Source: Actinomycetes bacterium (GTDB taxonomy: Bacteria > Actinomycetota > Acidimicrobiia > Acidimicrobiales > RAAP-2). From it: a stretch of DNA of 64,000 bases. The position numbers and the translations under genes were made by a program. Below are positions 1 through 64,000 of the stretch, piece after piece. The notes under the pieces are model-generated. The model made no database searches, was not told the origin of the DNA, and saw only the letters and a list, made by a program, of their open reading frames with translations. Position 1 is the first letter of the stretch. Each line of letters begins with the position of its first letter. The stretch is from the NCBI GenBank assembly GCA_021782915.1, contig JAJXUK010000003.1:18937-82936 (forward strand). The letters run 5' to 3'.

Positions 1-582
1 ATTGTCCCTCTGACCGGCGACGACCACCACGCGACCGCCGGCGCGCTCGATCAGGGCCGCGTCGTCAGTCGCCTCAGCGTCGTGAGCGTGCGCGGTCTGC
101 AGCGCCACGCGTGAAAAGGCTTGGGGGGTCTGGACCGTCACCAATTCCTCGCGCGCCACGGTGTCCTCCACGACGCACGTGCTCTGCACCCACCGCACAC
201 GCTTGACCGTGTCGGTGATGGGTAGTCCCGGCACGGCGGCGTCGGCCCCGTCGCGCACCGCGGCCACGACCGCGCGGAAGAGCTCGGGCCGCGCCAGCGG
301 ACGAGCCGCGTCGTGCACCACGACCACGTCAGCCTCACCGACGTAGGCCAGGCCCGCGCGCACCGAGGCCGCGCGACTCGCGCCGCCCTCGGTCACCACG
401 TCAGCGCCCTCGCCCGAACCGGAGTAGCCGGCCGGCACCACGAGGATCACCGTCTGCGCGACGCTGCGTGCGTGGCGCACGCTGATGGCGGCCACGCTCT
501 CCTCCCCAAGGCTGGCGAACTGCTTCGGGCCGCCGAAGCGCACTCCCCGGCCACCGGCGACAACGACGGCGGCGACCGACAT
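1..582 (-). CDS. ispD: 2-C-methyl-D-erythritol 4-phosphate cytidylyltransferase, C-terminus cut by the window edge
   Basis: My own minus-strand translation from ATG 582-580 gives MSVAAVVVAGGRGVRFGGPKQF...VVVVHDAARP...VQTPQAF...ATDDAALIE. It is absent from the ORF track because no stop lies in the window. It starts 2 nt after the carD stop, the conserved carD-ispD pair. Confidence 0.85.
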   Translation of the reverse strand, partial: MSVAAVVVAGGRGVRFGGPKQFASLGEESVAAISVRHARSVAQTVILVVPAGYSGSGEGADVVTEGGASRAASVRAGLAYVGEADVVVVHDAARPLARPELFRAVVAAVRDGADAAVPGLPITDTVKRVRWVQSTCVVEDTVAREELVTVQTPQAFSRVALQTAHAHDAEATDDAALIERAGGRVVVVAGQRDN

Positions 583-584
583 CG

Positions 585-1073
585 CTACGGCAGGACCGAG
601 GCGAGCTTCTCCTCGGCGGCCTGGGTGTCGACGTTCAGGGCGAACGTCAGCTCCGAGACCAGGATCTGGCGCGCCCGCGTCAGCATGCGCTTCTCGCCGG
701 CCGACAGGCCCTTGTCCTTGTCACGAATCGACAGGTTGCGCACGACCTCGGCGACCTGGTAGATGTCGCCCGAGCGCAGCTTCTCCGAGTGGTTCTTAAA
801 GCGCCGCGACCAGTTCGTCGGCATGCGCGCTTCCTTCTTGCGCAGGACCGCGAAGACCTCCTCGACCTCCGCGTCGTTGATCACTTCGCGCAGGCCCACG
901 CTCTCGGCGTTGGCGACGGGGACCATCAGGACGAGGTCGGTGTAGGCCACCTTGAGCTTCAGGTAGTCCTGCTTGACGTCAAAGGCCGTGATCTTCTCGA
1001 TCTTCTCTACCGTGCAGGCCCCGTGGTGGGGGTACACGAGGCGGTCACCCTTTTTGTACTTACGGGCGGTCAT
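585..1073 (-). CDS. carD: CarD-family RNA polymerase-binding transcription regulator
   Basis: 162 aa, MTARKYKKGDRLVYPHHGACTVEKIEKI... (CarD/TRCF RID-like N-domain). Position between radA and ispD. Confidence 0.9.
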   Translation of the reverse strand: MTARKYKKGDRLVYPHHGACTVEKIEKITAFDVKQDYLKLKVAYTDLVLMVPVANAESVGLREVINDAEVEEVFAVLRKKEARMPTNWSRRFKNHSEKLRSGDIYQVAEVVRNLSIRDKDKGLSAGEKRMLTRARQILVSELTFALNVDTQAAEEKLASVLP

Positions 1074-1114
1074 GGGTCCTCCTGGAGAGACACTCCGGGC
1101 GAATGGGGGATTTT

Positions 1115-2446
1115 CTAGTGTACCAGAAGGGCCGAATTCTGTGACGTGAGAGCCGCGATGGCCTCGCCCAGCGTGCCCACGCGCACGAGCTGGGCGCCCT
1201 CGGGCGCCTCGACGTCACCCTCGGTGGGAACCAGGATCGTGGCCGCTCCGCGTCTGGCGGCCTCGTGCACGCGTCGCTCCAGAGCCGGCACGGCGCGCAG
1301 CTCACCGGCCAGGCCCACCTCACCGAGGGCCAGCACGTCGCGCCGAACCGGCACGCCGAGACTGGCCGAGGCCACCGCCAGGGCGAGAGCCGCGTCGATA
1401 CCCGGGTCCGTGGCCGGCAGCCCGCCGGCCGTCGCGACGAAGACGTCGCTGCCGGAGCAGACCACCCCGCAGCGCGCCTCCAGCACCGCCAGCAGCAGTG
1501 CGAGGCGCTGGGAGGACACCTGGTGCGCGACGCGCCGTGGCGCGCCGACCGAGCCCACGACGAGGGCCTGCACCTCGACCACCAGATTGCGCGCCCCGTC
1601 ACTTGTCACGCCGGCCACGACTCCCGACGTCGCATCACCGGCGCGCAGGACCGGCTCGGCCATCTCGACCAGGCCATCACCGAGCATCTCCAGCAGTCCG
1701 ACCTCGCCGGTGGGACCGAAGCGGTGCTTGACCGCCCGCAGGATCCGCAGTGGACCCTGACGATCGCCCTCGATGCGCACCACCGTGTCGACCAGGTGCT
1801 CCAGGGCGCGCGGGCCGGCCAGGTCGCCGTCCTTGGTGACGTGGCCCACCAGGACCAGCGCGCTGGCGACCTCGCGGGCGGCCTGGCTCAGTCGCTCGGC
1901 CCCGTGGCGCAACTGGGCGACCGAGCCCGGAGTGCCCGTCAGGTTCGCGTCGCTCATGGCCGACAGAGAGTCCACGACGACGACGTCCGGGCGCCGGGCG
2001 CGCACCATCTCGGCCGCGCCGGCCAGGTCGCTCAGGGCCACCACGTCGAGGCCCGCGGGCACCGCGCCGAGGCGTCGCGCGCGCCGGGCGACCTGGGCGA
2101 GCGACTCCTCGGCCGCGACGAGCAGGCCCCGGTCCCCACGCGCGCAGCGACCCAGCAGCACCATGAGCGCCAGGGTCGACTTGCCCACGCCGGGCTCGCC
2201 GAAGAGCAGCGTGCTCGAGCCGCGCGCCAAGCCCCCGCCGAGGACCCGATCAAACTCGCCGAGGCCCGTGGGGCCCAGCGCGAAGCCCGAGACGTCCACG
2301 TCGGCCAGGCGAGTCACGCTGACGCTGGCGCCGGCGGAACGTGACGTGCTCGCCACCAGGGTGTTCCACTCCCCGCAGCCCGCACAGCGTCCCTCCCAGC
2401 GCGCGGCGCGCGAGCCGCAGCGCGTGCAGACGTGAGGATTCTTCAC
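1115..2446 (-). CDS. radA: DNA repair protein RadA
   Basis: 443 aa, GTG start. N-terminal zinc ribbon CTRCGSRAARWEGRCAGCGEW, Walker A GEPGVGKST, Lon-protease-like C-domain. Confidence 0.9.
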   Translation of the reverse strand: MKNPHVCTRCGSRAARWEGRCAGCGEWNTLVASTSRSAGASVSVTRLADVDVSGFALGPTGLGEFDRVLGGGLARGSSTLLFGEPGVGKSTLALMVLLGRCARGDRGLLVAAEESLAQVARRARRLGAVPAGLDVVALSDLAGAAEMVRARRPDVVVVDSLSAMSDANLTGTPGSVAQLRHGAERLSQAAREVASALVLVGHVTKDGDLAGPRALEHLVDTVVRIEGDRQGPLRILRAVKHRFGPTGEVGLLEMLGDGLVEMAEPVLRAGDATSGVVAGVTSDGARNLVVEVQALVVGSVGAPRRVAHQVSSQRLALLLAVLEARCGVVCSGSDVFVATAGGLPATDPGIDAALALAVASASLGVPVRRDVLALGEVGLAGELRAVPALERRVHEAARRGAATILVPTEGDVEAPEGAQLVRVGTLGEAIAALTSQNSALLVH

Positions 2447-2495
2447 GGCCCGAACCCTAGAGCGGAGCTGTGACTAATGGGACTGGAAGGCCGTC

Positions 2496-5000
<2,505 letters not shown>

Positions 5001-5098
5001 TTCTTCCTTAACTCGCCGCTATCCGCAGTGTACCGGTGGGTGCTGACCCATCGTTCCCACCCCGCTGGGCCGCGCGGGGCCTCATCTAAGGTAGTGAC

Positions 5099-6073
5099 GT
5101 GAATCCGCTCGATCGACTTCGTCTGCCCCTAGTCGAGGCGGACCTGCTGCGCCTGGAATCCCTGCTGGCCGAGTCGGTCATCTACGGCGACGAGTACCTG
5201 GACAAGGTCACGACGCACCTGATCTACGCGGGCGGCAAGCGCCTGCGCCCGCTGCTGGCGCTGGCCTCGGCGACCGGGGGCGAGCGCGAGGCCTCGCGCG
5301 AGGACCTGCTCGGGGGCGTCTCGCTCGAGCTGATGCACCTCGCCTCGCTCTACCACGACGACGTCATGGACGAGGCCGAGGTGCGCCGCAACGTCGACAG
5401 CGTGAACGCGCGCTACGGCAACCTGGTGGCCATCGTGGCCGGCGACTACCTCATGGCCCGCTCCGCGGGCATCGCCGCCGACCTGGGCACCGCCATCGCC
5501 GGGCTGATGGCCCACACCCTGGCCTGGCTCACGCGGGGCCAGGTCTCCGAGGTGCGCACGGCCTTTTCGACCGAGCGCACCGAGGACGACTACTTCGAGG
5601 CCATCGGCGGCAAGACCGCCTCGCTCATGTCCGCCAGCTGCCGCGTGGGGGCCCTCACCGCCGGGCGCCCCGAGGACCAGCTGGCCGCGTTGACCGAGTA
5701 CGGGCGCTGCTTCGGCATGGTCTATCAGCTGCGCGACGACATCCTGGACGTCACGGCCGTGGACAACCAACTGGGCAAGCCCGCCGGACAGGACCTGGCC
5801 GAGGGCATCTACAACCTGCCCACCCTCTACGCGCTGCGCGACGAGCACGTGGGCGACGAGCTGCGCGCCCTGCTCGGTCAGGTACTCAACGACGACGACC
5901 GCGAGCGCGCGCGCAAGCTGGTCGTGGCCACCGACGGGGTCGCCCAGACGAGGCAGGCGGCCCAGCGCTTCCTCGACGAGGCCCACACGGCGCTCGCCGT
6001 GCTGCCCCAGGCGCGCCTGGCCGAGGGCTTCTCCTCGCTCATCACCTGGTTGCTCGAGGACCTGCCGGCCTAG
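5099..6073 (+). CDS. polyprenyl diphosphate synthase family protein
   Basis: 324 aa, GTG start. First and second Asp-rich motifs LYHDDVMDE and LRDDILD. Chain length cannot be read from sequence. Confidence 0.85.
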   Translation: MNPLDRLRLPLVEADLLRLESLLAESVIYGDEYLDKVTTHLIYAGGKRLRPLLALASATGGEREASREDLLGGVSLELMHLASLYHDDVMDEAEVRRNVDSVNARYGNLVAIVAGDYLMARSAGIAADLGTAIAGLMAHTLAWLTRGQVSEVRTAFSTERTEDDYFEAIGGKTASLMSASCRVGALTAGRPEDQLAALTEYGRCFGMVYQLRDDILDVTAVDNQLGKPAGQDLAEGIYNLPTLYALRDEHVGDELRALLGQVLNDDDRERARKLVVATDGVAQTRQAAQRFLDEAHTALAVLPQARLAEGFSSLITWLLEDLPA

Positions 6074-7480
6074 CTACTCCTCGGCGAGTGGCTTGAGCGT
6101 CGGGAAGGCGATCACCTCGCGGATGTTCGCCGCGTCGGCCACCAGCATGGCCAGCCGGTCGATGCCCACGCCGAGCCCGGCGGTGGGCGGCAGCCCCCAC
6201 TCGAGGGCCTTGATGAAGTCCTCGTCGACGCGCATCGCCTCCTCGTCCCCGGCCGCGCCCAGGCGCGCCTGCTCGGCGAAGCGCTCGCGCTGGTCCACCG
6301 GGTCGGTCAGCTCCGAGAAGCCGTTGGCCAGCTCTCGGCCGGCCACGAAGGCCTCGAAGCGCTCGGTCAGCTCGGGCTCGGACGGGTCGCGCCGGGCCAG
6401 CGGGGAGATCTCCACCGGGTAGCGCGTGACGAAGGTCGGCTCCCACAGGTCGGCCTCGGCGCTGGCCTCGAAGAGCTCGGCCAGGCATCGTCCGGGTCCC
6501 CAGTGCGCGTGAGCGGGCACCCCGCGCTCGTCCAGCAGCTCGACCAGGCGCGCCCGGGGCGTGGCCACCGAGACCGCCTCGCCCACCTTCTGGCTGGTCA
6601 GCTCGGCCATGCTCACCCGGGGCCACGGCGCGGCGAGGTCGAGCTCGCGGCCCTGGTAGCTCAGGCGCGTGGTGCCCAGCACGTCGGCGACGGCCCCGGC
6701 CACGAGCTCCTCGGTGAAGGCCATCATATCCTGGTAGTTCCAGTACGCCGCGTAGAGCTCGAGCGAGGTGAACTCCGGGTTGTGCCGCGGGCTGATGCCC
6801 TCGTTGCGAAAGACCCGCCCGAGCTCGAAGACGCGCTCGAATCCCCCGACGACCAGGCGCTTGAGCCAGAGCTCGGGCGCGATGCGCAGGTAGAAGTCCG
6901 CCCCCAGGGCCTCGTGGTGGGTGACGAAGGGCTTCGCGGCGGCCCCGGTGGGCACGGCGTTGAGGATGGGCGTCTCGACCTCGGTGAAGCCGGCCGCCCA
7001 GCAGCGCTCGCGCACCGCGCGCGTCAGGGCGCTGCGGCGCGCGAGGCTGCGGCGCGTGTCCTCGTTGGCCCACAGGTCAGCCTCGCGGTGCCGGTAGCGC
7101 AGGTCGTAGTCGGTGATGCCCGCCCACTTGTCGCCGAAGTTGCGCTGGGCCTCGGCCAGGCGGACCCAGGAGGAGACCTTGACCGAGAGCTCCCCGCGCT
7201 TGGTGCGCACAACCTCGCCGTGCACGCCCAGCCAGTCACCCAGGTGCAGCCGGGCGAAGTCCTCGAACTGCTCGGTCGCACTGGCCAGGGCGAAGAGCTG
7301 GATCTCCCCGCTCGAGTCGCGCAGGGTGGCAAAGGCCAGCTTGCCCTGGGTGCGCAGCAGCATCACGCGCCCGGCCACGGCCACGATCGCGCCGGACTCC
7401 TCGCCCGGGGCGAGGTGCGCGTAGCCCTCACTGATCTGGGCGCAGTAGGCGCTGTGGGGAAAGGAGTGCGGAGTGGTCAT
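6074..7480 (-). CDS. lysS: lysine--tRNA ligase (class II)
   Basis: OB anticodon-binding domain plus class II core (FRNEGISPRHNPEFT, GIDRLAMLV). I prefer ATG 7480 (MTTPHSF), 1 nt after the coaX stop. The ORF-track start at 7555 would overlap coaX. Confidence 0.9.
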   Translation of the reverse strand: MTTPHSFPHSAYCAQISEGYAHLAPGEESGAIVAVAGRVMLLRTQGKLAFATLRDSSGEIQLFALASATEQFEDFARLHLGDWLGVHGEVVRTKRGELSVKVSSWVRLAEAQRNFGDKWAGITDYDLRYRHREADLWANEDTRRSLARRSALTRAVRERCWAAGFTEVETPILNAVPTGAAAKPFVTHHEALGADFYLRIAPELWLKRLVVGGFERVFELGRVFRNEGISPRHNPEFTSLELYAAYWNYQDMMAFTEELVAGAVADVLGTTRLSYQGRELDLAAPWPRVSMAELTSQKVGEAVSVATPRARLVELLDERGVPAHAHWGPGRCLAELFEASAEADLWEPTFVTRYPVEISPLARRDPSEPELTERFEAFVAGRELANGFSELTDPVDQRERFAEQARLGAAGDEEAMRVDEDFIKALEWGLPPTAGLGVGIDRLAMLVADAANIREVIAFPTLKPLAEE

Positions 7481-7481
7481 G

Positions 7482-8336
7482 TCAGGACGCGTGCAGGCGT
7501 CCATGAATGATACGCAGCCCGTGCAGGGTGAGCCACGGCTCGACGTGCTCGACACTGAGAGTGTGCGGCGCGATCAGCCCGGCCAGGCCCCCGGTGGCGA
7601 TCACCGTGGCCGGGCCCATCTCGTCCACGATGCGCGCGACCACGCCGTCGACCTGGGCGGCGAAGCCGTAGAGGACCCCGGACTGGATCGACTCGACCGT
7701 GGAGCGGCCCACCACCGAGCGCGGGGTGACCAGCTCGACCGAGCGCAGCGCCGAGGCGTGCGTGTAGAGGGCCTCGAGCGAGATGGCCACACCCGGCGAG
7801 ATCGCCCCGCCGAGGTACTCACCGCGCTCGCTGATCACGTCGAAGGTCGTCGCCGTGCCCAGGTCCACCACGATGGAGGCCCCGGGGTACAGGTCGTAGG
7901 CACCCACCGAGTTGGCGATGCGGTCGGCCCCGACCTCGCGGGGATTGTCGTACAGGATCGCCATGCCCGACTTGACCCCCGGACCCAGCACCGTCACGTC
8001 CAGGTCGGCGAACCAGCGGTTGGCCATGCGCCGCAGCTGGCTCGTCACCGGGGGCACCGAGGAGGAGATGGCGATCGCGCTCACGTCCCCGCGCAGGTCG
8101 AGGCCCTCGAGGTCGAGCAGCTGGGTGAGCATCATGGCGTGCTCGTCCGGGGTGCGCTCGAGCTGCGTGGACAGGCGCCAGTGATAGCTCAGGCCCCGCT
8201 CGCCCGAGGCGCGCGCGAAGCCCATCGCGTCGGGCGCGTCCGGACCGTCCTCGCCGAAGAGCCCGACGACCGTCTCCGTGTTGCCCACGTCAATCGCCAG
8301 CAGCACCGCGCACCCCCTCCACTCGCACCTCAGCAT
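7482..8336 (-). CDS. coaX: type III pantothenate kinase
   Basis: LLAIDVGNTETVVGLF ASKHA-fold N-terminus and ATGGLA near the C-terminus. An alternative in-frame GTG start at 8306 shortens the overlap with panC. Confidence 0.85.
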   Translation of the reverse strand: MLRCEWRGCAVLLAIDVGNTETVVGLFGEDGPDAPDAMGFARASGERGLSYHWRLSTQLERTPDEHAMMLTQLLDLEGLDLRGDVSAIAISSSVPPVTSQLRRMANRWFADLDVTVLGPGVKSGMAILYDNPREVGADRIANSVGAYDLYPGASIVVDLGTATTFDVISERGEYLGGAISPGVAISLEALYTHASALRSVELVTPRSVVGRSTVESIQSGVLYGFAAQVDGVVARIVDEMGPATVIATGGLAGLIAPHTLSVEHVEPWLTLHGLRIIHGRLHAS

Positions 8337-9159
8337 TGTCGATCAGGCGCACGCCCTCGACCCAGCCGGCCAGCAGCGCCCGGGCGACGCCGCTCTCGTG
8401 GTCGCTCAGGGCCCGCAGGTGCACCGGGTCGACCACCTCGGCGTAGGCCACGTGCACCCCAGCCGCCTCGAGGCTCGCGCGCATGCGCTCGCGCAGCTCG
8501 CTGGCCGGGCCCGGCGTCTCCGCCGCCGCGGCCAGGGCCGCGGAGAGGGCCCGGGCCTGGCGTCGCCCGCGTGAGCTGAGGCGCACGTTGCGACTCGACA
8601 GGGCCAGCCCGTCGCTCTCGCGCACGATCGGACACCCGATCACCTCGACGTCAAAGCCGAGGTCGCGGACCAGCTGGCGCACGCCGACCAGCTGCTGGTA
8701 GTCCTTCTCGCCGAAGTACGCCCGGCACGGCCCGCTCACGACGAAGAGCTTGCTGACGACGCTGGCCACGCCGTCGAAGTGTCCGGGCCGGTCCGCGCCC
8801 TCGAGCACCTCGCCCAGCGCACCGAGGCTCACCGTCGTGGCCGTGGCCGGCCCGTCGGGCCACATGACGTCGCGGCTCGGCTCGAGCAGCACGTCCACGC
8901 CCAGCGCCGCGGCCATCTGCGCGTCGGCCTCGGGCGTGCGCGGGTAGCGCGCCAGGTCCGCCGCGTCGTTGAACTGGCGCTCATTGACAAAGACGCTCAG
9001 GAACACCACGTCACCGCGGCTCGTGGCCTCGCGCACGAGTGAGGCGTGCCCCTCGTGCAGCGCGCCCATCGTCGGCACCAGGCCCACCCGCCGACCCGCC
9101 GCGCGCGCGGCCTCGGCCGCGGCGCGCCACTCACTCAGCTGGCTCAGGCGTCGCATCAA
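8290..9159 (-). CDS. panC: pantoate--beta-alanine ligase
   Basis: 289 aa with VPTMGALHEGHASL (HIGH-type motif). Operon context with coaX. Confidence 0.9.
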   Translation of the reverse strand: MMRRLSQLSEWRAAAEAARAAGRRVGLVPTMGALHEGHASLVREATSRGDVVFLSVFVNERQFNDAADLARYPRTPEADAQMAAALGVDVLLEPSRDVMWPDGPATATTVSLGALGEVLEGADRPGHFDGVASVVSKLFVVSGPCRAYFGEKDYQQLVGVRQLVRDLGFDVEVIGCPIVRESDGLALSSRNVRLSSRGRRQARALSAALAAAAETPGPASELRERMRASLEAAGVHVAYAEVVDPVHLRALSDHESGVARALLAGWVEGVRLIDNAEVRVEGVRGAAGD

Positions 9160-9869
9160 GCCGGCGTGCGTGCGCGAGCCCGCTCGGCCAGTTCGAAGGC
9201 CGCGGCCGCCAGCGCCACGTAGGCGGGCCGCTCCGCCTCGGGCATCGCGCCCAGGTGCGCGTCGATGGTCTCGACGTCCCCACGCGAGGCGGGCCCGGTG
9301 AGGGCCCGCTCCGGCCCGTCGAGGACCACGTCCTGCAGCGCCTGGGCCGCCAGGCCCAGGAAGTCCTCGAGCTCCAGGTCCGCCTCCTGGGCCAGGCGCT
9401 CGACCTGACCCATCAGGGCCACCAGGTGATTGGCCGCCACCGCGGCCGTGGCGTGATAGAGCGTGCGCTGCGAGTCCGCGAGACGGATCACGCGTCCCGA
9501 GAGCGAGGCCACGACCCGCTCGGCCACGACGTCACCGGCCACGCAGTAGGTCGCCCCGACGAGCCGAGCGGCGCCGCGCTCGGGATTGGGAAGCGCGGCG
9601 AGTGGGTGCAGACAGGCCACGCGCGGGTGCGCGCCGAGCACGCTGAGGGTGCGCGAGCCGGCCACGTGGGCCACGACGCGGCCCGCCTCGGGCGCCAGAG
9701 CGTGCGCCACGTCGCTGATCGCGTCGTCGGGAACGCACAGCAGAACGAGCTCTCCGCGCACCTGATCCAGCTCGTCGTGGTGAACGAGCACGACCTCGTG
9801 GCCCACCCCGGCCAGGGCACGCGCGAAGGACTGGCCGGCTCGGCCGGCTCCGACAATGGAGATCTGCAT
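9156..9869 (-). CDS. Rossmann-fold oxidoreductase-like protein (DUF2520-type, panC-linked)
   Basis: 237 aa, MQISIVGAGRAGQSFARAL dinucleotide-binding N-terminus. 4-nt overlap with the panC start. Confidence 0.65.
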   Translation of the reverse strand: MQISIVGAGRAGQSFARALAGVGHEVVLVHHDELDQVRGELVLLCVPDDAISDVAHALAPEAGRVVAHVAGSRTLSVLGAHPRVACLHPLAALPNPERGAARLVGATYCVAGDVVAERVVASLSGRVIRLADSQRTLYHATAAVAANHLVALMGQVERLAQEADLELEDFLGLAAQALQDVVLDGPERALTGPASRGDVETIDAHLGAMPEAERPAYVALAAAAFELAERARARTPA

Positions 9870-9904
9870 CGTGCCTCCGTTCCGGCCCCGCAGGTGCCGT
9901 TCGG

Positions 9905-10369
9905 CTATCGCAACGACTCGAGTGTACCGATCGGCGCCACCGCCCCGACGGCACCCGCCAGGGCCCCCTCGCTCACCAGCTCCGGGGCCAGCTCGGCCAG
10001 GGGGGCGAGCACGAAGCGGCGCTGGAACATGCGAGGGTGCGGCAGGGTGATCTGCGGGTCGTCGCTGACGAGCTCATCGACCAGCAGCACGTCCACGTCG
10101 AGCGTGCGCGGGCCCCAGCGCACCTCGCGGGTGCGCCCGCGCGCGGCCTCGGCGGCCCGGGCGCGCTCCAGCAGCTCGCGCGGACCGGCCGTGGTCTGCA
10201 GTTCGATGACCAGGTTCCAGAAGTCCTCCTGAAGCACCCCACCGACCGGCTCGCTCTGATAGACCCGCGACACGCGCACCGGGTCCGACCCGGCCACCAG
10301 GCCCACACCGGCTCGCAGGTGCTCCGCGCGGTCTCCGACGTTCGAGCCCAGCGAGAGGAACGCCCTCAT
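9905..10369 (-). CDS. folK: 2-amino-4-hydroxy-6-hydroxymethyldihydropteridine diphosphokinase
   Basis: 154 aa, MRAFLSLGSNVGDR...RWGPRTLDVDVLL, the typical HPPK pattern. 4-nt overlap with folB. Confidence 0.85.
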   Translation of the reverse strand: MRAFLSLGSNVGDRAEHLRAGVGLVAGSDPVRVSRVYQSEPVGGVLQEDFWNLVIELQTTAGPRELLERARAAEAARGRTREVRWGPRTLDVDVLLVDELVSDDPQITLPHPRMFQRRFVLAPLAELAPELVSEGALAGAVGAVAPIGTLESLR

Positions 10370-10728
10370 CGGCTCACGCGGCAGCGCACCCCCGCCGTGG
10401 CGAGGTCCTGGGGCACCGGCGGGCGCAGCTTGGCCACGCTCACGGTGACGGCCTCGATCGCCTCGTCCAGGGCGAGCACCTCGCGAGCCACGCGGTGCGC
10501 GAGGGTCTCGAGCAGCAAGAAGCGCCCGGTGGTGGCGACCTCGACGGCCACCGCGCTCACCGCCGCGTAGTCCGTGGTCAGGGTGACGTCGTCGGAGAGG
10601 GCCGCGTCCAGGAAGTTGCGCTCCAGCTCCAGGTCGAGCTGGAGCGGCTGGGCGCGTTCGCGCTCCTCGTCCAACACGCCGATGACCGCGCTGACGCGCA
10701 GGCCCCGCAGCTCGATGCGGTCCGTCAC
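10366..10728 (-). CDS. folB: dihydroneopterin aldolase
   Basis: 120 aa, IELRGLRVSAVIGVLDEERERAQPL...DY. Lies between folP-X and folK. Confidence 0.85.
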   Translation of the reverse strand: MTDRIELRGLRVSAVIGVLDEERERAQPLQLDLELERNFLDAALSDDVTLTTDYAAVSAVAVEVATTGRFLLLETLAHRVAREVLALDEAIEAVTVSVAKLRPPVPQDLATAGVRCRVSR

Positions 10729-11225
10729 GCGTCCTCCACCGGCAGGTGCACGAGGACCTCGCGACCGTCGGGGCCCACGCTGCGCCGAAAGAGCCGCTCC
10801 ACGAGTGCCACCGCGCCGGGCACGCTGGGCACGCGCTGGGTCCAGACCAGGTAGCCGGCGACCACGCCCATGACCCGGTCCGACACCTCGTCGCCGTGCA
10901 GCAGCACGACCTGGCCGGCGGCCGCGGAGTCGGTCAGATCCCGAAAGCAGGCCGCGAGCACGTCACGCTGCAGCGGTCCCGCGCGCAGCGGGTAGTGCGC
11001 GGCCACCAGGCCGTGCTCGGCGTAGGCCGTGACGTTGGCGTTGGCCGGCAGGATCGAGATGATGCGGTTGAACCCCTGGTTCTTCAGCCAGAGCAGCTCC
11101 TCGTCGCGGCGCACGCGCCGGTGCACCGAGGTCGAGCCCCCGGGTCGCTCGGCCACCGCCAGGCGCCCGCGGAAGACCCACGTGAAGCCGCGCGGCTCGA
11201 TGCCCGCGGCCCAGCGACCCCTCAC
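10725..11225 (-). CDS. dual-specificity-phosphatase-fold protein lacking the catalytic Cys (function unknown)
   Basis: 166 aa. VVLLHGDEVSDRVMGVVAGYLV aligns by eye to the HCx5R P-loop plus AYLM helix, with Cys replaced by Gly. 4-nt overlaps with the folP stop and the folB start. Confidence 0.6.
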   Translation of the reverse strand: MRGRWAAGIEPRGFTWVFRGRLAVAERPGGSTSVHRRVRRDEELLWLKNQGFNRIISILPANANVTAYAEHGLVAAHYPLRAGPLQRDVLAACFRDLTDSAAAGQVVLLHGDEVSDRVMGVVAGYLVWTQRVPSVPGAVALVERLFRRSVGPDGREVLVHLPVEDA

Positions 11226-12019
11226 GCGCCCACCTGGCTCGGCTCGCGCACCAGCAGTTCGCGCGCCAGGACCGCGGCGCTCACGTCGTGCACGCGCACC
11301 AGATCCACCCCGCAGAGCATCGCCCAGGCCTCCGAGGCGAGCGAGCCCTCCAGGCGCTCCTCGACCTGCAGCACCCGCTCGCCCAGGTGCGCCAGGAAGC
11401 GCTTGCGACTCGTGCCCACCAGCACCTCGGCGCCGTAGCGTCGCGCCAGCTCGACCAGCTCGTCCAGGTGCGCGAGCAGCGCGAGGTTGTGGGCCACGTC
11501 CTTGTTGAAGCCGATGCCCGGATCGAGCCAGAGGCGTCGCACGTGCGCGGCCCGCGCGCGGCCCGCGGCCGACTCCAAGAAGCCCAGCACCTCGGCGACG
11601 ACGTCCTCGTAGCGCGCGTCACCCTCGGTGATGCTCGGCGCGAGCCGGTGCATGGCCACGTAGCCCACGCCGAGCTCGCCGGCCAGCTCGACCAATTGGC
11701 CGGACTCGTCGTTGATGATCCGCGCCCCGGCCAGCACGGCCTCGCGTGCGACCTGGGGCTTCTGGGTGTCCACCGAGATCTCGCCCGCGCCGCGCAGGGC
11801 CTCGATCACCGGGATGACTCGGGCCAGCTCCTCGGCCACGTCGACCGGGCTGGCCCCGGGGCGAGTCGACTCACCGCCCACGTCCACCACGTCGGCCCCG
11901 GCCGCGAAGTGCGACCGGGCGCGCGCGATCGCGGCCTCGGCGCTCTGAGTGCGCGAGTCCGGGAAGAACGAATCCGGCGTCACGTTGACGATGCCCATCA
12001 CCCGCGGGCTCAGCGCCAC
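11222..12019 (-). CDS. folP: dihydropteroate synthase
   Basis: 265 aa, [16 protein letters not shown]...[10 protein letters not shown]. Confidence 0.9.
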
Positions 12020-12591
12020 GTCGAGCGCCTCTGGTGGATGTACTGCAGCGCCTCGGCGCGATAGGACGCGTCGTCGCGGAAGACCCCGCGCACGGCGCTG
12101 GTCACCGTCGTCGTGCCCTCCTTCTTCACGCCGCGCATCGACATGCAGAAGTGCTCGGCCTCGATCACGCAGATCGAGCCGCGCGGGGCGAGCTCGCGCT
12201 CCATCGCCTCGACGATCTGAGTGGTCATGCGCTCTTGGACCTGCAGGCGCCGCGCGAAGCCCTCCACCAGGCGCGCCATCTTGCTCAGGCCCGTGATGCG
12301 CCCCTCGGGCCCGGGCAGGTAGGCCACGTGCGCCAGGCCGGTGAAGGGCACCAGGTGGTGCTCGCAGAGCGTCGTGAAGGGGATGTCGCGCACCATGACC
12401 ATCTCGTCGTGGCCGGCCTCGAAGCTCACGCGCAGGTGCTCGCCGGGATCTCTCTCCAAGCCCTCGAAGAGCTCCACGTACATGTCGGCCACGCGACGGG
12501 GCGTCTCGAGCAGCCCGTCGCGCTCGGGGTCCTCACCGATGGCGTCGAGCAGCTCGCGCACCAGGGCCTCGACCCGCGCCCGGTCCACCAT
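12010..12591 (-). CDS. folE: GTP cyclohydrolase I
   Basis: 193 aa from ATG 12591 ([10 protein letters not shown]...). Motifs [11 protein letters not shown] and [13 protein letters not shown]. The 332-aa ORF-track version has an Arg/Gly-rich extension that overlaps hpt in another frame. Confidence 0.9.
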
Positions 12592-13154
12592 CAGGGCTGG
12601 CCCACGAAGGTGTAGATGGCCCCGAGGTTGCGGTATCGCTCGTTGACGTCCAGGCCGTAGCCCACGACGAAGTCCGACGGGATCGTGAAGCCCACGTATT
12701 TCAGGTCCTGCTCGACGCGCTGCTCGCCCTCCTTGAGCAGCAGCGCGCAGACCTCGAGCGAGGCCGGCGCGCGCGCGCCCAGGTACTGGCGCAGGTAGTT
12801 CAGGGTGAGCCCCGAGTCGACCACGTCCTCGACGATCAGCACGTGGCGCTCGGCCAGGTCCACGTCCAGGTCCTTGACGATGCGTACCACGCCGCTGGTC
12901 TTGGTGGCCGCGCCGTAGGAGGACACGGCCATGAAGTCGACCTCGACCGGCAGGGCGATGGCGCGCATCAGGTCGCTCATGAAGTTGATCGCGCCCTTGA
13001 GCACGCACACCAGCAGCGGCGGGTGGTCCTCGTAGTCACGCGTGATCTGCGCGCCCAGCTCGCGCACGCGGCGGGCCACCTCGACCTGCGAGACGATCAC
13101 GCGGCCCAGGTCGTGCGCGGCCCAGGCGGTGTCCGCGTGCTCGTCGGGTCCCAT
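12591..13154 (-). CDS. hpt: hypoxanthine phosphoribosyltransferase
   Basis: 187 aa. PRPP loop [14 protein letters not shown] and [12 protein letters not shown]. 1-nt overlap (TGATG) with the folE start. Confidence 0.9.
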
Positions 13155-13160
13155 GAGGGC

Positions 13161-14060
13161 TCAGCGTAGTGGAGTCGTCTCCCGCAGGCTCAGGCCCTGG
13201 CGGCGTCGCGAGAGCCGACGCGCGCCGCTGAGCTCGGTCGCCACCACCTCGCCGAGCACCACGCGCGTCGCGCGCTCGACCTCCTCGGCCGAGGGAGGGT
13301 GCACGCCGTCGGGCTCCTCGCGCGCGAGCACGACGCGCAGCCAGCGCCGCAGGCGAGCCACGGGCCAGGTCGCGAGCTCGCGACAGTCGGCCTCGCCCAG
13401 GCCCAGACGGGCGTCCTCGGCCGTGAGGGCGCCCAGCCAGGCCCGCTCCTCGCCCGCCAGGTGCGCCAGACGCGCGAGCAGGACCGCTACGTCGCGCTGG
13501 GCGACGTCGTTGAGCAGCGGCAGGACCTCGGCGCGCACGCGGTTTCGCCGGTAGCGCGCATCGGCGTTGGTCTCGTCGCGACGCGCCTGCAACCCGGCGG
13601 CCTCCACCACCGCCGCCACCTCGCCACGGCGCAGGTAGAGCAGGGGCTTGCTCTCGTCGCCCACCATCGGGGAGATCCCGTCGAGGCCCGCGCCGCGCAG
13701 CAGGTTCAGCAGGACCGTCTCGGCCAGGTCGTCAAGGGTGTGCCCGGTCATCACCCCCACCGGCAGCGCCGCGCGACGCGCGGCGCGTGCGCGGGCCTCG
13801 AAGTTCGCTCCCGGGCCAACGCGCACGTCGTGCACGCTCACCGGCACGCCCCAGCGCTCGGCGAGCTCGACCACGAAGGCCGCGTCCGCGCCGCTCGTGG
13901 GACGCGCGTGGTGATCCACGTGGTGCAGGTGCACGAGCAGCCCGGCCTCGCGCGCGAGCAGGGCCAGTCCGAGCGAGTCGGGCCCACCCGAGACCGCGAG
14001 GTCCACGGGCGTGCCGGGCGCCGGGAACCGGCACGAGGCCAAGAGCGCGTCGCTCGTCAC
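13161..14060 (-). CDS. tilS: tRNA(Ile)-lysidine synthase
   Basis: 299 aa. PP-loop DLAVSGGPDSLGL. Upstream of hpt as in most actinobacteria. Confidence 0.85.
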   Translation of the reverse strand: MTSDALLASCRFPAPGTPVDLAVSGGPDSLGLALLAREAGLLVHLHHVDHHARPTSGADAAFVVELAERWGVPVSVHDVRVGPGANFEARARAARRAALPVGVMTGHTLDDLAETVLLNLLRGAGLDGISPMVGDESKPLLYLRRGEVAAVVEAAGLQARRDETNADARYRRNRVRAEVLPLLNDVAQRDVAVLLARLAHLAGEERAWLGALTAEDARLGLGEADCRELATWPVARLRRWLRVVLAREEPDGVHPPSAEEVERATRVVLGEVVATELSGARRLSRRRQGLSLRETTPLR

Positions 14061-14069
14061 GGGCCAAGA

Positions 14070-14893
14070 CTAGGCAGGCTGTCGCGCGCGTCGCGCGAGA
14101 GCCCCCGCACGCAGACGCGCGAGCAGGTAGGCCAGCGAGGCCAGCGCGGTGATCCAGAAGCTCACCGGCCCGCCCACGCCCACCGCGAGGAAGAGCCCGA
14201 CCCAGCCGCTGAGCAGCGCCAGGCCCATCGAGCCGATCAGCGCGTCGAGCGGACGGCTGGTGAGCACCTCGGCCGCCGCCGCCGGGGCCACCAGCAGCGA
14301 GAAGACCAGGAGCACGCCGACCACCTGGACCGCGACCGCTGTCGTCACGGCCAGCAGCGACATGAACACGAGGGACATCGCGCGCACCGAGAGCCCGCGC
14401 GCCGCGGCCGACTGGGCGTCCACCGAGGCAAAGAGGAGCGGGCGGAACACCACGCTCACCGCGAGACCCACCAGCACGCTGAGCAGGGCCACGAGACGCA
14501 GGTCGCTGCTCGAGACCCCGAGGATCTGGCCGAAGAGGATCGAGTAGGTCGCGTTCGCGTAGCCGCGATAGAGCGAGATGAACAGCACGCCCAGACCCAG
14601 CGCCGCGGTCAGCGTCACGCCGACCACCGCGTCGCGGTCGTCGAGCTCGGCGCCGGCCGCGCCGATCACGAGTCCGGCACCCAGGCAGAAGACGAGCAGG
14701 CCGAAGATCGGCGAGAGCCCGAGCAGGACCGCGCCGGCCGCGCCGGCGAAGCCGATGTGCCCGACCGCGTGGGCGGCGAAGGCCTGGCGGCGCAGCACGA
14801 CGAAGTAGCCCACCGCACCCCCGGCCAGGGCCACGACGGTGACCGCCCAGAAGGCGTTCTGCACGAAGGACGTGGACAGCAGCTGCCAGAAGC

Positions 14894-14897
<4 letters not shown>
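14070..14897 (-). CDS. metal (Zn/Mn-type) ABC transporter permease, ABC-3 family
   Basis: 275 aa, polytopic and hydrophobic (FWQLLSTSFVQNAFWAVTVVALAGG...). In an operon with the ATPase and the cluster-9-type binding protein. Confidence 0.8.
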
Positions 14898-15780
<883 letters not shown>

Positions 15781-15790
<10 letters not shown>

Positions 15791-16677
15791 CCCTCCGTGG
15801 TCAACGCCGCACGGATCTGGGTGATCGTGCGCCCGATCCAGGCCGGGTAGTCACTGCCGCGCATCGTCTCGGTCACCCGGATGACCGGCACGCCGTTGGC
15901 CTCGGCCACGGACACCATCTGGGCGGTCAGCGGCGTGGCGGTCTGAACGTTGTCGATCAGCAGGGCCGGGTGCTGGCGCAGCTGGCCCAACGCCGTGGCC
16001 AGATCGGCCACCGACGGGTCGACCCCGTTGCCCACCGCGAGGCGCAACGCCTCCGGGGTCACCACGCGCAGGCCCATCGCACTGAGCAGGTAGCCCGTGA
16101 CGTCCTCGGTGGCCGCCACGGGCACCCCGGCGCAGCTCGCCCGCAGGTCGCTGACCTGGGCCTGCAGCCGAGCGATCCGGGCGAGCACGGCGCTCGCGCT
16201 CGCCTCGAGGCGCCTCGCGCCCAGGCGCGGCGACTCCAGGGCCACGAGGCGCTCGACGAATCGCCGCGCGGCGGCCAGGTCGTAGAACACGTGCGGGTTC
16301 CGCCCGGCACTCACGCCCACCAGGGCGGCCACGTCGATCACCGGCGGCGGGCTCGGGCGGGCCGCGACCAGCTGGCTGAGCCAGGTGTCGTAGCCGGCGC
16401 CGTTCTCAATCACGAGGGTGGCCTCGGCGACCCGCGCGGCGTCCGTGGTCGTGGCCTCGTGGTCGTGCGGGTCGGCGTTGGGATCGCTCAGCAGCGTCAC
16501 CACGTTGGCCGACGGGCCCAGCACGTCGCGCGCGAGAGCACCCCACTGGGTGACCCCCGAGACCACGACCGGCACGCGAGAACTCGGCACGCGCAGCCCG
16601 AGCACGGCCATGCCGGCCATGACCCCCAGGGCCAGCACGAGTGCCACCACGCGTAGGAGCGACTTGCTCGGAATCAT
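15781..16677 (-). CDS. metal ABC transporter substrate-binding protein (ZnuA/TroA-like)
   Basis: 298 aa from ATG 16677 (MIPSKSLLRVVALVLALGVMAG signal/anchor). NADPHDHE and NPHVFYD metal-site-like motifs. The longer ORF-track start at 17085 overlaps the Fur gene on the opposite strand. Confidence 0.8.
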
Positions 16678-16688
16678 TCCAGTCAGTG

Positions 16689-16709
16689 TATCCAGAATCA
16701 TTCTAGATA
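16689..16709. promoter_or_regulatory. candidate Zur/Fur operator in the divergent promoter region
   Basis: AT-rich 10-1-10 inverted repeat TATCCAGAAT-C-ATTCTAGATA with one mismatch. It lies in the 60-nt gap between the ABC operon start (16677) and the Fur-family gene start (16738). The core GAATCATTC resembles actinobacterial Zur boxes. Confidence 0.55.
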
Positions 16710-16737
16710 GCAAGCCCGCCGTCGATAGACTGTCGAC

Positions 16738-17130
16738 GTGGTCCAGACGCGCAACACGCTCCAGCGCCGCGAGGTCATCGCCACCCTCGAGCGCGCTCAG
16801 GGCTTCCTGAGCGCCCAGGACCTGCACGCGATGATCGTGCAGCGGGGGGGGCGGATCTCGCTGGCCACCGTGTACGCCCAGCTCAGACGCCTGGCCGAGG
16901 ACGGCGCGCTGGACGTGATCATGAGCGATCGCGGCGAGAGCCTCTTTCGTCGCTGCGGGGTGGAGGTGCACCATCACCACCTGGCCTGTCGCGACTGCGG
17001 TGCGACCATCGAGGTGCCCACCCCCGACCTCGACCAGTGGTCGCGCGAGATCGCGACGCGCTTCGGCTACCGCGACGTGCGCCACGTCTTCGAACTCTCC
17101 GGGATCTGCCCCGCGTGCCAGACGAGCTGA
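16738..17130 (+). CDS. Fur-family metalloregulator (Zur-like)
   Basis: 130 aa, GTG start. Winged-helix N-domain (RREVIATLERAQGFLSAQDL), HHHH run, and two CxxC pairs (CRDC, CPAC). Divergent from the metal ABC operon. Confidence 0.8.
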   Translation: MVQTRNTLQRREVIATLERAQGFLSAQDLHAMIVQRGGRISLATVYAQLRRLAEDGALDVIMSDRGESLFRRCGVEVHHHHLACRDCGATIEVPTPDLDQWSREIATRFGYRDVRHVFELSGICPACQTS

Positions 17131-17162
17131 ACCCGAGCTGGGAGCGTCGCGGGGCCCTCGGG

Positions 17163-17873
17163 GTGCTGAGCCTGGGCCTGCGCGAATGGGGGGTGGACGC
17201 GGTCATCACCACGCGCGCCGGCGGCGTCAGCGAGGCCCCGTACGACTCGCTCAACCTGGCCACGCACGTCGGAGACGACCCGCACCGCGTCCAGGTGAAC
17301 CGGGCCCGCCTGGCCGCGGCGATGCGCGTCGGCCCGGAGCGCCTGGTGAGCGTGGCCCAGGTGCACTCCAACGAGGTGCTCGAGGTCGAGGGCCCCGTGA
17401 CGGGCCAGGCCGACGCGCTCGTGAGCTCCTCGCGAGACCTCGCCGTGATGGTTCTGGTCGCCGACTGCCTGCCGATCCTGCTGGTGGACGCGGCGCAGCG
17501 ACGCGTGGGCGTCGTGCACGCCGGCTGGCGCGGCCTGGCCGCCGGGGTCATCGCGGCAGCCGTGGAGCGCTTCGAGGATCCCGCCCGCGTCCTCGGCGTC
17601 GTCGGGCCGGGGATCTCGGTGCGGGCCTACCAGGTCGGCCCGGAGGTCGCCCGCCACTTCTCCGAGGTGCCCGGCGCGCTGGCCTCCGACCACGGGGACC
17701 GCTCACGTCTCGACCTGCGCGTGGTGGCCCTCGCCCAACTCGCCGCGGCCGGCCTGGCCGCCGAGCGAGTGCGCTACGTGCCCGCGGCCACCGACGGCGG
17801 TGCGCGCTTCTTCTCGGACCGCGCAAGTCGGCCCACCGGTCGCTTCGCGCTCAGCGCACGAGTCCTAGCATGA
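17163..17873 (+). CDS. pgeF: YfiH/PgeF-family protein (peptidoglycan editing factor / laccase-domain protein)
   Basis: Motifs TTRAGGVS, NLATHVGDD, VADCLPILL and VVHAGWRG. The start is uncertain: in-frame GTG 17163 is chosen, while CTG 17127 or the ORF-track start 17037 would overlap the Fur gene. Confidence 0.8.
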   Translation: MLSLGLREWGVDAVITTRAGGVSEAPYDSLNLATHVGDDPHRVQVNRARLAAAMRVGPERLVSVAQVHSNEVLEVEGPVTGQADALVSSSRDLAVMVLVADCLPILLVDAAQRRVGVVHAGWRGLAAGVIAAAVERFEDPARVLGVVGPGISVRAYQVGPEVARHFSEVPGALASDHGDRSRLDLRVVALAQLAAAGLAAERVRYVPAATDGGARFFSDRASRPTGRFALSARVLA

Positions 17874-17880
17874 GGGCGCC

Positions 17881-19167
17881 ATGACGACGCCGCGCCGCGC
17901 CGAGGTCTTCGCCTACCGCGGCCTGCAGGTCGAGGGCACGACCCTGTCTGCGCACTACCGCCTCGACGAGATCGACTTCACCGAGCTCGTCGAGTTCGAG
18001 GGCGTCGAGAGCCTCGGGGCCCCGGCGCGCGCGGTGGCCACGCTCTGGTACCTCGTGGCCGGGCTCTCCTACTACAAGGCCGGGGCCGCCCGCGTGATCG
18101 ACCTGGGCGAGACGCCGGTGGGTCCGGCCGCGCGCGCCCTGCTCGCGGCCAGCCTGCACGACGGGCTCGGCGAGTTCAGCGTGGTCAACGACCTGTCCCT
18201 CGAGGACGTTCAGATCATCGGCGGCGCGCGCGGCGCGCGAGAATCGGCCGACCTGGACGCGACGCGGGTGCTCGTGCCCTTCGGCGGCGGCATCGACTCG
18301 GTCGTCAGCCTCGAGTCGCTGAGCCCGTCCCTTCAGCGCGCGCTCTTCATCGTGTCACCGGCGAGCGGGCGCTTCAGCGCCCTCGAGGCGACGGCGGCGC
18401 TGAGCCGCCTCGAGATCGTGCGCGCCACGCGATCCCTGGACGAGCGACTGCTCAGCGGAGACGCGTCCTTTCTGCGCGGGCACGTCCCGGTCACGGCGAT
18501 GGTGACGCTGCTCGCGGCGACCGCGGCGGTGGCCAGCGCACGCGGCGGCGTCGTGATGAGCAACGAGCACTCGGCGTCGGTGCCGAATCTGACCTGGCGG
18601 GGCCGGCCGATCAACCACCAGTGGAGCAAGTCCCTGGCCGCCGAGGTCCTCTTGTCCAACGCCCTGGACGAGAGCGTCACGTCGCTCAGCGTGGCGAGCC
18701 TGCTGCGCAGTCGCAGCGAGATCTGGGTCGCCGAGCGCTTCAGCCGGCTCACCGACTACCACCCGGTCTTTCGCAGCTGCAACCGCGCCTTCGCCCAGGA
18801 CCCGGCGCGCCGCTTGAGCAACTGGTGCGGCGAGTGCGACAAGTGCCTCTTCATCGCCCTGGTGCTGGCTCCCTTCGTGGCCCGCGAGCACCTCGCGGGC
18901 ATCTTCGGCTCCGAGCCCCTGGCCAACCCCGAGCGTCGCGACCAGCTCGAGGTGCTCGTCGGCCTGGGTGCGACGCCCAAGCCCTTCGAGTGCGTGGGCG
19001 ACCCGCACGAGAGTGCCGCCGCGCTGGCCGCGGTGGCGGCCGATCCGGCCTGGGCCGATGTCGACTACCTGCACGAGGTGGCTGTGCGCCTGAACTCGCC
19101 GAAGAGTCTCGACGAACTGCTCACGCCCCGAGGACCCAGCCGTGCGCCGGCCCACTGGCTTCGCTGA
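17881..19167 (+). CDS. murL: MurL-like protein (putative UDP-MurNAc-L-Ala-L-Glu epimerase)
   Basis: 428 aa. PP-loop-like VPFGGGIDSV and C-terminal Cys cluster NWCGECDKC. Overlaps the following Mur-ligase gene by 26 nt. The assignment rests on gene pairing and size, not on a search. Confidence 0.55.
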   Translation: MTTPRRAEVFAYRGLQVEGTTLSAHYRLDEIDFTELVEFEGVESLGAPARAVATLWYLVAGLSYYKAGAARVIDLGETPVGPAARALLAASLHDGLGEFSVVNDLSLEDVQIIGGARGARESADLDATRVLVPFGGGIDSVVSLESLSPSLQRALFIVSPASGRFSALEATAALSRLEIVRATRSLDERLLSGDASFLRGHVPVTAMVTLLAATAAVASARGGVVMSNEHSASVPNLTWRGRPINHQWSKSLAAEVLLSNALDESVTSLSVASLLRSRSEIWVAERFSRLTDYHPVFRSCNRAFAQDPARRLSNWCGECDKCLFIALVLAPFVAREHLAGIFGSEPLANPERRDQLEVLVGLGATPKPFECVGDPHESAAALAAVAADPAWADVDYLHEVAVRLNSPKSLDELLTPRGPSRAPAHWLR

Positions 19168-20437
19168 GCTCGCGGGCCGGCGCGTGGGCGTCTTCGGCTA
19201 CGGCGTCGAGGGCCGCGCCAGCGCGAGGCGCCTGGCGAGCGTCGCGGCGAGCCTCGTGATCGTGGACGACGAGCCAGTCAGCGACGAGGTGATGGTCACG
19301 AGCGCCGGGGGCCTCGCGGCCCTAGCCACGTGCGAGGTCGTGCTCAAGAGCCCGGGCATCCCACGCCGGCGCGCGGACGTGCTCGAGCTCGAGGCAGCGG
19401 GCGTGATCGTGACCTCCTCACTGAACCTTTGGCTGCACGAGGCGCCGCGCGAGCGAGTGATCGCCGTGACGGGCACCAAGGGAAAGTCCACCACCACCAG
19501 TCTCATCAGCTTCTTTCTCGACAGCCTGGGCCAGGAGGCGGCCAGTCTGGGCAACATCGGACGGCCTCCCTACGATCCTGAGGCGCCGAGCCCGGCGGGC
19601 TGGCTCGTCCTGGAGGTCTCGAGCTTCCAGGCCGTGGACCTCGACCGAGCTCCCGCGTTCGTCGTGGTGACCTCACTCGGCAGCGACCACCTTGACTGGC
19701 ACGGCTCGCTCGAGCAGTACTGGGCGGACAAGCTCTCCCTCACTCGCGCCCGCGGCGAGCACCACACGTACGTGACGCCGTCAGTCCTCTCGCTCGCGGC
19801 AGACCAGCTCGGTGGCGAGATCCACGTCGTCGAGCCCGATGACGCGGGACTCGCCGAACGACTCGGCCTCTTGGGTCAGCACAACAGGTCCAACGTGGCC
19901 CTGGCCCTCACCGTCGTCGCCAACGTGCTCAGGCGAGATCACGGCGACGTACTCGCTGCCGTATCCGAGGACGCCGAGAGCTTCGTGCCCTTGCGCGGTC
20001 GACTCACGCTACTGGGTGAGGAGCATCTCACACACGGGCGGCTGCGCTACGTCGACGATGGTCTGGCCACCGCACCCCTTCCCACCATCGCGGCCCTGGA
20101 AGTCTTCCCCAACGAGTCACTCGCACTCATCGCCGGCGGCTTCGATCGTGGCGTCGACTACGCGCCCCTCGTGGACGCCCTCCTGGAGCGCACCTCTCCG
20201 ACAATTCTGATCACGATGGGAGCGGCCGGTGAGCGGCTCGGGTCCCTGGCGCGACAGAGCGGGTTGCGAGTACGCAGCGTGCAGGATATGGCCGAGGCGG
20301 TCGCAGCGGCTCGCGAGGCTCTCGTGGCGGGCGGCGTGGTCCTCTTCTCACCCGCGGCACCGAGTTTCGACCGCTATCGCAACTGGCTGGAGAGAAGTGA
20401 TGACTACGCGGCACAGATCCGGACGAGCGCTTCCTGA
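19142..20437 (+). CDS. murD2: MurD-type Mur ligase outside a dcw cluster (putative UDP-MurNAc-L-Ala--L-Glu ligase MurD2)
   Basis: 431 aa. N-terminal Rossmann VGVFGYGVEGRA, ATP P-loop VTGTKGKSTT, Mur-ligase middle and C-domains (SLGSDHLDWHGS). Mur ligase family is certain; the MurD2 subtype is inferred. Confidence 0.6.
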   Translation: MRRPTGFAELAGRRVGVFGYGVEGRASARRLASVAASLVIVDDEPVSDEVMVTSAGGLAALATCEVVLKSPGIPRRRADVLELEAAGVIVTSSLNLWLHEAPRERVIAVTGTKGKSTTTSLISFFLDSLGQEAASLGNIGRPPYDPEAPSPAGWLVLEVSSFQAVDLDRAPAFVVVTSLGSDHLDWHGSLEQYWADKLSLTRARGEHHTYVTPSVLSLAADQLGGEIHVVEPDDAGLAERLGLLGQHNRSNVALALTVVANVLRRDHGDVLAAVSEDAESFVPLRGRLTLLGEEHLTHGRLRYVDDGLATAPLPTIAALEVFPNESLALIAGGFDRGVDYAPLVDALLERTSPTILITMGAAGERLGSLARQSGLRVRSVQDMAEAVAAAREALVAGGVVLFSPAAPSFDRYRNWLERSDDYAAQIRTSAS

Positions 20438-20450
20438 TGGCACTTCGATC

Positions 20451-21815
20451 TCACGCAACGTCCGCAGCCTCGCTCGACGTGAGTCGGGCGCCCAGGGCGC
20501 TGACAGTGGCCCGGCGCCACCGTAGGGCACCCCACGCCAGGAGCATCAACGCGCTCATCCGGAACATGACTGCCCCTTCGAGCATGTGCCGGTCCGTCTC
20601 CTGACCGGAGGTGTCCCACGCGGCCAGCATGGTTGCCACGCCGATCACACCCAGTGCGATCAGGATCCACGTTGTGCGATCCACTCTCCTCAGCAGCATG
20701 AATCCGAGAAGTATGCCGAGGAGAGCCTCGCCCACGCACCAGCGCCAGCCGGGATAGAGGAGCGCGGACCACGGTGCATCAGTGCGGTTGGGCGCCGCGT
20801 ACACGAGCACGTTGCCCCCATCGGAGTAGTACGCCCAGCCCGGGTGAGCGATCGGATCACTGAGCAGTGTGAGTGGGTGCGTGAGGAGCCACTGCACGTA
20901 CAGTGATTCTCCGTGTGACGCCAGCCACGAAGTGACGACCGGCGAGGTGGCGATGACCACCTTGCCCGATGGGCTGGCCGGCGTCCGTGCCGCCTGCCGA
21001 TCGATGCCGGGCGCATCCGGCATGCCGTGGGCGGCGAACCACGCCACTCGGCCGGGAAGCGGGAAGACGCGCGTCGCGTAGAGTGACGGCATCTCCAGCG
21101 AGGTGACGCCGGACTGCTTCGCGAGCCCGCTCGAGAGCAGAGCCACTAGGAGCAGCAGCCCGAAGAGGACGACACCCCGCCTGCGAGAGCGGTCCGGGCG
21201 TCGTCGGCTGACATCAACAACGAGCACGACGAGAGCCACGAGAGCCACGGGGACGATCTGGGAGTAGCGAACAAGGACGTTCAGGAGTGCCGCCAGGACG
21301 ACATACGCGGCCTGACGAGTGGAGCCCCCGCCCGCGTATCTCAGAACTGCCGCCATCAGCACGGCGACCGCGCTGAGCGCCAACGAATCCGACAGGACCG
21401 ATCGGTTCCAGATCATGACGGGTGCGCTGGAGGCAAATACGAGCACCAGGACTGTGGCTGATGCTCGGCGCAGAAGCCCGGTGAAGAACGTGGCGAACGT
21501 TGAAGCGAGGAACAGCCACGACGCAACGAAGATGACCGACTGGGCGAGCGTGAAACCCGACGCACCACCCGTGAGCTTCCACAACAGCGACGTCAGCGGT
21601 GGCTTTATGCCGTACCAGAATCGAGCGCTCCAGATAGGCAGTCCCGCCTGGGCCTGGTAGAGGGTGGTGTCGGGCCACAGACGGGCCGGCGTGATGGTCG
21701 CTTGCCACACGATGTACCAGGAGAAGGCGACAGCGAGCGAGCGCTGCACCCACCACTCGTCCTCGCGGGCGTGACGTACCTGCGCTAGCCAGCCGCTCAG
21801 CCCACGCTCCGCCAT
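20451..21815 (-). CDS. polytopic membrane protein, GT-C-like glycosyltransferase candidate
   Basis: About 454 aa from ATG 21815, preceded by GGGAGAG. About 10 hydrophobic segments, an acidic motif REDEWW before TM1, and a soluble loop before the last 3 TMs. GC is lower than the flanks. Confidence 0.45.
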   Translation of the reverse strand: MAERGLSGWLAQVRHAREDEWWVQRSLAVAFSWYIVWQATITPARLWPDTTLYQAQAGLPIWSARFWYGIKPPLTSLLWKLTGGASGFTLAQSVIFVASWLFLASTFATFFTGLLRRASATVLVLVFASSAPVMIWNRSVLSDSLALSAVAVLMAAVLRYAGGGSTRQAAYVVLAALLNVLVRYSQIVPVALVALVVLVVDVSRRRPDRSRRRGVVLFGLLLLVALLSSGLAKQSGVTSLEMPSLYATRVFPLPGRVAWFAAHGMPDAPGIDRQAARTPASPSGKVVIATSPVVTSWLASHGESLYVQWLLTHPLTLLSDPIAHPGWAYYSDGGNVLVYAAPNRTDAPWSALLYPGWRWCVGEALLGILLGFMLLRRVDRTTWILIALGVIGVATMLAAWDTSGQETDRHMLEGAVMFRMSALMLLAWGALRWRRATVSALGARLTSSEAADVA

Positions 21816-21940
21816 CTCGCTCTCCCGACTTAGAGACTCCGCGACAAGGACCTCATTAGACACCACCCTCGGAACAGCTCACACGTGCCATAGAGGACAT
21901 GAGCCTCCTCACGTCAGGGCGAGGTCGCCGCCGACCACCT

Positions 21941-22750
21941 TCAGCATCCCTTGTCCAGATCCACACCGGCGCTGCTCGTGCCACTCTGAGCCAGCCAGGT
22001 GGGCCCGCCGGCCATCTGGGAGGAGCCCGTAGTGCTCGGGCAGGCACCGCCGGCCACCCACACCCCCGAGAGCGCGGGCACCGGACGTGGTGGCGCCCAG
22101 GTGAGCGAGCCCGTGATCGATCCCCACATTGCCGGTGAGGAGTAGTAGCCGAAGGGAACGCCCGCGCTAGACATGCCGGAGGAGAGCCCGTCGATGACGT
22201 ACCGGTTCAGCGTCGTGTTGGCGGACCAGCTGTTGAGGGTCTCGACGTCCGCCCACCACGCGCTGGGCCTCCCCGGCTGCACGCCCTGGGCGTAGAGCGC
22301 CTCGGAGCAGCCGATCTCCCAGGCCTGCTGCTCCTGGGACTTCTCGTGCCGGGAGCTGCCCCACGCGACCGCGGCCGAGCCAAGGTCAGTCACGCACGTC
22401 GGGTTGATGCTCTTCGCGTACCCGCCGGCGTAGCCGGTGTTGAAGTACAGCGACCGACTGGTGATGCTCGTTACTTTCGAAGCAGCCGTCCACTCGTCGC
22501 TAGCGCACGTGTTGGCGGTGAAGGGTCGACCCCCGCCCACGCCGATGATCGCAAAGGACGCACTGCTCGGCAGCGGCGAGTTGCAGTTGGGGTACGAGAC
22601 GTCGTATCCGGTGCCGGTGTAGATGCCGCTCACGGACGCACCGGCCGGCACCGTGCCCCCGAGCAGGGCCAGCGCGCCGACGGCGACGCCGAGACGCTCG
22701 ACGAGGCGACCTCGGCGACGCGTGCTCGTCTGTCGTTGCGTGCTCAGCAT
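21941..22750 (-). CDS. secreted protein, GH25/DUF1906-like glycoside-hydrolase-fold candidate
   Basis: About 269 aa from ATG 22750. Basic N-region plus hydrophobic signal (RLGVAVGALALLGGTVPAGA), then GTGYDVSYPNCN and Cys pairs. Fold call is tentative. Confidence 0.4.
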   Translation of the reverse strand: MLSTQRQTSTRRRGRLVERLGVAVGALALLGGTVPAGASVSGIYTGTGYDVSYPNCNSPLPSSASFAIIGVGGGRPFTANTCASDEWTAASKVTSITSRSLYFNTGYAGGYAKSINPTCVTDLGSAAVAWGSSRHEKSQEQQAWEIGCSEALYAQGVQPGRPSAWWADVETLNSWSANTTLNRYVIDGLSSGMSSAGVPFGYYSSPAMWGSITGSLTWAPPRPVPALSGVWVAGGACPSTTGSSQMAGGPTWLAQSGTSSAGVDLDKGC

Positions 22751-22929
22751 GCCGGCCCCCTTGCGAATGTGCTCCACGAACAGTACGCGATCGCGCGAGC
22801 GCGCAGCGGTCACGCCCGCTCCTTTGTCGCCAGCGCGGAGACTTCGAAAGCTGATTCAGGAAGGACCTCGGCGAAGCCCGAACCCCGAGAATGCCCGCAC
22901 GCGTCGGGGCACCAGCGTGCGACGCGCAG

Positions 22930-23005
22930 TGGAGCCTGGGGTGGGAATCGAACCCACGACCTGCGCATTACGAATGCGCTGCTCTGCCGGCTGAGCTACC
23001 CAGGC
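22930..23005 (-). tRNA. tRNA-Thr (anticodon CGU), CCA encoded
   Basis: Hand-folded cloverleaf. Acceptor GCCTGGG/CCCAGGC, D-arm GCTC/GAGC, anticodon stem GCGCA/TGCGC with loop TTCGTAA, T-arm GTGGG-TTCGATT-CCCAC, discriminator T, CCA. Confidence 0.9.
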
Positions 23006-23033
23006 GTAGGGCGTCAGCCTAGCCGAGACCGCG

Positions 23034-24098
23034 CTAGAGGGCGCCCAGCGAGATCATCAAGTCGGCCAACAGGAGGGTCTCGTCGACGTTGCGTGACAGG
23101 CGTCGCGCCGCGGCGTCGATGAGCTCGAGGGCCCCGAGGGCGCCGCTCGCGCGCTGGCGGCCCCGCGCACTGGGATCCTCGAGCGCGATGGCCAGTCGGT
23201 CCCGGTAGACGCGCGCGAGCGCACTCAGGCCGAAGCGCAACTCCTCGAGGCGAAAGCGGCGCTGCTCGCGCTTGAACTGGGCCTCCAGCTCGCGCTTGGT
23301 GCCCACGCGCACCGCCTCGGCCTGGCGCCGGGCGAGCTCGCTCTCCTGCAACGCCACCAGGGGCGCCATCGCCCCGTCGAGCGCGCTGGTGATCTGGCCC
23401 ACCAGCTCCATCGCCGAGGCCGGGGTGCCGCCCAGGTGCTCGGGGACCTCGCGCCAGGTCGCGATGCGCTGGGCCAGCGCCTCGTCGGCCACGAGCACGC
23501 GGGCTCGCTGCAGGTCTCCACCGGCCGCCCCGGCGGCCAGGCGGGCGCGAGCCTCGGGGGCCCCCTCGCGCACCAGGCTCTCGAGCAGGTCCGACTCGCC
23601 CAGCGCCCGCAGGCGCACCTCGACGCATCGCGAGACGATCGTGATGAGCTCGGGCGGCGTCTCGGTCGCACTGAGCACGAAGATCGTTCGTCCGGGAGGC
23701 TCTTCGAGCGTCTTGAGCAGCGCCGGCGCCGAGGGGGCCGCGCCGCTGGTCGTGAGCTCGACGTCAGGAATCACCACGACCTGGTAGCCCTCGCCGATCG
23801 GGCGCCGACGCGCCACGCGCTCGGCCTCGCGCAGCTCGTCCACGCGCCAGGAGACCCCGGCGCGCTCGGCCACGTAGACGTCCGGGTCCGTGCCCCCCAG
23901 CACCCGGCGACAGTGCTCGCAGTGCCCGCAGCCGTGATCGGGGCACTGCAGGCCGGCGACGAGGGCCGTCACCGCCGCCTCGGCCCCCACCCCGGCGGGG
24001 GCGGTGATGAGATAGGCGTGCCCGGGATGGCGCGCGTGGTGGCGCAGCGCCGCGGCCGCCTCGGGCTGGGCGACGAGGACCTCGAAGACGTCGCTCAC
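23034..24098 (-). CDS. holB: DNA polymerase III subunit delta prime
   Basis: 354 aa from GTG 24098 (VSDVFEVLVAQPEAAAAL...). HAYLITAPAGVG, Zn module CPDHGCGHCEHC, SRC-like SRCVEV. GTGA overlap with the tmk stop. Confidence 0.85.
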   Translation of the reverse strand: MSDVFEVLVAQPEAAAALRHHARHPGHAYLITAPAGVGAEAAVTALVAGLQCPDHGCGHCEHCRRVLGGTDPDVYVAERAGVSWRVDELREAERVARRRPIGEGYQVVVIPDVELTTSGAAPSAPALLKTLEEPPGRTIFVLSATETPPELITIVSRCVEVRLRALGESDLLESLVREGAPEARARLAAGAAGGDLQRARVLVADEALAQRIATWREVPEHLGGTPASAMELVGQITSALDGAMAPLVALQESELARRQAEAVRVGTKRELEAQFKREQRRFRLEELRFGLSALARVYRDRLAIALEDPSARGRQRASGALGALELIDAAARRLSRNVDETLLLADLMISLGAL

Positions 24099-24694
24099 GA
24101 CCAGTCCAGCTCGTCGAGGCGCTCGTCGACGAGGCGAGCGACCTGCTCGACATCGAGCGACGCGTCGACGACGAACCAGCGTGACGGCTCCGCGGCGGCC
24201 ATGGCGAGGTAGCCGTGGCGCACCCGCTCGTGGAAGGCCGCGTCGGCGGACTCGAAGCGATCCCGGTGATCGAGCGCTCGGCGCTCGACGGCCACCTCGA
24301 GCGAGATGTCGAGCAGCACCGTCAGGTCCGGCCAGCACGTGCCGACGGCGAGATCCGTGGCCGCGCGCAGCTCCTCGAGGTCCACCCCGCGCCCGTAGCC
24401 CTGGTAGGCCAGAGACGACGCGGCGAAGCGATCGCTCACCACGCTGCGCCCGGCTTCGAGGGCGGGCTCGATCAGCGTGCGCACGTGATGCGAGCGATCC
24501 GTCAGCATGAGCAGCGCCTCCGTGACCGGCGACATCGGCGTGGCCGCGTCCAGCACCCATCGGCGCAGGTCGGCGCCCATCAGCGAGTCGCCCGGCTCGA
24601 AGGTGAACAGCGCGTCGCGCGCGGAGGCCACGCGCCGGGCCTGGGTGGACTTGCCGCAGCCGTCGCCGCCCTCGAAGGCGACGAAGACGCTCAC
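24095..24694 (-). CDS. tmk: thymidylate kinase
   Basis: 199 aa, FVAFEGGDGCGKSTQ P-loop, and the DRF/DR motif region. Confidence 0.9.
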   Translation of the reverse strand: MSVFVAFEGGDGCGKSTQARRVASARDALFTFEPGDSLMGADLRRWVLDAATPMSPVTEALLMLTDRSHHVRTLIEPALEAGRSVVSDRFAASSLAYQGYGRGVDLEELRAATDLAVGTCWPDLTVLLDISLEVAVERRALDHRDRFESADAAFHERVRHGYLAMAAAEPSRWFVVDASLDVEQVARLVDERLDELDWS

Positions 24695-27516
24695 GACTCT
24701 CGCGCCTCGGCCGCCGCCAGCAGCGCGGCGTTGCTGGCCTTGCCCCGCCCGACACTGGAGCGGCGCTGCGCGGTGCTGGTCGCCGAGGCGGCGCTCGACT
24801 TGGTGGTCGCGGCCGTCTTGGCGCCCGCCTTGGTGGACGACGCCTTCTTCGTCGCGGACCGCTTCGCGCCCGCCTTGCTGGCGCGCGGCTTCTTCGCCGC
24901 GGCCGTGGCCGCACTGGGGCGTCGGCGCGTGGAGGGCTCGGCGTTGCGCCGCTCGGCCAGCAGCTCACAGGCCCGGTCCAGCGTGATCGACTCGACCGTG
25001 TCGCCCAGGCGCAGCGTGGCGTTGGACTCACCGTCCGTGACGTAGGGGCCAAAGCGACCGGTGCGCACCAGGACCGCGCGCCGGGTCACCGGGTCCTCGC
25101 CCAGCTCGCGCAGCGGCCCGGCCGCCGCGCGGCGCCCGCGGGCCTTGGGCTGGGCCAGCAGGGCCACGGCCTCGTCGAGTTGAATCGTGAAGATCTGCTC
25201 CTCGCTGGCCAGTGAGCGCGTCTCCTTGCCCCACGTCAGGTAGGGCCCGTAGCGGCCGTTCTGGGCCAGTATCGCCTCGCCGTTCTGCGGGTGCGCACCG
25301 ACCTCGCGCGGCAGGCTCAGCAGGGCCAGGGCCTGGGCGAGGGTGACGGTCTCCGGGCTCATCGAGCTGAAGAGCGAGGCCGTCGCGGGCTTCTCCTGAC
25401 CCTCGCCGGCCTCGCCGCGCTGCACGTAGGGCCCGTAGCGCCCGGTGCGCACCAGGATGCTCACGCCCGCCTCGTCGAGGCCGAGCTCGCGGTCGCCCGA
25501 GGGCGCGGCCAAGAGCTCGAGGGCGCGCGCGACGCTGAGCGAGTCGGGCTCGGTCGCCTCGGGGATCGAGACGCGGTCCTCGCCGTGCACCAGGTAGGGC
25601 CCGTAGCGCCCCGAGCGCACCGAGACGGCCAGTCCGTCCGGGGCCACGCCCAGCTCGAGCGAGTTGATCGCGGCGAAGTCGAAGTCGTGCTCGGCGTGGG
25701 CCACTCGCTCCAGGCCCTGACGCGCGAACTCGGTGCTCGCGCGCGGGTCGCCGAAGTAGAAGCGCGCGAGCCACGGCTCGAGCTCGGCGCGCCCCTCGGC
25801 GATGTCGTCCAGGGCGTCCTCCATGGCCGCGGTGAACTGGTAGTCCACCAGGTCCGCGAAGTAGGTCCGCAGCAGGTTCACCACCGCGAAGGCTCGGAAC
25901 GCCGGCACCAGGGACTTGCCCTTCTTCCACACGTAGCCGCGCCGATCGATCGTCTTCATGACCGACGCGTAGGTCGAGGGTCTCCCGATGCCCAGGTCCT
26001 CGAGCTTCTTGATCAGCGTGGCCTCCGAGTAGCGATCCGGGGGCTGGGTGTCGTGGCCCTTGGCCTCGGTGGCGCCGACGTGGGCCGTGTCGCCCTCGGC
26101 GAGCACCGGCAGGATCCTCTCCTGGTCGGCCAGCTCGGCCTCCGGGTCGTCGGCGCCCTCGACGTAGGCGCGCCGAAAGCCGGCAAAGCCGATGCGCAGC
26201 CCGCTGGCCACCAGGCCCACCACGCGCGCCTCGGTGGTGCCGGCCACGCCGGTGACGACGGCGCTGAGGCGCACCCGGTCCTGGGTCAGCTGGGCGTCGA
26301 CCATCTGCGAGGCAATCGTGCGCTTCCAGATCAGCTCGTAGAGCGCGCGCTCGTCACCGGGCAGCGCCGCGGCCTCCTCCAGGGAGCGGAACTCCTCACC
26401 GGCCGGGCGGATCGCCTCGTGCGCCTCCTGGGCGTTCTTGACCTTGCGGTCGTAGCGCCGCGGCAACTCGGGCACGTAGTCGTCGCCGAAGGTCGCCGCC
26501 GCGATGGCCCGGGCCGCCGCGATGGCCTCGCCCGACAGGGTCGTCGAGTCCGTGCGCATGTAGGTGATCCAGCCCTGCTCGTAGAGCCGCTGAGCCGCGC
26601 GCATCGTGCGCTCGGGATCAAAGCGCAGCTTGCGGCTGGCCTCGATCTGCAGCGACGAGGTCATGAAGGGCGCCTGGGGCCGCTGGGTGCGCGGGGTGGA
26701 CGTGACGGACTCCACTCGCGCGCTCGCGCCGTCCAGGCCGTGCGCGATCGCCTCGGCGGCGGCCTCGCCCAGCACCGTCACGTCCTGAGCCACCAGCTCA
26801 CCCGAGGCGTCGAAGCTCTTGCCACTGGCCAGGGGGACCCCGTCGACGCTCTCGAGGGTCGCCTCGAAGCTCGCGTCGCGCACCTCAAGCGTCGCGGTGA
26901 CGTCGAACCACGTGGCCGAGGTGAAGGCCATGCGCTCGCGCTCGCGCTCGCAGACCAGGCGGATGGCCACGGACTGCACCCGCCCGGCCGAGCGGGCCTT
27001 GTCCACCGCGCGCCACAGCACCGGGGAGACCTCGTAGCCCACCAGGCGGTCCAGGAAGCGCCGACCCTCCTGGGCGTCCACCAGGCGCAGGTCCAGCTCG
27101 CGCGTCTCGCGCACCGCGCGCTCGATGGCGCCCGGGGTGATCTCGTGAAAGACCATCCGCTTGACGGGCACCTTGGGGCTGAGCAGCTCGCGCAGGTGCC
27201 AGGCGATCGCCTCGCCCTCGCGGTCCTCGTCCGTGGCCAGGTAGAGCTCGTCGACCTGCTTGAGGGCACCCTTGAGCTCGCTGACAACCTTCTTGCGATC
27301 GCTGCTGACGACGTAGACCGGCTTGAAGTGGTCGTGCACGTTGATGCCCAGGCGCGCCCACTTCTCGCCCTTGACCGACTCGGGGATCTCCGCGGCGCTC
27401 TCGGGCAGGTCACGCACGTGGCCGATGGAGGGCTTGACGATGTAGTCAGGGCCCAGCATGCCCTGGATGCGCGTGGCCTTGGCCACGGACTCCACGATCA
27501 CCAGCGCTCGGGCCAT
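24691..27516 (-). CDS. topA: DNA topoisomerase I with Lys/Ala/Ser/Thr-rich C-terminal tail
   Basis: 941 aa. TOPRIM N-terminus (LVIVESVAKA, DEDREGE), catalytic region YITYMRTDS, repeated C-terminal GRYGPY/GRFGPY modules, and a basic tail (AAKKPRASKAGAKRSATKKASSTKAGAK). Confidence 0.95.
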   Translation of the reverse strand: MARALVIVESVAKATRIQGMLGPDYIVKPSIGHVRDLPESAAEIPESVKGEKWARLGINVHDHFKPVYVVSSDRKKVVSELKGALKQVDELYLATDEDREGEAIAWHLRELLSPKVPVKRMVFHEITPGAIERAVRETRELDLRLVDAQEGRRFLDRLVGYEVSPVLWRAVDKARSAGRVQSVAIRLVCERERERMAFTSATWFDVTATLEVRDASFEATLESVDGVPLASGKSFDASGELVAQDVTVLGEAAAEAIAHGLDGASARVESVTSTPRTQRPQAPFMTSSLQIEASRKLRFDPERTMRAAQRLYEQGWITYMRTDSTTLSGEAIAAARAIAAATFGDDYVPELPRRYDRKVKNAQEAHEAIRPAGEEFRSLEEAAALPGDERALYELIWKRTIASQMVDAQLTQDRVRLSAVVTGVAGTTEARVVGLVASGLRIGFAGFRRAYVEGADDPEAELADQERILPVLAEGDTAHVGATEAKGHDTQPPDRYSEATLIKKLEDLGIGRPSTYASVMKTIDRRGYVWKKGKSLVPAFRAFAVVNLLRTYFADLVDYQFTAAMEDALDDIAEGRAELEPWLARFYFGDPRASTEFARQGLERVAHAEHDFDFAAINSLELGVAPDGLAVSVRSGRYGPYLVHGEDRVSIPEATEPDSLSVARALELLAAPSGDRELGLDEAGVSILVRTGRYGPYVQRGEAGEGQEKPATASLFSSMSPETVTLAQALALLSLPREVGAHPQNGEAILAQNGRYGPYLTWGKETRSLASEEQIFTIQLDEAVALLAQPKARGRRAAAGPLRELGEDPVTRRAVLVRTGRFGPYVTDGESNATLRLGDTVESITLDRACELLAERRNAEPSTRRRPSAATAAAKKPRASKAGAKRSATKKASSTKAGAKTAATTKSSAASATSTAQRRSSVGRGKASNAALLAAAEARES

Positions 27517-27571
27517 TCACCACCTCCCGGGGTCACAATTTGCCCTACAACCTAGACACACCGAGCGAGCC

Positions 27572-27587
27572 CCCCGGCGCACCGGGG
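27572..27587 (-). terminator. GC hairpin between the permease gene and topA
   Basis: CCCCGG-CGCA-CCGGGG, 10 nt downstream of the stop of the 27598-30003 gene. No U-tract, so any terminator function is uncertain. Confidence 0.3.
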
Positions 27588-27597
27588 TCGCGGCGGC

Positions 27598-30003
27598 CTA
27601 CTCTTCGCCCGCCGGACCAGCGACGATCTCGTACTGGGGATTGAGGATCACCGCCTCACGGCGCATCGCGGTGACGGTCCCCTTGACCAGCAGGCGCGTG
27701 CCGCGCTCGATGCCCGGGACCTGGCTGCGGCCCTGGAAGACCAGGGTCACCGAGCCGGTGTGGTCCGCGATCACGCAGCGCAGTTCCTGGCCGCCGAACT
27801 CGTGGCTCAGAGCCATCGCGCGCACGCGCCCGGCGATCTCGGCGTACTGGCGCTCCTTGAGCGCCCCGATCGGGAAGGCCCCACCCGAGCGCTCGGCGAG
27901 CTTGACGTCCGGGCCCAGGTGCGCGTCCTCGCGCAGGCCCCCGCGCTGGACCTCGTCGCTCATGGCCTCCGGGGCGTGCGTGCCCGCCACGACGCGCGGT
28001 GGGCCCATCCGGTACGGGATGATCGTGGCCGCCGTGCGCGGCACGTGCATGACCGCCCCGGCGATCGCGTCGGCCGTGCGGTCGTGCAGCAGGCGCTGCA
28101 GGCGGCTCGAGAAGCCCCGGCGGGGCAGGATGACCATGCAGAAGACGTCCGGGTCGCGCACCACGTCGGCCACGAGCTCCAGCGCGGCGCGGTCCACGCG
28201 TCGGTCCTCGCACTCGACGATCTCCAGGCTGATGCCGGCCGAGGCGGTGTTGGGCGCGCCCCAGGCGGCCTCGAGGCGCTTGGTGACCGCCGGGTCGATG
28301 TCGAAGTGCACGGCGCGGATCGAGTAGGCGTTCAGCGTCGCGCAGTAGCGCAGGGCCCGCTCGGTGACCAGGTCGTAGCTGTCCACGAAGACCAGCACGC
28401 GGTTCATGCGGATCTGCATCGGCGCGCGCGCGCTGGTGGCGGCGAAGGCCGCGTCCTCGCGCTCGTACTGGCGGTTGAAGCGCACCAGGCCCCAGTACAT
28501 CAGCGGGCCGACCACCACGACGATCCAGGCGCCCTCGGTGAACTTGGCGACGGCGAACACCAGCACGACGATCGCCGTGACCGTCGCCGAGGTCGCGTTG
28601 GCGATCGCGCCGAAGCGCCAGCGGCCGACTCGCTCACGCAGGTGGCGCTTCACCATGCCCAGGCCGGCCATCGTGAACCCGGTGAACACCCCGATCGCGT
28701 AGAGCGAGATGAGCCCGTTGACCTGGGCGCGAAAGACGATGATCAAGCTGAGCGAGACGATGCCCAGCACGATGATGCCGTTGGAGAAGGCCAGGCGGTG
28801 CCCGCGCTTGGTGAGCTGGCGCGGCAGGTACTTGTCGCTGGCCACGTAGTTGGCCAGGAACGGAAATCCGTTGAAGGACGTGTTGCCCCCGGTGTAGAGG
28901 ATGAGCAGGGTGGCGAACTGGACCAGGTAGAAGATCGCGTGGCCGACGCCGTGGCTCCCGAAGACGTCCAGCACCTCCTGGGAGACCACCGTCGGGGTGC
29001 CCGCCGCGTAGGGCAGGGCGTGCGTCCAGGCGGCCAGCAGCGTCACGCCCAGCAGCAGGAAGGCCAGCACGCTGGACATGACCACCAGGGTGACGCGCGC
29101 GTTGGGCGACTCGGGGCGCCGGAAGCTGGCCACACCGTTGGAGATGGCCTCCAGTCCGGTCAGCGACGAGCCCCCGTTGGCGTAGGCGCGCATCAGCGTG
29201 ATGAAGGCCAGGCCCATCAGGATCCCGGACCCGCGCTGGCCGAGGCGTCCGTCCACCAGCAGGTGCAGGGGGGGCTGGGCGATGACGTGCAGGGTGCCCA
29301 GGGCCTTCTTCACGTAGCCCACGATGATCGTCGTTCCCATCATGGCCACGAAGAAGTAGGTGGGCAGGGCGAAGTAGCTGCCGGCCTCGCGCAGCCCGCG
29401 CAGGTTGCCGTAGATGAGCACGAGCACGATGCCCGCGGTGATGGGCACGGTGTAGGGGGTCAGACCCGGCACCGCCGAGGTCAGCGCGGCCGTGCCGGCC
29501 GAGCACTGCACGGCCACCGTGACGATGTAGTCGATCAGCAGCGCGACCGCGGCGATCTGGGCGATGCGGGGCCCGAAGTTGTCGCGCGCGACCACGTAGG
29601 AGCCCCCGGCGCTCGTGTAGTACTTGATCACGTCCATGTAGGACGTGGTGACGAAGAAGAGCACGCCCAGGATCACGAACATGATCGGCACGACCAGCGA
29701 GAACGCGGCCAGGCCGATGAAGGGCGTGAGCTGGACCAGGATCTCCTCGGTGCCGTAGGCCGAGGACGAGATGCAGTCCGGCGCGAGCACGCCCAGGGCC
29801 GCCAGCTTGCTCAGGCGCTCGCCGCCGAGCTGCTCGGTGACGTAGGGACGTCCCAGCAGCAGGCGCTTGAGGCGGTATCCCAGGGTCTCCGGATAGACGA
29901 TGTTGACGTTGGCGTGACTCGTCAGGACCCGGGTGGACTCGGCGATCTGCTTGTCGGCCTCTGACACGTGCAAAAGACTAAGCGACGCGGCGGGGCGGAC
30001 CAC
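27598..30003 (-). CDS. APC-superfamily permease fused to a C-terminal OB-fold domain
   Basis: 801 aa. About 12 TM APC core (GVLAPDCISSSAYGTEEIL), a cytoplasmic middle domain, then C-terminal AEIAGRVRAM...CVIADHTGSVTLVFQGRSQVPGIERGTRLLVKGTV...ILNPQYEIV. Alternative GTG start at 29967. Confidence 0.8.
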   Translation of the reverse strand: MVRPAASLSLLHVSEADKQIAESTRVLTSHANVNIVYPETLGYRLKRLLLGRPYVTEQLGGERLSKLAALGVLAPDCISSSAYGTEEILVQLTPFIGLAAFSLVVPIMFVILGVLFFVTTSYMDVIKYYTSAGGSYVVARDNFGPRIAQIAAVALLIDYIVTVAVQCSAGTAALTSAVPGLTPYTVPITAGIVLVLIYGNLRGLREAGSYFALPTYFFVAMMGTTIIVGYVKKALGTLHVIAQPPLHLLVDGRLGQRGSGILMGLAFITLMRAYANGGSSLTGLEAISNGVASFRRPESPNARVTLVVMSSVLAFLLLGVTLLAAWTHALPYAAGTPTVVSQEVLDVFGSHGVGHAIFYLVQFATLLILYTGGNTSFNGFPFLANYVASDKYLPRQLTKRGHRLAFSNGIIVLGIVSLSLIIVFRAQVNGLISLYAIGVFTGFTMAGLGMVKRHLRERVGRWRFGAIANATSATVTAIVVLVFAVAKFTEGAWIVVVVGPLMYWGLVRFNRQYEREDAAFAATSARAPMQIRMNRVLVFVDSYDLVTERALRYCATLNAYSIRAVHFDIDPAVTKRLEAAWGAPNTASAGISLEIVECEDRRVDRAALELVADVVRDPDVFCMVILPRRGFSSRLQRLLHDRTADAIAGAVMHVPRTAATIIPYRMGPPRVVAGTHAPEAMSDEVQRGGLREDAHLGPDVKLAERSGGAFPIGALKERQYAEIAGRVRAMALSHEFGGQELRCVIADHTGSVTLVFQGRSQVPGIERGTRLLVKGTVTAMRREAVILNPQYEIVAGPAGEE

Positions 30004-30053
30004 GTACGACGCCGTGTTTGCACGGGCCGGACCCGCTGTGGTCCAATGTCCCG

Positions 30054-30707
30054 GTGCACATCGTGGTGGTCGGCTGTGGCCGAGTGGGCTCGGAGCTGGC
30101 CATGCAGCTCTCCGACGACGGTCACTCCGTGGTCATCATCGACAAGAACAAGGACTCCTTCCGTCGCCTGACGCGCTATCACGGGCGCACCCTGCACGGC
30201 TCGGGCTTCGACCGCGACGTGCTGCAGAAGGCCGAGGCCTCTCAGGCCGACGCGCTGGCCGCGGTGACCAGCGGGGACAACACCAACATCCTCTGCGCGC
30301 GCATCGCGCGGGACAACTACCACATCAAGAACGTCGTGGCGCGCATCTACGACCCCCAGCGCGCCGAGATCTACATGAAGCTCGGCATCCCCACCGTGGC
30401 CACCTCGCTGTGGACAACCCAGCAGGTCAAGCGCTGGATGCTGCCCAGCGACGAGTCCGTCGAGTGGACCGACGGGGCCGGCTCCATGCACCTGGTCGAG
30501 CGCATCGTGCCCGACCACCTGGCCGGGCGCCGACTCGAGGAGTTCAGCCTCAGCGCGCGCGTGCGGGTGGTGGGCCTCATCCGCGGCAGCACCGGGCGCG
30601 TGGACCTCGAGGGCCTGTTCGCCCAGGAGGACGACATGCTCGAGTTCATGGTCCTCGGCCACCAGGGCATGGACGAGCTGCGCGCGTTCTTGGAGGTCCC
30701 CTCGTGA
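30054..30707 (+). CDS. trkA: Trk/Ktr-type potassium uptake NAD-binding subunit
   Basis: GTG 30054, VHIVVVGCGRVGSELA Rossmann plus RCK_C. The ORF-track start at 30018 adds 12 aa. Confidence 0.85.
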   Translation: MHIVVVGCGRVGSELAMQLSDDGHSVVIIDKNKDSFRRLTRYHGRTLHGSGFDRDVLQKAEASQADALAAVTSGDNTNILCARIARDNYHIKNVVARIYDPQRAEIYMKLGIPTVATSLWTTQQVKRWMLPSDESVEWTDGAGSMHLVERIVPDHLAGRRLEEFSLSARVRVVGLIRGSTGRVDLEGLFAQEDDMLEFMVLGHQGMDELRAFLEVPS

Positions 30708-31372
30708 GAGTCGTCATCGCCGGGGGCGGATCCGTGGGCACCGCGATCGCGCTGGATCTCATCGACCGGCACCACGACGTGGCCCTGCTCGAGCAGGACA
30801 GCGACCGGGCCGAGCGCATCCGGGCCTTCCTGCCCGGGGTCAACGTCATGGCCGCGGACGCCTGCGAGTACGCGTGCCTGGTCACGGCCGACCTGCGCAG
30901 CGCCGACGTGGTGATCGCGGCCACCGGCGACGACGAGGACAACCTGGTCGTCTCCTGGCTGTCCAAGCAGGAGTTCGGCGTGCCGCGCGTCATCGCGCGC
31001 ATCAACAACTCTCGCAACGAGTGGCTCTTCAACGCCAGCTGGGGCGTGGACGTCTCGGTCTCCACGCCCGCGCTGATCACCTCGCTAGTGGACGAGGCGG
31101 TCGAGGTCGGCTCGATCATCAAGCTCCTCGACCTGGTCGACGGCAAGATGAAGCTCATCGAGGTCACCCTGGCCGCCAGCGCACCCGCGGTGGCCCAGGG
31201 CCTCACGCTGGACGAGCTGCGCCTGAGCGACGCGGTACGCGTGGTGGTGGTCGTGCGCGCCGAGCAGCCGCTCACCCCGAGCCCGACGATGCGCTTCCTC
31301 GAGCACGACCACGTCATCCTGATGGCGCGCGCGGGGGCGACCCAGGACTGCGCGGACGCCTTCATCGGCTGA
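30704..31372 (+). CDS. trkA: Trk/Ktr-type potassium uptake NAD-binding subunit (second copy)
   Basis: GTG 30704 (GTGA overlap with the previous stop). VRVVIAGGGSVGTAIA Rossmann plus RCK_C. Confidence 0.85.
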   Translation: MRVVIAGGGSVGTAIALDLIDRHHDVALLEQDSDRAERIRAFLPGVNVMAADACEYACLVTADLRSADVVIAATGDDEDNLVVSWLSKQEFGVPRVIARINNSRNEWLFNASWGVDVSVSTPALITSLVDEAVEVGSIIKLLDLVDGKMKLIEVTLAASAPAVAQGLTLDELRLSDAVRVVVVVRAEQPLTPSPTMRFLEHDHVILMARAGATQDCADAFIG

Positions 31373-31408
31373 GGGGCCCCTGCGGGCCCCGAGACCTAGC
31401 ATTGGCCC

Positions 31409-32179
31409 GTGAGAGCGGCCTTCTTCGACTTGGACAAGACGGTCATCGCCAAGTCCTCCCTGGTCGCCCTCGGCCCGGCCTTCCACGCGCGCGGGCTGCT
31501 GCAGCGACGCACGCTGGTCTGGGCGGTCTTTCGCCAGCTGCTCTTCATGCGCTTCGGCGCCGACGAGAAGCGCCTGACCAAGTACCGCGAGGCGGTGCTC
31601 AAGGTCACCAAGGGCTGGGACCGCGACGAGGTGCGCGCCCTGGTGGACGAGACGATCAACCACGTGATCGAGCCGCTCATCTACGACGAGGCCCTGGACC
31701 TGATCGACCAGCACCGCATCGCCGGCGACGAGGTCTGGCTCGTCTCGATGGCCCCCGAGGAGATCGTCGCGCCCTTCGCGGTGATCCTGGGCATCACCGG
31801 GGCGATCGCCTCGCGCGCCACGGTGGACGAGAACGGCAAGTTCACCGGGGAGATGGAGTTCTTCGCCCAGGGCGAGAACAAGGCGCACGCGATCGTGGAG
31901 CTGGCCAAGAGCCGCGACCTGGACCTGAGCGAGTGCTACGCCTACTCGGACTCCGAGACCGACGTCGGCATGCTCGAGGTCGTCGGGCACCCCTTCGCGG
32001 TCAACCCGGACCGCACCCTGGCGCGCATCGCGGCCGAGCGGAACTGGCCGGTGTTGAGCTTCACCCACCCGGTGCGCGCGCACGACCGCTCACGCACTCG
32101 CACGCCGTTCCTGCTCAGCGCGATCATCATCGGCTTCGCCGCCCTGGCCGGCCAGGCGCGCCTGCGCCGACGGCCCTAG
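31409..32179 (+). CDS. HAD-IB family hydrolase (SerB-like) with C-terminal hydrophobic anchor
   Basis: 256 aa. Motif I FFDLDKTV, motif IV YSDSETD, C-terminal FLLSAIIIGFAALAG. Confidence 0.75.
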   Translation: MRAAFFDLDKTVIAKSSLVALGPAFHARGLLQRRTLVWAVFRQLLFMRFGADEKRLTKYREAVLKVTKGWDRDEVRALVDETINHVIEPLIYDEALDLIDQHRIAGDEVWLVSMAPEEIVAPFAVILGITGAIASRATVDENGKFTGEMEFFAQGENKAHAIVELAKSRDLDLSECYAYSDSETDVGMLEVVGHPFAVNPDRTLARIAAERNWPVLSFTHPVRAHDRSRTRTPFLLSAIIIGFAALAGQARLRRRP

Positions 32180-32187
32180 CGGGGCGT

Positions 32188-33141
<954 letters not shown>

Positions 33142-33198
33142 CTGAAGCCTCCCTCGCCGGTTCCTCCGCCACTCAGAGTTATACGGGGGTAGGCAACC

Positions 33199-33660
33199 CT
33201 AGCGGGAGAGGACGAAGCTCTCGGCGTTGCCCGTCTGCTCGGCCAGTCTGACCAGGGACCTCGCCGCCACGGCGAAGCCGGGCTCGTCGATGGAGCCCGG
33301 GTGGCTCGCCAGGCCCGCGCAGGCGCGCAGCTGGCGCCGGGTGACCTCGGCGACGGCCTCGAAGCGCGCGTCGAGCGGGCCGAGGTCGACCAGGCTGACC
33401 AGCAGGCGCGGGCCGATGACCACGCTGAAGGCGTACAGGGCGAGGGCCCCCGAGGGCTCCGCGCCGGCGCGCGCCAGGATCTCGGTGACCACCGGGTGCG
33501 CCGGCGCGGGGTCGAACTGCACGCTCAGCTCGGCGTAGGCGCGCGCCGCGCGCGACAGGCAGATGACGTAGGGCCCGTGCTCCAGGTGTGGCACCTCGCG
33601 CTCGAGCCCCTGGTGCACGCCCGTCACCAAGGAGGCGACGTGTTCGACCTCGCCGCTCAC
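33199..33660 (-). CDS. hypothetical protein translationally coupled to nadE
   Basis: 153 aa from GTG 33660 (GTGA overlap with the nadE stop). No motif I can assign. The 271-aa ORF-track version overlaps nadE. Confidence 0.5.
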   Translation of the reverse strand: MSGEVEHVASLVTGVHQGLEREVPHLEHGPYVICLSRAARAYAELSVQFDPAPAHPVVTEILARAGAEPSGALALYAFSVVIGPRLLVSLVDLGPLDARFEAVAEVTRRQLRACAGLASHPGSIDEPGFAVAARSLVRLAEQTGNAESFVLSR

Positions 33661-35417
33661 GGGCGCGGCACGCGAAAACCGTTGGTGATCGGCATGCGCC
33701 GGTCGCGACCGAAGGCCTTCTTCGAGATGCGCACGCCCGGCGGGCTCTGGCGGCGCTTGTACTCCGCGGCGTCCACCAGTCGCGCCACGCGGGCCACCAG
33801 GCTCGGGTCGTGGCCCTCGGCGATCAGCTCGCCCGCCGTGGCGTCGCGGTCCACGTAGCCCGCCAGCAGCGGGTCCAGCAGCTCGTAGGGGGGCAGGGAC
33901 TGATCGTCTCGCTGGTCGGCGCGCAGCTCGGCCGAGGGCGCCTTGCTCAGCACCTCGATCGAGATGGGCTCGGGGTCCCCGGCCTCGCGCGCGCGGGCGT
34001 TGCGGTGCCGGCACAGCTCGTAGACCATCGTCTTGGGCACGTCCTTGATGACGGCGAAGCCCCCGGCCGAGTCCCCGTAGAGGGTCGAGTAGCCCACCGC
34101 CATCTCGGACTTGTTACCGGTGGTCAGCACGATCGCCCCGGTGGCGTTGGAGATCGCCATCAGGATGACACCGCGGATGCGTGACTGCAGGTTCTCGTCG
34201 GTCAGCCCGCTCGGGACCTCGCCGAGGCCCGCGCCCAGCATCTCGGCGAAGGCCGCGTGGGCCGCCTCGATCGGGATCGTCGTGACCTCGACGTCCAGGC
34301 GCGCGCCCAGCTCGTAGGCGTCAGTGAGCGAGCCCGGCGAGGAGTAGCGGCTCGGCATCGCGACGCCGCGCACCGCGCGTGCGCCCACGGCGTCGACCGC
34401 GATCGTGGCCACCAGGGAGGAGTCGACCCCACCGGACACGCCCAGGACCACGGAGCGAAAGCCGTTCTTCCAGATGTAGTCGCGCGTGCCCATCACCAAG
34501 GCGTCGTAGATCTCGGCGATCTCGCTGGCCGGCTCGGCCAGCGAGTTGACGCTGGCCGCGCGCGCGCGACGCTCATCGCGCGGGTAGGCCACGTCGAGGC
34601 GCACGCCCGCGCCGGACTCGCGCGCCTCAATGTCCACGACGAGCAGCTCCTCGGCGAAGGCCCGCGCGCGCGCCAGCACGGCGCCCGTCGCGTCGACCAC
34701 GACGCTCTGGCCGTCGAAGACCAGCTCGTCCTGGCCACCGACGAGGTTGACGTAGGCGATGGGACATCCGGTCTCACGGGCGCGCTCGGCGAGCATGGCC
34801 TCGCGCTCCTCACGCCGGCCCCGCGCGAAGGGCGACGCGTTGGCCACCACGATCAGCGTTGCGCCCTGGGCCGCCAGCTCGGCCGCCGGCCCGGCGGCCA
34901 TCCACACGTCCTCGCAGATCAGCAGGCCGAGCGCCACACCGTTGACGTTGATGATCGAGTGCGGGCCGACGCCGGCGTGGAAGTAGCGCTGCTCGTCGAA
35001 GACCTCGTAGTTGGGCAGCAGGCGCTTCGTGGCCGTGGCGATCACGCCGTCGCTCAGGGCGACCAGGGCGTTGGCCACGTGGGGCCAGGGCTCCTCGGAG
35101 ACGACGTTGCGCGCGTCGGGCGAGGGCGCCAGGCTCACGGCCCCCTCGGCCTCGCTCACCACCGTTCCCACGAGCAGTGGGGGCAGGCCCTCCGCATCAC
35201 GCAGGCTGATCAGGGCCAGCTCGGCCGCGTCGATGAAGCCCTCCTTGAGCAGCAGGTCCTCCGGGGGATAGCCGGTGAGGGCGAGCTCGGGGCTGAGTAC
35301 CACGTCGGCCCCAACGCCGGCGGCCTGGTGGCGGAAGCGATCCAGGGTCTCGACGTTGCGCGCGAAGTCGCCCACGACGGCGTTCATCTGGGCGAGGGCG
35401 AGTCGCACGGCCGGCAC
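33657..35417 (-). CDS. nadE: glutamine-dependent NAD+ synthetase
   Basis: 586 aa, GTG start. N-terminal CN-hydrolase domain (LALAQMN...ICED) plus C-terminal PP-loop synthetase (VLGVSGGVDSS). Confidence 0.9.
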   Translation of the reverse strand: MPAVRLALAQMNAVVGDFARNVETLDRFRHQAAGVGADVVLSPELALTGYPPEDLLLKEGFIDAAELALISLRDAEGLPPLLVGTVVSEAEGAVSLAPSPDARNVVSEEPWPHVANALVALSDGVIATATKRLLPNYEVFDEQRYFHAGVGPHSIINVNGVALGLLICEDVWMAAGPAAELAAQGATLIVVANASPFARGRREEREAMLAERARETGCPIAYVNLVGGQDELVFDGQSVVVDATGAVLARARAFAEELLVVDIEARESGAGVRLDVAYPRDERRARAASVNSLAEPASEIAEIYDALVMGTRDYIWKNGFRSVVLGVSGGVDSSLVATIAVDAVGARAVRGVAMPSRYSSPGSLTDAYELGARLDVEVTTIPIEAAHAAFAEMLGAGLGEVPSGLTDENLQSRIRGVILMAISNATGAIVLTTGNKSEMAVGYSTLYGDSAGGFAVIKDVPKTMVYELCRHRNARAREAGDPEPISIEVLSKAPSAELRADQRDDQSLPPYELLDPLLAGYVDRDATAGELIAEGHDPSLVARVARLVDAAEYKRRQSPPGVRISKKAFGRDRRMPITNGFRVPRP

Positions 35418-35462
35418 GAGCGCAGCCTACCAACCGTGATTTTGTGGGGGTCCGGGCAACTA

Positions 35463-35491
35463 TTCACACGCGGTTAACACAATGCGGTCAT
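35463..35491. promoter_or_regulatory. candidate GlnR-type box in the nadE/glnII divergent region
   Basis: AT-rich patch TTCAC-acgcgg-TTAAC-acaatgcg-GTCAT. The first two pentamers fit xTxAC-n6-xxAAC. Only one clear a/b pair, so this is weak. Confidence 0.25.
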
Positions 35492-35552
35492 CGCGCGCGA
35501 CGGGCCCAGCAGACTGGAGAGTGACCCGCAGCGGTCAGGACAAGGAGTAACT

Positions 35553-36653
35553 GTGGCGTACCAGGCTGAGTACATCTGGATCGACGGAACAGAGCCCACG
35601 CGCAAGCTGCGCTCCAAGACACGCATCGTCGCCGACGCCAAGGAGCCCGAGATCTGGGGCTTCGACGGCTCGAGCACGAACCAGGCCACGGGCCACTTCT
35701 CGGACTGCGTGCTCATGCCGGTCTTCAGCTGCCCGGACCCGCTGCGCGGGCCCCGCGACGTGCTCGTCATGTGCGAGGTCCTCAACCCGGACATGACTCC
35801 GCACGTGACCAACACCCGGGCGGCCGCCGTGGCGGTGGCCCAGCACTACGCGAGCTTCGTCCCGATGTTCGGCATCGAGCAGGAGTACACCTTCTTCCAG
35901 GACGGCCGGCCCTACGGCTGGCCCGAGGTGGGCTACCCCGCGCCCCAGGGCCCGTACTACTGCGGCGTCGGCGGAGCGAAGTTGCCCGGACGTCAGATCG
36001 TCGAGGCCCACACGGCGGCCTGCCTGCGCGCCGGCATCGCCATCGAGGGCACCAACGCCGAGGTGATGATGGGCCAGTGGGAGTTCCAGGTCGGGGTGCT
36101 GGACACCGTGGCCATCGGCGACCAGCTCTGGACCGCGCGCTGGCTGCTCGAGCGCATCGCCGAGGACTACGGCGTGGACGTGAGTTGGGACGCCAAGCCG
36201 ATCAAGGGTGACTGGAACGGCGCGGGCGCGCACACCAACTTCTCGACCAAGCAGATGCGCGCGCCCGGGGGCTGGGACGCGATCATCGCGGCCTGCGAGG
36301 CCCTGGGCACGCGGGTCAAGGAGCACATCTCCAACTACGGCGTGGGCATCGAGGAGCGCCTTACCGGCGCGCACGAGACGGCGCACTACACGAAGTTCTC
36401 CTACGGCGTCAGCGACCGCGGCTCGTCGATTCGCATCCCGGGCGCCGTGGCGCGCGACAAGCGCGGCTACCTCGAGGACCGGCGCCCGAACGCCAACATC
36501 GATCCCTACGTCGTGGCCCGCCTGATGGTCGAGACGGTCTGTGGCGCGGCGAGCGCGAAGGCCCCGGCCGCCACGGCGCGCGCAAAGAAGGCCGCCGCGA
36601 AGAAGGCCGCCGCGAAGAAGGCCCCGGCCGCGAGGGCCACGACGCGGCGCTAG
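35553..36653 (+). CDS. glnII: glutamine synthetase type II with Lys/Ala-rich C-terminal tail
   Basis: 366 aa, GTG start behind AAGGAG. AEYIWIDG...WGFDGSSTNQA...NAEVMMGQWEFQ typical of GSII. Tail AKAPAATARAKKAAAKKAAAKKAPAARATTRR. Confidence 0.85.
   Translation: MAYQAEYIWIDGTEPTRKLRSKTRIVADAKEPEIWGFDGSSTNQATGHFSDCVLMPVFSCPDPLRGPRDVLVMCEVLNPDMTPHVTNTRAAAVAVAQHYASFVPMFGIEQEYTFFQDGRPYGWPEVGYPAPQGPYYCGVGGAKLPGRQIVEAHTAACLRAGIAIEGTNAEVMMGQWEFQVGVLDTVAIGDQLWTARWLLERIAEDYGVDVSWDAKPIKGDWNGAGAHTNFSTKQMRAPGGWDAIIAACEALGTRVKEHISNYGVGIEERLTGAHETAHYTKFSYGVSDRGSSIRIPGAVARDKRGYLEDRRPNANIDPYVVARLMVETVCGAASAKAPAATARAKKAAAKKAAAKKAPAARATTRR
36582..36626 (+). repeat. three tandem 15-bp units encoding the (A)KKAAA tail of GlnII
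   Basis: gcaaagaaggccgcc / gcgaagaaggccgcc / gcgaagaaggccccg, read directly from the sequence. Confidence 0.8.
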
Positions 36654-36661
36654 CGCCCGAA

Positions 36662-36682
36662 GCCCGCCGCCGCCCGGCGGGC
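36662..36682 (+). terminator. GC hairpin between glnII and glnA
   Basis: GCCCGCCG-ccgcc-CGGCGGGC, 9 nt after the glnII stop. No U-tract. Confidence 0.35.
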
Positions 36683-36717
36683 GTGGCCATCTCAACGGCC
36701 GAGGGGAAGGTGCGAGA

Positions 36718-38010
36718 ATGTCCAGCATGCAGAGCCAGGCCCAGTACGTGCTGCGCACGGTCGAAGAGCGCGGCGTGCGCTTCGTGCAGCTGTGGTTCAC
36801 CGACGTGCTCGGTCGGCCCAAGGCCTTCCACGTCACCCCGGCCGAGCTGGAGGACGCCCTGGACCAGGGCATGACCTTCGACGGCAGCTCGATCGACGGC
36901 TTCTCCCGGGTGCGCGAGTCCGACGTGCTGGCGCGTCCGGACATGCCGGCGTTCCAGCTTTTGCCCTGGTACCCCGAGAGCGCCCGGGTGGCCCGGGTCT
37001 TCTGTGACATCGTCAACATCGACGGCACGCCCTTCGAGGGCTGCCCGCGCCAGCAGCTGCGCCGGGTCCTGGACCGGGCCCTGGGCGAGGGCTACACGTT
37101 CTTCGTCGCCCCGGAGATCGAGTTCTTCCTGCTCGAGTCGGCCGCCGGGCCGCCCCAGCCGCTCGATCACGGCAGCTACTTCGACCTGCTGGCCGACGAC
37201 GCGCCGAGCCAGCTGCGCCGGCGCGCGGTGCTGATGCTCGAGGAGATGGGCGTGGGCGTCGAGCACGCCCAGCACGAGGACGCGCCGGGCCAGCACGAGA
37301 TCGACCTGCGCTACACGGACGCGCTGACGATGGCCGACACCGTCATGACCACCCGCCTGCTGCTCAAGGAGCTCTCGCGCCAGGCCGGGGTCTACGCCAC
37401 CTTCATGCCCAAGCCCCTGGCCGGCGTGCAGGGCTCGGGCATGCACACGCACCTCTCGCTCTGGCGCGACGGGCTCAACGCCTTCGTGGGTGACGGCCCG
37501 TACGGGCTCAGCGAGCTGGCCTCGCGCTTCATCGCCGGCCTGGTGGCCCACGCCCCGGAGATCACCGCCGTGACCAACCAGTGGGTCAACTCCTACAAGC
37601 GCCTGGTGCCCGGCGTGGAGGCCCCGGTCGGGGCCGACTGGGCCCACCTGAACCCCGCCGCGCTGGTGCGCGTGCCCTCGGTGAAGCCGGGTCGGCTCGA
37701 CTCGACGCGCGTCGAGTATCGGGCCCCGGACCCGGCCGCCAACCCCTACCTGGCCTTCGCCGTCATCCTGGCCGCGGGCCTGCGCGGGGTGAGCGGGGCC
37801 TACGAGCTGCCCGGCGAGGGCGAGGCCACCGCCGCGCTGCCCCAGTCACTGGCCGAGGCGCTGGATCTCATGGAGCGCTCCGAGCTGCTGCACGAGACCC
37901 TCGGCGAGCACCAGGTCGAGTGGTTCCTGCGCAACAAGCGCGCCGAGTGGGACGCCTACCGGGGCCAGGTCACCCCCTTCGAGCTCGATCGGTACCTGCC
38001 GCTGCTGTGA
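36718..38010 (+). CDS. glnA: glutamine synthetase type I (about 430 aa form)
   Basis: ATG 36718 (MSSMQSQAQYVLRTVEERGVRFVQLWFTDVLG). GS beta-grasp plus catalytic domain (MPKPLAGVQGSGMHTHLSLW, NSYKRLVPG). Confidence 0.9.
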   Translation: MSSMQSQAQYVLRTVEERGVRFVQLWFTDVLGRPKAFHVTPAELEDALDQGMTFDGSSIDGFSRVRESDVLARPDMPAFQLLPWYPESARVARVFCDIVNIDGTPFEGCPRQQLRRVLDRALGEGYTFFVAPEIEFFLLESAAGPPQPLDHGSYFDLLADDAPSQLRRRAVLMLEEMGVGVEHAQHEDAPGQHEIDLRYTDALTMADTVMTTRLLLKELSRQAGVYATFMPKPLAGVQGSGMHTHLSLWRDGLNAFVGDGPYGLSELASRFIAGLVAHAPEITAVTNQWVNSYKRLVPGVEAPVGADWAHLNPAALVRVPSVKPGRLDSTRVEYRAPDPAANPYLAFAVILAAGLRGVSGAYELPGEGEATAALPQSLAEALDLMERSELLHETLGEHQVEWFLRNKRAEWDAYRGQVTPFELDRYLPLL

Positions 38011-38726
38011 GCGACGTCGTCCTGTGCGTGCCCAGTTGCGAGGGCCCGGTCAAGAAGGCCTTCGAGGTGACCGGCGTGACGCCGAGCGTCGCCGGCACCG
38101 GGCGCATCCAGGAGGTCGCCAGCCTCGAGCCGGCCGACGGCTACGCCGGCGCCGTGATCAACGCGGCGGGCTTCCCCTTCAACGAGGCGATGAACCTGTG
38201 TCGACAGCTGCGCAACCGCGAGCGCCCGATCAGCCCCATCATCCTGCTGCTGGACCACTACCAGCTCGACGACCTGACCTTCCGCGAGGACCTCTTCGAC
38301 GACTTCGTGGTGGGCCCCTTCGACGTGGCCGAGCTGGCCACGCGCCTGCGCCACCGGCTGCGCCGCGCGGGCAACGAGCAGGTCGGTGCGCGCGTCGAGC
38401 ACGGCGGGCTCGTCATGAACCTGGAGACCTACCAGGCCAGCGTGGCCGGGCGCGTCATGGACCTGACGTTCATGGAGTACGAGCTGCTGCGCTTCCTCGC
38501 CACCAACCCCTACCGGGTCTTCACGCGCGAGACGCTGCTGAGCCGGGTCTGGGGCTACGAGTACTACGGCGGGGCGCGCACCGTGGACGTGCACGTGCGC
38601 CGCCTGCGCGCCAAGCTCGGCGAGGAGCACGCGCACCTCGTCCAGACGGTGCGCTCGGTGGGCTACAAGTTCGGCTACCTCGAGCGCGGCGTCTCCGAGG
38701 CCGAGCACCCGCGCTCCGGGGCCTAG
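38007..38726 (+). CDS. OmpR/PhoB-type winged-helix regulator with degenerate (pseudo-)receiver, GlnR-like by context
   Basis: 239 aa from GTG 38007 (GTGA overlap with the glnA stop). C-terminal trans_reg_C (LTFMEYELLRFLATNP...RTVDVHVRRLRAKLG...VGYKF). The receiver lacks the acidic pocket, phospho-Asp, Thr/Ser and Lys. Confidence 0.75.
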   Translation: MSDVVLCVPSCEGPVKKAFEVTGVTPSVAGTGRIQEVASLEPADGYAGAVINAAGFPFNEAMNLCRQLRNRERPISPIILLLDHYQLDDLTFREDLFDDFVVGPFDVAELATRLRHRLRRAGNEQVGARVEHGGLVMNLETYQASVAGRVMDLTFMEYELLRFLATNPYRVFTRETLLSRVWGYEYYGGARTVDVHVRRLRAKLGEEHAHLVQTVRSVGYKFGYLERGVSEAEHPRSGA

Positions 38727-39262
38727 TCCATCGCACTCGGCCAGCGGTTGGCGATCCACTCCTCCCAGCTGAGGACGTCCCGCGGCGCGCTCGGCGCCTC
38801 GCTGAGGGCGAGCTCCTCGTCCTCGGGCACCTCGAAGAGCTCGGCGAAGCCCTCGAGGTCCTCGGCCGACACGGCCAGCGGCGACTCGGCAGCCTCGCGC
38901 CGACGCGCGTGGCGCTGGTGCAGCTCGGCCAGCCCGGCCGCCACGTAGACCGGCTCGTAGCGCGCCCCGAGCGAGCGTGCCAGCCAGAGCAGGGCGAGTC
39001 GCTCGTCGCGCGCCCACAACCCGAAGTCCACGATCACGTCGCAGCCGCCCGTCAGGGCTCGGCGGGTGAGCCAGATCAGGCGGCCCTCGAGCACGTCGCG
39101 TCGGTCCTCGAGGTCGGCCTCGCCGAAGAGCGGGAGCATCCACTCATCCGGGCTCAGGCGCAGGGCGCCGGTGCGCGCCTCGAGCTCGCGCGCCCGGCTC
39201 GTCTTGCCCGGCGCGGGCAGGCCGATCAGCGCGTAGAGCGTGGGGCTGGAGAGGCGGGCCAC
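38723..39262 (-). CDS. P-loop kinase-like ATPase (AAA_33/zeta-like fold)
   Basis: 179 aa. Walker A LIGLPAPGKTS and a Walker B-like VIVDFG. Substrate unknown. Confidence 0.6.
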   Translation of the reverse strand: MARLSSPTLYALIGLPAPGKTSRARELEARTGALRLSPDEWMLPLFGEADLEDRRDVLEGRLIWLTRRALTGGCDVIVDFGLWARDERLALLWLARSLGARYEPVYVAAGLAELHQRHARRREAAESPLAVSAEDLEGFAELFEVPEDEELALSEAPSAPRDVLSWEEWIANRWPSAMD

Positions 39263-39310
39263 GACCTCACAGTACGCAGGCGCGCCCTCGCGCGCGAGCG
39301 GCCCGTGCGA

Positions 39311-39676
39311 TCAGGACGCGGGCGCGTAGGCCCAGAGCTCGACCTCACAGCGCGCCCCGAGCGGCAGCTCGGCCACGGCGAAGGCCGAGCGCGTGGGTCG
39401 CGGCGCGGCGAAGACCTCGGTCCACACCTCGTTGCAGGCGCTGAAGTCCTCCATCGAGACGAGGAACAGTGTTCCCTTGACCACCTGGTCCAGGCGAGCG
39501 CCGGCCTCCTCGAGCAGCGCGGCCGCGTTCGCGAGGGCCTGGCGCAGCTGAGCCGGCGCGCTGGGGTCGACGAAGTCCGTGACTCCCTCGCGCGTGGTCA
39601 CCCCAAGCTGGCCGGAGAGGATGACGAAGTCACCCGCGCGTCGCCACGGTGAGTAGGGGCCGAAGGTCGCAGCCAC
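39311..39676 (-). CDS. RidA/YjgF-family protein
   Basis: 121 aa. GPYSPWRRAGDFVILSGQLG...R.AFAVAELPLGA..EVE pattern. Confidence 0.8.
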   Translation of the reverse strand: MAATFGPYSPWRRAGDFVILSGQLGVTTREGVTDFVDPSAPAQLRQALANAAALLEEAGARLDQVVKGTLFLVSMEDFSACNEVWTEVFAAPRPTRSAFAVAELPLGARCEVELWAYAPAS

Positions 39677-40045
39677 TCAGCTGAAGGAGTTGCCGCAGCC
39701 GCAGGTGCGCGTGGCGTTCGGGTTCGAGATATGAAAGCCCGCACCTGAGAGACCATCGGTGAAGTCCAGCGTCGAGCCGCTCAGCAGGCTGGCGCTCTCG
39801 GCGTCCACGACCACCTGGACCGCGCCGAAGGAGCGCACCACGTCGTCCGCGGCGATCTCGGAGTCGAAGTACATGTCGTAGTTGAAGCCCGAGCAGCCAC
39901 CGGCCTTGACGGCCACGCGCAGGGCCAGGGCCTCCTCGGCGCCCTCGGCGGCGATGAGCTCAGCCACCTTGTCGGCCGCGGTCTGGGTCAGGGTGATGGG
40001 GTCGGCGCTCGGGGCGAGCACCTCGGTCGTCGTCACGTCGGACAT
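39677..40045 (-). CDS. iron-sulfur cluster insertion protein (IscA/ErpA/HesB family)
   Basis: ATG 40045 (MSDVTTTEV). GGCSGFNY and C-terminal CGCGNSFS. Confidence 0.85.
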   Translation of the reverse strand: MSDVTTTEVLAPSADPITLTQTAADKVAELIAAEGAEEALALRVAVKAGGCSGFNYDMYFDSEIAADDVVRSFGAVQVVVDAESASLLSGSTLDFTDGLSGAGFHISNPNATRTCGCGNSFS

Positions 40046-40127
40046 GGCCCTCCTTCGCAAAATGCTGGTCTCATGTTACCGACCCGGCGCCCGAACGCTC
40101 CGGCGCCCCGCCCGGTAGCGTCGGCCC

Positions 40128-41240
40128 ATGGATCACCTGCAGGCCGTGCGCGCGCGCCTGGGCCAGGTGCGCGACCCGGAACTCGGCGCCACGCTGGAGG
40201 AGCTGGGCATGCTCGGCGAGGTGCGCGAGGAGTCCGGCACGCTCGTCGTGGACGTAGCCCTGACGACGCGCGCCTGTCCCCTGCGCGCCACGATCGAACG
40301 CGACGTTGAAGACGCCGCGCGTGCCGCCGGCGTCGAGCGCGTCGAGGTGCGCACCGGCGTCATGGACCCGGCGGCTAAGGCGGCGCTGATGGACCGGGCA
40401 CGCGCGCTCGCCCAGCGCCGGGCACCGTCGACCAGCGTGCCGCACGGGGCCAGCGTGCTGATGGTCGCCTCGGGCAAGGGCGGGGTGGGCAAGAGCTCGC
40501 TCGCCGCGGGCCTGGCCCTCGCCCTGGCCGAGGCCGGGCGCGTCGTCGGCGTGCTCGACGCGGACATCTGGGGCTTCTCACTGGCCGCCCTGCTCGACAT
40601 GAGAGAGCCGGTGCGCGTGCGCGAGGGCCGCATGGTGCCCGTCGCGCGGCGCGTGGGCGCCGGCGAGGTCCGCCTGCTCTCCATGGGTCAGCTGGCCGAG
40701 GACGACGCGGCCCTGCTCTGGCGCGGGCTCGTCGTGCAGAAGGCGGTCGCCCAGTTCATCGAGGACGCGGACTGGTCGGGCTGTGACTACCTGATCATTG
40801 ACACGCCCCCGGGCACCGGGGACATCCACATGACCCTGGCGCGACTGCTGCCCCAGATGGGCCAGCTCGTCATCACCACGCCGGCCGCCGGCGCGGCCGC
40901 CGTCGCCGCACGCGCCGGGGACTTCGCGCGCCGCTCAAACCTGCGAGTGCTGGGCGTGATCGAGAACATGAGCCCCTTCACGTGCGAGGCCGGTGTGCGT
41001 CACGCCCCCTTCGGCGAGGGCGGCGGCGAGCGGGTGGCGCGCGAACTCGGCGTGGACCTCCTCGGCCAGATCCCCCTGAACGAGGACCCGGACATGCTCC
41101 AGGGACCTCTGCGCGCCTCCGGCGAGGCGCTGGCGGCACTGGCGGCGCGCCTGCTCGACGAGCTGGCCCCGAGGGACCTGAGCGGGTGCAGCGCCCGTCT
41201 GCTCGAGCGCGTCGAGGCCGCCCTCGCCGACTCCGCCTAG
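40128..41240 (+). CDS. Mrp/ApbC-type Fe-S cluster carrier ATPase with N-terminal DUF59-like domain
   Basis: 370 aa. VRDPELGATLEELGML N-domain, deviant Walker A ASGKGGVGKSS, and a lone conserved-region Cys at ENMSPFTCEAG. Confidence 0.85.
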   Translation: MDHLQAVRARLGQVRDPELGATLEELGMLGEVREESGTLVVDVALTTRACPLRATIERDVEDAARAAGVERVEVRTGVMDPAAKAALMDRARALAQRRAPSTSVPHGASVLMVASGKGGVGKSSLAAGLALALAEAGRVVGVLDADIWGFSLAALLDMREPVRVREGRMVPVARRVGAGEVRLLSMGQLAEDDAALLWRGLVVQKAVAQFIEDADWSGCDYLIIDTPPGTGDIHMTLARLLPQMGQLVITTPAAGAAAVAARAGDFARRSNLRVLGVIENMSPFTCEAGVRHAPFGEGGGERVARELGVDLLGQIPLNEDPDMLQGPLRASGEALAALAARLLDELAPRDLSGCSARLLERVEAALADSA

Positions 41241-42106
41241 CGCGTTACCCGCACCTGGCCCACGCCGACGCCCAAGTGCAGATAGAGCGTCGGGGCCGAG
41301 AGTCCGAGACCGGCGTTGAGCCCGGGCTGCAGGAACACCCCGCCGATCCCGGTGCGCGCGTCGAGCACCACGCGCGTGCCGGCGGGCACTCGCACGCTCA
41401 GTTGACCCACGTCCACCGAGGCGCTGAGGCTGAGTCGCGACGCGGGCCCAAGAGCGCCCAGGTCGATCTCGAGCGAGCCGGCCAGGAGACGTATCGCAGA
41501 CGGGGACCCTCGGCCCGAGAGGTGCACCACGCGCTGGCCCACGCCGCCGCCGAGGGGGATCCCGCTCAGGGGCCCGGCCGCCACGACGAGCACCCCGGCC
41601 AGCAGGACCAGTGCGACGCCGGCGCCGAGCAGGGCGCTCAGCGCGCGCAGAAAGGTCCGCGCCACACCGATCGGGTGGCGCGCCTCATCGAACAGCGCGA
41701 TCACCAGCGTGATCAACACGACGACGACGAGCACGTGCGGCACGCCCGGATGCTGAGCGCGCGTTGCCGCCGCGACGATCACGAGGCTCGCACCGAGCAG
41801 GATCAGCAAGCGCCGCGCGCGCCGCGGGCTCGGCGCCGCTTCCTCCAGGGGCAGCAGGATCCACAGCGCCAGGTACACGAGCACGCCGAGGCCCCAGGCG
41901 ACGCTGGCCAGGATGAAGCCCACGCGCACGATGGCCGGCTCGACCTTGAAGCGCCGGGCGAGCCCGGCGGCCACGCCGCCGAGGATGCGTCCCTCGCGCA
42001 CACGGCTCAGCGCCGGGGCGGGCGCGTCCCCCACGGGCGCGTCGGGACCTGACACGGGGCCCGCGGGCTCGCTCGGAGGGGTCTCGGACGAGGCTGTCTC
42101 GCTCAT
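41237..42106 (-). CDS. PspC-domain membrane protein
   Basis: 289 aa. PspC motif RILGGVAAGLARRFKVEPAIVRVGFIL followed by several TM segments and a C-terminal beta-rich region. Confidence 0.8.
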   Translation of the reverse strand: MSETASSETPPSEPAGPVSGPDAPVGDAPAPALSRVREGRILGGVAAGLARRFKVEPAIVRVGFILASVAWGLGVLVYLALWILLPLEEAAPSPRRARRLLILLGASLVIVAAATRAQHPGVPHVLVVVVLITLVIALFDEARHPIGVARTFLRALSALLGAGVALVLLAGVLVVAAGPLSGIPLGGGVGQRVVHLSGRGSPSAIRLLAGSLEIDLGALGPASRLSLSASVDVGQLSVRVPAGTRVVLDARTGIGGVFLQPGLNAGLGLSAPTLYLHLGVGVGQVRVTR

Positions 42107-42302
42107 GGTCGCACCGTAGGTCCCCGACGGCGAGCCCCGCCATCAGGATCGACCCTGAGACCTGCCCACTCGCGCGGGACGTTCTCGGGGACTTCCCGGA
42201 GCTCGCACGGGTCCCGGACTGTGCGACACTACGCACATCGCCTCACAGACCCACCCACCCATCGGCGACCCCGCCGAGGACCTGCCCCGACTGGGCCAGG
42301 CC

Positions 42303-43502
42303 GTGACGCCGTGGCGGCGCGCGGCCCACGGCGCGGTGCTCGGCGGCGTGGCCAGCGGACTCGCCGTGCGCCTCGGGGTACGCACCTCGCTCGTGCGAAT
42401 GATCTGGCTCGTCTCGGTCCTGCTCGGCGGGCTCGGCCTCGTGGCCTACGTCGCGGGCTGGGTCTTCGTTCCCCGGCGCGCAGAGTCGCGCTGCATCGCC
42501 GCGAGGGTCTGGGCGGAGCCGCGCGAGCGCCACGCCAGCGCGGTGGCCGCGGCGGTGCTGGTCGTGCTGGTCCTCGCGGTGTCCGGCGTCACCCGTCCCC
42601 TCAGCGCCGGCGTGCTCTGGCCGATCCTGCCCAGCGCGCTCGGGGCGCTGCTCGTCTGGCGGGGAGCCTCCAGCGCCGAGCGCGAGCGCCTCGCGGGCTC
42701 CTGGTCCGCCCCCCTCGTGCGGGTGGGCCGGGACCGCTCGTGGCGCGCGACGGCCCTGCGCGTGGGGGTGGGCAGCGCCGGCGTCCTGGTCGGGCTGAAC
42801 GTGCTCGCGGGCGCGCGCACCTCGCCCACGCCGCTGTCCAACTTCCTCGGCGGGCTCGTGGTGACCGGGGCCGGCCTCCTCGTTCTCTTCACCCCGTGGT
42901 GGATCCAGACCGTGCGCGAGCTCAGTGAGGAGCGCCTGGCGCGCAGCCGCGCCCAGGCCCGGGCCGACGTGGCCGACCACCTGCACGACTCGGTCCTGCA
43001 GATGCTGGCCCTCATCCAGAAGGCCGCCGACGATCCGGCCGAGGTGCGCCGCCTGGCGCGCACGACCGAGCACGACCTTCGCGCCTGGCTCTTCGAGGAC
43101 CAGCACGCGCCGCGCGACAGCTTCGCCGCGCGCGTCGCGGACCTCTCGCGCGAGATCGAGCAGGACTACGCGGTGCGCGTGGAGCTCGTCACGGTCGGCG
43201 ACGCCGTGCTCGACGCCGGGCTCGAGGCCGTGCTCGGCGCGACGCGCGAGGCGGTCATCAACGCGGCCAAGTGGTCCGGCGCGCGCGACGTGCACGTCTA
43301 CGCCGAGGTCAGCGACGAGGTGAGCGTCTTCGTGCGCGACCGGGGCCGTGGCTTCGATCCAGAGGCGGTGGACCCGCAACGTCGGGGACTGGCCTTCTCG
43401 ATCCAGGAGCGGGTGGCGCGCGCCGGGGGCCGCACGAGCGTGCGCACCCGCATCGGCGAGGGAACCGAGGTCGAGATCGTGATGAAGCGAGCGCATCCGT
43501 GA
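42303..43502 (+). CDS. PspC-domain-containing sensor histidine kinase (HisKA_3/LiaS-like)
   Basis: 399 aa, GTG start. N-terminal PspC motif (AVLGGVASGLAVRLGV...VRMIWLV), H-box ADHLHDSVLQML, HATPase_c (VRDRGRGF...GEGTEV). Confidence 0.85.
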   Translation: MTPWRRAAHGAVLGGVASGLAVRLGVRTSLVRMIWLVSVLLGGLGLVAYVAGWVFVPRRAESRCIAARVWAEPRERHASAVAAAVLVVLVLAVSGVTRPLSAGVLWPILPSALGALLVWRGASSAERERLAGSWSAPLVRVGRDRSWRATALRVGVGSAGVLVGLNVLAGARTSPTPLSNFLGGLVVTGAGLLVLFTPWWIQTVRELSEERLARSRAQARADVADHLHDSVLQMLALIQKAADDPAEVRRLARTTEHDLRAWLFEDQHAPRDSFAARVADLSREIEQDYAVRVELVTVGDAVLDAGLEAVLGATREAVINAAKWSGARDVHVYAEVSDEVSVFVRDRGRGFDPEAVDPQRRGLAFSIQERVARAGGRTSVRTRIGEGTEVEIVMKRAHP

Positions 43503-44137
43503 AGCCGCGCGTCTTCCTGGTCGACGACCACGAGCTGATCCGCGCGGGCATCCGCACGGAGCTCAGCGACACGGTCGACGTGGTCGGCGAGGCCGACGAG
43601 GTTGACGCGGCCATCGCCATGATCCTCGAGCGCAGCCCGGACGTGGTCCTGCTGGACGTGCACCTGCCCGGAGGCGGTGGCCGTGCCGTCATCGAGGGCG
43701 TGCGTGCGCACAACGAGACCGTCGCCTTCCTGGCCCTGTCCGTCTCGGACGCGCCCGAGGACGTGATCTCTCTGATTCGCGCCGGTGCGCGCGGCTACGT
43801 GACCAAGACGATCGCCGCCAGCGACCTGGCCGAGGCCGTGGCGGCGGTGGCCGCGGGCGACGTGGTCTTCTCCCCGCGCCTGGCCGGCTTCGTCCTCGAC
43901 GCCTTCCGCGACCTACCCGCCGGGACCAGCGCGGACCCCGAGTTCGAGGCGCTCACCCCGCGCGAGCGCCAGGTGCTGCGCCTCATCGCGCGCGGCTTCA
44001 GCTACCGCGACGTCAGCGTCGAGCTCGGCGTCGCCGTCAAGACCGTGGAGAGCCACGTCTCGGCGGTGCTGCGCAAGCTCCAGCTCAGCAACCGGCACGA
44101 ACTCAGCCACTGGGCGCACGAGCGGCGCATCCTCTAG
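43499..44137 (+). CDS. NarL/LuxR-family response regulator
   Basis: 212 aa from GTG 43499 (GTGA overlap). VFLVDDHELIRAGI, VVLLDVHLPGG, and C-terminal LTPRERQVLRLIARGFSYRDVSVELGVAVKTVESH. Confidence 0.9.
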   Translation: MKPRVFLVDDHELIRAGIRTELSDTVDVVGEADEVDAAIAMILERSPDVVLLDVHLPGGGGRAVIEGVRAHNETVAFLALSVSDAPEDVISLIRAGARGYVTKTIAASDLAEAVAAVAAGDVVFSPRLAGFVLDAFRDLPAGTSADPEFEALTPRERQVLRLIARGFSYRDVSVELGVAVKTVESHVSAVLRKLQLSNRHELSHWAHERRIL

Positions 44138-44898
44138 TCGTCCTCGTCGAGTTCGATGACGACGTCGCCGTCGCGCTGGAGCATCCGCGGCGCTCGCCGG
44201 CGCGGCGAGCGCGACGCGGCGAAGGCGACCAGCTCGCCCAGGCTCGCGAAGCCGGCGATCTCCTGGAGCGTGCGGATCGTCGGGAAGATCATCTCGAAGT
44301 CGCCCGCCGCCTCGGCGGCTAGGGCCTCGGCGGGCACCATCCAGCGCGTCTCGACGACCTCGGCGTCGTCGTGCACGGCCAGCTGGTCCGGCGGGGCCGG
44401 GACCACGAAGAAGCGCGTGTCGTAGCGCCGGGGCGGGCCCACCGGCGTGACCCAGTGCGCGAGGTACTCCATGGCGCGCGCGTCCAGTCGCCAGTCGTAG
44501 GCGCGCAGCATCTCGGTCATGCTGCTGGCCCCGGCGTTGAGGGCCTCGCGCCAGACCACCAACTCCTCGCGAGCCTCGCCCAGCTCGAGCGCCGAACCGT
44601 CCCGGGCGACCACGAAGAGCAGGCCGGCCTCCTCGAATGTCTCGCGCAGCGCCGCCGCATAGTACGCGAGGCCCCCACGGTCCAGACCCAGACGAGCCGA
44701 GGCCTCCTGATCGCTGGGCCCGAGCACCCAGTCGCCCAGGCGCACGTCGGCCTCCTCGAGTCGCCCGCCGGGAAAGACGTAGGCGCCGCCCACGAAATCG
44801 CTGTTGAGGTTGCGCTTGAGCATCAGCACCTCGAGGCGCGGCACCTCGCGCACCACGAGCACCGTCGCCGCGGGCCGGGGCACCAGAACGTCGGCCAT
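44134..44898 (-). CDS. NUDIX hydrolase
   Basis: 254 aa. Nudix box [13 protein letters not shown]...[11 protein letters not shown]. Confidence 0.8.
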
Positions 44899-44985
44899 AC
44901 TCCAACCTACCTAAGAGTTTGCCAACGCCCAACGGGCCTGACGGGAGCGTCCACTAAGTTTGAGGGGCTAGGAACAAGGAGAATC

Positions 44986-45921
44986 GTGGCCAAGACCGCC
45001 CCCGCACAGAAGCGTCCCGCCCGCCCGGCCCCCAAGGCCGCGGGCCGGCCCGCCGGCCTGTTCACCTGGATCGCGATCGGCCTGGTCGTCGTGGTCGTCG
45101 CCACCCTGGTCATCATCAAGGTCACCTCGAGCTCGAGCACCTCGGGCTCGAGCGTCTTCACGCCCTCGAGCGCGACGGTGGTCTCCGAGGTGACCAAGGT
45201 GCCGGCGAGCACGCTCGACCACGTCGGTGTCACCTCGAGCGTGGCGCCGGTCTCGGCGCCGGTGCCCCTCTCGGGCGCCCCCGCCCTCACCGGCACGAGC
45301 GCGACCGGCGCGAAGCTGCCCGAGGTGTTCTACCTGGGCGCCGAGTACTGCCCGTTCTGCGCCGCCGAGCGCTGGCCGCTCATCGTCGCGCTGAGCCGCT
45401 TCGGCAGCTTCAAGAACCTCGGGGACATGGAGAGCTCCACGCTTCCCGGCGAGGTCTACCAGGGCACGCCGACCTTCACCTTCGTCAAGTCGACCTACAC
45501 CTCGAAGTACCTGGTCTTCAAGAGCATCGAGCAGTACACCAACGTCTACGACCCCAGTGCCGGCTTCTACACCAAGCTCCAGAACCCGACGGGGACCGAG
45601 GCGGCGAACTTCCAGACCTACGACACGTCCAAGTACATCCCGGGCATGCAGGTCTCTCAGGACCACTCGATCCCGTACATCTCGATCGGCAACAAGTACT
45701 TGGTCTCGGGCTCGAGCTACACCCCGGCCACCCTCTCGGGCCAAAGCCGTGACCAGATCGCCGCGGGCCTGGCCAACGCGTCGAGCCCGGTGACGAGCGC
45801 CATCCTGGCCACGGCCAACTACCTGACCGCGGCGATGTGCACGCTCACGAAGAATCAGCCGAGCACCGTCTGCTCGAGCCCCGGCGTGGCCGCGGCGAAG
45901 AAGGCCATGGGCATCAAGTGA
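44986..45921 (+). CDS. DUF929-like membrane-anchored thioredoxin-fold protein (CPFC)
   Basis: 311 aa from GTG 44986 behind GGAACAAGGAG. Basic N-terminus, one TM ([20 protein letters not shown]), Ser-rich linker, and [27 protein letters not shown]. Confidence 0.7.
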
Positions 45922-46406
45922 GCCGCGCGGTGGCGCCCGTCGCCCCCGGGGTGAGGATCGCGTCACTGCTGCTGTCCCTGGCCGGCCTGGGCGTGTCCAT
46001 CTACATGACCTGGGAGCACTTCCACGGCTCGCACTACCTGGGCTGCTCAGCCGGCGGGCTCGTCAACTGCTCCACGGTCACCACATCGGCCCAGTCCTAC
46101 GTCGCCGGCGTGCCGGTGGCGGTGCTGGGGCTGATCGGCTACGCGGTGCTGACCCTGCTCAACCTGCCCTGGGCGTGGTCGGCGCGCTCCTACGCCCTGC
46201 ACGCGGCGCGCGCCGCCCTGGTCACCGCCTCGATGGGCTTCGTCGTCTGGCTCATCGCCGCCGAGCTGCTGATCATCGACCACATCTGTCTGTGGTGCAC
46301 GAGCGTGCACGTGATCACCTTCGCGCTCTTCGTGCTGACCGCGCTCAGCGCGCCGGCTCAGCTGGGCCTCAGTGGCGCACCAGGACGCGACGCTCCATCT
46401 CGTTGA
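45918..46406 (+). CDS. vitamin K epoxide reductase (VKOR) family protein
   Basis: 162 aa from GTG 45918 (GTGA overlap). Four to five TMs, loop Cys pair (CSAGGLVNC) and CLWC redox motif. Confidence 0.8.
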
Positions 46407-46617
46407 GCCCACCCCAGATGCCGTGCGACTCGTGGCGCTCCAGCGCCGCGGCGAGACACTCCTCGCGCACCTCGCACCCCTGACAGATCCGCTTGGCGCG
46501 GTTCTCGCGCTCGAGGCGCTCCTCTTTACGCTCGCTGGACTCGGGCGCGAAGAACAGCGCTCCCTCGCTGGAGCGACACGCGGCCAAGTCCATCCAGACG
46601 CCACGAACGGCGGTCAT
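46369..46617 (-). CDS. WhiB-family Fe-S transcription factor
   Basis: 82 aa from ATG 46617. C-x29-C-x2-C-x5-C (AACRS...ICQGCEVREEC) then GIWGG turn. The 3' end overlaps the VKOR 3' end by 38 nt, convergent. Confidence 0.9.
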   Translation of the reverse strand: MTAVRGVWMDLAACRSSEGALFFAPESSERKEERLERENRAKRICQGCEVREECLAAALERHESHGIWGGLNEMERRVLVRH

Positions 46618-46733
46618 AGCCCTCCCCCCGGTTCGGCTGTGAGACTGCCAGTTAATCACCGCCCCCGGGGCCCTGGCAAGATGCGACTTTCTGCCCCCTC
46701 GGGTCAGCCCAGCCCCTCCGCTACGCTCGTGGG

Positions 46734-47156
46734 GTGGCTACCGTCCTGATCGCGAGCGACCTGTCCGCCCTGCGCCACGAGTTGAGGAGCATGCTCGAGG
46801 GCCCCGACCTGGTCATCGAGGAGGCCAAATCCGGGCCCGAGGTCCTCGACGTGGTGCGCGAGGGCGGCGTCGACCTGGCGGTGCTGGACCTGCAGATGGG
46901 CTCGATGGGCGCCATGGCGATCTGCCTGGAGATGCGCAACGAGGAGTCCTACGGCGCCGCCGAGGCGGTGCCCGTGCTGATGCTGCTGGACCGGCGCCCC
47001 GACGTCTTTCTCGCCAGGCGCAGCGGGGCCGAGGGCTTCCTCGTCAAGCCGCTCGAGCCGGTGCGGGTGCGCGCGGCCGTGCGCGCCCTGCTGGCCGGAG
47101 AGGCCTACGAGGACGACGCCCTGCGACCTGAGACGGTGCGCGCCGGCGCCCAGTGA
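46734..47156 (+). CDS. stand-alone receiver-domain response regulator
   Basis: 140 aa, GTG start. VLIASD, DLAVLDLQMG and FLVKPL, so phospho-acceptor Asp and Lys are present. Confidence 0.8.
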   Translation: MATVLIASDLSALRHELRSMLEGPDLVIEEAKSGPEVLDVVREGGVDLAVLDLQMGSMGAMAICLEMRNEESYGAAEAVPVLMLLDRRPDVFLARRSGAEGFLVKPLEPVRVRAAVRALLAGEAYEDDALRPETVRAGAQ

Positions 47157-47968
47157 GCGACAGCGCCCACCCGAGCCCCTCGCGGCGCTGGGGACGCCTG
47201 CGCCGGCACGAGGACGCCGAACCGGTCCCGCCCGAGGCCGAGGCGATCCACGCGCGCGTCGACCAGCTGAGCAAGCTCGAGCTGCGCGACGTGATGACCC
47301 CGCGCGTGGACGTCGCCTATCTGAGGTTCCCCGTCACGCCGGAGGCGGTCGCCGAGGCCGTGCGCGACACCGGGCACTCGTGCTTCCCGGTGGTGGCCGG
47401 TGACCTCGACGAGGTCTCCGGGGTGCTCTACGTCAACGACCTCTTCCGCTCCTCGACGACCAAGCGCGCCATCGGCGTGGCCCTGCCCGGCGAACGCGAG
47501 ATCGCCCGCAAGATCCGCCGTCCCCTCCTGCTGCCCGAGACCCTGGACCTGCTCGAGGCCCTCGCCGAGATGCGCGAGGAGCGCCGCAGCTTCGCCCTGG
47601 TGCTCGACGAGCACGGCGGAGTCGCGGGCGTGGTGTCGATCCGCGACGTCCTCGAGCAGCTCGTCGGCAACTGGTCCGATGAGTTCGATGAGGGCGACGA
47701 GATGCCGATCATGCGCATCCGGCCCGATCGCTGGCTGGTCGACGGACAGACCCACGTGGACAAGGTCGAAGAGGAGATCGGTCTCATGATCCCGGAGGGC
47801 GAGTACGTGACGATCGCCGGCTTCCTGCTCGACCTGGCCGGTGCCATCCCCGCCGAGGGCGACACCTTCGACTATGGCGACTGGACTCTCAAGGTCCAGT
47901 CGCTCGATCGACGGCGCATCAGCGAGGTGGTCGTCGAGCACCGTGCACACGAGGAACCCGGTGGCTGA
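47153..47968 (+). CDS. CBS-pair + CorC/HlyC C-terminal domain protein lacking the DUF21 membrane domain
   Basis: 271 aa, GTG start (GTGA overlap). RDVMTPRVDV, CBS pair, then C-terminal IRPDRWLVDGQTHVDKVEE...GFLLD...GDTFDYGDWTLKV. Confidence 0.8.
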   Translation: MSDSAHPSPSRRWGRLRRHEDAEPVPPEAEAIHARVDQLSKLELRDVMTPRVDVAYLRFPVTPEAVAEAVRDTGHSCFPVVAGDLDEVSGVLYVNDLFRSSTTKRAIGVALPGEREIARKIRRPLLLPETLDLLEALAEMREERRSFALVLDEHGGVAGVVSIRDVLEQLVGNWSDEFDEGDEMPIMRIRPDRWLVDGQTHVDKVEEEIGLMIPEGEYVTIAGFLLDLAGAIPAEGDTFDYGDWTLKVQSLDRRRISEVVVEHRAHEEPGG

Positions 47969-48016
47969 GGCCCCCGGCGGGCGAGTAGCATGGTCAGTCT
48001 GTGGGGCAACCCGCAT

Positions 48017-48094
48017 CGGGCTGTAGCGCAGTTTGGTTAGCGCGCTGCGTTCGGGACGCAGAGGTCCCCGGTTCAAATCCGGGCAGCCCGACCA
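48017..48094 (+). tRNA. tRNA-Pro (anticodon CGG), CCA encoded
   Basis: Hand-folded. Acceptor CGGGCTG/CAGCCCG, D-arm GCGC/GCGC, anticodon stem CTGCG/CGCAG with loop TTCGGGA, T-arm CCCGG-TTCAAAT-CCGGG, discriminator A, CCA. Confidence 0.9.
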
Positions 48095-48121
48095 ACCACG
48101 GTGCGCCGTGGCCGTTGTCCG

Positions 48122-48194
48122 GCCCCCATCGTCTAGCGGCCTAGGACACCACCCTTTCAAGGTGGCGGCACGGGTTCGAATCCCGTTGGGGGTG
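48122..48194 (+). tRNA. tRNA-Glu (anticodon UUC), no encoded CCA
   Basis: Hand-folded. Acceptor GCCCCCA/TGGGGGT (G1-U72), anticodon stem CCACC/GGTGG with loop CTTTCAA, T-arm ACGGG-TTCGAAT-CCCGT, discriminator G. Confidence 0.9.
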
Positions 48195-48278
48195 CTCTGT
48201 GGGCTGAACCCCGTTCGGGGGTCCAGGTCACTGTGTGATGTGTCGCGTCATCGTGGACACGTGAACCCCTGAATCTAG

Positions 48279-48500
48279 TCACTTGGCCCTCCGCACGGGC
48301 TGGTAACTCTGGGCGGGGTCGAGCGTGGCGGCGATCAGTCTGCAGGCGTTGGCGAGAACGCGCACGTGCTCGTCGACGACGTGCAGGAAGACCCTCTGGA
48401 CCTGGCAGGCGTGTCCAACGCTGACCCAGCACGGTCTGATCAGGTCGCGCAAGGTCGCGTGGCTGTGTCGAAGGTCCCGCTTGGTGCGACTGAGCCGTGG
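48279..48500 (-). pseudogene. relic of a tyrosine recombinase (integrase) C-terminus
   Basis: Minus frame reads KRDLRHSHATL-x11-GHA-x6-FLHV. It resembles box II HxLRHTHATL...LGHA...Y.HV, but with shortened spacers and Tyr replaced by Phe. No N-terminal or box I region is present. It lies 85 nt from the tRNA-Glu 3' end. Confidence 0.4.
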
Positions 48501-48869
48501 AGACGCGGGGAGGTGGGAACTGACTTCGTCGCGTTCCGTCTTCGCGTTGCGCGGCCTTCTCGTGGCACGCGCGACGCGACGGCGGCCCTGGGCCCTGGGA
48601 GGGGAGTTCGCCACGGGTGGGGATCGACATCATGTTCGACGTACGCGAGAGCGGGCACGTCGACTGCTACCTCGACTCCACCAGCGCGAAGGCGGTGCCA
48701 GCGCTCGGGCGGACTCTCGTGTCAACCCGCAGTCTCCCGGTGCAAGAGCACCGTGTGCCACAGCGGTGACTCATCTTCTGCGAGCGCGTCGCTGCGCCGT
48801 CGTGCCATGATTGGCACACGTGCCTCGACGGCGTCGCCATTGAGGCACGCACTTCCCGGAGGGCATGGC

Positions 48870-51440
48870 ATGGCGACTCCGCACCACCAGAGACGTCGAG
48901 CGATTCGGTGGCTCGTGACGTGGGGCGCGGCGGCGGCCCTTCTCGTCGACGTCGCCCCAGTCGCGCGGGGTTCAGTGACTCCCCTGCCGAATCCGTGCTC
49001 CATGCTGGCGTCCTCGCGCGCCGCAGTAATCGCTCTGAATCCACACACCACGTGGGGAGCGATCTCGGAGATCGCGACGCACTCTTCGGCTGTGCGCGAG
49101 TGTCAGCAACGAGGTGGATCTGTGGTGCTGCGTCTCGTTGTCGGAACGGGGTTGGGCGGGTACGGCGGATTCTCGGGTGCCCACGTGACTCACCCCACGG
49201 GTCTCGGGCCCCACGCCACGCTCATCGTCGCCCGCCTTCTTGGACCACGTGCGGGGCCCTACGACTTGATCTTCTTCGAGAAGGGCGCGCTCTGGATCTC
49301 GGTGTGGGCCGACGGATCCCCTCCCGGCGCTCTGACCTCCCTCGCCCGCGCGATCTATCGGTCACTTCCCGCAGCCTCCTCCCATCCACCGACGACCACG
49401 ACCAGCACGTCGCCCTCGGCGCCCACTGGCGTTACGTGGACGCCCATAGGCCCCACACACTTCGCGGACTTCTTGCAGACGACCTCGGGAGGAGTCGCTC
49501 CGTCCTCAGGTTTGGGTGCCGCCGGGAAGATCGGGGCGGTGGCGGTCGATCTCACGAATCCACTGCTCATGTACGTCGGGGCGGCCGGCGGCGACAATCG
49601 CGGACCGCTGAGTCAGGCAGGCGTGTACAAGACCGTCGATGGTGGCTCCACCTGGGTCCCCGTCGACAGCGGGCTAAGCAACACGCAGGTCAACGCGCTC
49701 TGGCTCAGCCCATCAAATTCTCAGACTCTGCTGGCGGCAACGGAGGGCGGCATATTTCGGACGACCGACGGCGGCGCGCGATGGCTGAGCGTCGATCAGA
49801 TCGAGTCGATCGGGTTCACCACCATGGGTTCAACGATCTATGCGGGAACCTCGAGTGGAGTCCAGACCTCCACTGATCAGGGTGCGACGTGGTCGGCGGT
49901 GGCGTCGATGTCGGGGCCCGTCTCGGCCCTCGCTGCGGCGGGTGACGTGCTCTACGTCGCGAATCAAGCAACACTTTCGAGTTGGACCACCACGAACGGC
50001 TTGAAAGTCATCTACCAGGCGCCACCCGGCCCGGGCGGTGCGCCCACCGACTGGATCTCCTGGGTGGTGGCCGCGCCCCAGGACCCGGCAACCGTGTACT
50101 TCGTGCACTGCCCCCAGCCCCCGGGACAGCCATTCTGCAATCGCGTCCTCACCAAGAGCAGCGACGGTGGGGCCACCTGGAGCACGGTGTCAGTGCCCAC
50201 GACCTACGTTCCCTCCCAATTCGACGCTCAAGCGATTGCGCTCGACTCAGTCAATCCCCAGATCCTGTACGTAGGTGGCAACTCCGTCCTATCGGTCTCA
50301 ACCGACGGCGGCAGCACCTTCAGCCAGGCGAACGTCAATCCCGACATCTGGTTCCTGCTTCCCTGGCCCTCGAAGACGGGAACGTTCTTCGCCGGCACTG
50401 ACCAAGGTCTCTACCTACTGAGTGACGGCGGCGCGACGTGGACGAGCCTGAATGGGAACTTGACCACGTCACTGCTCTACAACGTGACCGTCCAAGGCGC
50501 GACCATCTTCGCGGCCGCCCAGGACTTCAGTCCCTTCTCCAGCTTCGACGGCGGCGCGACGTGGTCGATGCAGGCGACCTCCACGGCAGCAAAAGGAGAG
50601 GAGGGGGAGGACTTGATCGATCCCGTGGCCCCGACGACCGTCTTCGTCATGGGTGCCTGCTGCGGGCTCCAGGCCTCCTTCGACGGCGGCCACGACTTCA
50701 CGCCGGTCTCATCGATACCCTCGTCCAGCTACAACCAGTCCCCGCAGGGCATCGCCGTGTCGAGCACGGGTGTCGTGTACGTCGCCACGGCGGTGGGCGT
50801 CTATGAGAGTACCGATGGCGGCCACACCTTCCAGCCCACGGACTGGCCCATGACACACCCGAGCATGATCGCGCTCGGCCCTTCGGGATCGGGAACGATC
50901 TACGTGGGAACGCGCGACACCCCGGGCAACGCCGGTGCGGCGAGCACCGGGATTCTCTACTACAGCACCGACAACGGCACGACGTGGCATCAGTCGAACC
51001 TCGGGGGCGCCACCGGCTATCCGACGTCGGTCGCAGTCGACCCCGCGAGCCCGGACGTGGTACTCGCGGGGATGTCGACGGGTCCGCAACTCGGTGGAGG
51101 GATCCTGCTCAGCTCCGACGGTGGGCAGAGTTTCGCACCGGCAAACAGTGGCGTCGCGTCGATCGCCCAATACGACGCGAGTGTCAAGTACCCCGCGATC
51201 TGGCAGATCTCGTACGAGCCGGCAACCGGCCTCGCGCTCGCCGCGACATCGAACGGACTTCTCGTCCTGACGTCACCCTCGTCGTCGTGGCACTCCGTTG
51301 CCGGAAACGCCGTGCCGCAGATGTTCACGGGCATCGCGTGGTCCAGTGGCGCCGTGTACGTGTCGACAATGGGTGAGGGTGTTCTGCGCGCACCCGTGAC
51401 CAACCTTGCCTCCTCGCTGCACGGCAACGCCAGAAGCTGA
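48870..51440 (+). CDS. exported Asp-box (BNR) repeat protein, probable tandem beta-propellers
   Basis: About 856 aa from ATG 48870 (MATPHHQRRRAIRWLVTWGAAAALLV, Tat/Sec-like); alternative ATG 48807. Unknown N-domain, PPTTTTSTSPSAP linker, then about 11 S/T-x-D-G-G-x-T/S-W/F boxes (VDGGSTW, TDGGARW, TDQGATW, SDGGATW, TDGGSTF, SDGGATW, FDGGATW, FDGGHDF, TDGGHTF, TDNGTTW, SDGGQSF). Confidence 0.75.
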   Translation: MATPHHQRRRAIRWLVTWGAAAALLVDVAPVARGSVTPLPNPCSMLASSRAAVIALNPHTTWGAISEIATHSSAVRECQQRGGSVVLRLVVGTGLGGYGGFSGAHVTHPTGLGPHATLIVARLLGPRAGPYDLIFFEKGALWISVWADGSPPGALTSLARAIYRSLPAASSHPPTTTTSTSPSAPTGVTWTPIGPTHFADFLQTTSGGVAPSSGLGAAGKIGAVAVDLTNPLLMYVGAAGGDNRGPLSQAGVYKTVDGGSTWVPVDSGLSNTQVNALWLSPSNSQTLLAATEGGIFRTTDGGARWLSVDQIESIGFTTMGSTIYAGTSSGVQTSTDQGATWSAVASMSGPVSALAAAGDVLYVANQATLSSWTTTNGLKVIYQAPPGPGGAPTDWISWVVAAPQDPATVYFVHCPQPPGQPFCNRVLTKSSDGGATWSTVSVPTTYVPSQFDAQAIALDSVNPQILYVGGNSVLSVSTDGGSTFSQANVNPDIWFLLPWPSKTGTFFAGTDQGLYLLSDGGATWTSLNGNLTTSLLYNVTVQGATIFAAAQDFSPFSSFDGGATWSMQATSTAAKGEEGEDLIDPVAPTTVFVMGACCGLQASFDGGHDFTPVSSIPSSSYNQSPQGIAVSSTGVVYVATAVGVYESTDGGHTFQPTDWPMTHPSMIALGPSGSGTIYVGTRDTPGNAGAASTGILYYSTDNGTTWHQSNLGGATGYPTSVAVDPASPDVVLAGMSTGPQLGGGILLSSDGGQSFAPANSGVASIAQYDASVKYPAIWQISYEPATGLALAATSNGLLVLTSPSSSWHSVAGNAVPQMFTGIAWSSGAVYVSTMGEGVLRAPVTNLASSLHGNARS

Positions 51441-51767
51441 GCCCGAGTCACAGCGCCGCCACATTCCCACCGTCGATGCTTTCTGGATGGCGCGAACATG
51501 GCGGCGACGCGCCCTGGCGCAGCGTGGGAGGCAGCCCCATTCGGTCACGCGTAGCGCTCGATGCTCTCAGTGCCCCCGACCACGATCACGGACACGAGCT
51601 GCACCTCGAGGGCCACTCGACGCGCGTCATCGAGAAGGACGGCCAGCAGGTCGAAGCGCCACCGCGCACAGTCGCCGGGTCGCCGGGCCTTCTCACGGAG
51701 GCCCACCCAGCGCAGACGGCGCACCGCGCCGGCGATCCCGTGCTTCAGCCCGCGTTGATCAGGATTT

Positions 51768-51974
51768 TCACCGACGATTGCGCAGCCACTCCGCTGGCGG
51801 CCACGTGACCAAGGGACGCCGCTCGTGCGTCGACTTCTTCGCGTGACTGGAGACCCCACACTCTCGGCAGTAGAGATGCGCGCAAGGAGGAACACCATAG
51901 ACCCGGGCCAACTCGCTGTCCGAGCAGATCATCGCGTCCACGACGTCTTCTGCACCGTTTGCCGTGAGTGGCAT
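51768..51974 (-). CDS. small Cys-rich ORF of unknown function (possibly part of a decayed gene)
   Basis: 68 aa, MPLTANGAEDVVDAMICSDSELARVYGVPPCAHLYCRECGV... ATG is preceded by AAGGGAGAG. The reading could continue in the +1 frame after GGTGAAAATCC into ...RWRFDLLAVLLDDARRVALEV. Confidence 0.3.
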   Translation of the reverse strand: MPLTANGAEDVVDAMICSDSELARVYGVPPCAHLYCRECGVSSHAKKSTHERRPLVTWPPAEWLRNRR

Positions 51975-52697
51975 GGCTCTCCCTTCACGTTCCGACAGCG
52001 ATGACTCGCGCCGACAATGTCGCGCGCCGCGTCGCACCACGTCATCAGCTGGGTCCCCACTCGGTGGGGCGCATGGGACTGGCTCGAATTAGCGTGACGT
52101 CACATAGGGCGCGGCCGCAACTCCGATGTCACGGCACCCGCCAGCCAGTCATCCACGCACCCTCGAACTGGCAAAGCGCCTTCGCCTCGGCGAGGTCGAC
52201 CGAAGCGGTGCATTCTCTTGTGACTCTGGCGTTGCTCAACGCGTGCCAGATGAGCCCAGCACTTCGCGTCAGCGGCAACTCGAGACGAGCCACGGGAGAT
52301 GGCTTCAGCCCCAAAAGCGTTCGCTCCGCCTCGCCGGGACTCGCTCCGCGCGTCGAGCAACCTGGTCGTGGGTCCTGGAAAGGTACTTCCTCGTGCCCCA
52401 ACATCTCCGATCACTCACCACCAGGACGAGCATCCTCGTCAGCGCCTCCTGGGTAACGATGCGGGTGCATCTCGTTGGGGGTGCACAGTGGTTGACGCTG
52501 CCGAGTTGTCCATCTCCGCAGCAACCGGAGCGCGTTGTGAGCACGATCGGCCCTGGCGAGCAACTGACGTCCTATGAACCCCCGCGCGTCCTCACGACTC
52601 GGCCGTGTCAGCGCACTTCTCCTGCGCCGACACGGCCGAGTCGCTCACGTCATGTTCAGAGATCCCGCTCTGACTCGTCCCACGCGTCAAGTCGCTC

Positions 52698-54161
52698 CTA
52701 GCCGACCGCCACGCCAGCGGGCAGGTCCTGGCCGGACGTCAGGGTCGTCGCGTTGCTGCCGTCGAGATCGGCCCGCACAATCGTGCCGTCATTCGCGTTG
52801 GCCCAGTAGAGAGTGCCGGCACTGACGGCGATGCCGTCCGGGTGCGCCTGGCCCGAGGCGAGTGTCGCTACCCCGGTGCCGTCGAGACTGGCCGACATGA
52901 TCGTGCCATCAGAGCCCTCATTCGAACCGGTGATCGCCCAGTAGAGGTGGGTGGCGTCCGCGGCCAGCGCGAAGGGGTGATCGCCGAGGCCGCTCAGAAG
53001 GGTCGTGGCACCAGTCGACGAGGCGAGGTCCAGCTCCCTGATCCGGTTGCTGGCGGTGTCGGTCCAGAACAACGTGCTGCCCGCGACAGCCACCGCGGAG
53101 GGCGAGTTCTCACCCGAGGCCAGGCGCGTCACGTTGGCGCCGTTCAGGTCGGACTGCATGATGGTGCCACTCGAGTAGTCGGCCCAGTAGATGTGAGTCG
53201 CGTCAACCGCCACCCCATAGGGATTGGCCTGATCCGTGACGAGGGTCGTCACGCCACTGCCGTCGAGGTTGGCCCGATTGATCGTGCCGGCCGTGACATC
53301 ATTCGCCCAGTAGATGTAGCTCGCGCCCACGGCCACCCCGAAGGGATTCGACTGGCCCGTGACGAGAGCCCTCACGCCCGTGCCATCAGGGTTGGCCGCC
53401 ATGATCGTGCCGTTCGAGAAATTGGCCCAGTACAGGCCGCTGCCGTAGAGCATTGGTGCCGCGGAGGCCTCGTTGGAGTAGCCGGAGCTCTGCCCGCTCG
53501 CGTCAACGGCCTCGACGACGTAGTACGTGGTCACCGTCGGGGCGGGAGCCACGTCGTAGCTCACGCTCGTCGCCTCGCCGAGGGTGCCATACGGGCCGCC
53601 CGGGGACGTCGCAACGTAGATCGTGTAGTGATCCACCGTTCCCGTGGCCGAGGCCGTCCAGCTCAGCGCGACGTGAGGAATCTGAAAGCCGGTGACGAGC
53701 GTCGCGCTCAGATCCGTCGGGGCGCTCGGCGCTGGCAACGGATAGATGGTGAGCGTCGCCTCAGTAAGACTTCCAAGCGAGTACTTCCGGCTCGGAGCGC
53801 TCAGGGTCAGCGTGACCGTCACACCCGATGAAGCCAGAGCGGCGACAGGGGTCGTCGGCACGCTCACCGAGGCCGTTGACTGTCCCGACTTGAAGTCGAC
53901 GGTCGTTGAGACCGACGTGTAGTTCGTGCCCGCGGACGCGGTGTGGTCACTGGTGGCGAACGTGACGCTGGCCGGTCCGTGGCTGTCCGAGCGCGTGAGG
54001 CTGATCGAGGCAGGGCTGCCCTGGCTCACCTGGTAGCTGGCGTCAGTGAACGCGATCGTCTTCGCCGGCTTGGGTGGCGGTGCCGCCGCCACGGTGCTCA
54101 CGGTCATGGCGAGCACCACCACCGCGCCGACCAGGCCGATCAAGGAGTTCCGGAATCTCAT
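52698..54161 (-). CDS. secreted Calx-beta + fibronectin-III + six-bladed YWTD (LDL-receptor class B-like) beta-propeller protein
   Basis: 487 aa from ATG 54161 (MRFRNSLIGLVGAVVVLAMTVSTVAA signal). Calx-beta-like SVTFATSDHTASAGTNYTSVSTTVDFKSGQSTASVSV, FN3-like segment, then six about 40-aa repeats with LYWAN/IYWAN/IYWAD/LFWTD/LYWAI/LYWAN each followed by G-T-I...DG(S/T)....L. Confidence 0.75.
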   Translation of the reverse strand: MRFRNSLIGLVGAVVVLAMTVSTVAAAPPPKPAKTIAFTDASYQVSQGSPASISLTRSDSHGPASVTFATSDHTASAGTNYTSVSTTVDFKSGQSTASVSVPTTPVAALASSGVTVTLTLSAPSRKYSLGSLTEATLTIYPLPAPSAPTDLSATLVTGFQIPHVALSWTASATGTVDHYTIYVATSPGGPYGTLGEATSVSYDVAPAPTVTTYYVVEAVDASGQSSGYSNEASAAPMLYGSGLYWANFSNGTIMAANPDGTGVRALVTGQSNPFGVAVGASYIYWANDVTAGTINRANLDGSGVTTLVTDQANPYGVAVDATHIYWADYSSGTIMQSDLNGANVTRLASGENSPSAVAVAGSTLFWTDTASNRIRELDLASSTGATTLLSGLGDHPFALAADATHLYWAITGSNEGSDGTIMSASLDGTGVATLASGQAHPDGIAVSAGTLYWANANDGTIVRADLDGSNATTLTSGQDLPAGVAVG

Positions 54162-54540
54162 GGAGCACACCCTTTCCGAGGGTCCGGTCACGTCACCCAC
54201 CGTCGACCAAGCGTCGGTCGAACCGCCAGGGCATCCTCCGCGGCCGCATCACCTCACTTCAGGGCCCGCACTCGCGCGCTCGTCGCGCGACGGGCCACAT
54301 CCTCTCGCCCCGTAGGACGAGCCAGCCCCGCGCGTGTCGCCGAGTCCCCACGGGCGCTCTCGAGGAGAGCGCCGGAGACGCCTCGCGTCATCCCTGTCCG
54401 GCGCCGCTCGGTCGAAACACACACTGGCATCAGCCGACCAACCCACGCCGCCGCCCAAATCATGGGCACCACCCGCTGCTGGCTACTAGGGACTTTCGAC
54501 CCTATTCTCAGAGCGGAGCCGGTGATCAGGGATCCCGGGT

Positions 54541-54562
54541 GATCCGGGGCCAGCCCCGGATC
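54541..54562. terminator. perfect GC hairpin downstream of the sulfurtransferase gene, at the islet boundary
   Basis: GATCCGGGG-CCAG-CCCCGGATC, 9 nt beyond the stop at 54572. Readable on both strands, no U-tract. Confidence 0.4.
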
Positions 54563-54571
54563 GGCGCCGGC

Positions 54572-55414
54572 TCATCGCTCGATCGGCACCCCCACGATCG
54601 AGCCCCACTCGGTCCAGGAGCCGTCGTAGACGCGAACGCCTCGGCGCTCCAGCAGCACGCTCAGCACGAACCAGGCGAAGGCGGCTCGGTGCCCCAGGCG
54701 ACAGGTCGTGACGACCTGACTGGTCTCCTCGACGCCGAGCTCGGCCAGAGTCTCACGGATGACTCGAGGCGCGAGCAGGCTGCCGTCGGCTCCGAGCAGC
54801 CGCTCGTGCGGCAGGCTGAGCGCGCCGGGGATGTGACCGCGTCGCTCCGCGCCGTGATCGCACGGCGCTCCGAGCGGAGCAACCCGCTGGCCGGTGTACT
54901 CCTCGAAGGATCGCATGTCCAGGATCACTCGACGCGCGTCGCCGAGCCCGGCCAGGACCTCCTCACGCGAGATGCGCGTGGAGGCGTCGCCGACGCCGGC
55001 ACGCAGCGTGCTCGGGCTCACGCGGACCTCCTTGCTCGTCAGGGGAAGACCGCGCGCCTGCCAGGTCCGACGTCCTCCGTCGAGCACGCTCACGTGGCCC
55101 AGAAGTCCCGCCCGATGCAGCACCCAGTACGCGTAGGTGCCCATCTGCACGCGATCTCCCATGAGCACGAGACGCGTCTGCTCGCCCACGCCGAGTGCCC
55201 CGAGACGCCGCGCGAGCACGTCGGGCTCGGCGAAGTCCCGCGTGGTCTCGTGCCAGAGCAGGTCCTTCCAGTAGGCGTAGCGGGCACCGGGCACGTGCGA
55301 CACGAAGTAGGGAGCCACGTCGGGTTCCAGGAACGAGACCTCCACGACGAGCACGTCAGGCTCACCCAGGATCGCCGCGAGACCCTCGGGGGAGATCAGA
55401 GCATCACTCGTCAC
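54572..55414 (-). CDS. tandem-rhodanese sulfurtransferase (thiosulfate/3-mercaptopyruvate type)
   Basis: 280 aa from GTG 55414 behind GGGAG. Two rhodanese domains, HIPGA motifs, active-site loop TTCRLGHRAA, C-terminal YDGSWTEWG. Confidence 0.8.
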   Translation of the reverse strand: MTSDALISPEGLAAILGEPDVLVVEVSFLEPDVAPYFVSHVPGARYAYWKDLLWHETTRDFAEPDVLARRLGALGVGEQTRLVLMGDRVQMGTYAYWVLHRAGLLGHVSVLDGGRRTWQARGLPLTSKEVRVSPSTLRAGVGDASTRISREEVLAGLGDARRVILDMRSFEEYTGQRVAPLGAPCDHGAERRGHIPGALSLPHERLLGADGSLLAPRVIRETLAELGVEETSQVVTTCRLGHRAAFAWFVLSVLLERRGVRVYDGSWTEWGSIVGVPIER

Positions 55415-55620
55415 CTCAGCTCCCTTCGCGCGTGCGCCACGGGCCCTGCACCACTCTGTCAGCCCGCGCGCCACGGCGCGTGGGTCATCACGAAAGCGCT
55501 CGAGCGTGCAGACACGCGGCGCGCAGCGTGGTCTGCTCAAGGCTTGCACCCAGGAGGAGGCGGTCGCCTCGACGTAGCTCGCGTCTCACGAGCGGGGCCG
55601 CGCCGTGCTCGAGGATGGTG

Positions 55621-56331
55621 CTAGGGAGTCGGGAACATGGAGGCAAAGCGCTCCAGCGCGCCGTCCAGGGCGGCCCCGTACGGCAGGGCCGCGAACTCGT
55701 AGAACGACGGGCGGCCCCGCGCGAAGGCCCCGGCCCCGCGCGCCGCGAGGCGCAGCCAGTGCTCGGCGGTGCTCGTCAGCTCAGCGCGCGGGACCACGGC
55801 CTGGACCAGTCCGAGCTCACGAGCGCGCTCGGCGCTGAAGGGCACGCCCGAGCCGATGTTCTCCATGGCGTGGCGCACGCCGATGCGATGTGCCAGGGGC
55901 ACCTGGGCGATCATGGGCCAGATCCCGAGGCTCACCTCGTGCGAGCCGATGCGCGCACCGGGCACGGCCACCGCGTAGTCGACCGCGGCGACCAGCGCCG
56001 CGCCACCGGCCAGGGCGTCACCCTGCACGGCGGCGGCGATGGGCTTGCCCAGGCGCGCCAGGCGATGCAGCAGCGCCACGAGCGAGCGCGCGAAGTCAAG
56101 TGGGTTCGCACCGGCGCGGATCGCCCCGATGTCCAGGCCGCCGCAGAAGACCTCACCCTCGCTGCGCAGCAGGATCGCCGACACCGACGCCTCGGCGTCC
56201 GCGCGCTCCAGCGCGTCGTGCAGGAGGCCCATAGAGGTCGGGTCGAGCAGGTTGCCCTCGCCGTGGGCCACGCTCAGCGTGCGCAAGCCCTCGCGATCCT
56301 CGTAGCTGAGCGCTGCGGCCATGGCCGCCAT
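55621..56331 (-). CDS. enoyl-CoA hydratase/isomerase (crotonase) family protein
   Basis: 236 aa from ATG 56331. VFCGGLDI...AAVQGDALAGGAALVAAVDYAV oxyanion-hole pattern. The ORF-track N-extension to 56661 overlaps mgtA. Confidence 0.8.
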   Translation of the reverse strand: MAAMAAALSYEDREGLRTLSVAHGEGNLLDPTSMGLLHDALERADAEASVSAILLRSEGEVFCGGLDIGAIRAGANPLDFARSLVALLHRLARLGKPIAAAVQGDALAGGAALVAAVDYAVAVPGARIGSHEVSLGIWPMIAQVPLAHRIGVRHAMENIGSGVPFSAERARELGLVQAVVPRAELTSTAEHWLRLAARGAGAFARGRPSFYEFAALPYGAALDGALERFASMFPTP

Positions 56332-56365
56332 TCTCGCCGCTGGGCCGAGGGCGTGCGCGGTCGCC

Positions 56366-59014
56366 CTACTCAGCCCGTGGCGCACGGCGCGCGAGACGAG
56401 CGCTGACGGCCCCGCGCGCGCGCCCGTGGCTCGTGTAGCGAGCGGCCCGGCGTCGCAGGTGTCGCTCACGACGCTGCGCGTGGGTGACGAACGTGGGCCG
56501 CAGGGCCCCGCGCGGGGCCCGGTAGAAGAGGACCTTGGCCGACTCGACCAGGACGAGGTAGAGAGCGACCATGACCGCCAGGGCCGCGAAGAACGTGCCG
56601 GGCAGGGGAGAGAAGCCCAGCACGTGGGCCACGGGCGTGTAGGGCAGCACCGCCCCCACACCGGCCATCAGCACCGGCACGACCGCCATCGTACGGCTGG
56701 GCCGGCTTCGCAGGAAGGGCACCCGTCGCGTGCGGATCACGTAGATGACCAGCGTCTGGGTGGCCAGTGACTCGACGAACCAGCCCGTGCGGAACTCGAC
56801 GTGCCCGGCGTGCAGGATCCAGAGCATCACCCCGAAGGTCGCGAAGTCGAAGACCGAGCTGATCGGGCCGAAGACGCCCATGAAGCGGCGAATGAAGCGC
56901 ATGTCCCAGGCCGCCGGGCGCGCCAGGGCCTCCTCGTCCACCCGGTCGGCCGGGATCACCATCTGGCCCGCGTCGTAGAGCAGGTTGTTGAGCAGCACCT
57001 GCGAGGGCAGAATCGGCAGGAAGCCGAGGAACGCCGAGGCGCCCGCAGCGGAGAACATGTTGCCGAAGTTCGACGACGTGGCCATGAGCACGTACTTCAT
57101 CGTGTTGGCGAAGATCCGCCGGCCCTCGGCGACCCCGTCGGCCAGCACCCCCAGATCCTTGTCGAGCAGCACGACGTCGGCGGCGTCCTTGGCCACGTCG
57201 GTGGCCGAGTCCACCGAGATGCCCACGTCGGCGTGGTGCAGGGCCACGGCGTCGTTGACCCCGTCGCCGAGGAAGGCCACGTCGCGCCCGGTTCGACGAG
57301 CGAGCTGGATCAGCCGAGACTTCTGCTCGGGACTGACGCGCGCGAAGACGTTGGTGCGCGGAATCGCCTCGGCCAGCGCGTCGTCGTTCATCGCGGCGAT
57401 CTGCGGACCGCTCAGCACCGCCTCGGCGCGAAGACCCAGGTCGGCGCAGACCTTGGCCGCGACCAATCCGTTGTCGCCCGTGATGATCTTGACCTCGACG
57501 CCGAGGCACTCGAGACGCACGAGCGCGTCGGCCGCGTCGGGCTTGATGGGGTCGGCGAAGACGAGGAATCCCTCCAAGACCAGATCGCCCTCGTCCTCGT
57601 CGCGTATCGTCGAGCGCACCTCGAGAACCCGGCTCGCCACAGCGATCACGCGCTCGCCCGCGTCGAAGAGCTGGCCGAGCACGGCGAGCGACTCGCCCGA
57701 CACCCGCGAGCAGCGCGCGACGACGACCTCGGGCGCGCCCTTGAGCAGCAGTCGCGTGAGCCCGTCAGACTCCACGATCACCGAGACGACTTGGCGCTCG
57801 TGGTCAAAGGGCCGCAGCGCGTGGCGCGTCGCCGCCCGGCGCGCGAGGGCGGCGTGCTCGGGCGCAAGTGCGCTCCACAGCGCTCGGTCCAGCGCGTTGC
57901 CCCCCACCGGGCCCGTCGGGCCCATCACGGCCTCGTTGCACAGCACCCCGAGCAGCAGCACCGACTCGGCGCTCTCGCCGCGCGCGTCGAGGGCTCGCTC
58001 GAAGGCCACCGCGCCCTGGGTCAGGGTGCCGGTCTTGTCGGTGAAGAGCAGCTCCACGTTGCCCAAGTCCTCGATGGCCACGAGGCGCTTGACCAGCACG
58101 CGGCGTCGAGCCAGCGCGCGCGAGCCGGTCGACAGGCTCACGGTCACGATGGCCGGCATCATCTCCGGAGCGATGCCGATGGCGATGGCCAGCGAGAAGA
58201 GCAGCGCGTCGATCACCGGCCGGTGCAGGAGCACGTTGATCACGAAGATCCCCGCGGTCAGGGCCGCGGCCACCGCGAAGAGGAAGCGCGAGAAGCGCGC
58301 CAGGCCGGCCTCGAAGGCGGTGAGCCCAGGCGACTCGCTCAGCCCGGCGGCGATGTGGCCGAACGCCGTGGCCAGCCCCGTCGCCACCACGACGCCCACG
58401 CCCGTTCCCTGGTGCACGATGGCGCCCTGCGAGGCGGTCGCGCTCGCGGGCTCACCCGGAGCCGGCGACTTGGCGACCGGCAGGGACTCGCCGGTGAGCA
58501 CCGCCTCGTCGCACTCCAGCTCCTGGGCGTCCAGCAGGCGCACGTCGGCGGGCACGAGGGCGCCCAGCGTGAGCTCGACCACGTCGCCGACCACCAGTTC
58601 GCTGACCGGCACGTCCCGCCACTGGCCGTTGCGGCGCACGCTCGCGCGGTGGCTGATGCGCCCGCGCAGTGCGCTCATCGCCCGCTCGGCGGCGAACTCG
58701 TTGAGGAATCCCAGCCCGACGCTCAGCCCCACGATCACCCCGATGATGACGGCGTTGGTGGTGCCCCCGGTGAAGCCCGAGACGATGGCCGCGAGCCCCA
58801 GCAGCCCGAGCAGCGGGTTGCGCAACTGACGTCCCAGGACCCCGAGCGCGCCGACCCGGTGGCTGAGCAGCTCGTTGGCGCCGTCGCGGGCCAGACGCCG
58901 GGCCGCCTCGGACTCGTCGAGACCCTCACTCGCCGAGCCCAGTCGCGCGAGGACGTCGGCGGGCTCGAGACGGGCGGCGTCTTCCAGGCCGAGTGCTGGC
59001 GCGGATCCGCCCAC
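56366..59014 (-). CDS. mgtA: magnesium-translocating P-type ATPase
   Basis: 882 aa, GTG start. N-terminal LGSASEGLDESEAARRLARDGANEL, phosphorylation site FTDKTGTLT, GDGVNDA, and MgtA-typical SSNFGNMFSAAGASAFLGFLPILPSQVLLNNLLYD. Confidence 0.9.
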   Translation of the reverse strand: MGGSAPALGLEDAARLEPADVLARLGSASEGLDESEAARRLARDGANELLSHRVGALGVLGRQLRNPLLGLLGLAAIVSGFTGGTTNAVIIGVIVGLSVGLGFLNEFAAERAMSALRGRISHRASVRRNGQWRDVPVSELVVGDVVELTLGALVPADVRLLDAQELECDEAVLTGESLPVAKSPAPGEPASATASQGAIVHQGTGVGVVVATGLATAFGHIAAGLSESPGLTAFEAGLARFSRFLFAVAAALTAGIFVINVLLHRPVIDALLFSLAIAIGIAPEMMPAIVTVSLSTGSRALARRRVLVKRLVAIEDLGNVELLFTDKTGTLTQGAVAFERALDARGESAESVLLLGVLCNEAVMGPTGPVGGNALDRALWSALAPEHAALARRAATRHALRPFDHERQVVSVIVESDGLTRLLLKGAPEVVVARCSRVSGESLAVLGQLFDAGERVIAVASRVLEVRSTIRDEDEGDLVLEGFLVFADPIKPDAADALVRLECLGVEVKIITGDNGLVAAKVCADLGLRAEAVLSGPQIAAMNDDALAEAIPRTNVFARVSPEQKSRLIQLARRTGRDVAFLGDGVNDAVALHHADVGISVDSATDVAKDAADVVLLDKDLGVLADGVAEGRRIFANTMKYVLMATSSNFGNMFSAAGASAFLGFLPILPSQVLLNNLLYDAGQMVIPADRVDEEALARPAAWDMRFIRRFMGVFGPISSVFDFATFGVMLWILHAGHVEFRTGWFVESLATQTLVIYVIRTRRVPFLRSRPSRTMAVVPVLMAGVGAVLPYTPVAHVLGFSPLPGTFFAALAVMVALYLVLVESAKVLFYRAPRGALRPTFVTHAQRRERHLRRRAARYTSHGRARGAVSARLARRAPRAE

Positions 59015-59419
59015 GCGCCCAGTCTGCCCGTACGAGGCGCGCCGCGCCGTCGCGGGCCTCGGCGAGCAGCGTGGTGAGCCCGCGGGCCTGCGAATGCTCC
59101 AGATCGACCCTGGCGCTCATCAGCACGAGGCACCCGCGCGCCGGCTGCTCCCGGTGCGCCGGGGCGAGCGAACTCGGTCCGAGGGCGACGGGCCAACTCC
59201 TCGACGGGCCGGGTGCGCCGGGCGCAGAACACGCGCCGCTCGGTCGAGGGCGCGAAGTCCTTGGCCCGCTCGACACCTGACGCCACTCCCTGGCCGGGCC
59301 CCTCCACCAGAGCCGCTCCACCAGCCCGCCGAGCTCTTCGGGCTGCGCGCAGCGTGAGGGACGCGCGCCAGGTGGATCTCGACTCCGGTTCGTCGCGTGC
59401 CGCCCGCTAGCGTGGCTCG
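59015..59419 (-). promoter_or_regulatory. long GC-rich structured 5' leader/promoter region of mgtA (riboswitch not demonstrated)
   Basis: 405 nt without a credible ORF between the mgtA start and the divergent HAD gene. Several stem-loops, and the motif CCGGCGCACC occurs twice on the mRNA strand. Confidence 0.35.
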
Positions 59420-60073
59420 ATGGCCGCGCTGGTGATCTTCGATCTGGACGGCGTGCTGGTGGACTCCGAGACCCTGGCGGTGGCCGTGGAGCAGCGAATC
59501 CTCGGCCAGATGGGCTGGAGCCTCAGCCGCGAGGAGATCGCCGAGCGCTTCGTGGGCCGCTCGGCGCACTACATGCGCGCCGAGGTGGAGCGCCACGTCG
59601 GCCGTCCGGTCAACTGGGCGCGCGAGTTCGATCCGCACTACGTGGCGGCCTTCAGGAGCGAGCTGCGCGCGGTGGACGGCGCTCACGAGGTGCTCGCCGG
59701 CCTGGGCCGAGCGGTGTGCGTGGCCTCGAGCTCGAGCCTCGAGCAGATCCAGCTCAAGCTCGAGCTGACCGGTCTACTCGACTTCTTCGCGGGCGCCCTC
59801 TTCTCCGGCGAGCAGGTGGCGCACCCCAAGCCCGCACCCGACGTCTTCCTGCACGCGGCGCGAGCGATGGGCTACGCACCCCGGGAGTGCGTCGTCGTCG
59901 AGGACAGTGTGGTGGGCGTGCGCGCGGGCCTGGCGGCCGGGATGCGCGTGCTGGGCCTGGCGAGCGAGCTCGTGCCCCGTGTGGCGCTAGAGGATCTGGG
60001 CGTCGAGGTCCTGGCGCAGCTCTCGGAGCTGCCCGGCGCGCTGCGAGTCACGCCGCCGGCCAACGCGACCTAG
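59420..60073 (+). CDS. HAD-IA hydrolase (beta-phosphoglucomutase-like)
   Basis: 217 aa. Motif I IFDLDGVLVDSE, motif III KPAPD, motif IV VVEDSVVG. Confidence 0.85.
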   Translation: MAALVIFDLDGVLVDSETLAVAVEQRILGQMGWSLSREEIAERFVGRSAHYMRAEVERHVGRPVNWAREFDPHYVAAFRSELRAVDGAHEVLAGLGRAVCVASSSSLEQIQLKLELTGLLDFFAGALFSGEQVAHPKPAPDVFLHAARAMGYAPRECVVVEDSVVGVRAGLAAGMRVLGLASELVPRVALEDLGVEVLAQLSELPGALRVTPPANAT

Positions 60074-60648
60074 GACGCCTCGATCAGTCCAGCCGCGCCG
60101 TCGCCGGCCAGCAGCTGCAGGTGGCGCAGGTTGAGCAGTCGGATCCAGCTCTGCTGGCCCATCGTCAGGCCGATGAAGCCGGCCAGCTCCACGAGCTCCT
60201 CTTCGGAGAAGTGCGCGTACAGTCGCTCCCAGAAGGCGTCGTCGACCTCGAGGCGCCACGTGATGGCCTCCGCGTAGGCCAGCGCGGCGCGCTCGCGCTC
60301 GCTGAAGCGCTCCGAGGTCTCGAAGTTGAGCAGCTCGTCGAGCTTGCCCTCCGTGACGCCGTCACGACGAGCCATCTCGGAGCGCTGATTGCCGCAGTAC
60401 TCGCACTTGACCGAGCGCGACACGTAGAGCCGACAGATCTCCTTGAGGGAGTGCTCCACCACACCCTGTCGAAAGAGCCTCTCCCAAGCGTCCTCAAAGG
60501 CCCAGAAGGCGCCCGGCGAGTGCGCGCGCACCGCCGAGCTCTCCGGACGCGGCGTGCCCACCTCGGCGCAGCGGTACAGGACGGCCATCGACGCCTCGTC
60601 GAGGCGCTCGAGCGGAAAGAAGGAGATGCGCTGTGGGGCCTCGGGCAC
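60070..60648 (-). CDS. carboxymuconolactone decarboxylase/AhpD-like family protein
   Basis: 192 aa. CEYCGNQR CxxC motif in a helical AhpD-like context, followed by ERERAALAYAEAIT. Confidence 0.7.
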   Translation of the reverse strand: MPEAPQRISFFPLERLDEASMAVLYRCAEVGTPRPESSAVRAHSPGAFWAFEDAWERLFRQGVVEHSLKEICRLYVSRSVKCEYCGNQRSEMARRDGVTEGKLDELLNFETSERFSERERAALAYAEAITWRLEVDDAFWERLYAHFSEEELVELAGFIGLTMGQQSWIRLLNLRHLQLLAGDGAAGLIEAS

Positions 60649-60697
60649 ACTGTCTCCTCTCAGGTTGGCCCGAGGCTAGCGCGGCCCGTCACCGGCC

Positions 60698-61405
60698 CTA
60701 GTAGATCCAGACCGCGGTGCCTATCGGCATCCGATTGCTCGCCCAGATCCAGTTCATGGCCGCGTCGCTGATGCGCACGCAGCCGTGCGAGACCGGATAG
60801 GCCGGCACCGAGTCCGAGCCGTGAATGGCGTAGCCGGAGCTGAAGTACTTGGGCCGCCACAGCTCGCCCAGTGGACTCACGTCCAAGCCGTCGACCTGGC
60901 GGTAGAGGCGAAAGTGACCCCGCGGCGTCACGGCGACACCGCTCACGCCGTTGGCCGCGTACGCGTAGCCGCCACCGGTCGAGGTGTTGAGCGTCACGAT
61001 GAGGTGCCCGTCACGCACCAGCATCAGCAGGTTGCGCGCGAGGTTGATCTCGATGACGTAGCCGCTCGTGCTGCGCGGGACGGGCCGCACGCCGCGAGCC
61101 AGGACCGCACGTGTCAGGGGACCGACGACGCCGTCGCGAGCCAGCCCCGCCGCCTTCTGCAGCGCGAAGACGGCCTGCTGGGTCAGGTCGCCGAAGACCC
61201 CCGTGATCGGACCGAGCCAGTAGCCACGCCCGGCGAGCTCGAGCTGGAGCTTCGACACCGCGGGGCCGCGCTGGCCGAGATACAGCACGCTCGTCGACGA
61301 GCTCGTCGTGGCCGCCGCCGACTCGACCGGTGGCGCGCCCGAGGAGCCGATCACCCCGAGGGCCAGGACCAGGCTCACAGCCCGCCACGCGATGCGTACC
61401 CTCAC
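60698..61405 (-). CDS. L,D-transpeptidase (YkuD) with PG_binding_1 domain
   Basis: 235 aa. Signal peptide, PG-binding repeat (GPAVSKLQLELAGRGYW...FGDLTQQAVFALQKAAGL), catalytic HGCVR. Confidence 0.85.
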   Translation of the reverse strand: MRVRIAWRAVSLVLALGVIGSSGAPPVESAAATTSSSTSVLYLGQRGPAVSKLQLELAGRGYWLGPITGVFGDLTQQAVFALQKAAGLARDGVVGPLTRAVLARGVRPVPRSTSGYVIEINLARNLLMLVRDGHLIVTLNTSTGGGYAYAANGVSGVAVTPRGHFRLYRQVDGLDVSPLGELWRPKYFSSGYAIHGSDSVPAYPVSHGCVRISDAAMNWIWASNRMPIGTAVWIY

Positions 61406-61444
61406 ACTCGCAGCCTCGGCTCACCAGGACGCGCTGTCAAGTCC

Positions 61445-61750
61445 TCAGGGTGCCGAGCAGACCACCCGGGCGCGGTAGACGTCATTGTCCGCGTCCGGCG
61501 TCACGTCCGGCACCCGCGAGCGGCCCGCGTCGTTGTCCCGCGAGGCCGGCAGGGTCGTCAGCGAGATGTTCGCGCCGATGCTCGAGAGCCCGCTGAGCGC
61601 CGGCACCGGGCCGAAGGCGTTCGACGAGTGACCACCCACGCAGTTCGAGGACGACGAGCCATTGACGAGCAGGACAACGACGGCGGCGAGCAGTAGCACG
61701 AGGACCGCGAAGACGCTCAGGACACGAGCGGGGGTGAAGACACGCGCCAT
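61445..61750 (-). CDS. small membrane-anchored/secreted protein
   Basis: 101 aa. N-terminal TM (VLSVFAVLVLLLAAVVVLLV), Ser-rich, two Cys. 39 nt upstream of the L,D-transpeptidase gene, same strand. Confidence 0.5.
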   Translation of the reverse strand: MARVFTPARVLSVFAVLVLLLAAVVVLLVNGSSSSNCVGGHSSNAFGPVPALSGLSSIGANISLTTLPASRDNDAGRSRVPDVTPDADNDVYRARVVCSAP

Positions 61751-61861
61751 AGGGGCAACCTAGCGGTTGGCCCGTCGCACGCCCGGCGCCCATCCTGATG
61801 GAGCGCTCAGCCGCCGAGTGCGCGGCGCTGCTAGAACGTCACCAACACCACAGGAGGAATC

Positions 61862-62281
61862 ATGGCCACCACCCGCAACGCCACCGCCCACTGGGAGGGC
61901 TCGCTGCTCGAGGGCAGCGGTCACGTCCAGCTCGTCTCGAGCGCGGTGGGGGGCTTCGACGTCACCTGGGCGAGCCGCGCCGAGTCCCCGGAGGGGCGCA
62001 CGAGCCCGGAGGAGCTGATCGCCGCGGCGCACGCGGCGTGCTTCTCGATGGCGCTCTCGAGCACCCTGGCCAAGGCGGGCACCCCGCCGCGCTCGCTGGA
62101 CACCTCGGTCGAGGTCGACTTCCAGCCGGGCCAGGGGATCACCGGGATCCGCATCAGCGTCAGCGGGGACGTCCCGGGCCTGGACGCGGCCGGCTTCGAC
62201 TCGGCGGCCCAGGGCGCCAAGGAGAACTGCCCGGTCTCCAAGGCCCTGGCCGCCGTGCCGATCTCTTTGAGCGTGCGCTGA
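61862..62281 (+). CDS. osmC: OsmC-family peroxiredoxin
   Basis: 139 aa. NATAHWEGSL..., the two conserved Cys (AAHAACFSMAL, KENCPVSKAL). Confidence 0.85.
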   Translation: MATTRNATAHWEGSLLEGSGHVQLVSSAVGGFDVTWASRAESPEGRTSPEELIAAAHAACFSMALSSTLAKAGTPPRSLDTSVEVDFQPGQGITGIRISVSGDVPGLDAAGFDSAAQGAKENCPVSKALAAVPISLSVR

Positions 62282-62285
62282 GCCC

Positions 62286-63086
62286 ATGGCGCGGGCCGGC
62301 AAGCCCCGGCGCCCGAGACGGCTTCGCTGGTCCCGGGGCCTGCTCGCTCTCGGCGCACTGAGCGCGGTGCTCACGCCACGCCTCAGCGCCAGCGTCGCGA
62401 GCGCCGCGACCTCGACGCCGGCGTGCGCTGCGACGTCACTCAGCGCGATCGCCTTCAGCGACGAGGCCCGCTACGCGCCGGGGACCCCGGTGCGCCTCAG
62501 CGTCATCGTGCGCAACGACGACGCGGCGAGCTGTGCGCTCAGCGTCGGGCCCCAGACGCCGGGCGTCATCGTGAGCGACGCCGCGGGTGCGAGCGTGTTC
62601 CAGCCCTGCGGGTTGGGCAACCCGTGCCCGCAGTGGCTGCGCCTGGTCTCGCTCGCCCCGGGCGCGTGGTACCGAGCGTCCTTTACCTGGAACCAGCGCG
62701 TGGGAGCCAACGCCGCGCCGCCCGGGCGCTACCGCGTGCGAACGGGCAGCCCGGCGGGCCCGGGTGGCTCCTTCACGATCAGCCTCGGCACCCGCACGTC
62801 GGGTCCCACGCGCGTGCTTAGCCTGACGAGCAGCACGCAGTCCCTCGCGCTCGGCGCGCGCCTCGTCCTGCTGGGCGCACCGGGAAGTCTCTACTCCTAC
62901 AGCGCTCCGGCGAGCCCGGGGGCGGTCCTCGCCCGCGAGATCTCCCGGGGCGGGCCGGGCGTGATGGCCGTCTTCACGGCCCGACGGGTCGGTCAGACGA
63001 GCGTGATCACGACCGGTACGCCGCGCTGCTATCCCGCGTGCCTGCTGCCGAGCCGACTGTACCGACTGCGCGTCGTCGTGCGCTGA
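62286..63086 (+). CDS. secreted two-domain Cys-containing protein of unknown function
   Basis: 266 aa. Arg-rich N-region plus signal (LLALGALSAVLTP), then two about 100-aa beta-rich halves. The first has a C...C...C..C pattern (DUF4232/inhibitor-like guess only). Confidence 0.5.
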   Translation: MARAGKPRRPRRLRWSRGLLALGALSAVLTPRLSASVASAATSTPACAATSLSAIAFSDEARYAPGTPVRLSVIVRNDDAASCALSVGPQTPGVIVSDAAGASVFQPCGLGNPCPQWLRLVSLAPGAWYRASFTWNQRVGANAAPPGRYRVRTGSPAGPGGSFTISLGTRTSGPTRVLSLTSSTQSLALGARLVLLGAPGSLYSYSAPASPGAVLAREISRGGPGVMAVFTARRVGQTSVITTGTPRCYPACLLPSRLYRLRVVVR

Positions 63087-63161
63087 GAGCGAACGCCGTG
63101 GGTCGAGGGACGAGGCGAGCCACGCCGATCGACCGCGAGAGCGCCTGGGTAGGCTCAGCGC

Positions 63162-63875
63162 GTGAGCACGCGGAGTGAGCCGGGACCGATCGCCCTGGTG
63201 GGCTCGGGTGAGTACCTCGAGACCATGGCCGACGTCGAGGCGAGCCTGCTCGCCGGGCGCGCGCGACGCTACGTGCAGCTCGCCACCGCCGCGGTGCCCG
63301 ACGGGCCCGACGTCGTCGCTCGCTGGCACGCCCTCGGCCGTGAGCAGGCCGAGCGCCTCGACGTCGAGCAGGTAGTCCTCGACGTGACCACGCGCGAGGA
63401 CGCCGAGGACCCGGCGATCATCGCGCGCCTCGAGGGCGCCGGGCTGATCTACCTGTCGGGAGGGCACCCCGGCTTCCTGGCCGACACGCTGCGCGACTCG
63501 AGGCTGTGGGAGGCGATCGTGGCCGCCTGGCGCAACGGGGCGGCCCTGGCCGGCTGCAGCGCCGGGGCGATGGCCCTGAGCGCGTGGATCCCCTCGCTGC
63601 GCCACCCGCGACGTGGCACGACCCCGGGGCTCGGCCTGCTGCCCCACCTGCGCGTCATCCCGCACTTCGACGCCTTCGCGCGTCGCGTCCCCGATCTCAT
63701 CACCCAGTACCTCGTACTGCACGACGAGCAGGTGAGCGTGCTGGGCATCGACGAGCAGACGGCGCTGATCGGGGGACCCTTCGACTGGGTCGTGCGTGGA
63801 CGCGGCAGCGTGTGGCGCCTCAGCGACGACGGACGCGAGCAGTTCCCGGACGGCGCCACCCTGGCAACGCCCTAG
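63162..63875 (+). CDS. peptidase S51 / class I glutamine-amidotransferase-like protein (dipeptidase E/cyanophycinase-like)
   Basis: 237 aa. IYLSGGHPGFL and nucleophile elbow LAGCSAGAMAL, later IPHFD. Confidence 0.7.
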   Translation: MSTRSEPGPIALVGSGEYLETMADVEASLLAGRARRYVQLATAAVPDGPDVVARWHALGREQAERLDVEQVVLDVTTREDAEDPAIIARLEGAGLIYLSGGHPGFLADTLRDSRLWEAIVAAWRNGAALAGCSAGAMALSAWIPSLRHPRRGTTPGLGLLPHLRVIPHFDAFARRVPDLITQYLVLHDEQVSVLGIDEQTALIGGPFDWVVRGRGSVWRLSDDGREQFPDGATLATP

Positions 63876-63877
63876 GC

Positions 63878-64000
63878 GCTAGCGCCGGGCCAGCTCGACG
63901 AGGGTCGCGCGCACCGCGCCGGGCAGGCTCGAGGACCCCGAGAACGCCTCGAGGCGTGAGCCGGCACGCCCGTGCAGGTGCGCAGCCAGCGAGGCCGCCG
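63878..64000 (-). CDS. 3' end of a gene continuing beyond the window (possibly NAD(P)H-hydrate dehydratase-like)
   Basis: My own translation of the minus strand ends ...AASLAAHLHGRAGSRLEAFSGSSSLPGAVRATLVELARR-stop (TAG at 63880-63878). The AAxLHGxAG pattern is the only clue. Confidence 0.3.

Follow-up and report, generated by a model that had tools for sequence, protein, structure and literature searches.

The stretch of DNA analysed here (the window) comprises 64 kb of a genome from an uncultured member of the Acidimicrobiales. It carries four closely packed plus-strand genes at 16738–20437: zur, pgeF, murL and a gene for a MurD-type ligase. A zinc-uptake ABC transporter encoded by znuB/znuC/znuA (14070–16701, minus strand) is divergent from zur, an arrangement kept in relatives. 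The features of the locus are as follows.

14070–14897, minus strand: znuB (Pfam ABC-3; public gene call of the identical contig)
14894–15790, minus strand: znuC, with a His-rich C-terminal tail (Pfam ABC_tran; public gene call)
15781–16701, minus strand: znuA, alternative start 16677 (Pfam ZnuA; public gene call)
16670–16680, no strand: Zur-type palindromic box 1, GGAATCATTCC, znuA–zur intergenic region
16694–16704, no strand: Zur-type palindromic box 2, AGAATCATTCT, znuA–zur intergenic region
16726–16731, plus strand: −10-like hexamer TAGACT, 6 nt ahead of the zur GTG (alignment with relatives)
16738–17130, plus strand: zur, Fur-family zinc uptake regulator, 130 aa, first gene of the unit (PF01475, E=2.9e-26)
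17115–17873, plus strand: pgeF (YfiH/Cu-oxidase_4 family), 252 aa (PF02578, E=7.7e-62)
17881–19167, plus strand: murL, 428 aa (NF041275, E=1.2e-73; precomputed Pfam matches to MurL_N and MurL_epimerase_C)
18283–18300, plus strand: PP-loop-like GGGIDS, aa 135–140, within VPFGGGIDSV of MurL
18559–18579, plus strand: SNEHSAS, invariant motif of MurL
18613–18630, plus strand: NHQWSK, invariant motif of MurL
18778–18780, plus strand: Cys300, invariant Cys of MurL
18826–18846, plus strand: CxxCxxC (Cys316, 319, 322) within NWCGECDKC of MurL, aa 314–322
Within murL, plus strand: Cys371, invariant in homologues
19142–20437, plus strand: MurL-linked MurD-family ligase (MurD2-type), 431 aa (TIGR01087, MurD structures)
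19472–19492, plus strand: P-loop GTKGKST of the ligase, aa 111–117

Gene junctions of the unit

An earlier note on this DNA had proposed a pgeF-murL-murD2-like operon lying outside any dcw cluster and directly behind a Fur-family gene. All the sequence features that it claimed are present in the window, and the 26-nt overlap between the 428-aa and 431-aa reading frames is exact. Two junctions had to be adjusted. pgeF ends at 17873, and the gap to the ATG at 17881 is 7 nt and not 8 nt. At its 5′ end pgeF does overlap the stop of the Fur-family gene, but we prefer a GTG start at 17115 to the one at 17163: a public gene call on the identical contig sets the start at 17115, and in relatives a start codon is retained within the 3′ end of zur, at a depth of 16 nt (or of 22, 10 or 4 nt), and in several loci this is the sole possible pgeF start. 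Consequently, pgeF overlaps zur (16738–17130) by 16 nt. The GTG of the ligase gene is preceded at 7 nt by a Shine-Dalgarno-like GAGGA. Judged from the sequence, the four genes are translationally coupled. No intrinsic terminator was detected in 16500–20800, nor was a sigma-70 consensus promoter by a scan ill suited to high-GC actinobacteria. The earlier note saw no other dcw genes around; neither a dcw gene nor murI was found among the scanned genes of the 64-kb window, some small ORFs lying outside the scan.

MurL and the linked ligase

The assignment of the 428-aa protein to MurL was borne out by profile search: the match to NF041275 covers its full length (profile positions 27–438 of 447); it scores 248 bits, under the equivalog cut-off of 700, which is tuned to Xanthomonadales. 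The VPFGGGIDSV and NWCGECDKC segments reported earlier are both there. The window protein has all the family motifs (GGGxDS, SNExS, NHQxSK, SC, WCxxCxKC and ECVG), none of which varies among 28 or among 50 diverse homologues.

The earlier suggestion of a PP-loop in this protein holds for the fold but not for the sequence profile. An AF2 model (pLDDT 95) has a strand at 126–133, GGGIDS at 135–140 and a helix at 138–146. In a structure search, the core (residues 120–345) matched QueC 3bl5 (E=8.9e-6, TM 0.64/0.72), and its top matches were all PP-loop enzymes: QueC, TtuA, Cap9, ThiI, LarE, ArgG, NadE and TilS. PP-loop Pfam families, in contrast, gave no match to 50 MurL homologues, even at E up to 10. 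QueC (7-cyano-7-deazaguanine synthase), the best structural match, shares with MurL a glycine-rich xGGxDS loop after the first strand and a C...CxxCxxC cluster after the nucleotide-binding domain, which in QueC is a Cys4 zinc site. It also activates a carboxylate with ATP, as MurL would do in an AMP-releasing reaction, to judge from the Xanthomonas work. The two differ in that their sequence-profile similarity is undetectable, and MurL carries additional N- and C-terminal domains and has Gly in place of the first Ser of the PP-loop motif; moreover, MurL acts on a UDP-muramyl dipeptide and epimerises it, with neither amidation nor nitrile formation. The Cys4 site of MurL probably binds zinc. 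A QueC-like PP-loop core with an invariant GGGxDS and four Cys, a probable zinc site, fits the published yet unexplained ATP-to-AMP chemistry of the epimerisation.

The MurD2/MurL route to D-Glu is known from Xanthomonas oryzae (XOO_1320/XOO_1319; Feng et al. 2017; PMC8788868, PMC5808125). In vitro proof covers Xanthomonas, Micromonospora and Salinispora, with a unidirectional L-to-D epimerisation converting ATP to AMP, and the pathway has been reported in some actinobacteria (Micromonosporaceae). The window shares with X. oryzae both protein families, the order murL then ligase, the overlap of the two genes, the invariant residues of MurL and, in the ligase, the Arg, Pro and Phe as well as a residue other than Lys at E. 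coli position 319. It differs in its host, which belongs to the Acidimicrobiia, a class not named in the papers just cited, in an Asp replacing Glu at Xoo-197 of the ligase, and in having pgeF and zur joined upstream of the pair. In Xanthomonas albilineans a lysC/lysA-type fusion lies upstream of the pair, with no pgeF nearby. As the MurL/MurD2 pathway is published, including in actinobacteria, what is new here is confined to the linkages with pgeF and zur.

The ligase scores 259 bits against the murD model TIGR01087 (cut-off 212), contains Mur_ligase_M and Mur_ligase_C, and is matched by MurD structures at up to E=4e-36; the MurD-like N-terminal VGVFGYGVEGRA and the GTKGKST P-loop noted earlier are both present. 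Residues at its specificity positions, mapped via E. coli MurD and X. albilineans MurD2 (a mapping that gives the published Xoo numbering with a constant offset of +6), are Asp182, Leu308, Arg336, Pro407 and Phe409. Arg336, at the position of Xoo-358 and E. coli Lys348, is of MurD2 type, as are Pro407 and Phe409 (Xoo-433/435; E. coli Ala414/Leu416), and Leu308 stands where E. coli MurD has Lys319. Four of the five residues that are published or implied as typical of MurD2 thus support the MurD2 assignment; the exception is at Xoo-197, where Asp182 (also Asp182 in E. coli) stands in place of Glu.

This residue bears on the alternative that the ligase is a conventional D-glutamate-adding MurD and that the MurL homologue has some role other than epimerising its product. 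The Asp is the one found in E. coli MurD, the published E197D mutation of Xanthomonas MurD2 shifts specificity toward D-Glu, and the ligase passes the canonical murD model. However, Asp occupies this position not only in the window protein but in each of the 76 MurL-linked ligases from actinobacteria that were compared, whereas Glu is found in the ligases of X. albilineans and Thermoleophilaceae, and actinobacterial MurD2/MurL pairs, which may carry Asp too, are reported to be active in vitro. At E. coli positions 182/183/319/348/414/415/416 the window ligase and 68 of the 76 read D-H-L-R-P-S-F, against D-H-K-K-A-S-L in E. coli MurD and E-H-I-R-P-S-F in Xanthomonas MurD2. The Arg, Pro and Phe are those of MurD2, and mutation of the Lys319 that is lost here lets E. 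coli MurD accept L-Glu. The ligase also adjoins murL in every evaluable actinobacterial locus and in five of six other loci sampled; natural MurL–ligase fusion proteins were found as well, and translational coupling to murL points the same way. We therefore regard a conventional MurD as very unlikely and retain an L-Glu-adding, MurD2-type ligase as the working assignment.

PgeF and the conserved three-gene unit

The gene upstream of murL is, as had been proposed, of YfiH/PgeF type. Its PF02578 match covers profile positions 1–234 of 238, and the His-Cys-His residues of the active site are intact: His84 (QVH), Cys118 (ADC) and His135 (VHAGWRG). E. coli and Shigella YfiH structures match it at E of about 1e-39, with the motifs aligned. 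Compared with E. coli PgeF/YfiH (PMC12280929), in which Cys107 is essential, it belongs to the same fold family (PF02578), with about 40% identity over 220 residues and the same His-Cys-His site, but it is encoded in an operon with murL-murD2, overlapping zur, and stands slightly under the NCBIfam equivalog cut-off (TIGR00726, 131 bits against 141.15).

Of 80 actinobacterial species loci, 65 have pgeF as the gene just before murL; the spacer ranges from −47 to +117 nt and in most of them falls within −13 to +25 nt. In one further locus (L071) the order is murL-murD2-pgeF, with a 4-nt overlap. In six other sampled loci, five of them outside Actinomycetota, pgeF is absent. The three-gene unit that the earlier note had recognized, and had not seen described, is therefore real and strongly conserved. 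Neither the pgeF linkage nor the zur linkage, nor the conserved zur-pgeF-murL-murD2 arrangement as a whole, was found described in the literature within reach of our search.

This conservation could mean that PgeF has a task specific to the pathway, clearing un-epimerised or mis-ligated UDP-MurNAc-L-Ala-L-Xaa in addition to position-1 errors of MurC. Across class-level divergence, with MurL identity falling to about 42%, the three genes remain neighbours although their flanks change completely, and the cluster outlasts the change of gene order in L071. On the other hand, murL-murD2 occurs without adjacent pgeF in Xanthomonas, Thermoleophilaceae, Sericytochromatia, Bdellovibrionales, Thiotrichales, Geodermatophilaceae and Frankiaceae, and the catalytic residues of PgeF are ordinary. 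Moreover, in many other bacteria pgeF is found among cell-wall and division genes anyway (ylmD/yfiH downstream of ftsZ). The published activity of PgeF is cleavage of precursors with Ser or Gly at position 1, and not of UDP-MurNAc-Ala. A pathway-specific task is unlikely, and general editing of precursors is the role that we assign to PgeF below. The genetic coupling of this recently defined editing enzyme to the route in most actinobacterial carriers hints at a broader proofreading role.

zur, zinc and the proposed operon

The best solved relatives of the zur product are M. tuberculosis FurB/Zur 2O03 (E=2.5e-33, 118 bits) and S. coelicolor Zur 3MWM (E=1.8e-32, 115 bits); Fur, PerR and Nur follow well behind, with at most 59 bits. 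By these comparisons the Fur-family gene is an orthologue of actinobacterial zur. The 'Zur-box promoter' invoked in the earlier note is real as sequence, in the form of boxes 1 and 2. Both palindromes are centred on GAATCATTC, 24 bp apart centre to centre, and the pair recurs with identical 24-nt spacing upstream of zur in about 30 related species. GAAYSRTTC occurs three times in the window, where 0.5 occurrences would be expected, and no shuffle out of 100 reached three. When the intergenic regions of relatives are aligned, a TAnnnT hexamer appears at an unchanged distance from the start of zur; the position of TAGACT suggests a leaderless or near-leaderless zur transcript. As in the Zur regulons of M. 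tuberculosis (FurB/Zur) and S. coelicolor (Zur-znuACB), an orthologous regulator has a zinc importer next to it and AT-rich palindromic operators within the divergent promoter. The window differs from these regulons in that zur is grouped with peptidoglycan-precursor genes, not with zinc-uptake genes or zinc-free paralogues. Two of the precursor enzymes encoded downstream of zur probably need zinc themselves; to have such cell-wall enzymes governed by a regulator of zinc starvation, as the downstream part of a zur operon in one clade, would be out of the ordinary.

In the reading that we consider probable, zur, pgeF, murL and murD2 form one operon that combines L-Glu ligation, epimerisation by MurL and editing by PgeF under a Zur-controlled promoter. 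Three of the products would act at positions 1 and 2 of the stem peptide of peptidoglycan. [quoted passage not shown] PgeF, a conserved amidase, would clear mis-built UDP-MurNAc-amino acid precursors. All four genes are most likely transcribed from the promoter ahead of zur, whose two Zur-type operators would be common to the divergent znuACB importer, so that expression of the operon would rise under zinc scarcity. The pathway is presumably essential, and its full repression in zinc-replete cells is unlikely; basal or internal transcription must therefore exist.

The adjacency of zur could also be of little or no regulatory consequence. The boxes would then mainly control znuACB, with modest autoregulation of zur, and pgeF-murL-murD2 would be essentially constitutive through leaky read-through or an internal promoter, zur having been inserted between tilS and pgeF in this lineage only. 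Close relatives with tilS directly upstream of pgeF have no zur, znu genes or boxes, and in more distant Acidimicrobiaceae znuACB-zur lies 1.5–3 kb away, with an opposite-strand gene and a MerR-like gene in between; the presumed essentiality of the pathway agrees with constitutive expression. Within the close clade of the window, 38 of the 45 loci that could be evaluated have zur right before pgeF. What argues against the account is that in every one of the 27 loci with an analysable junction pgeF begins before zur has ended (for several of which this is the sole pgeF start), and that zur keeps its place beside pgeF even in loci that have a ZIP transporter instead of znuACB or lack znuACB. In addition, the 3′ part of zur showed no motif resembling a promoter, although the scan is ill suited to high-GC actinobacteria. 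We regard this account as possible but somewhat unlikely, and keep the Zur-controlled operon as the preferred reading for the window. The read-through from zur that the earlier note had envisaged is supported by the conserved overlap and the operator-like boxes; its link to metal status is not, however, a property of the module itself. Loci without zur (L019, L026, L031, L044, L064 and others) show no Zur boxes upstream of pgeF; hence zinc control is not intrinsic to pgeF-murL-murD2, and the zinc link may be an accident of lineage.

A stronger version, in which PgeF is dedicated to the L-Glu route in a large group of Actinomycetota and the Acidimicrobiales module is a true member of the Zur regulon, appears to us quite improbable. 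If it were true, PgeF would clear the mis-ligated or un-epimerised UDP-MurNAc-dipeptides prone to arise from a ligase using L-amino acids, and zinc scarcity would raise the supply of zinc-requiring PgeF and Cys4-bearing MurL, so that the synthesis of stem peptides would follow metal status. Zinc-responsive transcription, L-Glu specificity of the ligase and a pathway-specific role of PgeF are what we infer, and known biochemistry is unchanged unless experiments confirm them.

The MurD2/MurL route, thought to be limited to a few genera, has been put forward as a narrow-spectrum target for antibiotics. MurL matched at least 596 actinobacterial species representatives in one scan, and its relatives form about 2,100 clusters at 50% identity in many phyla. 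These data point to a far wider distribution of the route.

Identity of the MurL and ligase genes

The window has a G+C content of about 72%, and its nearest relatives are Acidimicrobiales/Acidimicrobiaceae MAGs. The minus-strand genes tilS, znuB, znuC and znuA, in this order, precede four plus-strand genes: one of the Fur family, one of the Cu-oxidase_4/YfiH type, one for a protein of 428 aa and one for a Mur ligase of 431 aa. Beyond them lie a pair of convergent genes and a tRNA-Thr gene.

Features of the unit and of the region ahead of it
16670-16680 and 16694-16704, predicted Zur boxes, palindromes conserved before zur
16726-16731, TAnnnT hexamer before the zur start
16738-17130, plus strand, zur (Fur-family), first gene of the unit
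17115-17873, plus strand, pgeF, GTG start at 17115, 16-nt overlap with zur
17881-19167, plus strand, murL (428 aa)
19142-20437, plus strand, MurD-type ligase (431 aa)

All motifs quoted in an earlier note, made from the sequence alone, were found in the window. As that note claimed, the ligase gene starts within the 428-aa ORF, overlapping it by 26 nt (GTG at 19142, preceded by GAGGA), and the YfiH-type gene stands directly before murL, its stop at 17873 being 7 nt ahead of the ATG at 17881, with a GAGGG spanning the stop codon. The overlap of pgeF with the Fur-family gene was likewise retained, but its start was moved from 17163 to the GTG at 17115 on the basis of the public gene call and of relatives. 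The latter keep a start codon within the last part of the Fur-family gene, overlapping it by 16 nt (in some by 22, 10 or 4 nt), sometimes as the sole start possible, and in their loci the distance from the zur stop to a conserved PgeF N-terminal motif is constant (69-87 nt); pgeF is thus placed at 17115-17873. Its product matches PF02578 over the full length and shares about 40% identity with Escherichia coli YfiH, with QVH, ADC and VHAGWRG aligned, and scores 10 bits under the TIGR00726 cut-off. The scanned window genes included no dcw genes, as expected from the note, and no murI. An L,D-transpeptidase gene (YkuD plus PG_binding_1; 60698-61405, minus strand) was the sole other peptidoglycan-related gene seen in the window.

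The proposed identity of the 428-aa protein as MurL was borne out by a match to NCBIfam NF041275 (E=1.2e-73) covering nearly the entire profile, and its precomputed Pfam domains are MurL_N and MurL_epimerase_C. The score of 248 bits is below the 700-bit equivalog cut-off, which is set for Xanthomonadales; distant proteobacterial-type homologues score just 337-519 bits. The family, already recognised by Pfam, NCBIfam and JGI annotation, comprises 2,105 clusters at 50% identity (E<=1e-3), with homologues in Actinomycetota, Proteobacteria, Sericytochromatia, Bdellovibrionales, Planctomycetota and others, and at least 596 GTDB species representatives were matched in one scan with actinobacterial patterns. 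Several clear members (P0294, P0296, P0314, P0327, P0333, P0389 and P0443) carry the NCBI name 'endonuclease domain-containing protein', which looks like a propagated misannotation. Some members may act in another context, as a Ca. Uabimicrobium locus (L088, Planctomycetota) has a MurL homologue (4001-5356) next to a small methyltransferase-like gene and no adjoining Mur ligase.

The window ligase passes the murD profile model, and its closest solved structures are MurD enzymes. Four published differences near the glutamate site bear on whether it is of the MurD2 type.

Published residues near the glutamate site, positions 1-4
Xanthomonas oryzae MurD2: Glu197, Arg358, Pro433, Phe435
E. coli MurD: Asp182, Lys348, Ala414, Leu416

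Glu197 and Arg358 control the stereospecificity of X. oryzae MurD2, and the K319T mutant of E. coli MurD gains acceptance of L-Glu. Positions were mapped through E. coli MurD and through a MurD2 read from the Xanthomonas albilineans genomic locus, whose E203, R364, P439 and F441 correspond to the published numbering plus six at every position, so that the mapping is sound. The window ligase has Asp182, Leu308 (equivalent to E. coli Lys319), Arg336, Pro407 and Phe409: four MurD2-type features are present, but Asp182 replaces the glutamate. Of 76 MurL-linked ligases from actinobacteria, 68 share its signature, D-H-L-R-P-S-F; at the same positions E. coli MurD has D-H-K-K-A-S-L, and the ligases of Xanthomonas and Thermoleophilaceae have E-H-I-R-P-S-F. 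Four natural fusions (P0180, P0253, P0257 and P0139; 819-898 aa) join an N-terminal MurL to a C-terminal Mur ligase in a single polypeptide, P0180 being present in two independent sources. The window ligase is thus classed as MurD2-type, and its use of L-Glu is quite probable; the main grounds are its residues, these fusions, and the fact that its gene is translationally coupled to murL and that the two genes are universally adjacent.

MurL/MurD2 is an established route, demonstrated in vitro for Xanthomonas and, according to review, for pairs from Micromonospora and Salinispora. A profile search with Actinomycetes-type MurLs for the sequences of the latter two genera matched only soil and Streptosporangiaceae MAG proteins. 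The window pair extends the route to Acidimicrobiia, a class unlisted in the reviews (PMC8788868, PMC5808125).

Core fold of MurL

MurL is described as having no known domains, as requiring ATP and Mg2+ and as releasing AMP, and adenylation of the alpha-carboxylate has been proposed (PMC8788868, PMC5808125). Among the residues invariant in alignments of 28 and 50 diverse homologues are G135-G136-G137-x-D139-S140, E229, S231, N245-H246-Q247, K250, S299-C300, W315-C316-x2-C319-x-K321-C322 and C371. In the AlphaFold2 model of MurL (pLDDT 95, pTM 0.94), GGGIDS sits between strand 1 (126-133) and helix 1 (138-146) of a Rossmann-like domain. Foldseek with the whole model gave nothing at E<=1e-3, and the matches of highest probability, though weak, were PP-loop enzymes. 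The core cut out of the model (residues 120-345, pLDDT 90) matched Bacillus subtilis QueC (E=8.9e-6, TM 0.64/0.72), followed by TtuA, Cap9, ThiI, LarE, argininosuccinate synthase, NAD synthetase, the nitrile synthetase ArtA and TilS; each of these is a PP-loop ATP pyrophosphatase. A permissive Pfam scan of 50 MurL homologues detected no PP-loop family by sequence.

The match to QueC supports the suggestion, already made from the GGGIDS motif, that MurL is a PP-loop protein, and the modelled fold would provide a structural basis for the proposed adenylation. The Cys cluster of QueC binds zinc; by analogy, the similar C...CxxCxxC cluster of MurL is probably a structural zinc site. A QueC-like PP-loop nature of MurL is not described in the accessible literature, an incomplete coverage that leaves most subscription papers outside.

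Linkage of pgeF to murL and the ligase gene

Eighty species loci were compared by tblastn; the sample came from a scan with actinobacterial patterns only and so over-represents relatives of the window. The loci are mutually related and were selected by their resemblance to it, so that counts are not independent events. In every locus with enough sequence to show it, murL and the ligase gene adjoin. In 65 of the 80 loci, pgeF is the gene immediately before murL, in the same orientation; the spacers range from -47 to +117 nt and are mostly -13 to +25 nt. The other 15 comprise one that is not evaluable, three with pgeF elsewhere in the locus and 11 without pgeF nearby. The linked loci cover nearly all Acidimicrobiales, plus Kineosporia, Streptosporangiaceae and Nocardiopsaceae, where MurL is just 42-47% identical to that of the window and the flanks are unrelated. 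One locus (L071, 3282-6698) has the order murL-murD2-pgeF, with a 4-nt overlap between the ligase gene and pgeF; the linkage has thus withstood rearrangement. A 739-aa PgeF-MurL fusion (P0127) was rejected as Rosetta-stone evidence because its contig, with murD split and an hpt-folE fusion, looks typical of long-read frameshifts, and was counted solely as an adjacency.

The linkage is missing in Geodermatophilaceae, in one Frankiaceae MAG and in a few further loci, where unrelated regulators or transporters are the neighbours. No pgeF adjoins murL in six further loci sampled, from Xanthomonas, Thermoleophilaceae (an actinobacterial family), Sericytochromatia, Ca. Uabimicrobium, Bdellovibrionales and Thiotrichales. 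Consequently, the unit is a widespread trait peculiar to part of the Actinomycetota and does not belong to the pathway in general. It is most simply read as co-expressing three cytoplasmic functions that act in succession on the stem peptide; pathway-specific proofreading by PgeF is possible, with gene linkage as its sole support.

In the Thermoleophilaceae MAG locus (L086), the gene immediately after murL-murD2 (7009-7797) belongs to the Aminotran_4 family, which includes D-amino-acid and branched-chain aminotransferases, and it overlaps with the ligase gene; two routes to D-Glu may be combined there.

Zur, its predicted operators and other parts of the window

The Fur-family protein scores 115-118 bits against Mycobacterium tuberculosis FurB/Zur and Streptomyces coelicolor Zur and at most 59 bits against Fur, PerR and Nur; by these comparisons it is clearly a Zur. 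The ZnuC ATPase (14894-15790, minus strand) has a His-rich C-terminal tail (HPHPHGHQHELDAPGEHHDDEPAHSHH), an extension that may serve to sense or bind metal.

When all ORFs were searched by profile, a Fur-family gene was found immediately 5' of pgeF in 38 loci. All belong to the clade in which MurL shares at least 52% identity with that of the window (38 of 45 evaluable there). The region ahead of zur is strongly conserved, with two palindromes around GAATCATTC (consensus approximately TGGAATCATTCCA) exactly 24 nt apart. In relatives, a TAnnnT hexamer 6-8 nt ahead of the zur start suggests a leaderless transcript. The 64 kb contain three matches to the core pattern of the boxes, where 0.5 would be expected; the third match (GAATCGTTC, 4986-4994), at the 5' end of a clpC-like gene (2496-5000, minus strand) and upstream of a polyprenyl synthase gene (5099-6073, plus strand), is single-copy and may be due to chance.

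The attachment of zur to pgeF persists where znuACB is absent (L012, L018) or replaced by a co-directional ZIP-type transporter. In the latter loci (L038, about 4030-4860; L049, about 4090-4870) a ZIP-family (ZupT-like) gene preceded by a TGATAATGATTCTCA-type box gives the order zupT-zur-pgeF-murL-murD2. A scan of 16500-20800 for sigma-70 promoters and terminators found nothing in that stretch, the inside of the unit included, a result that is uninformative for an actinobacterium of 72% G+C, and an Rfam scan of 14000-24000 found no regulatory RNA. Together with the conserved boxes and the zur-pgeF attachment, these observations support a single predicted zur-pgeF-murL-murD2 transcript under Zur autoregulation.

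Three facts argue that the link to zur has no deeper meaning. In seven close relatives tilS lies directly 5' of pgeF, with neither zur nor boxes there; in more distant Acidimicrobiaceae, znuACB-zur is 1.5-3 kb off, an opposite-strand gene and a MerR-like gene intervening; and the pathway is presumably essential, so that its shut-off in zinc-replete cells would not be possible. Zur boxes 5' of pgeF in relatives without zur, sought as a test of intrinsic zinc control, were not found. A real zinc response of the pgeF-murL-murD2 module is plausible but unproven.

Neither the conserved pgeF-murL-murD2 cassette, for which the earlier note knew of no description, nor the zur-led four-gene operon with conserved predicted operators is described in the accessible literature, most subscription papers lying outside it. 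The finding is solid and is not a new type of system; the boldest readings have gene linkage as their sole basis, and several cheap experimental tests are now opened.

Directly downstream of murD2, two minus-strand genes (20451-22813; G+C 66% versus about 72%) encode a polytopic membrane protein (454-471 aa, no Pfam match) and a secreted protein (290 aa). They were found in none of the related loci and may form a small island inserted beside tRNA-Thr (22930-23005, minus strand). Two overlapping plus-strand ORFs (35553-36653 and 36541-38010) both match the N- and C-terminal domains of glutamine synthetase, the first match being partial, and may represent two paralogues, a frameshift or a mis-called start. 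Finally, in the region 48017-54200, tRNA-Pro and tRNA-Glu genes (48017-48195) are succeeded by a stretch of about 66% G+C that may be an island. It includes a gene (52698-54200, minus strand) whose 500-aa product has Calx-beta and beta-propeller (Ldl_recept_b/DUF5050) repeats.
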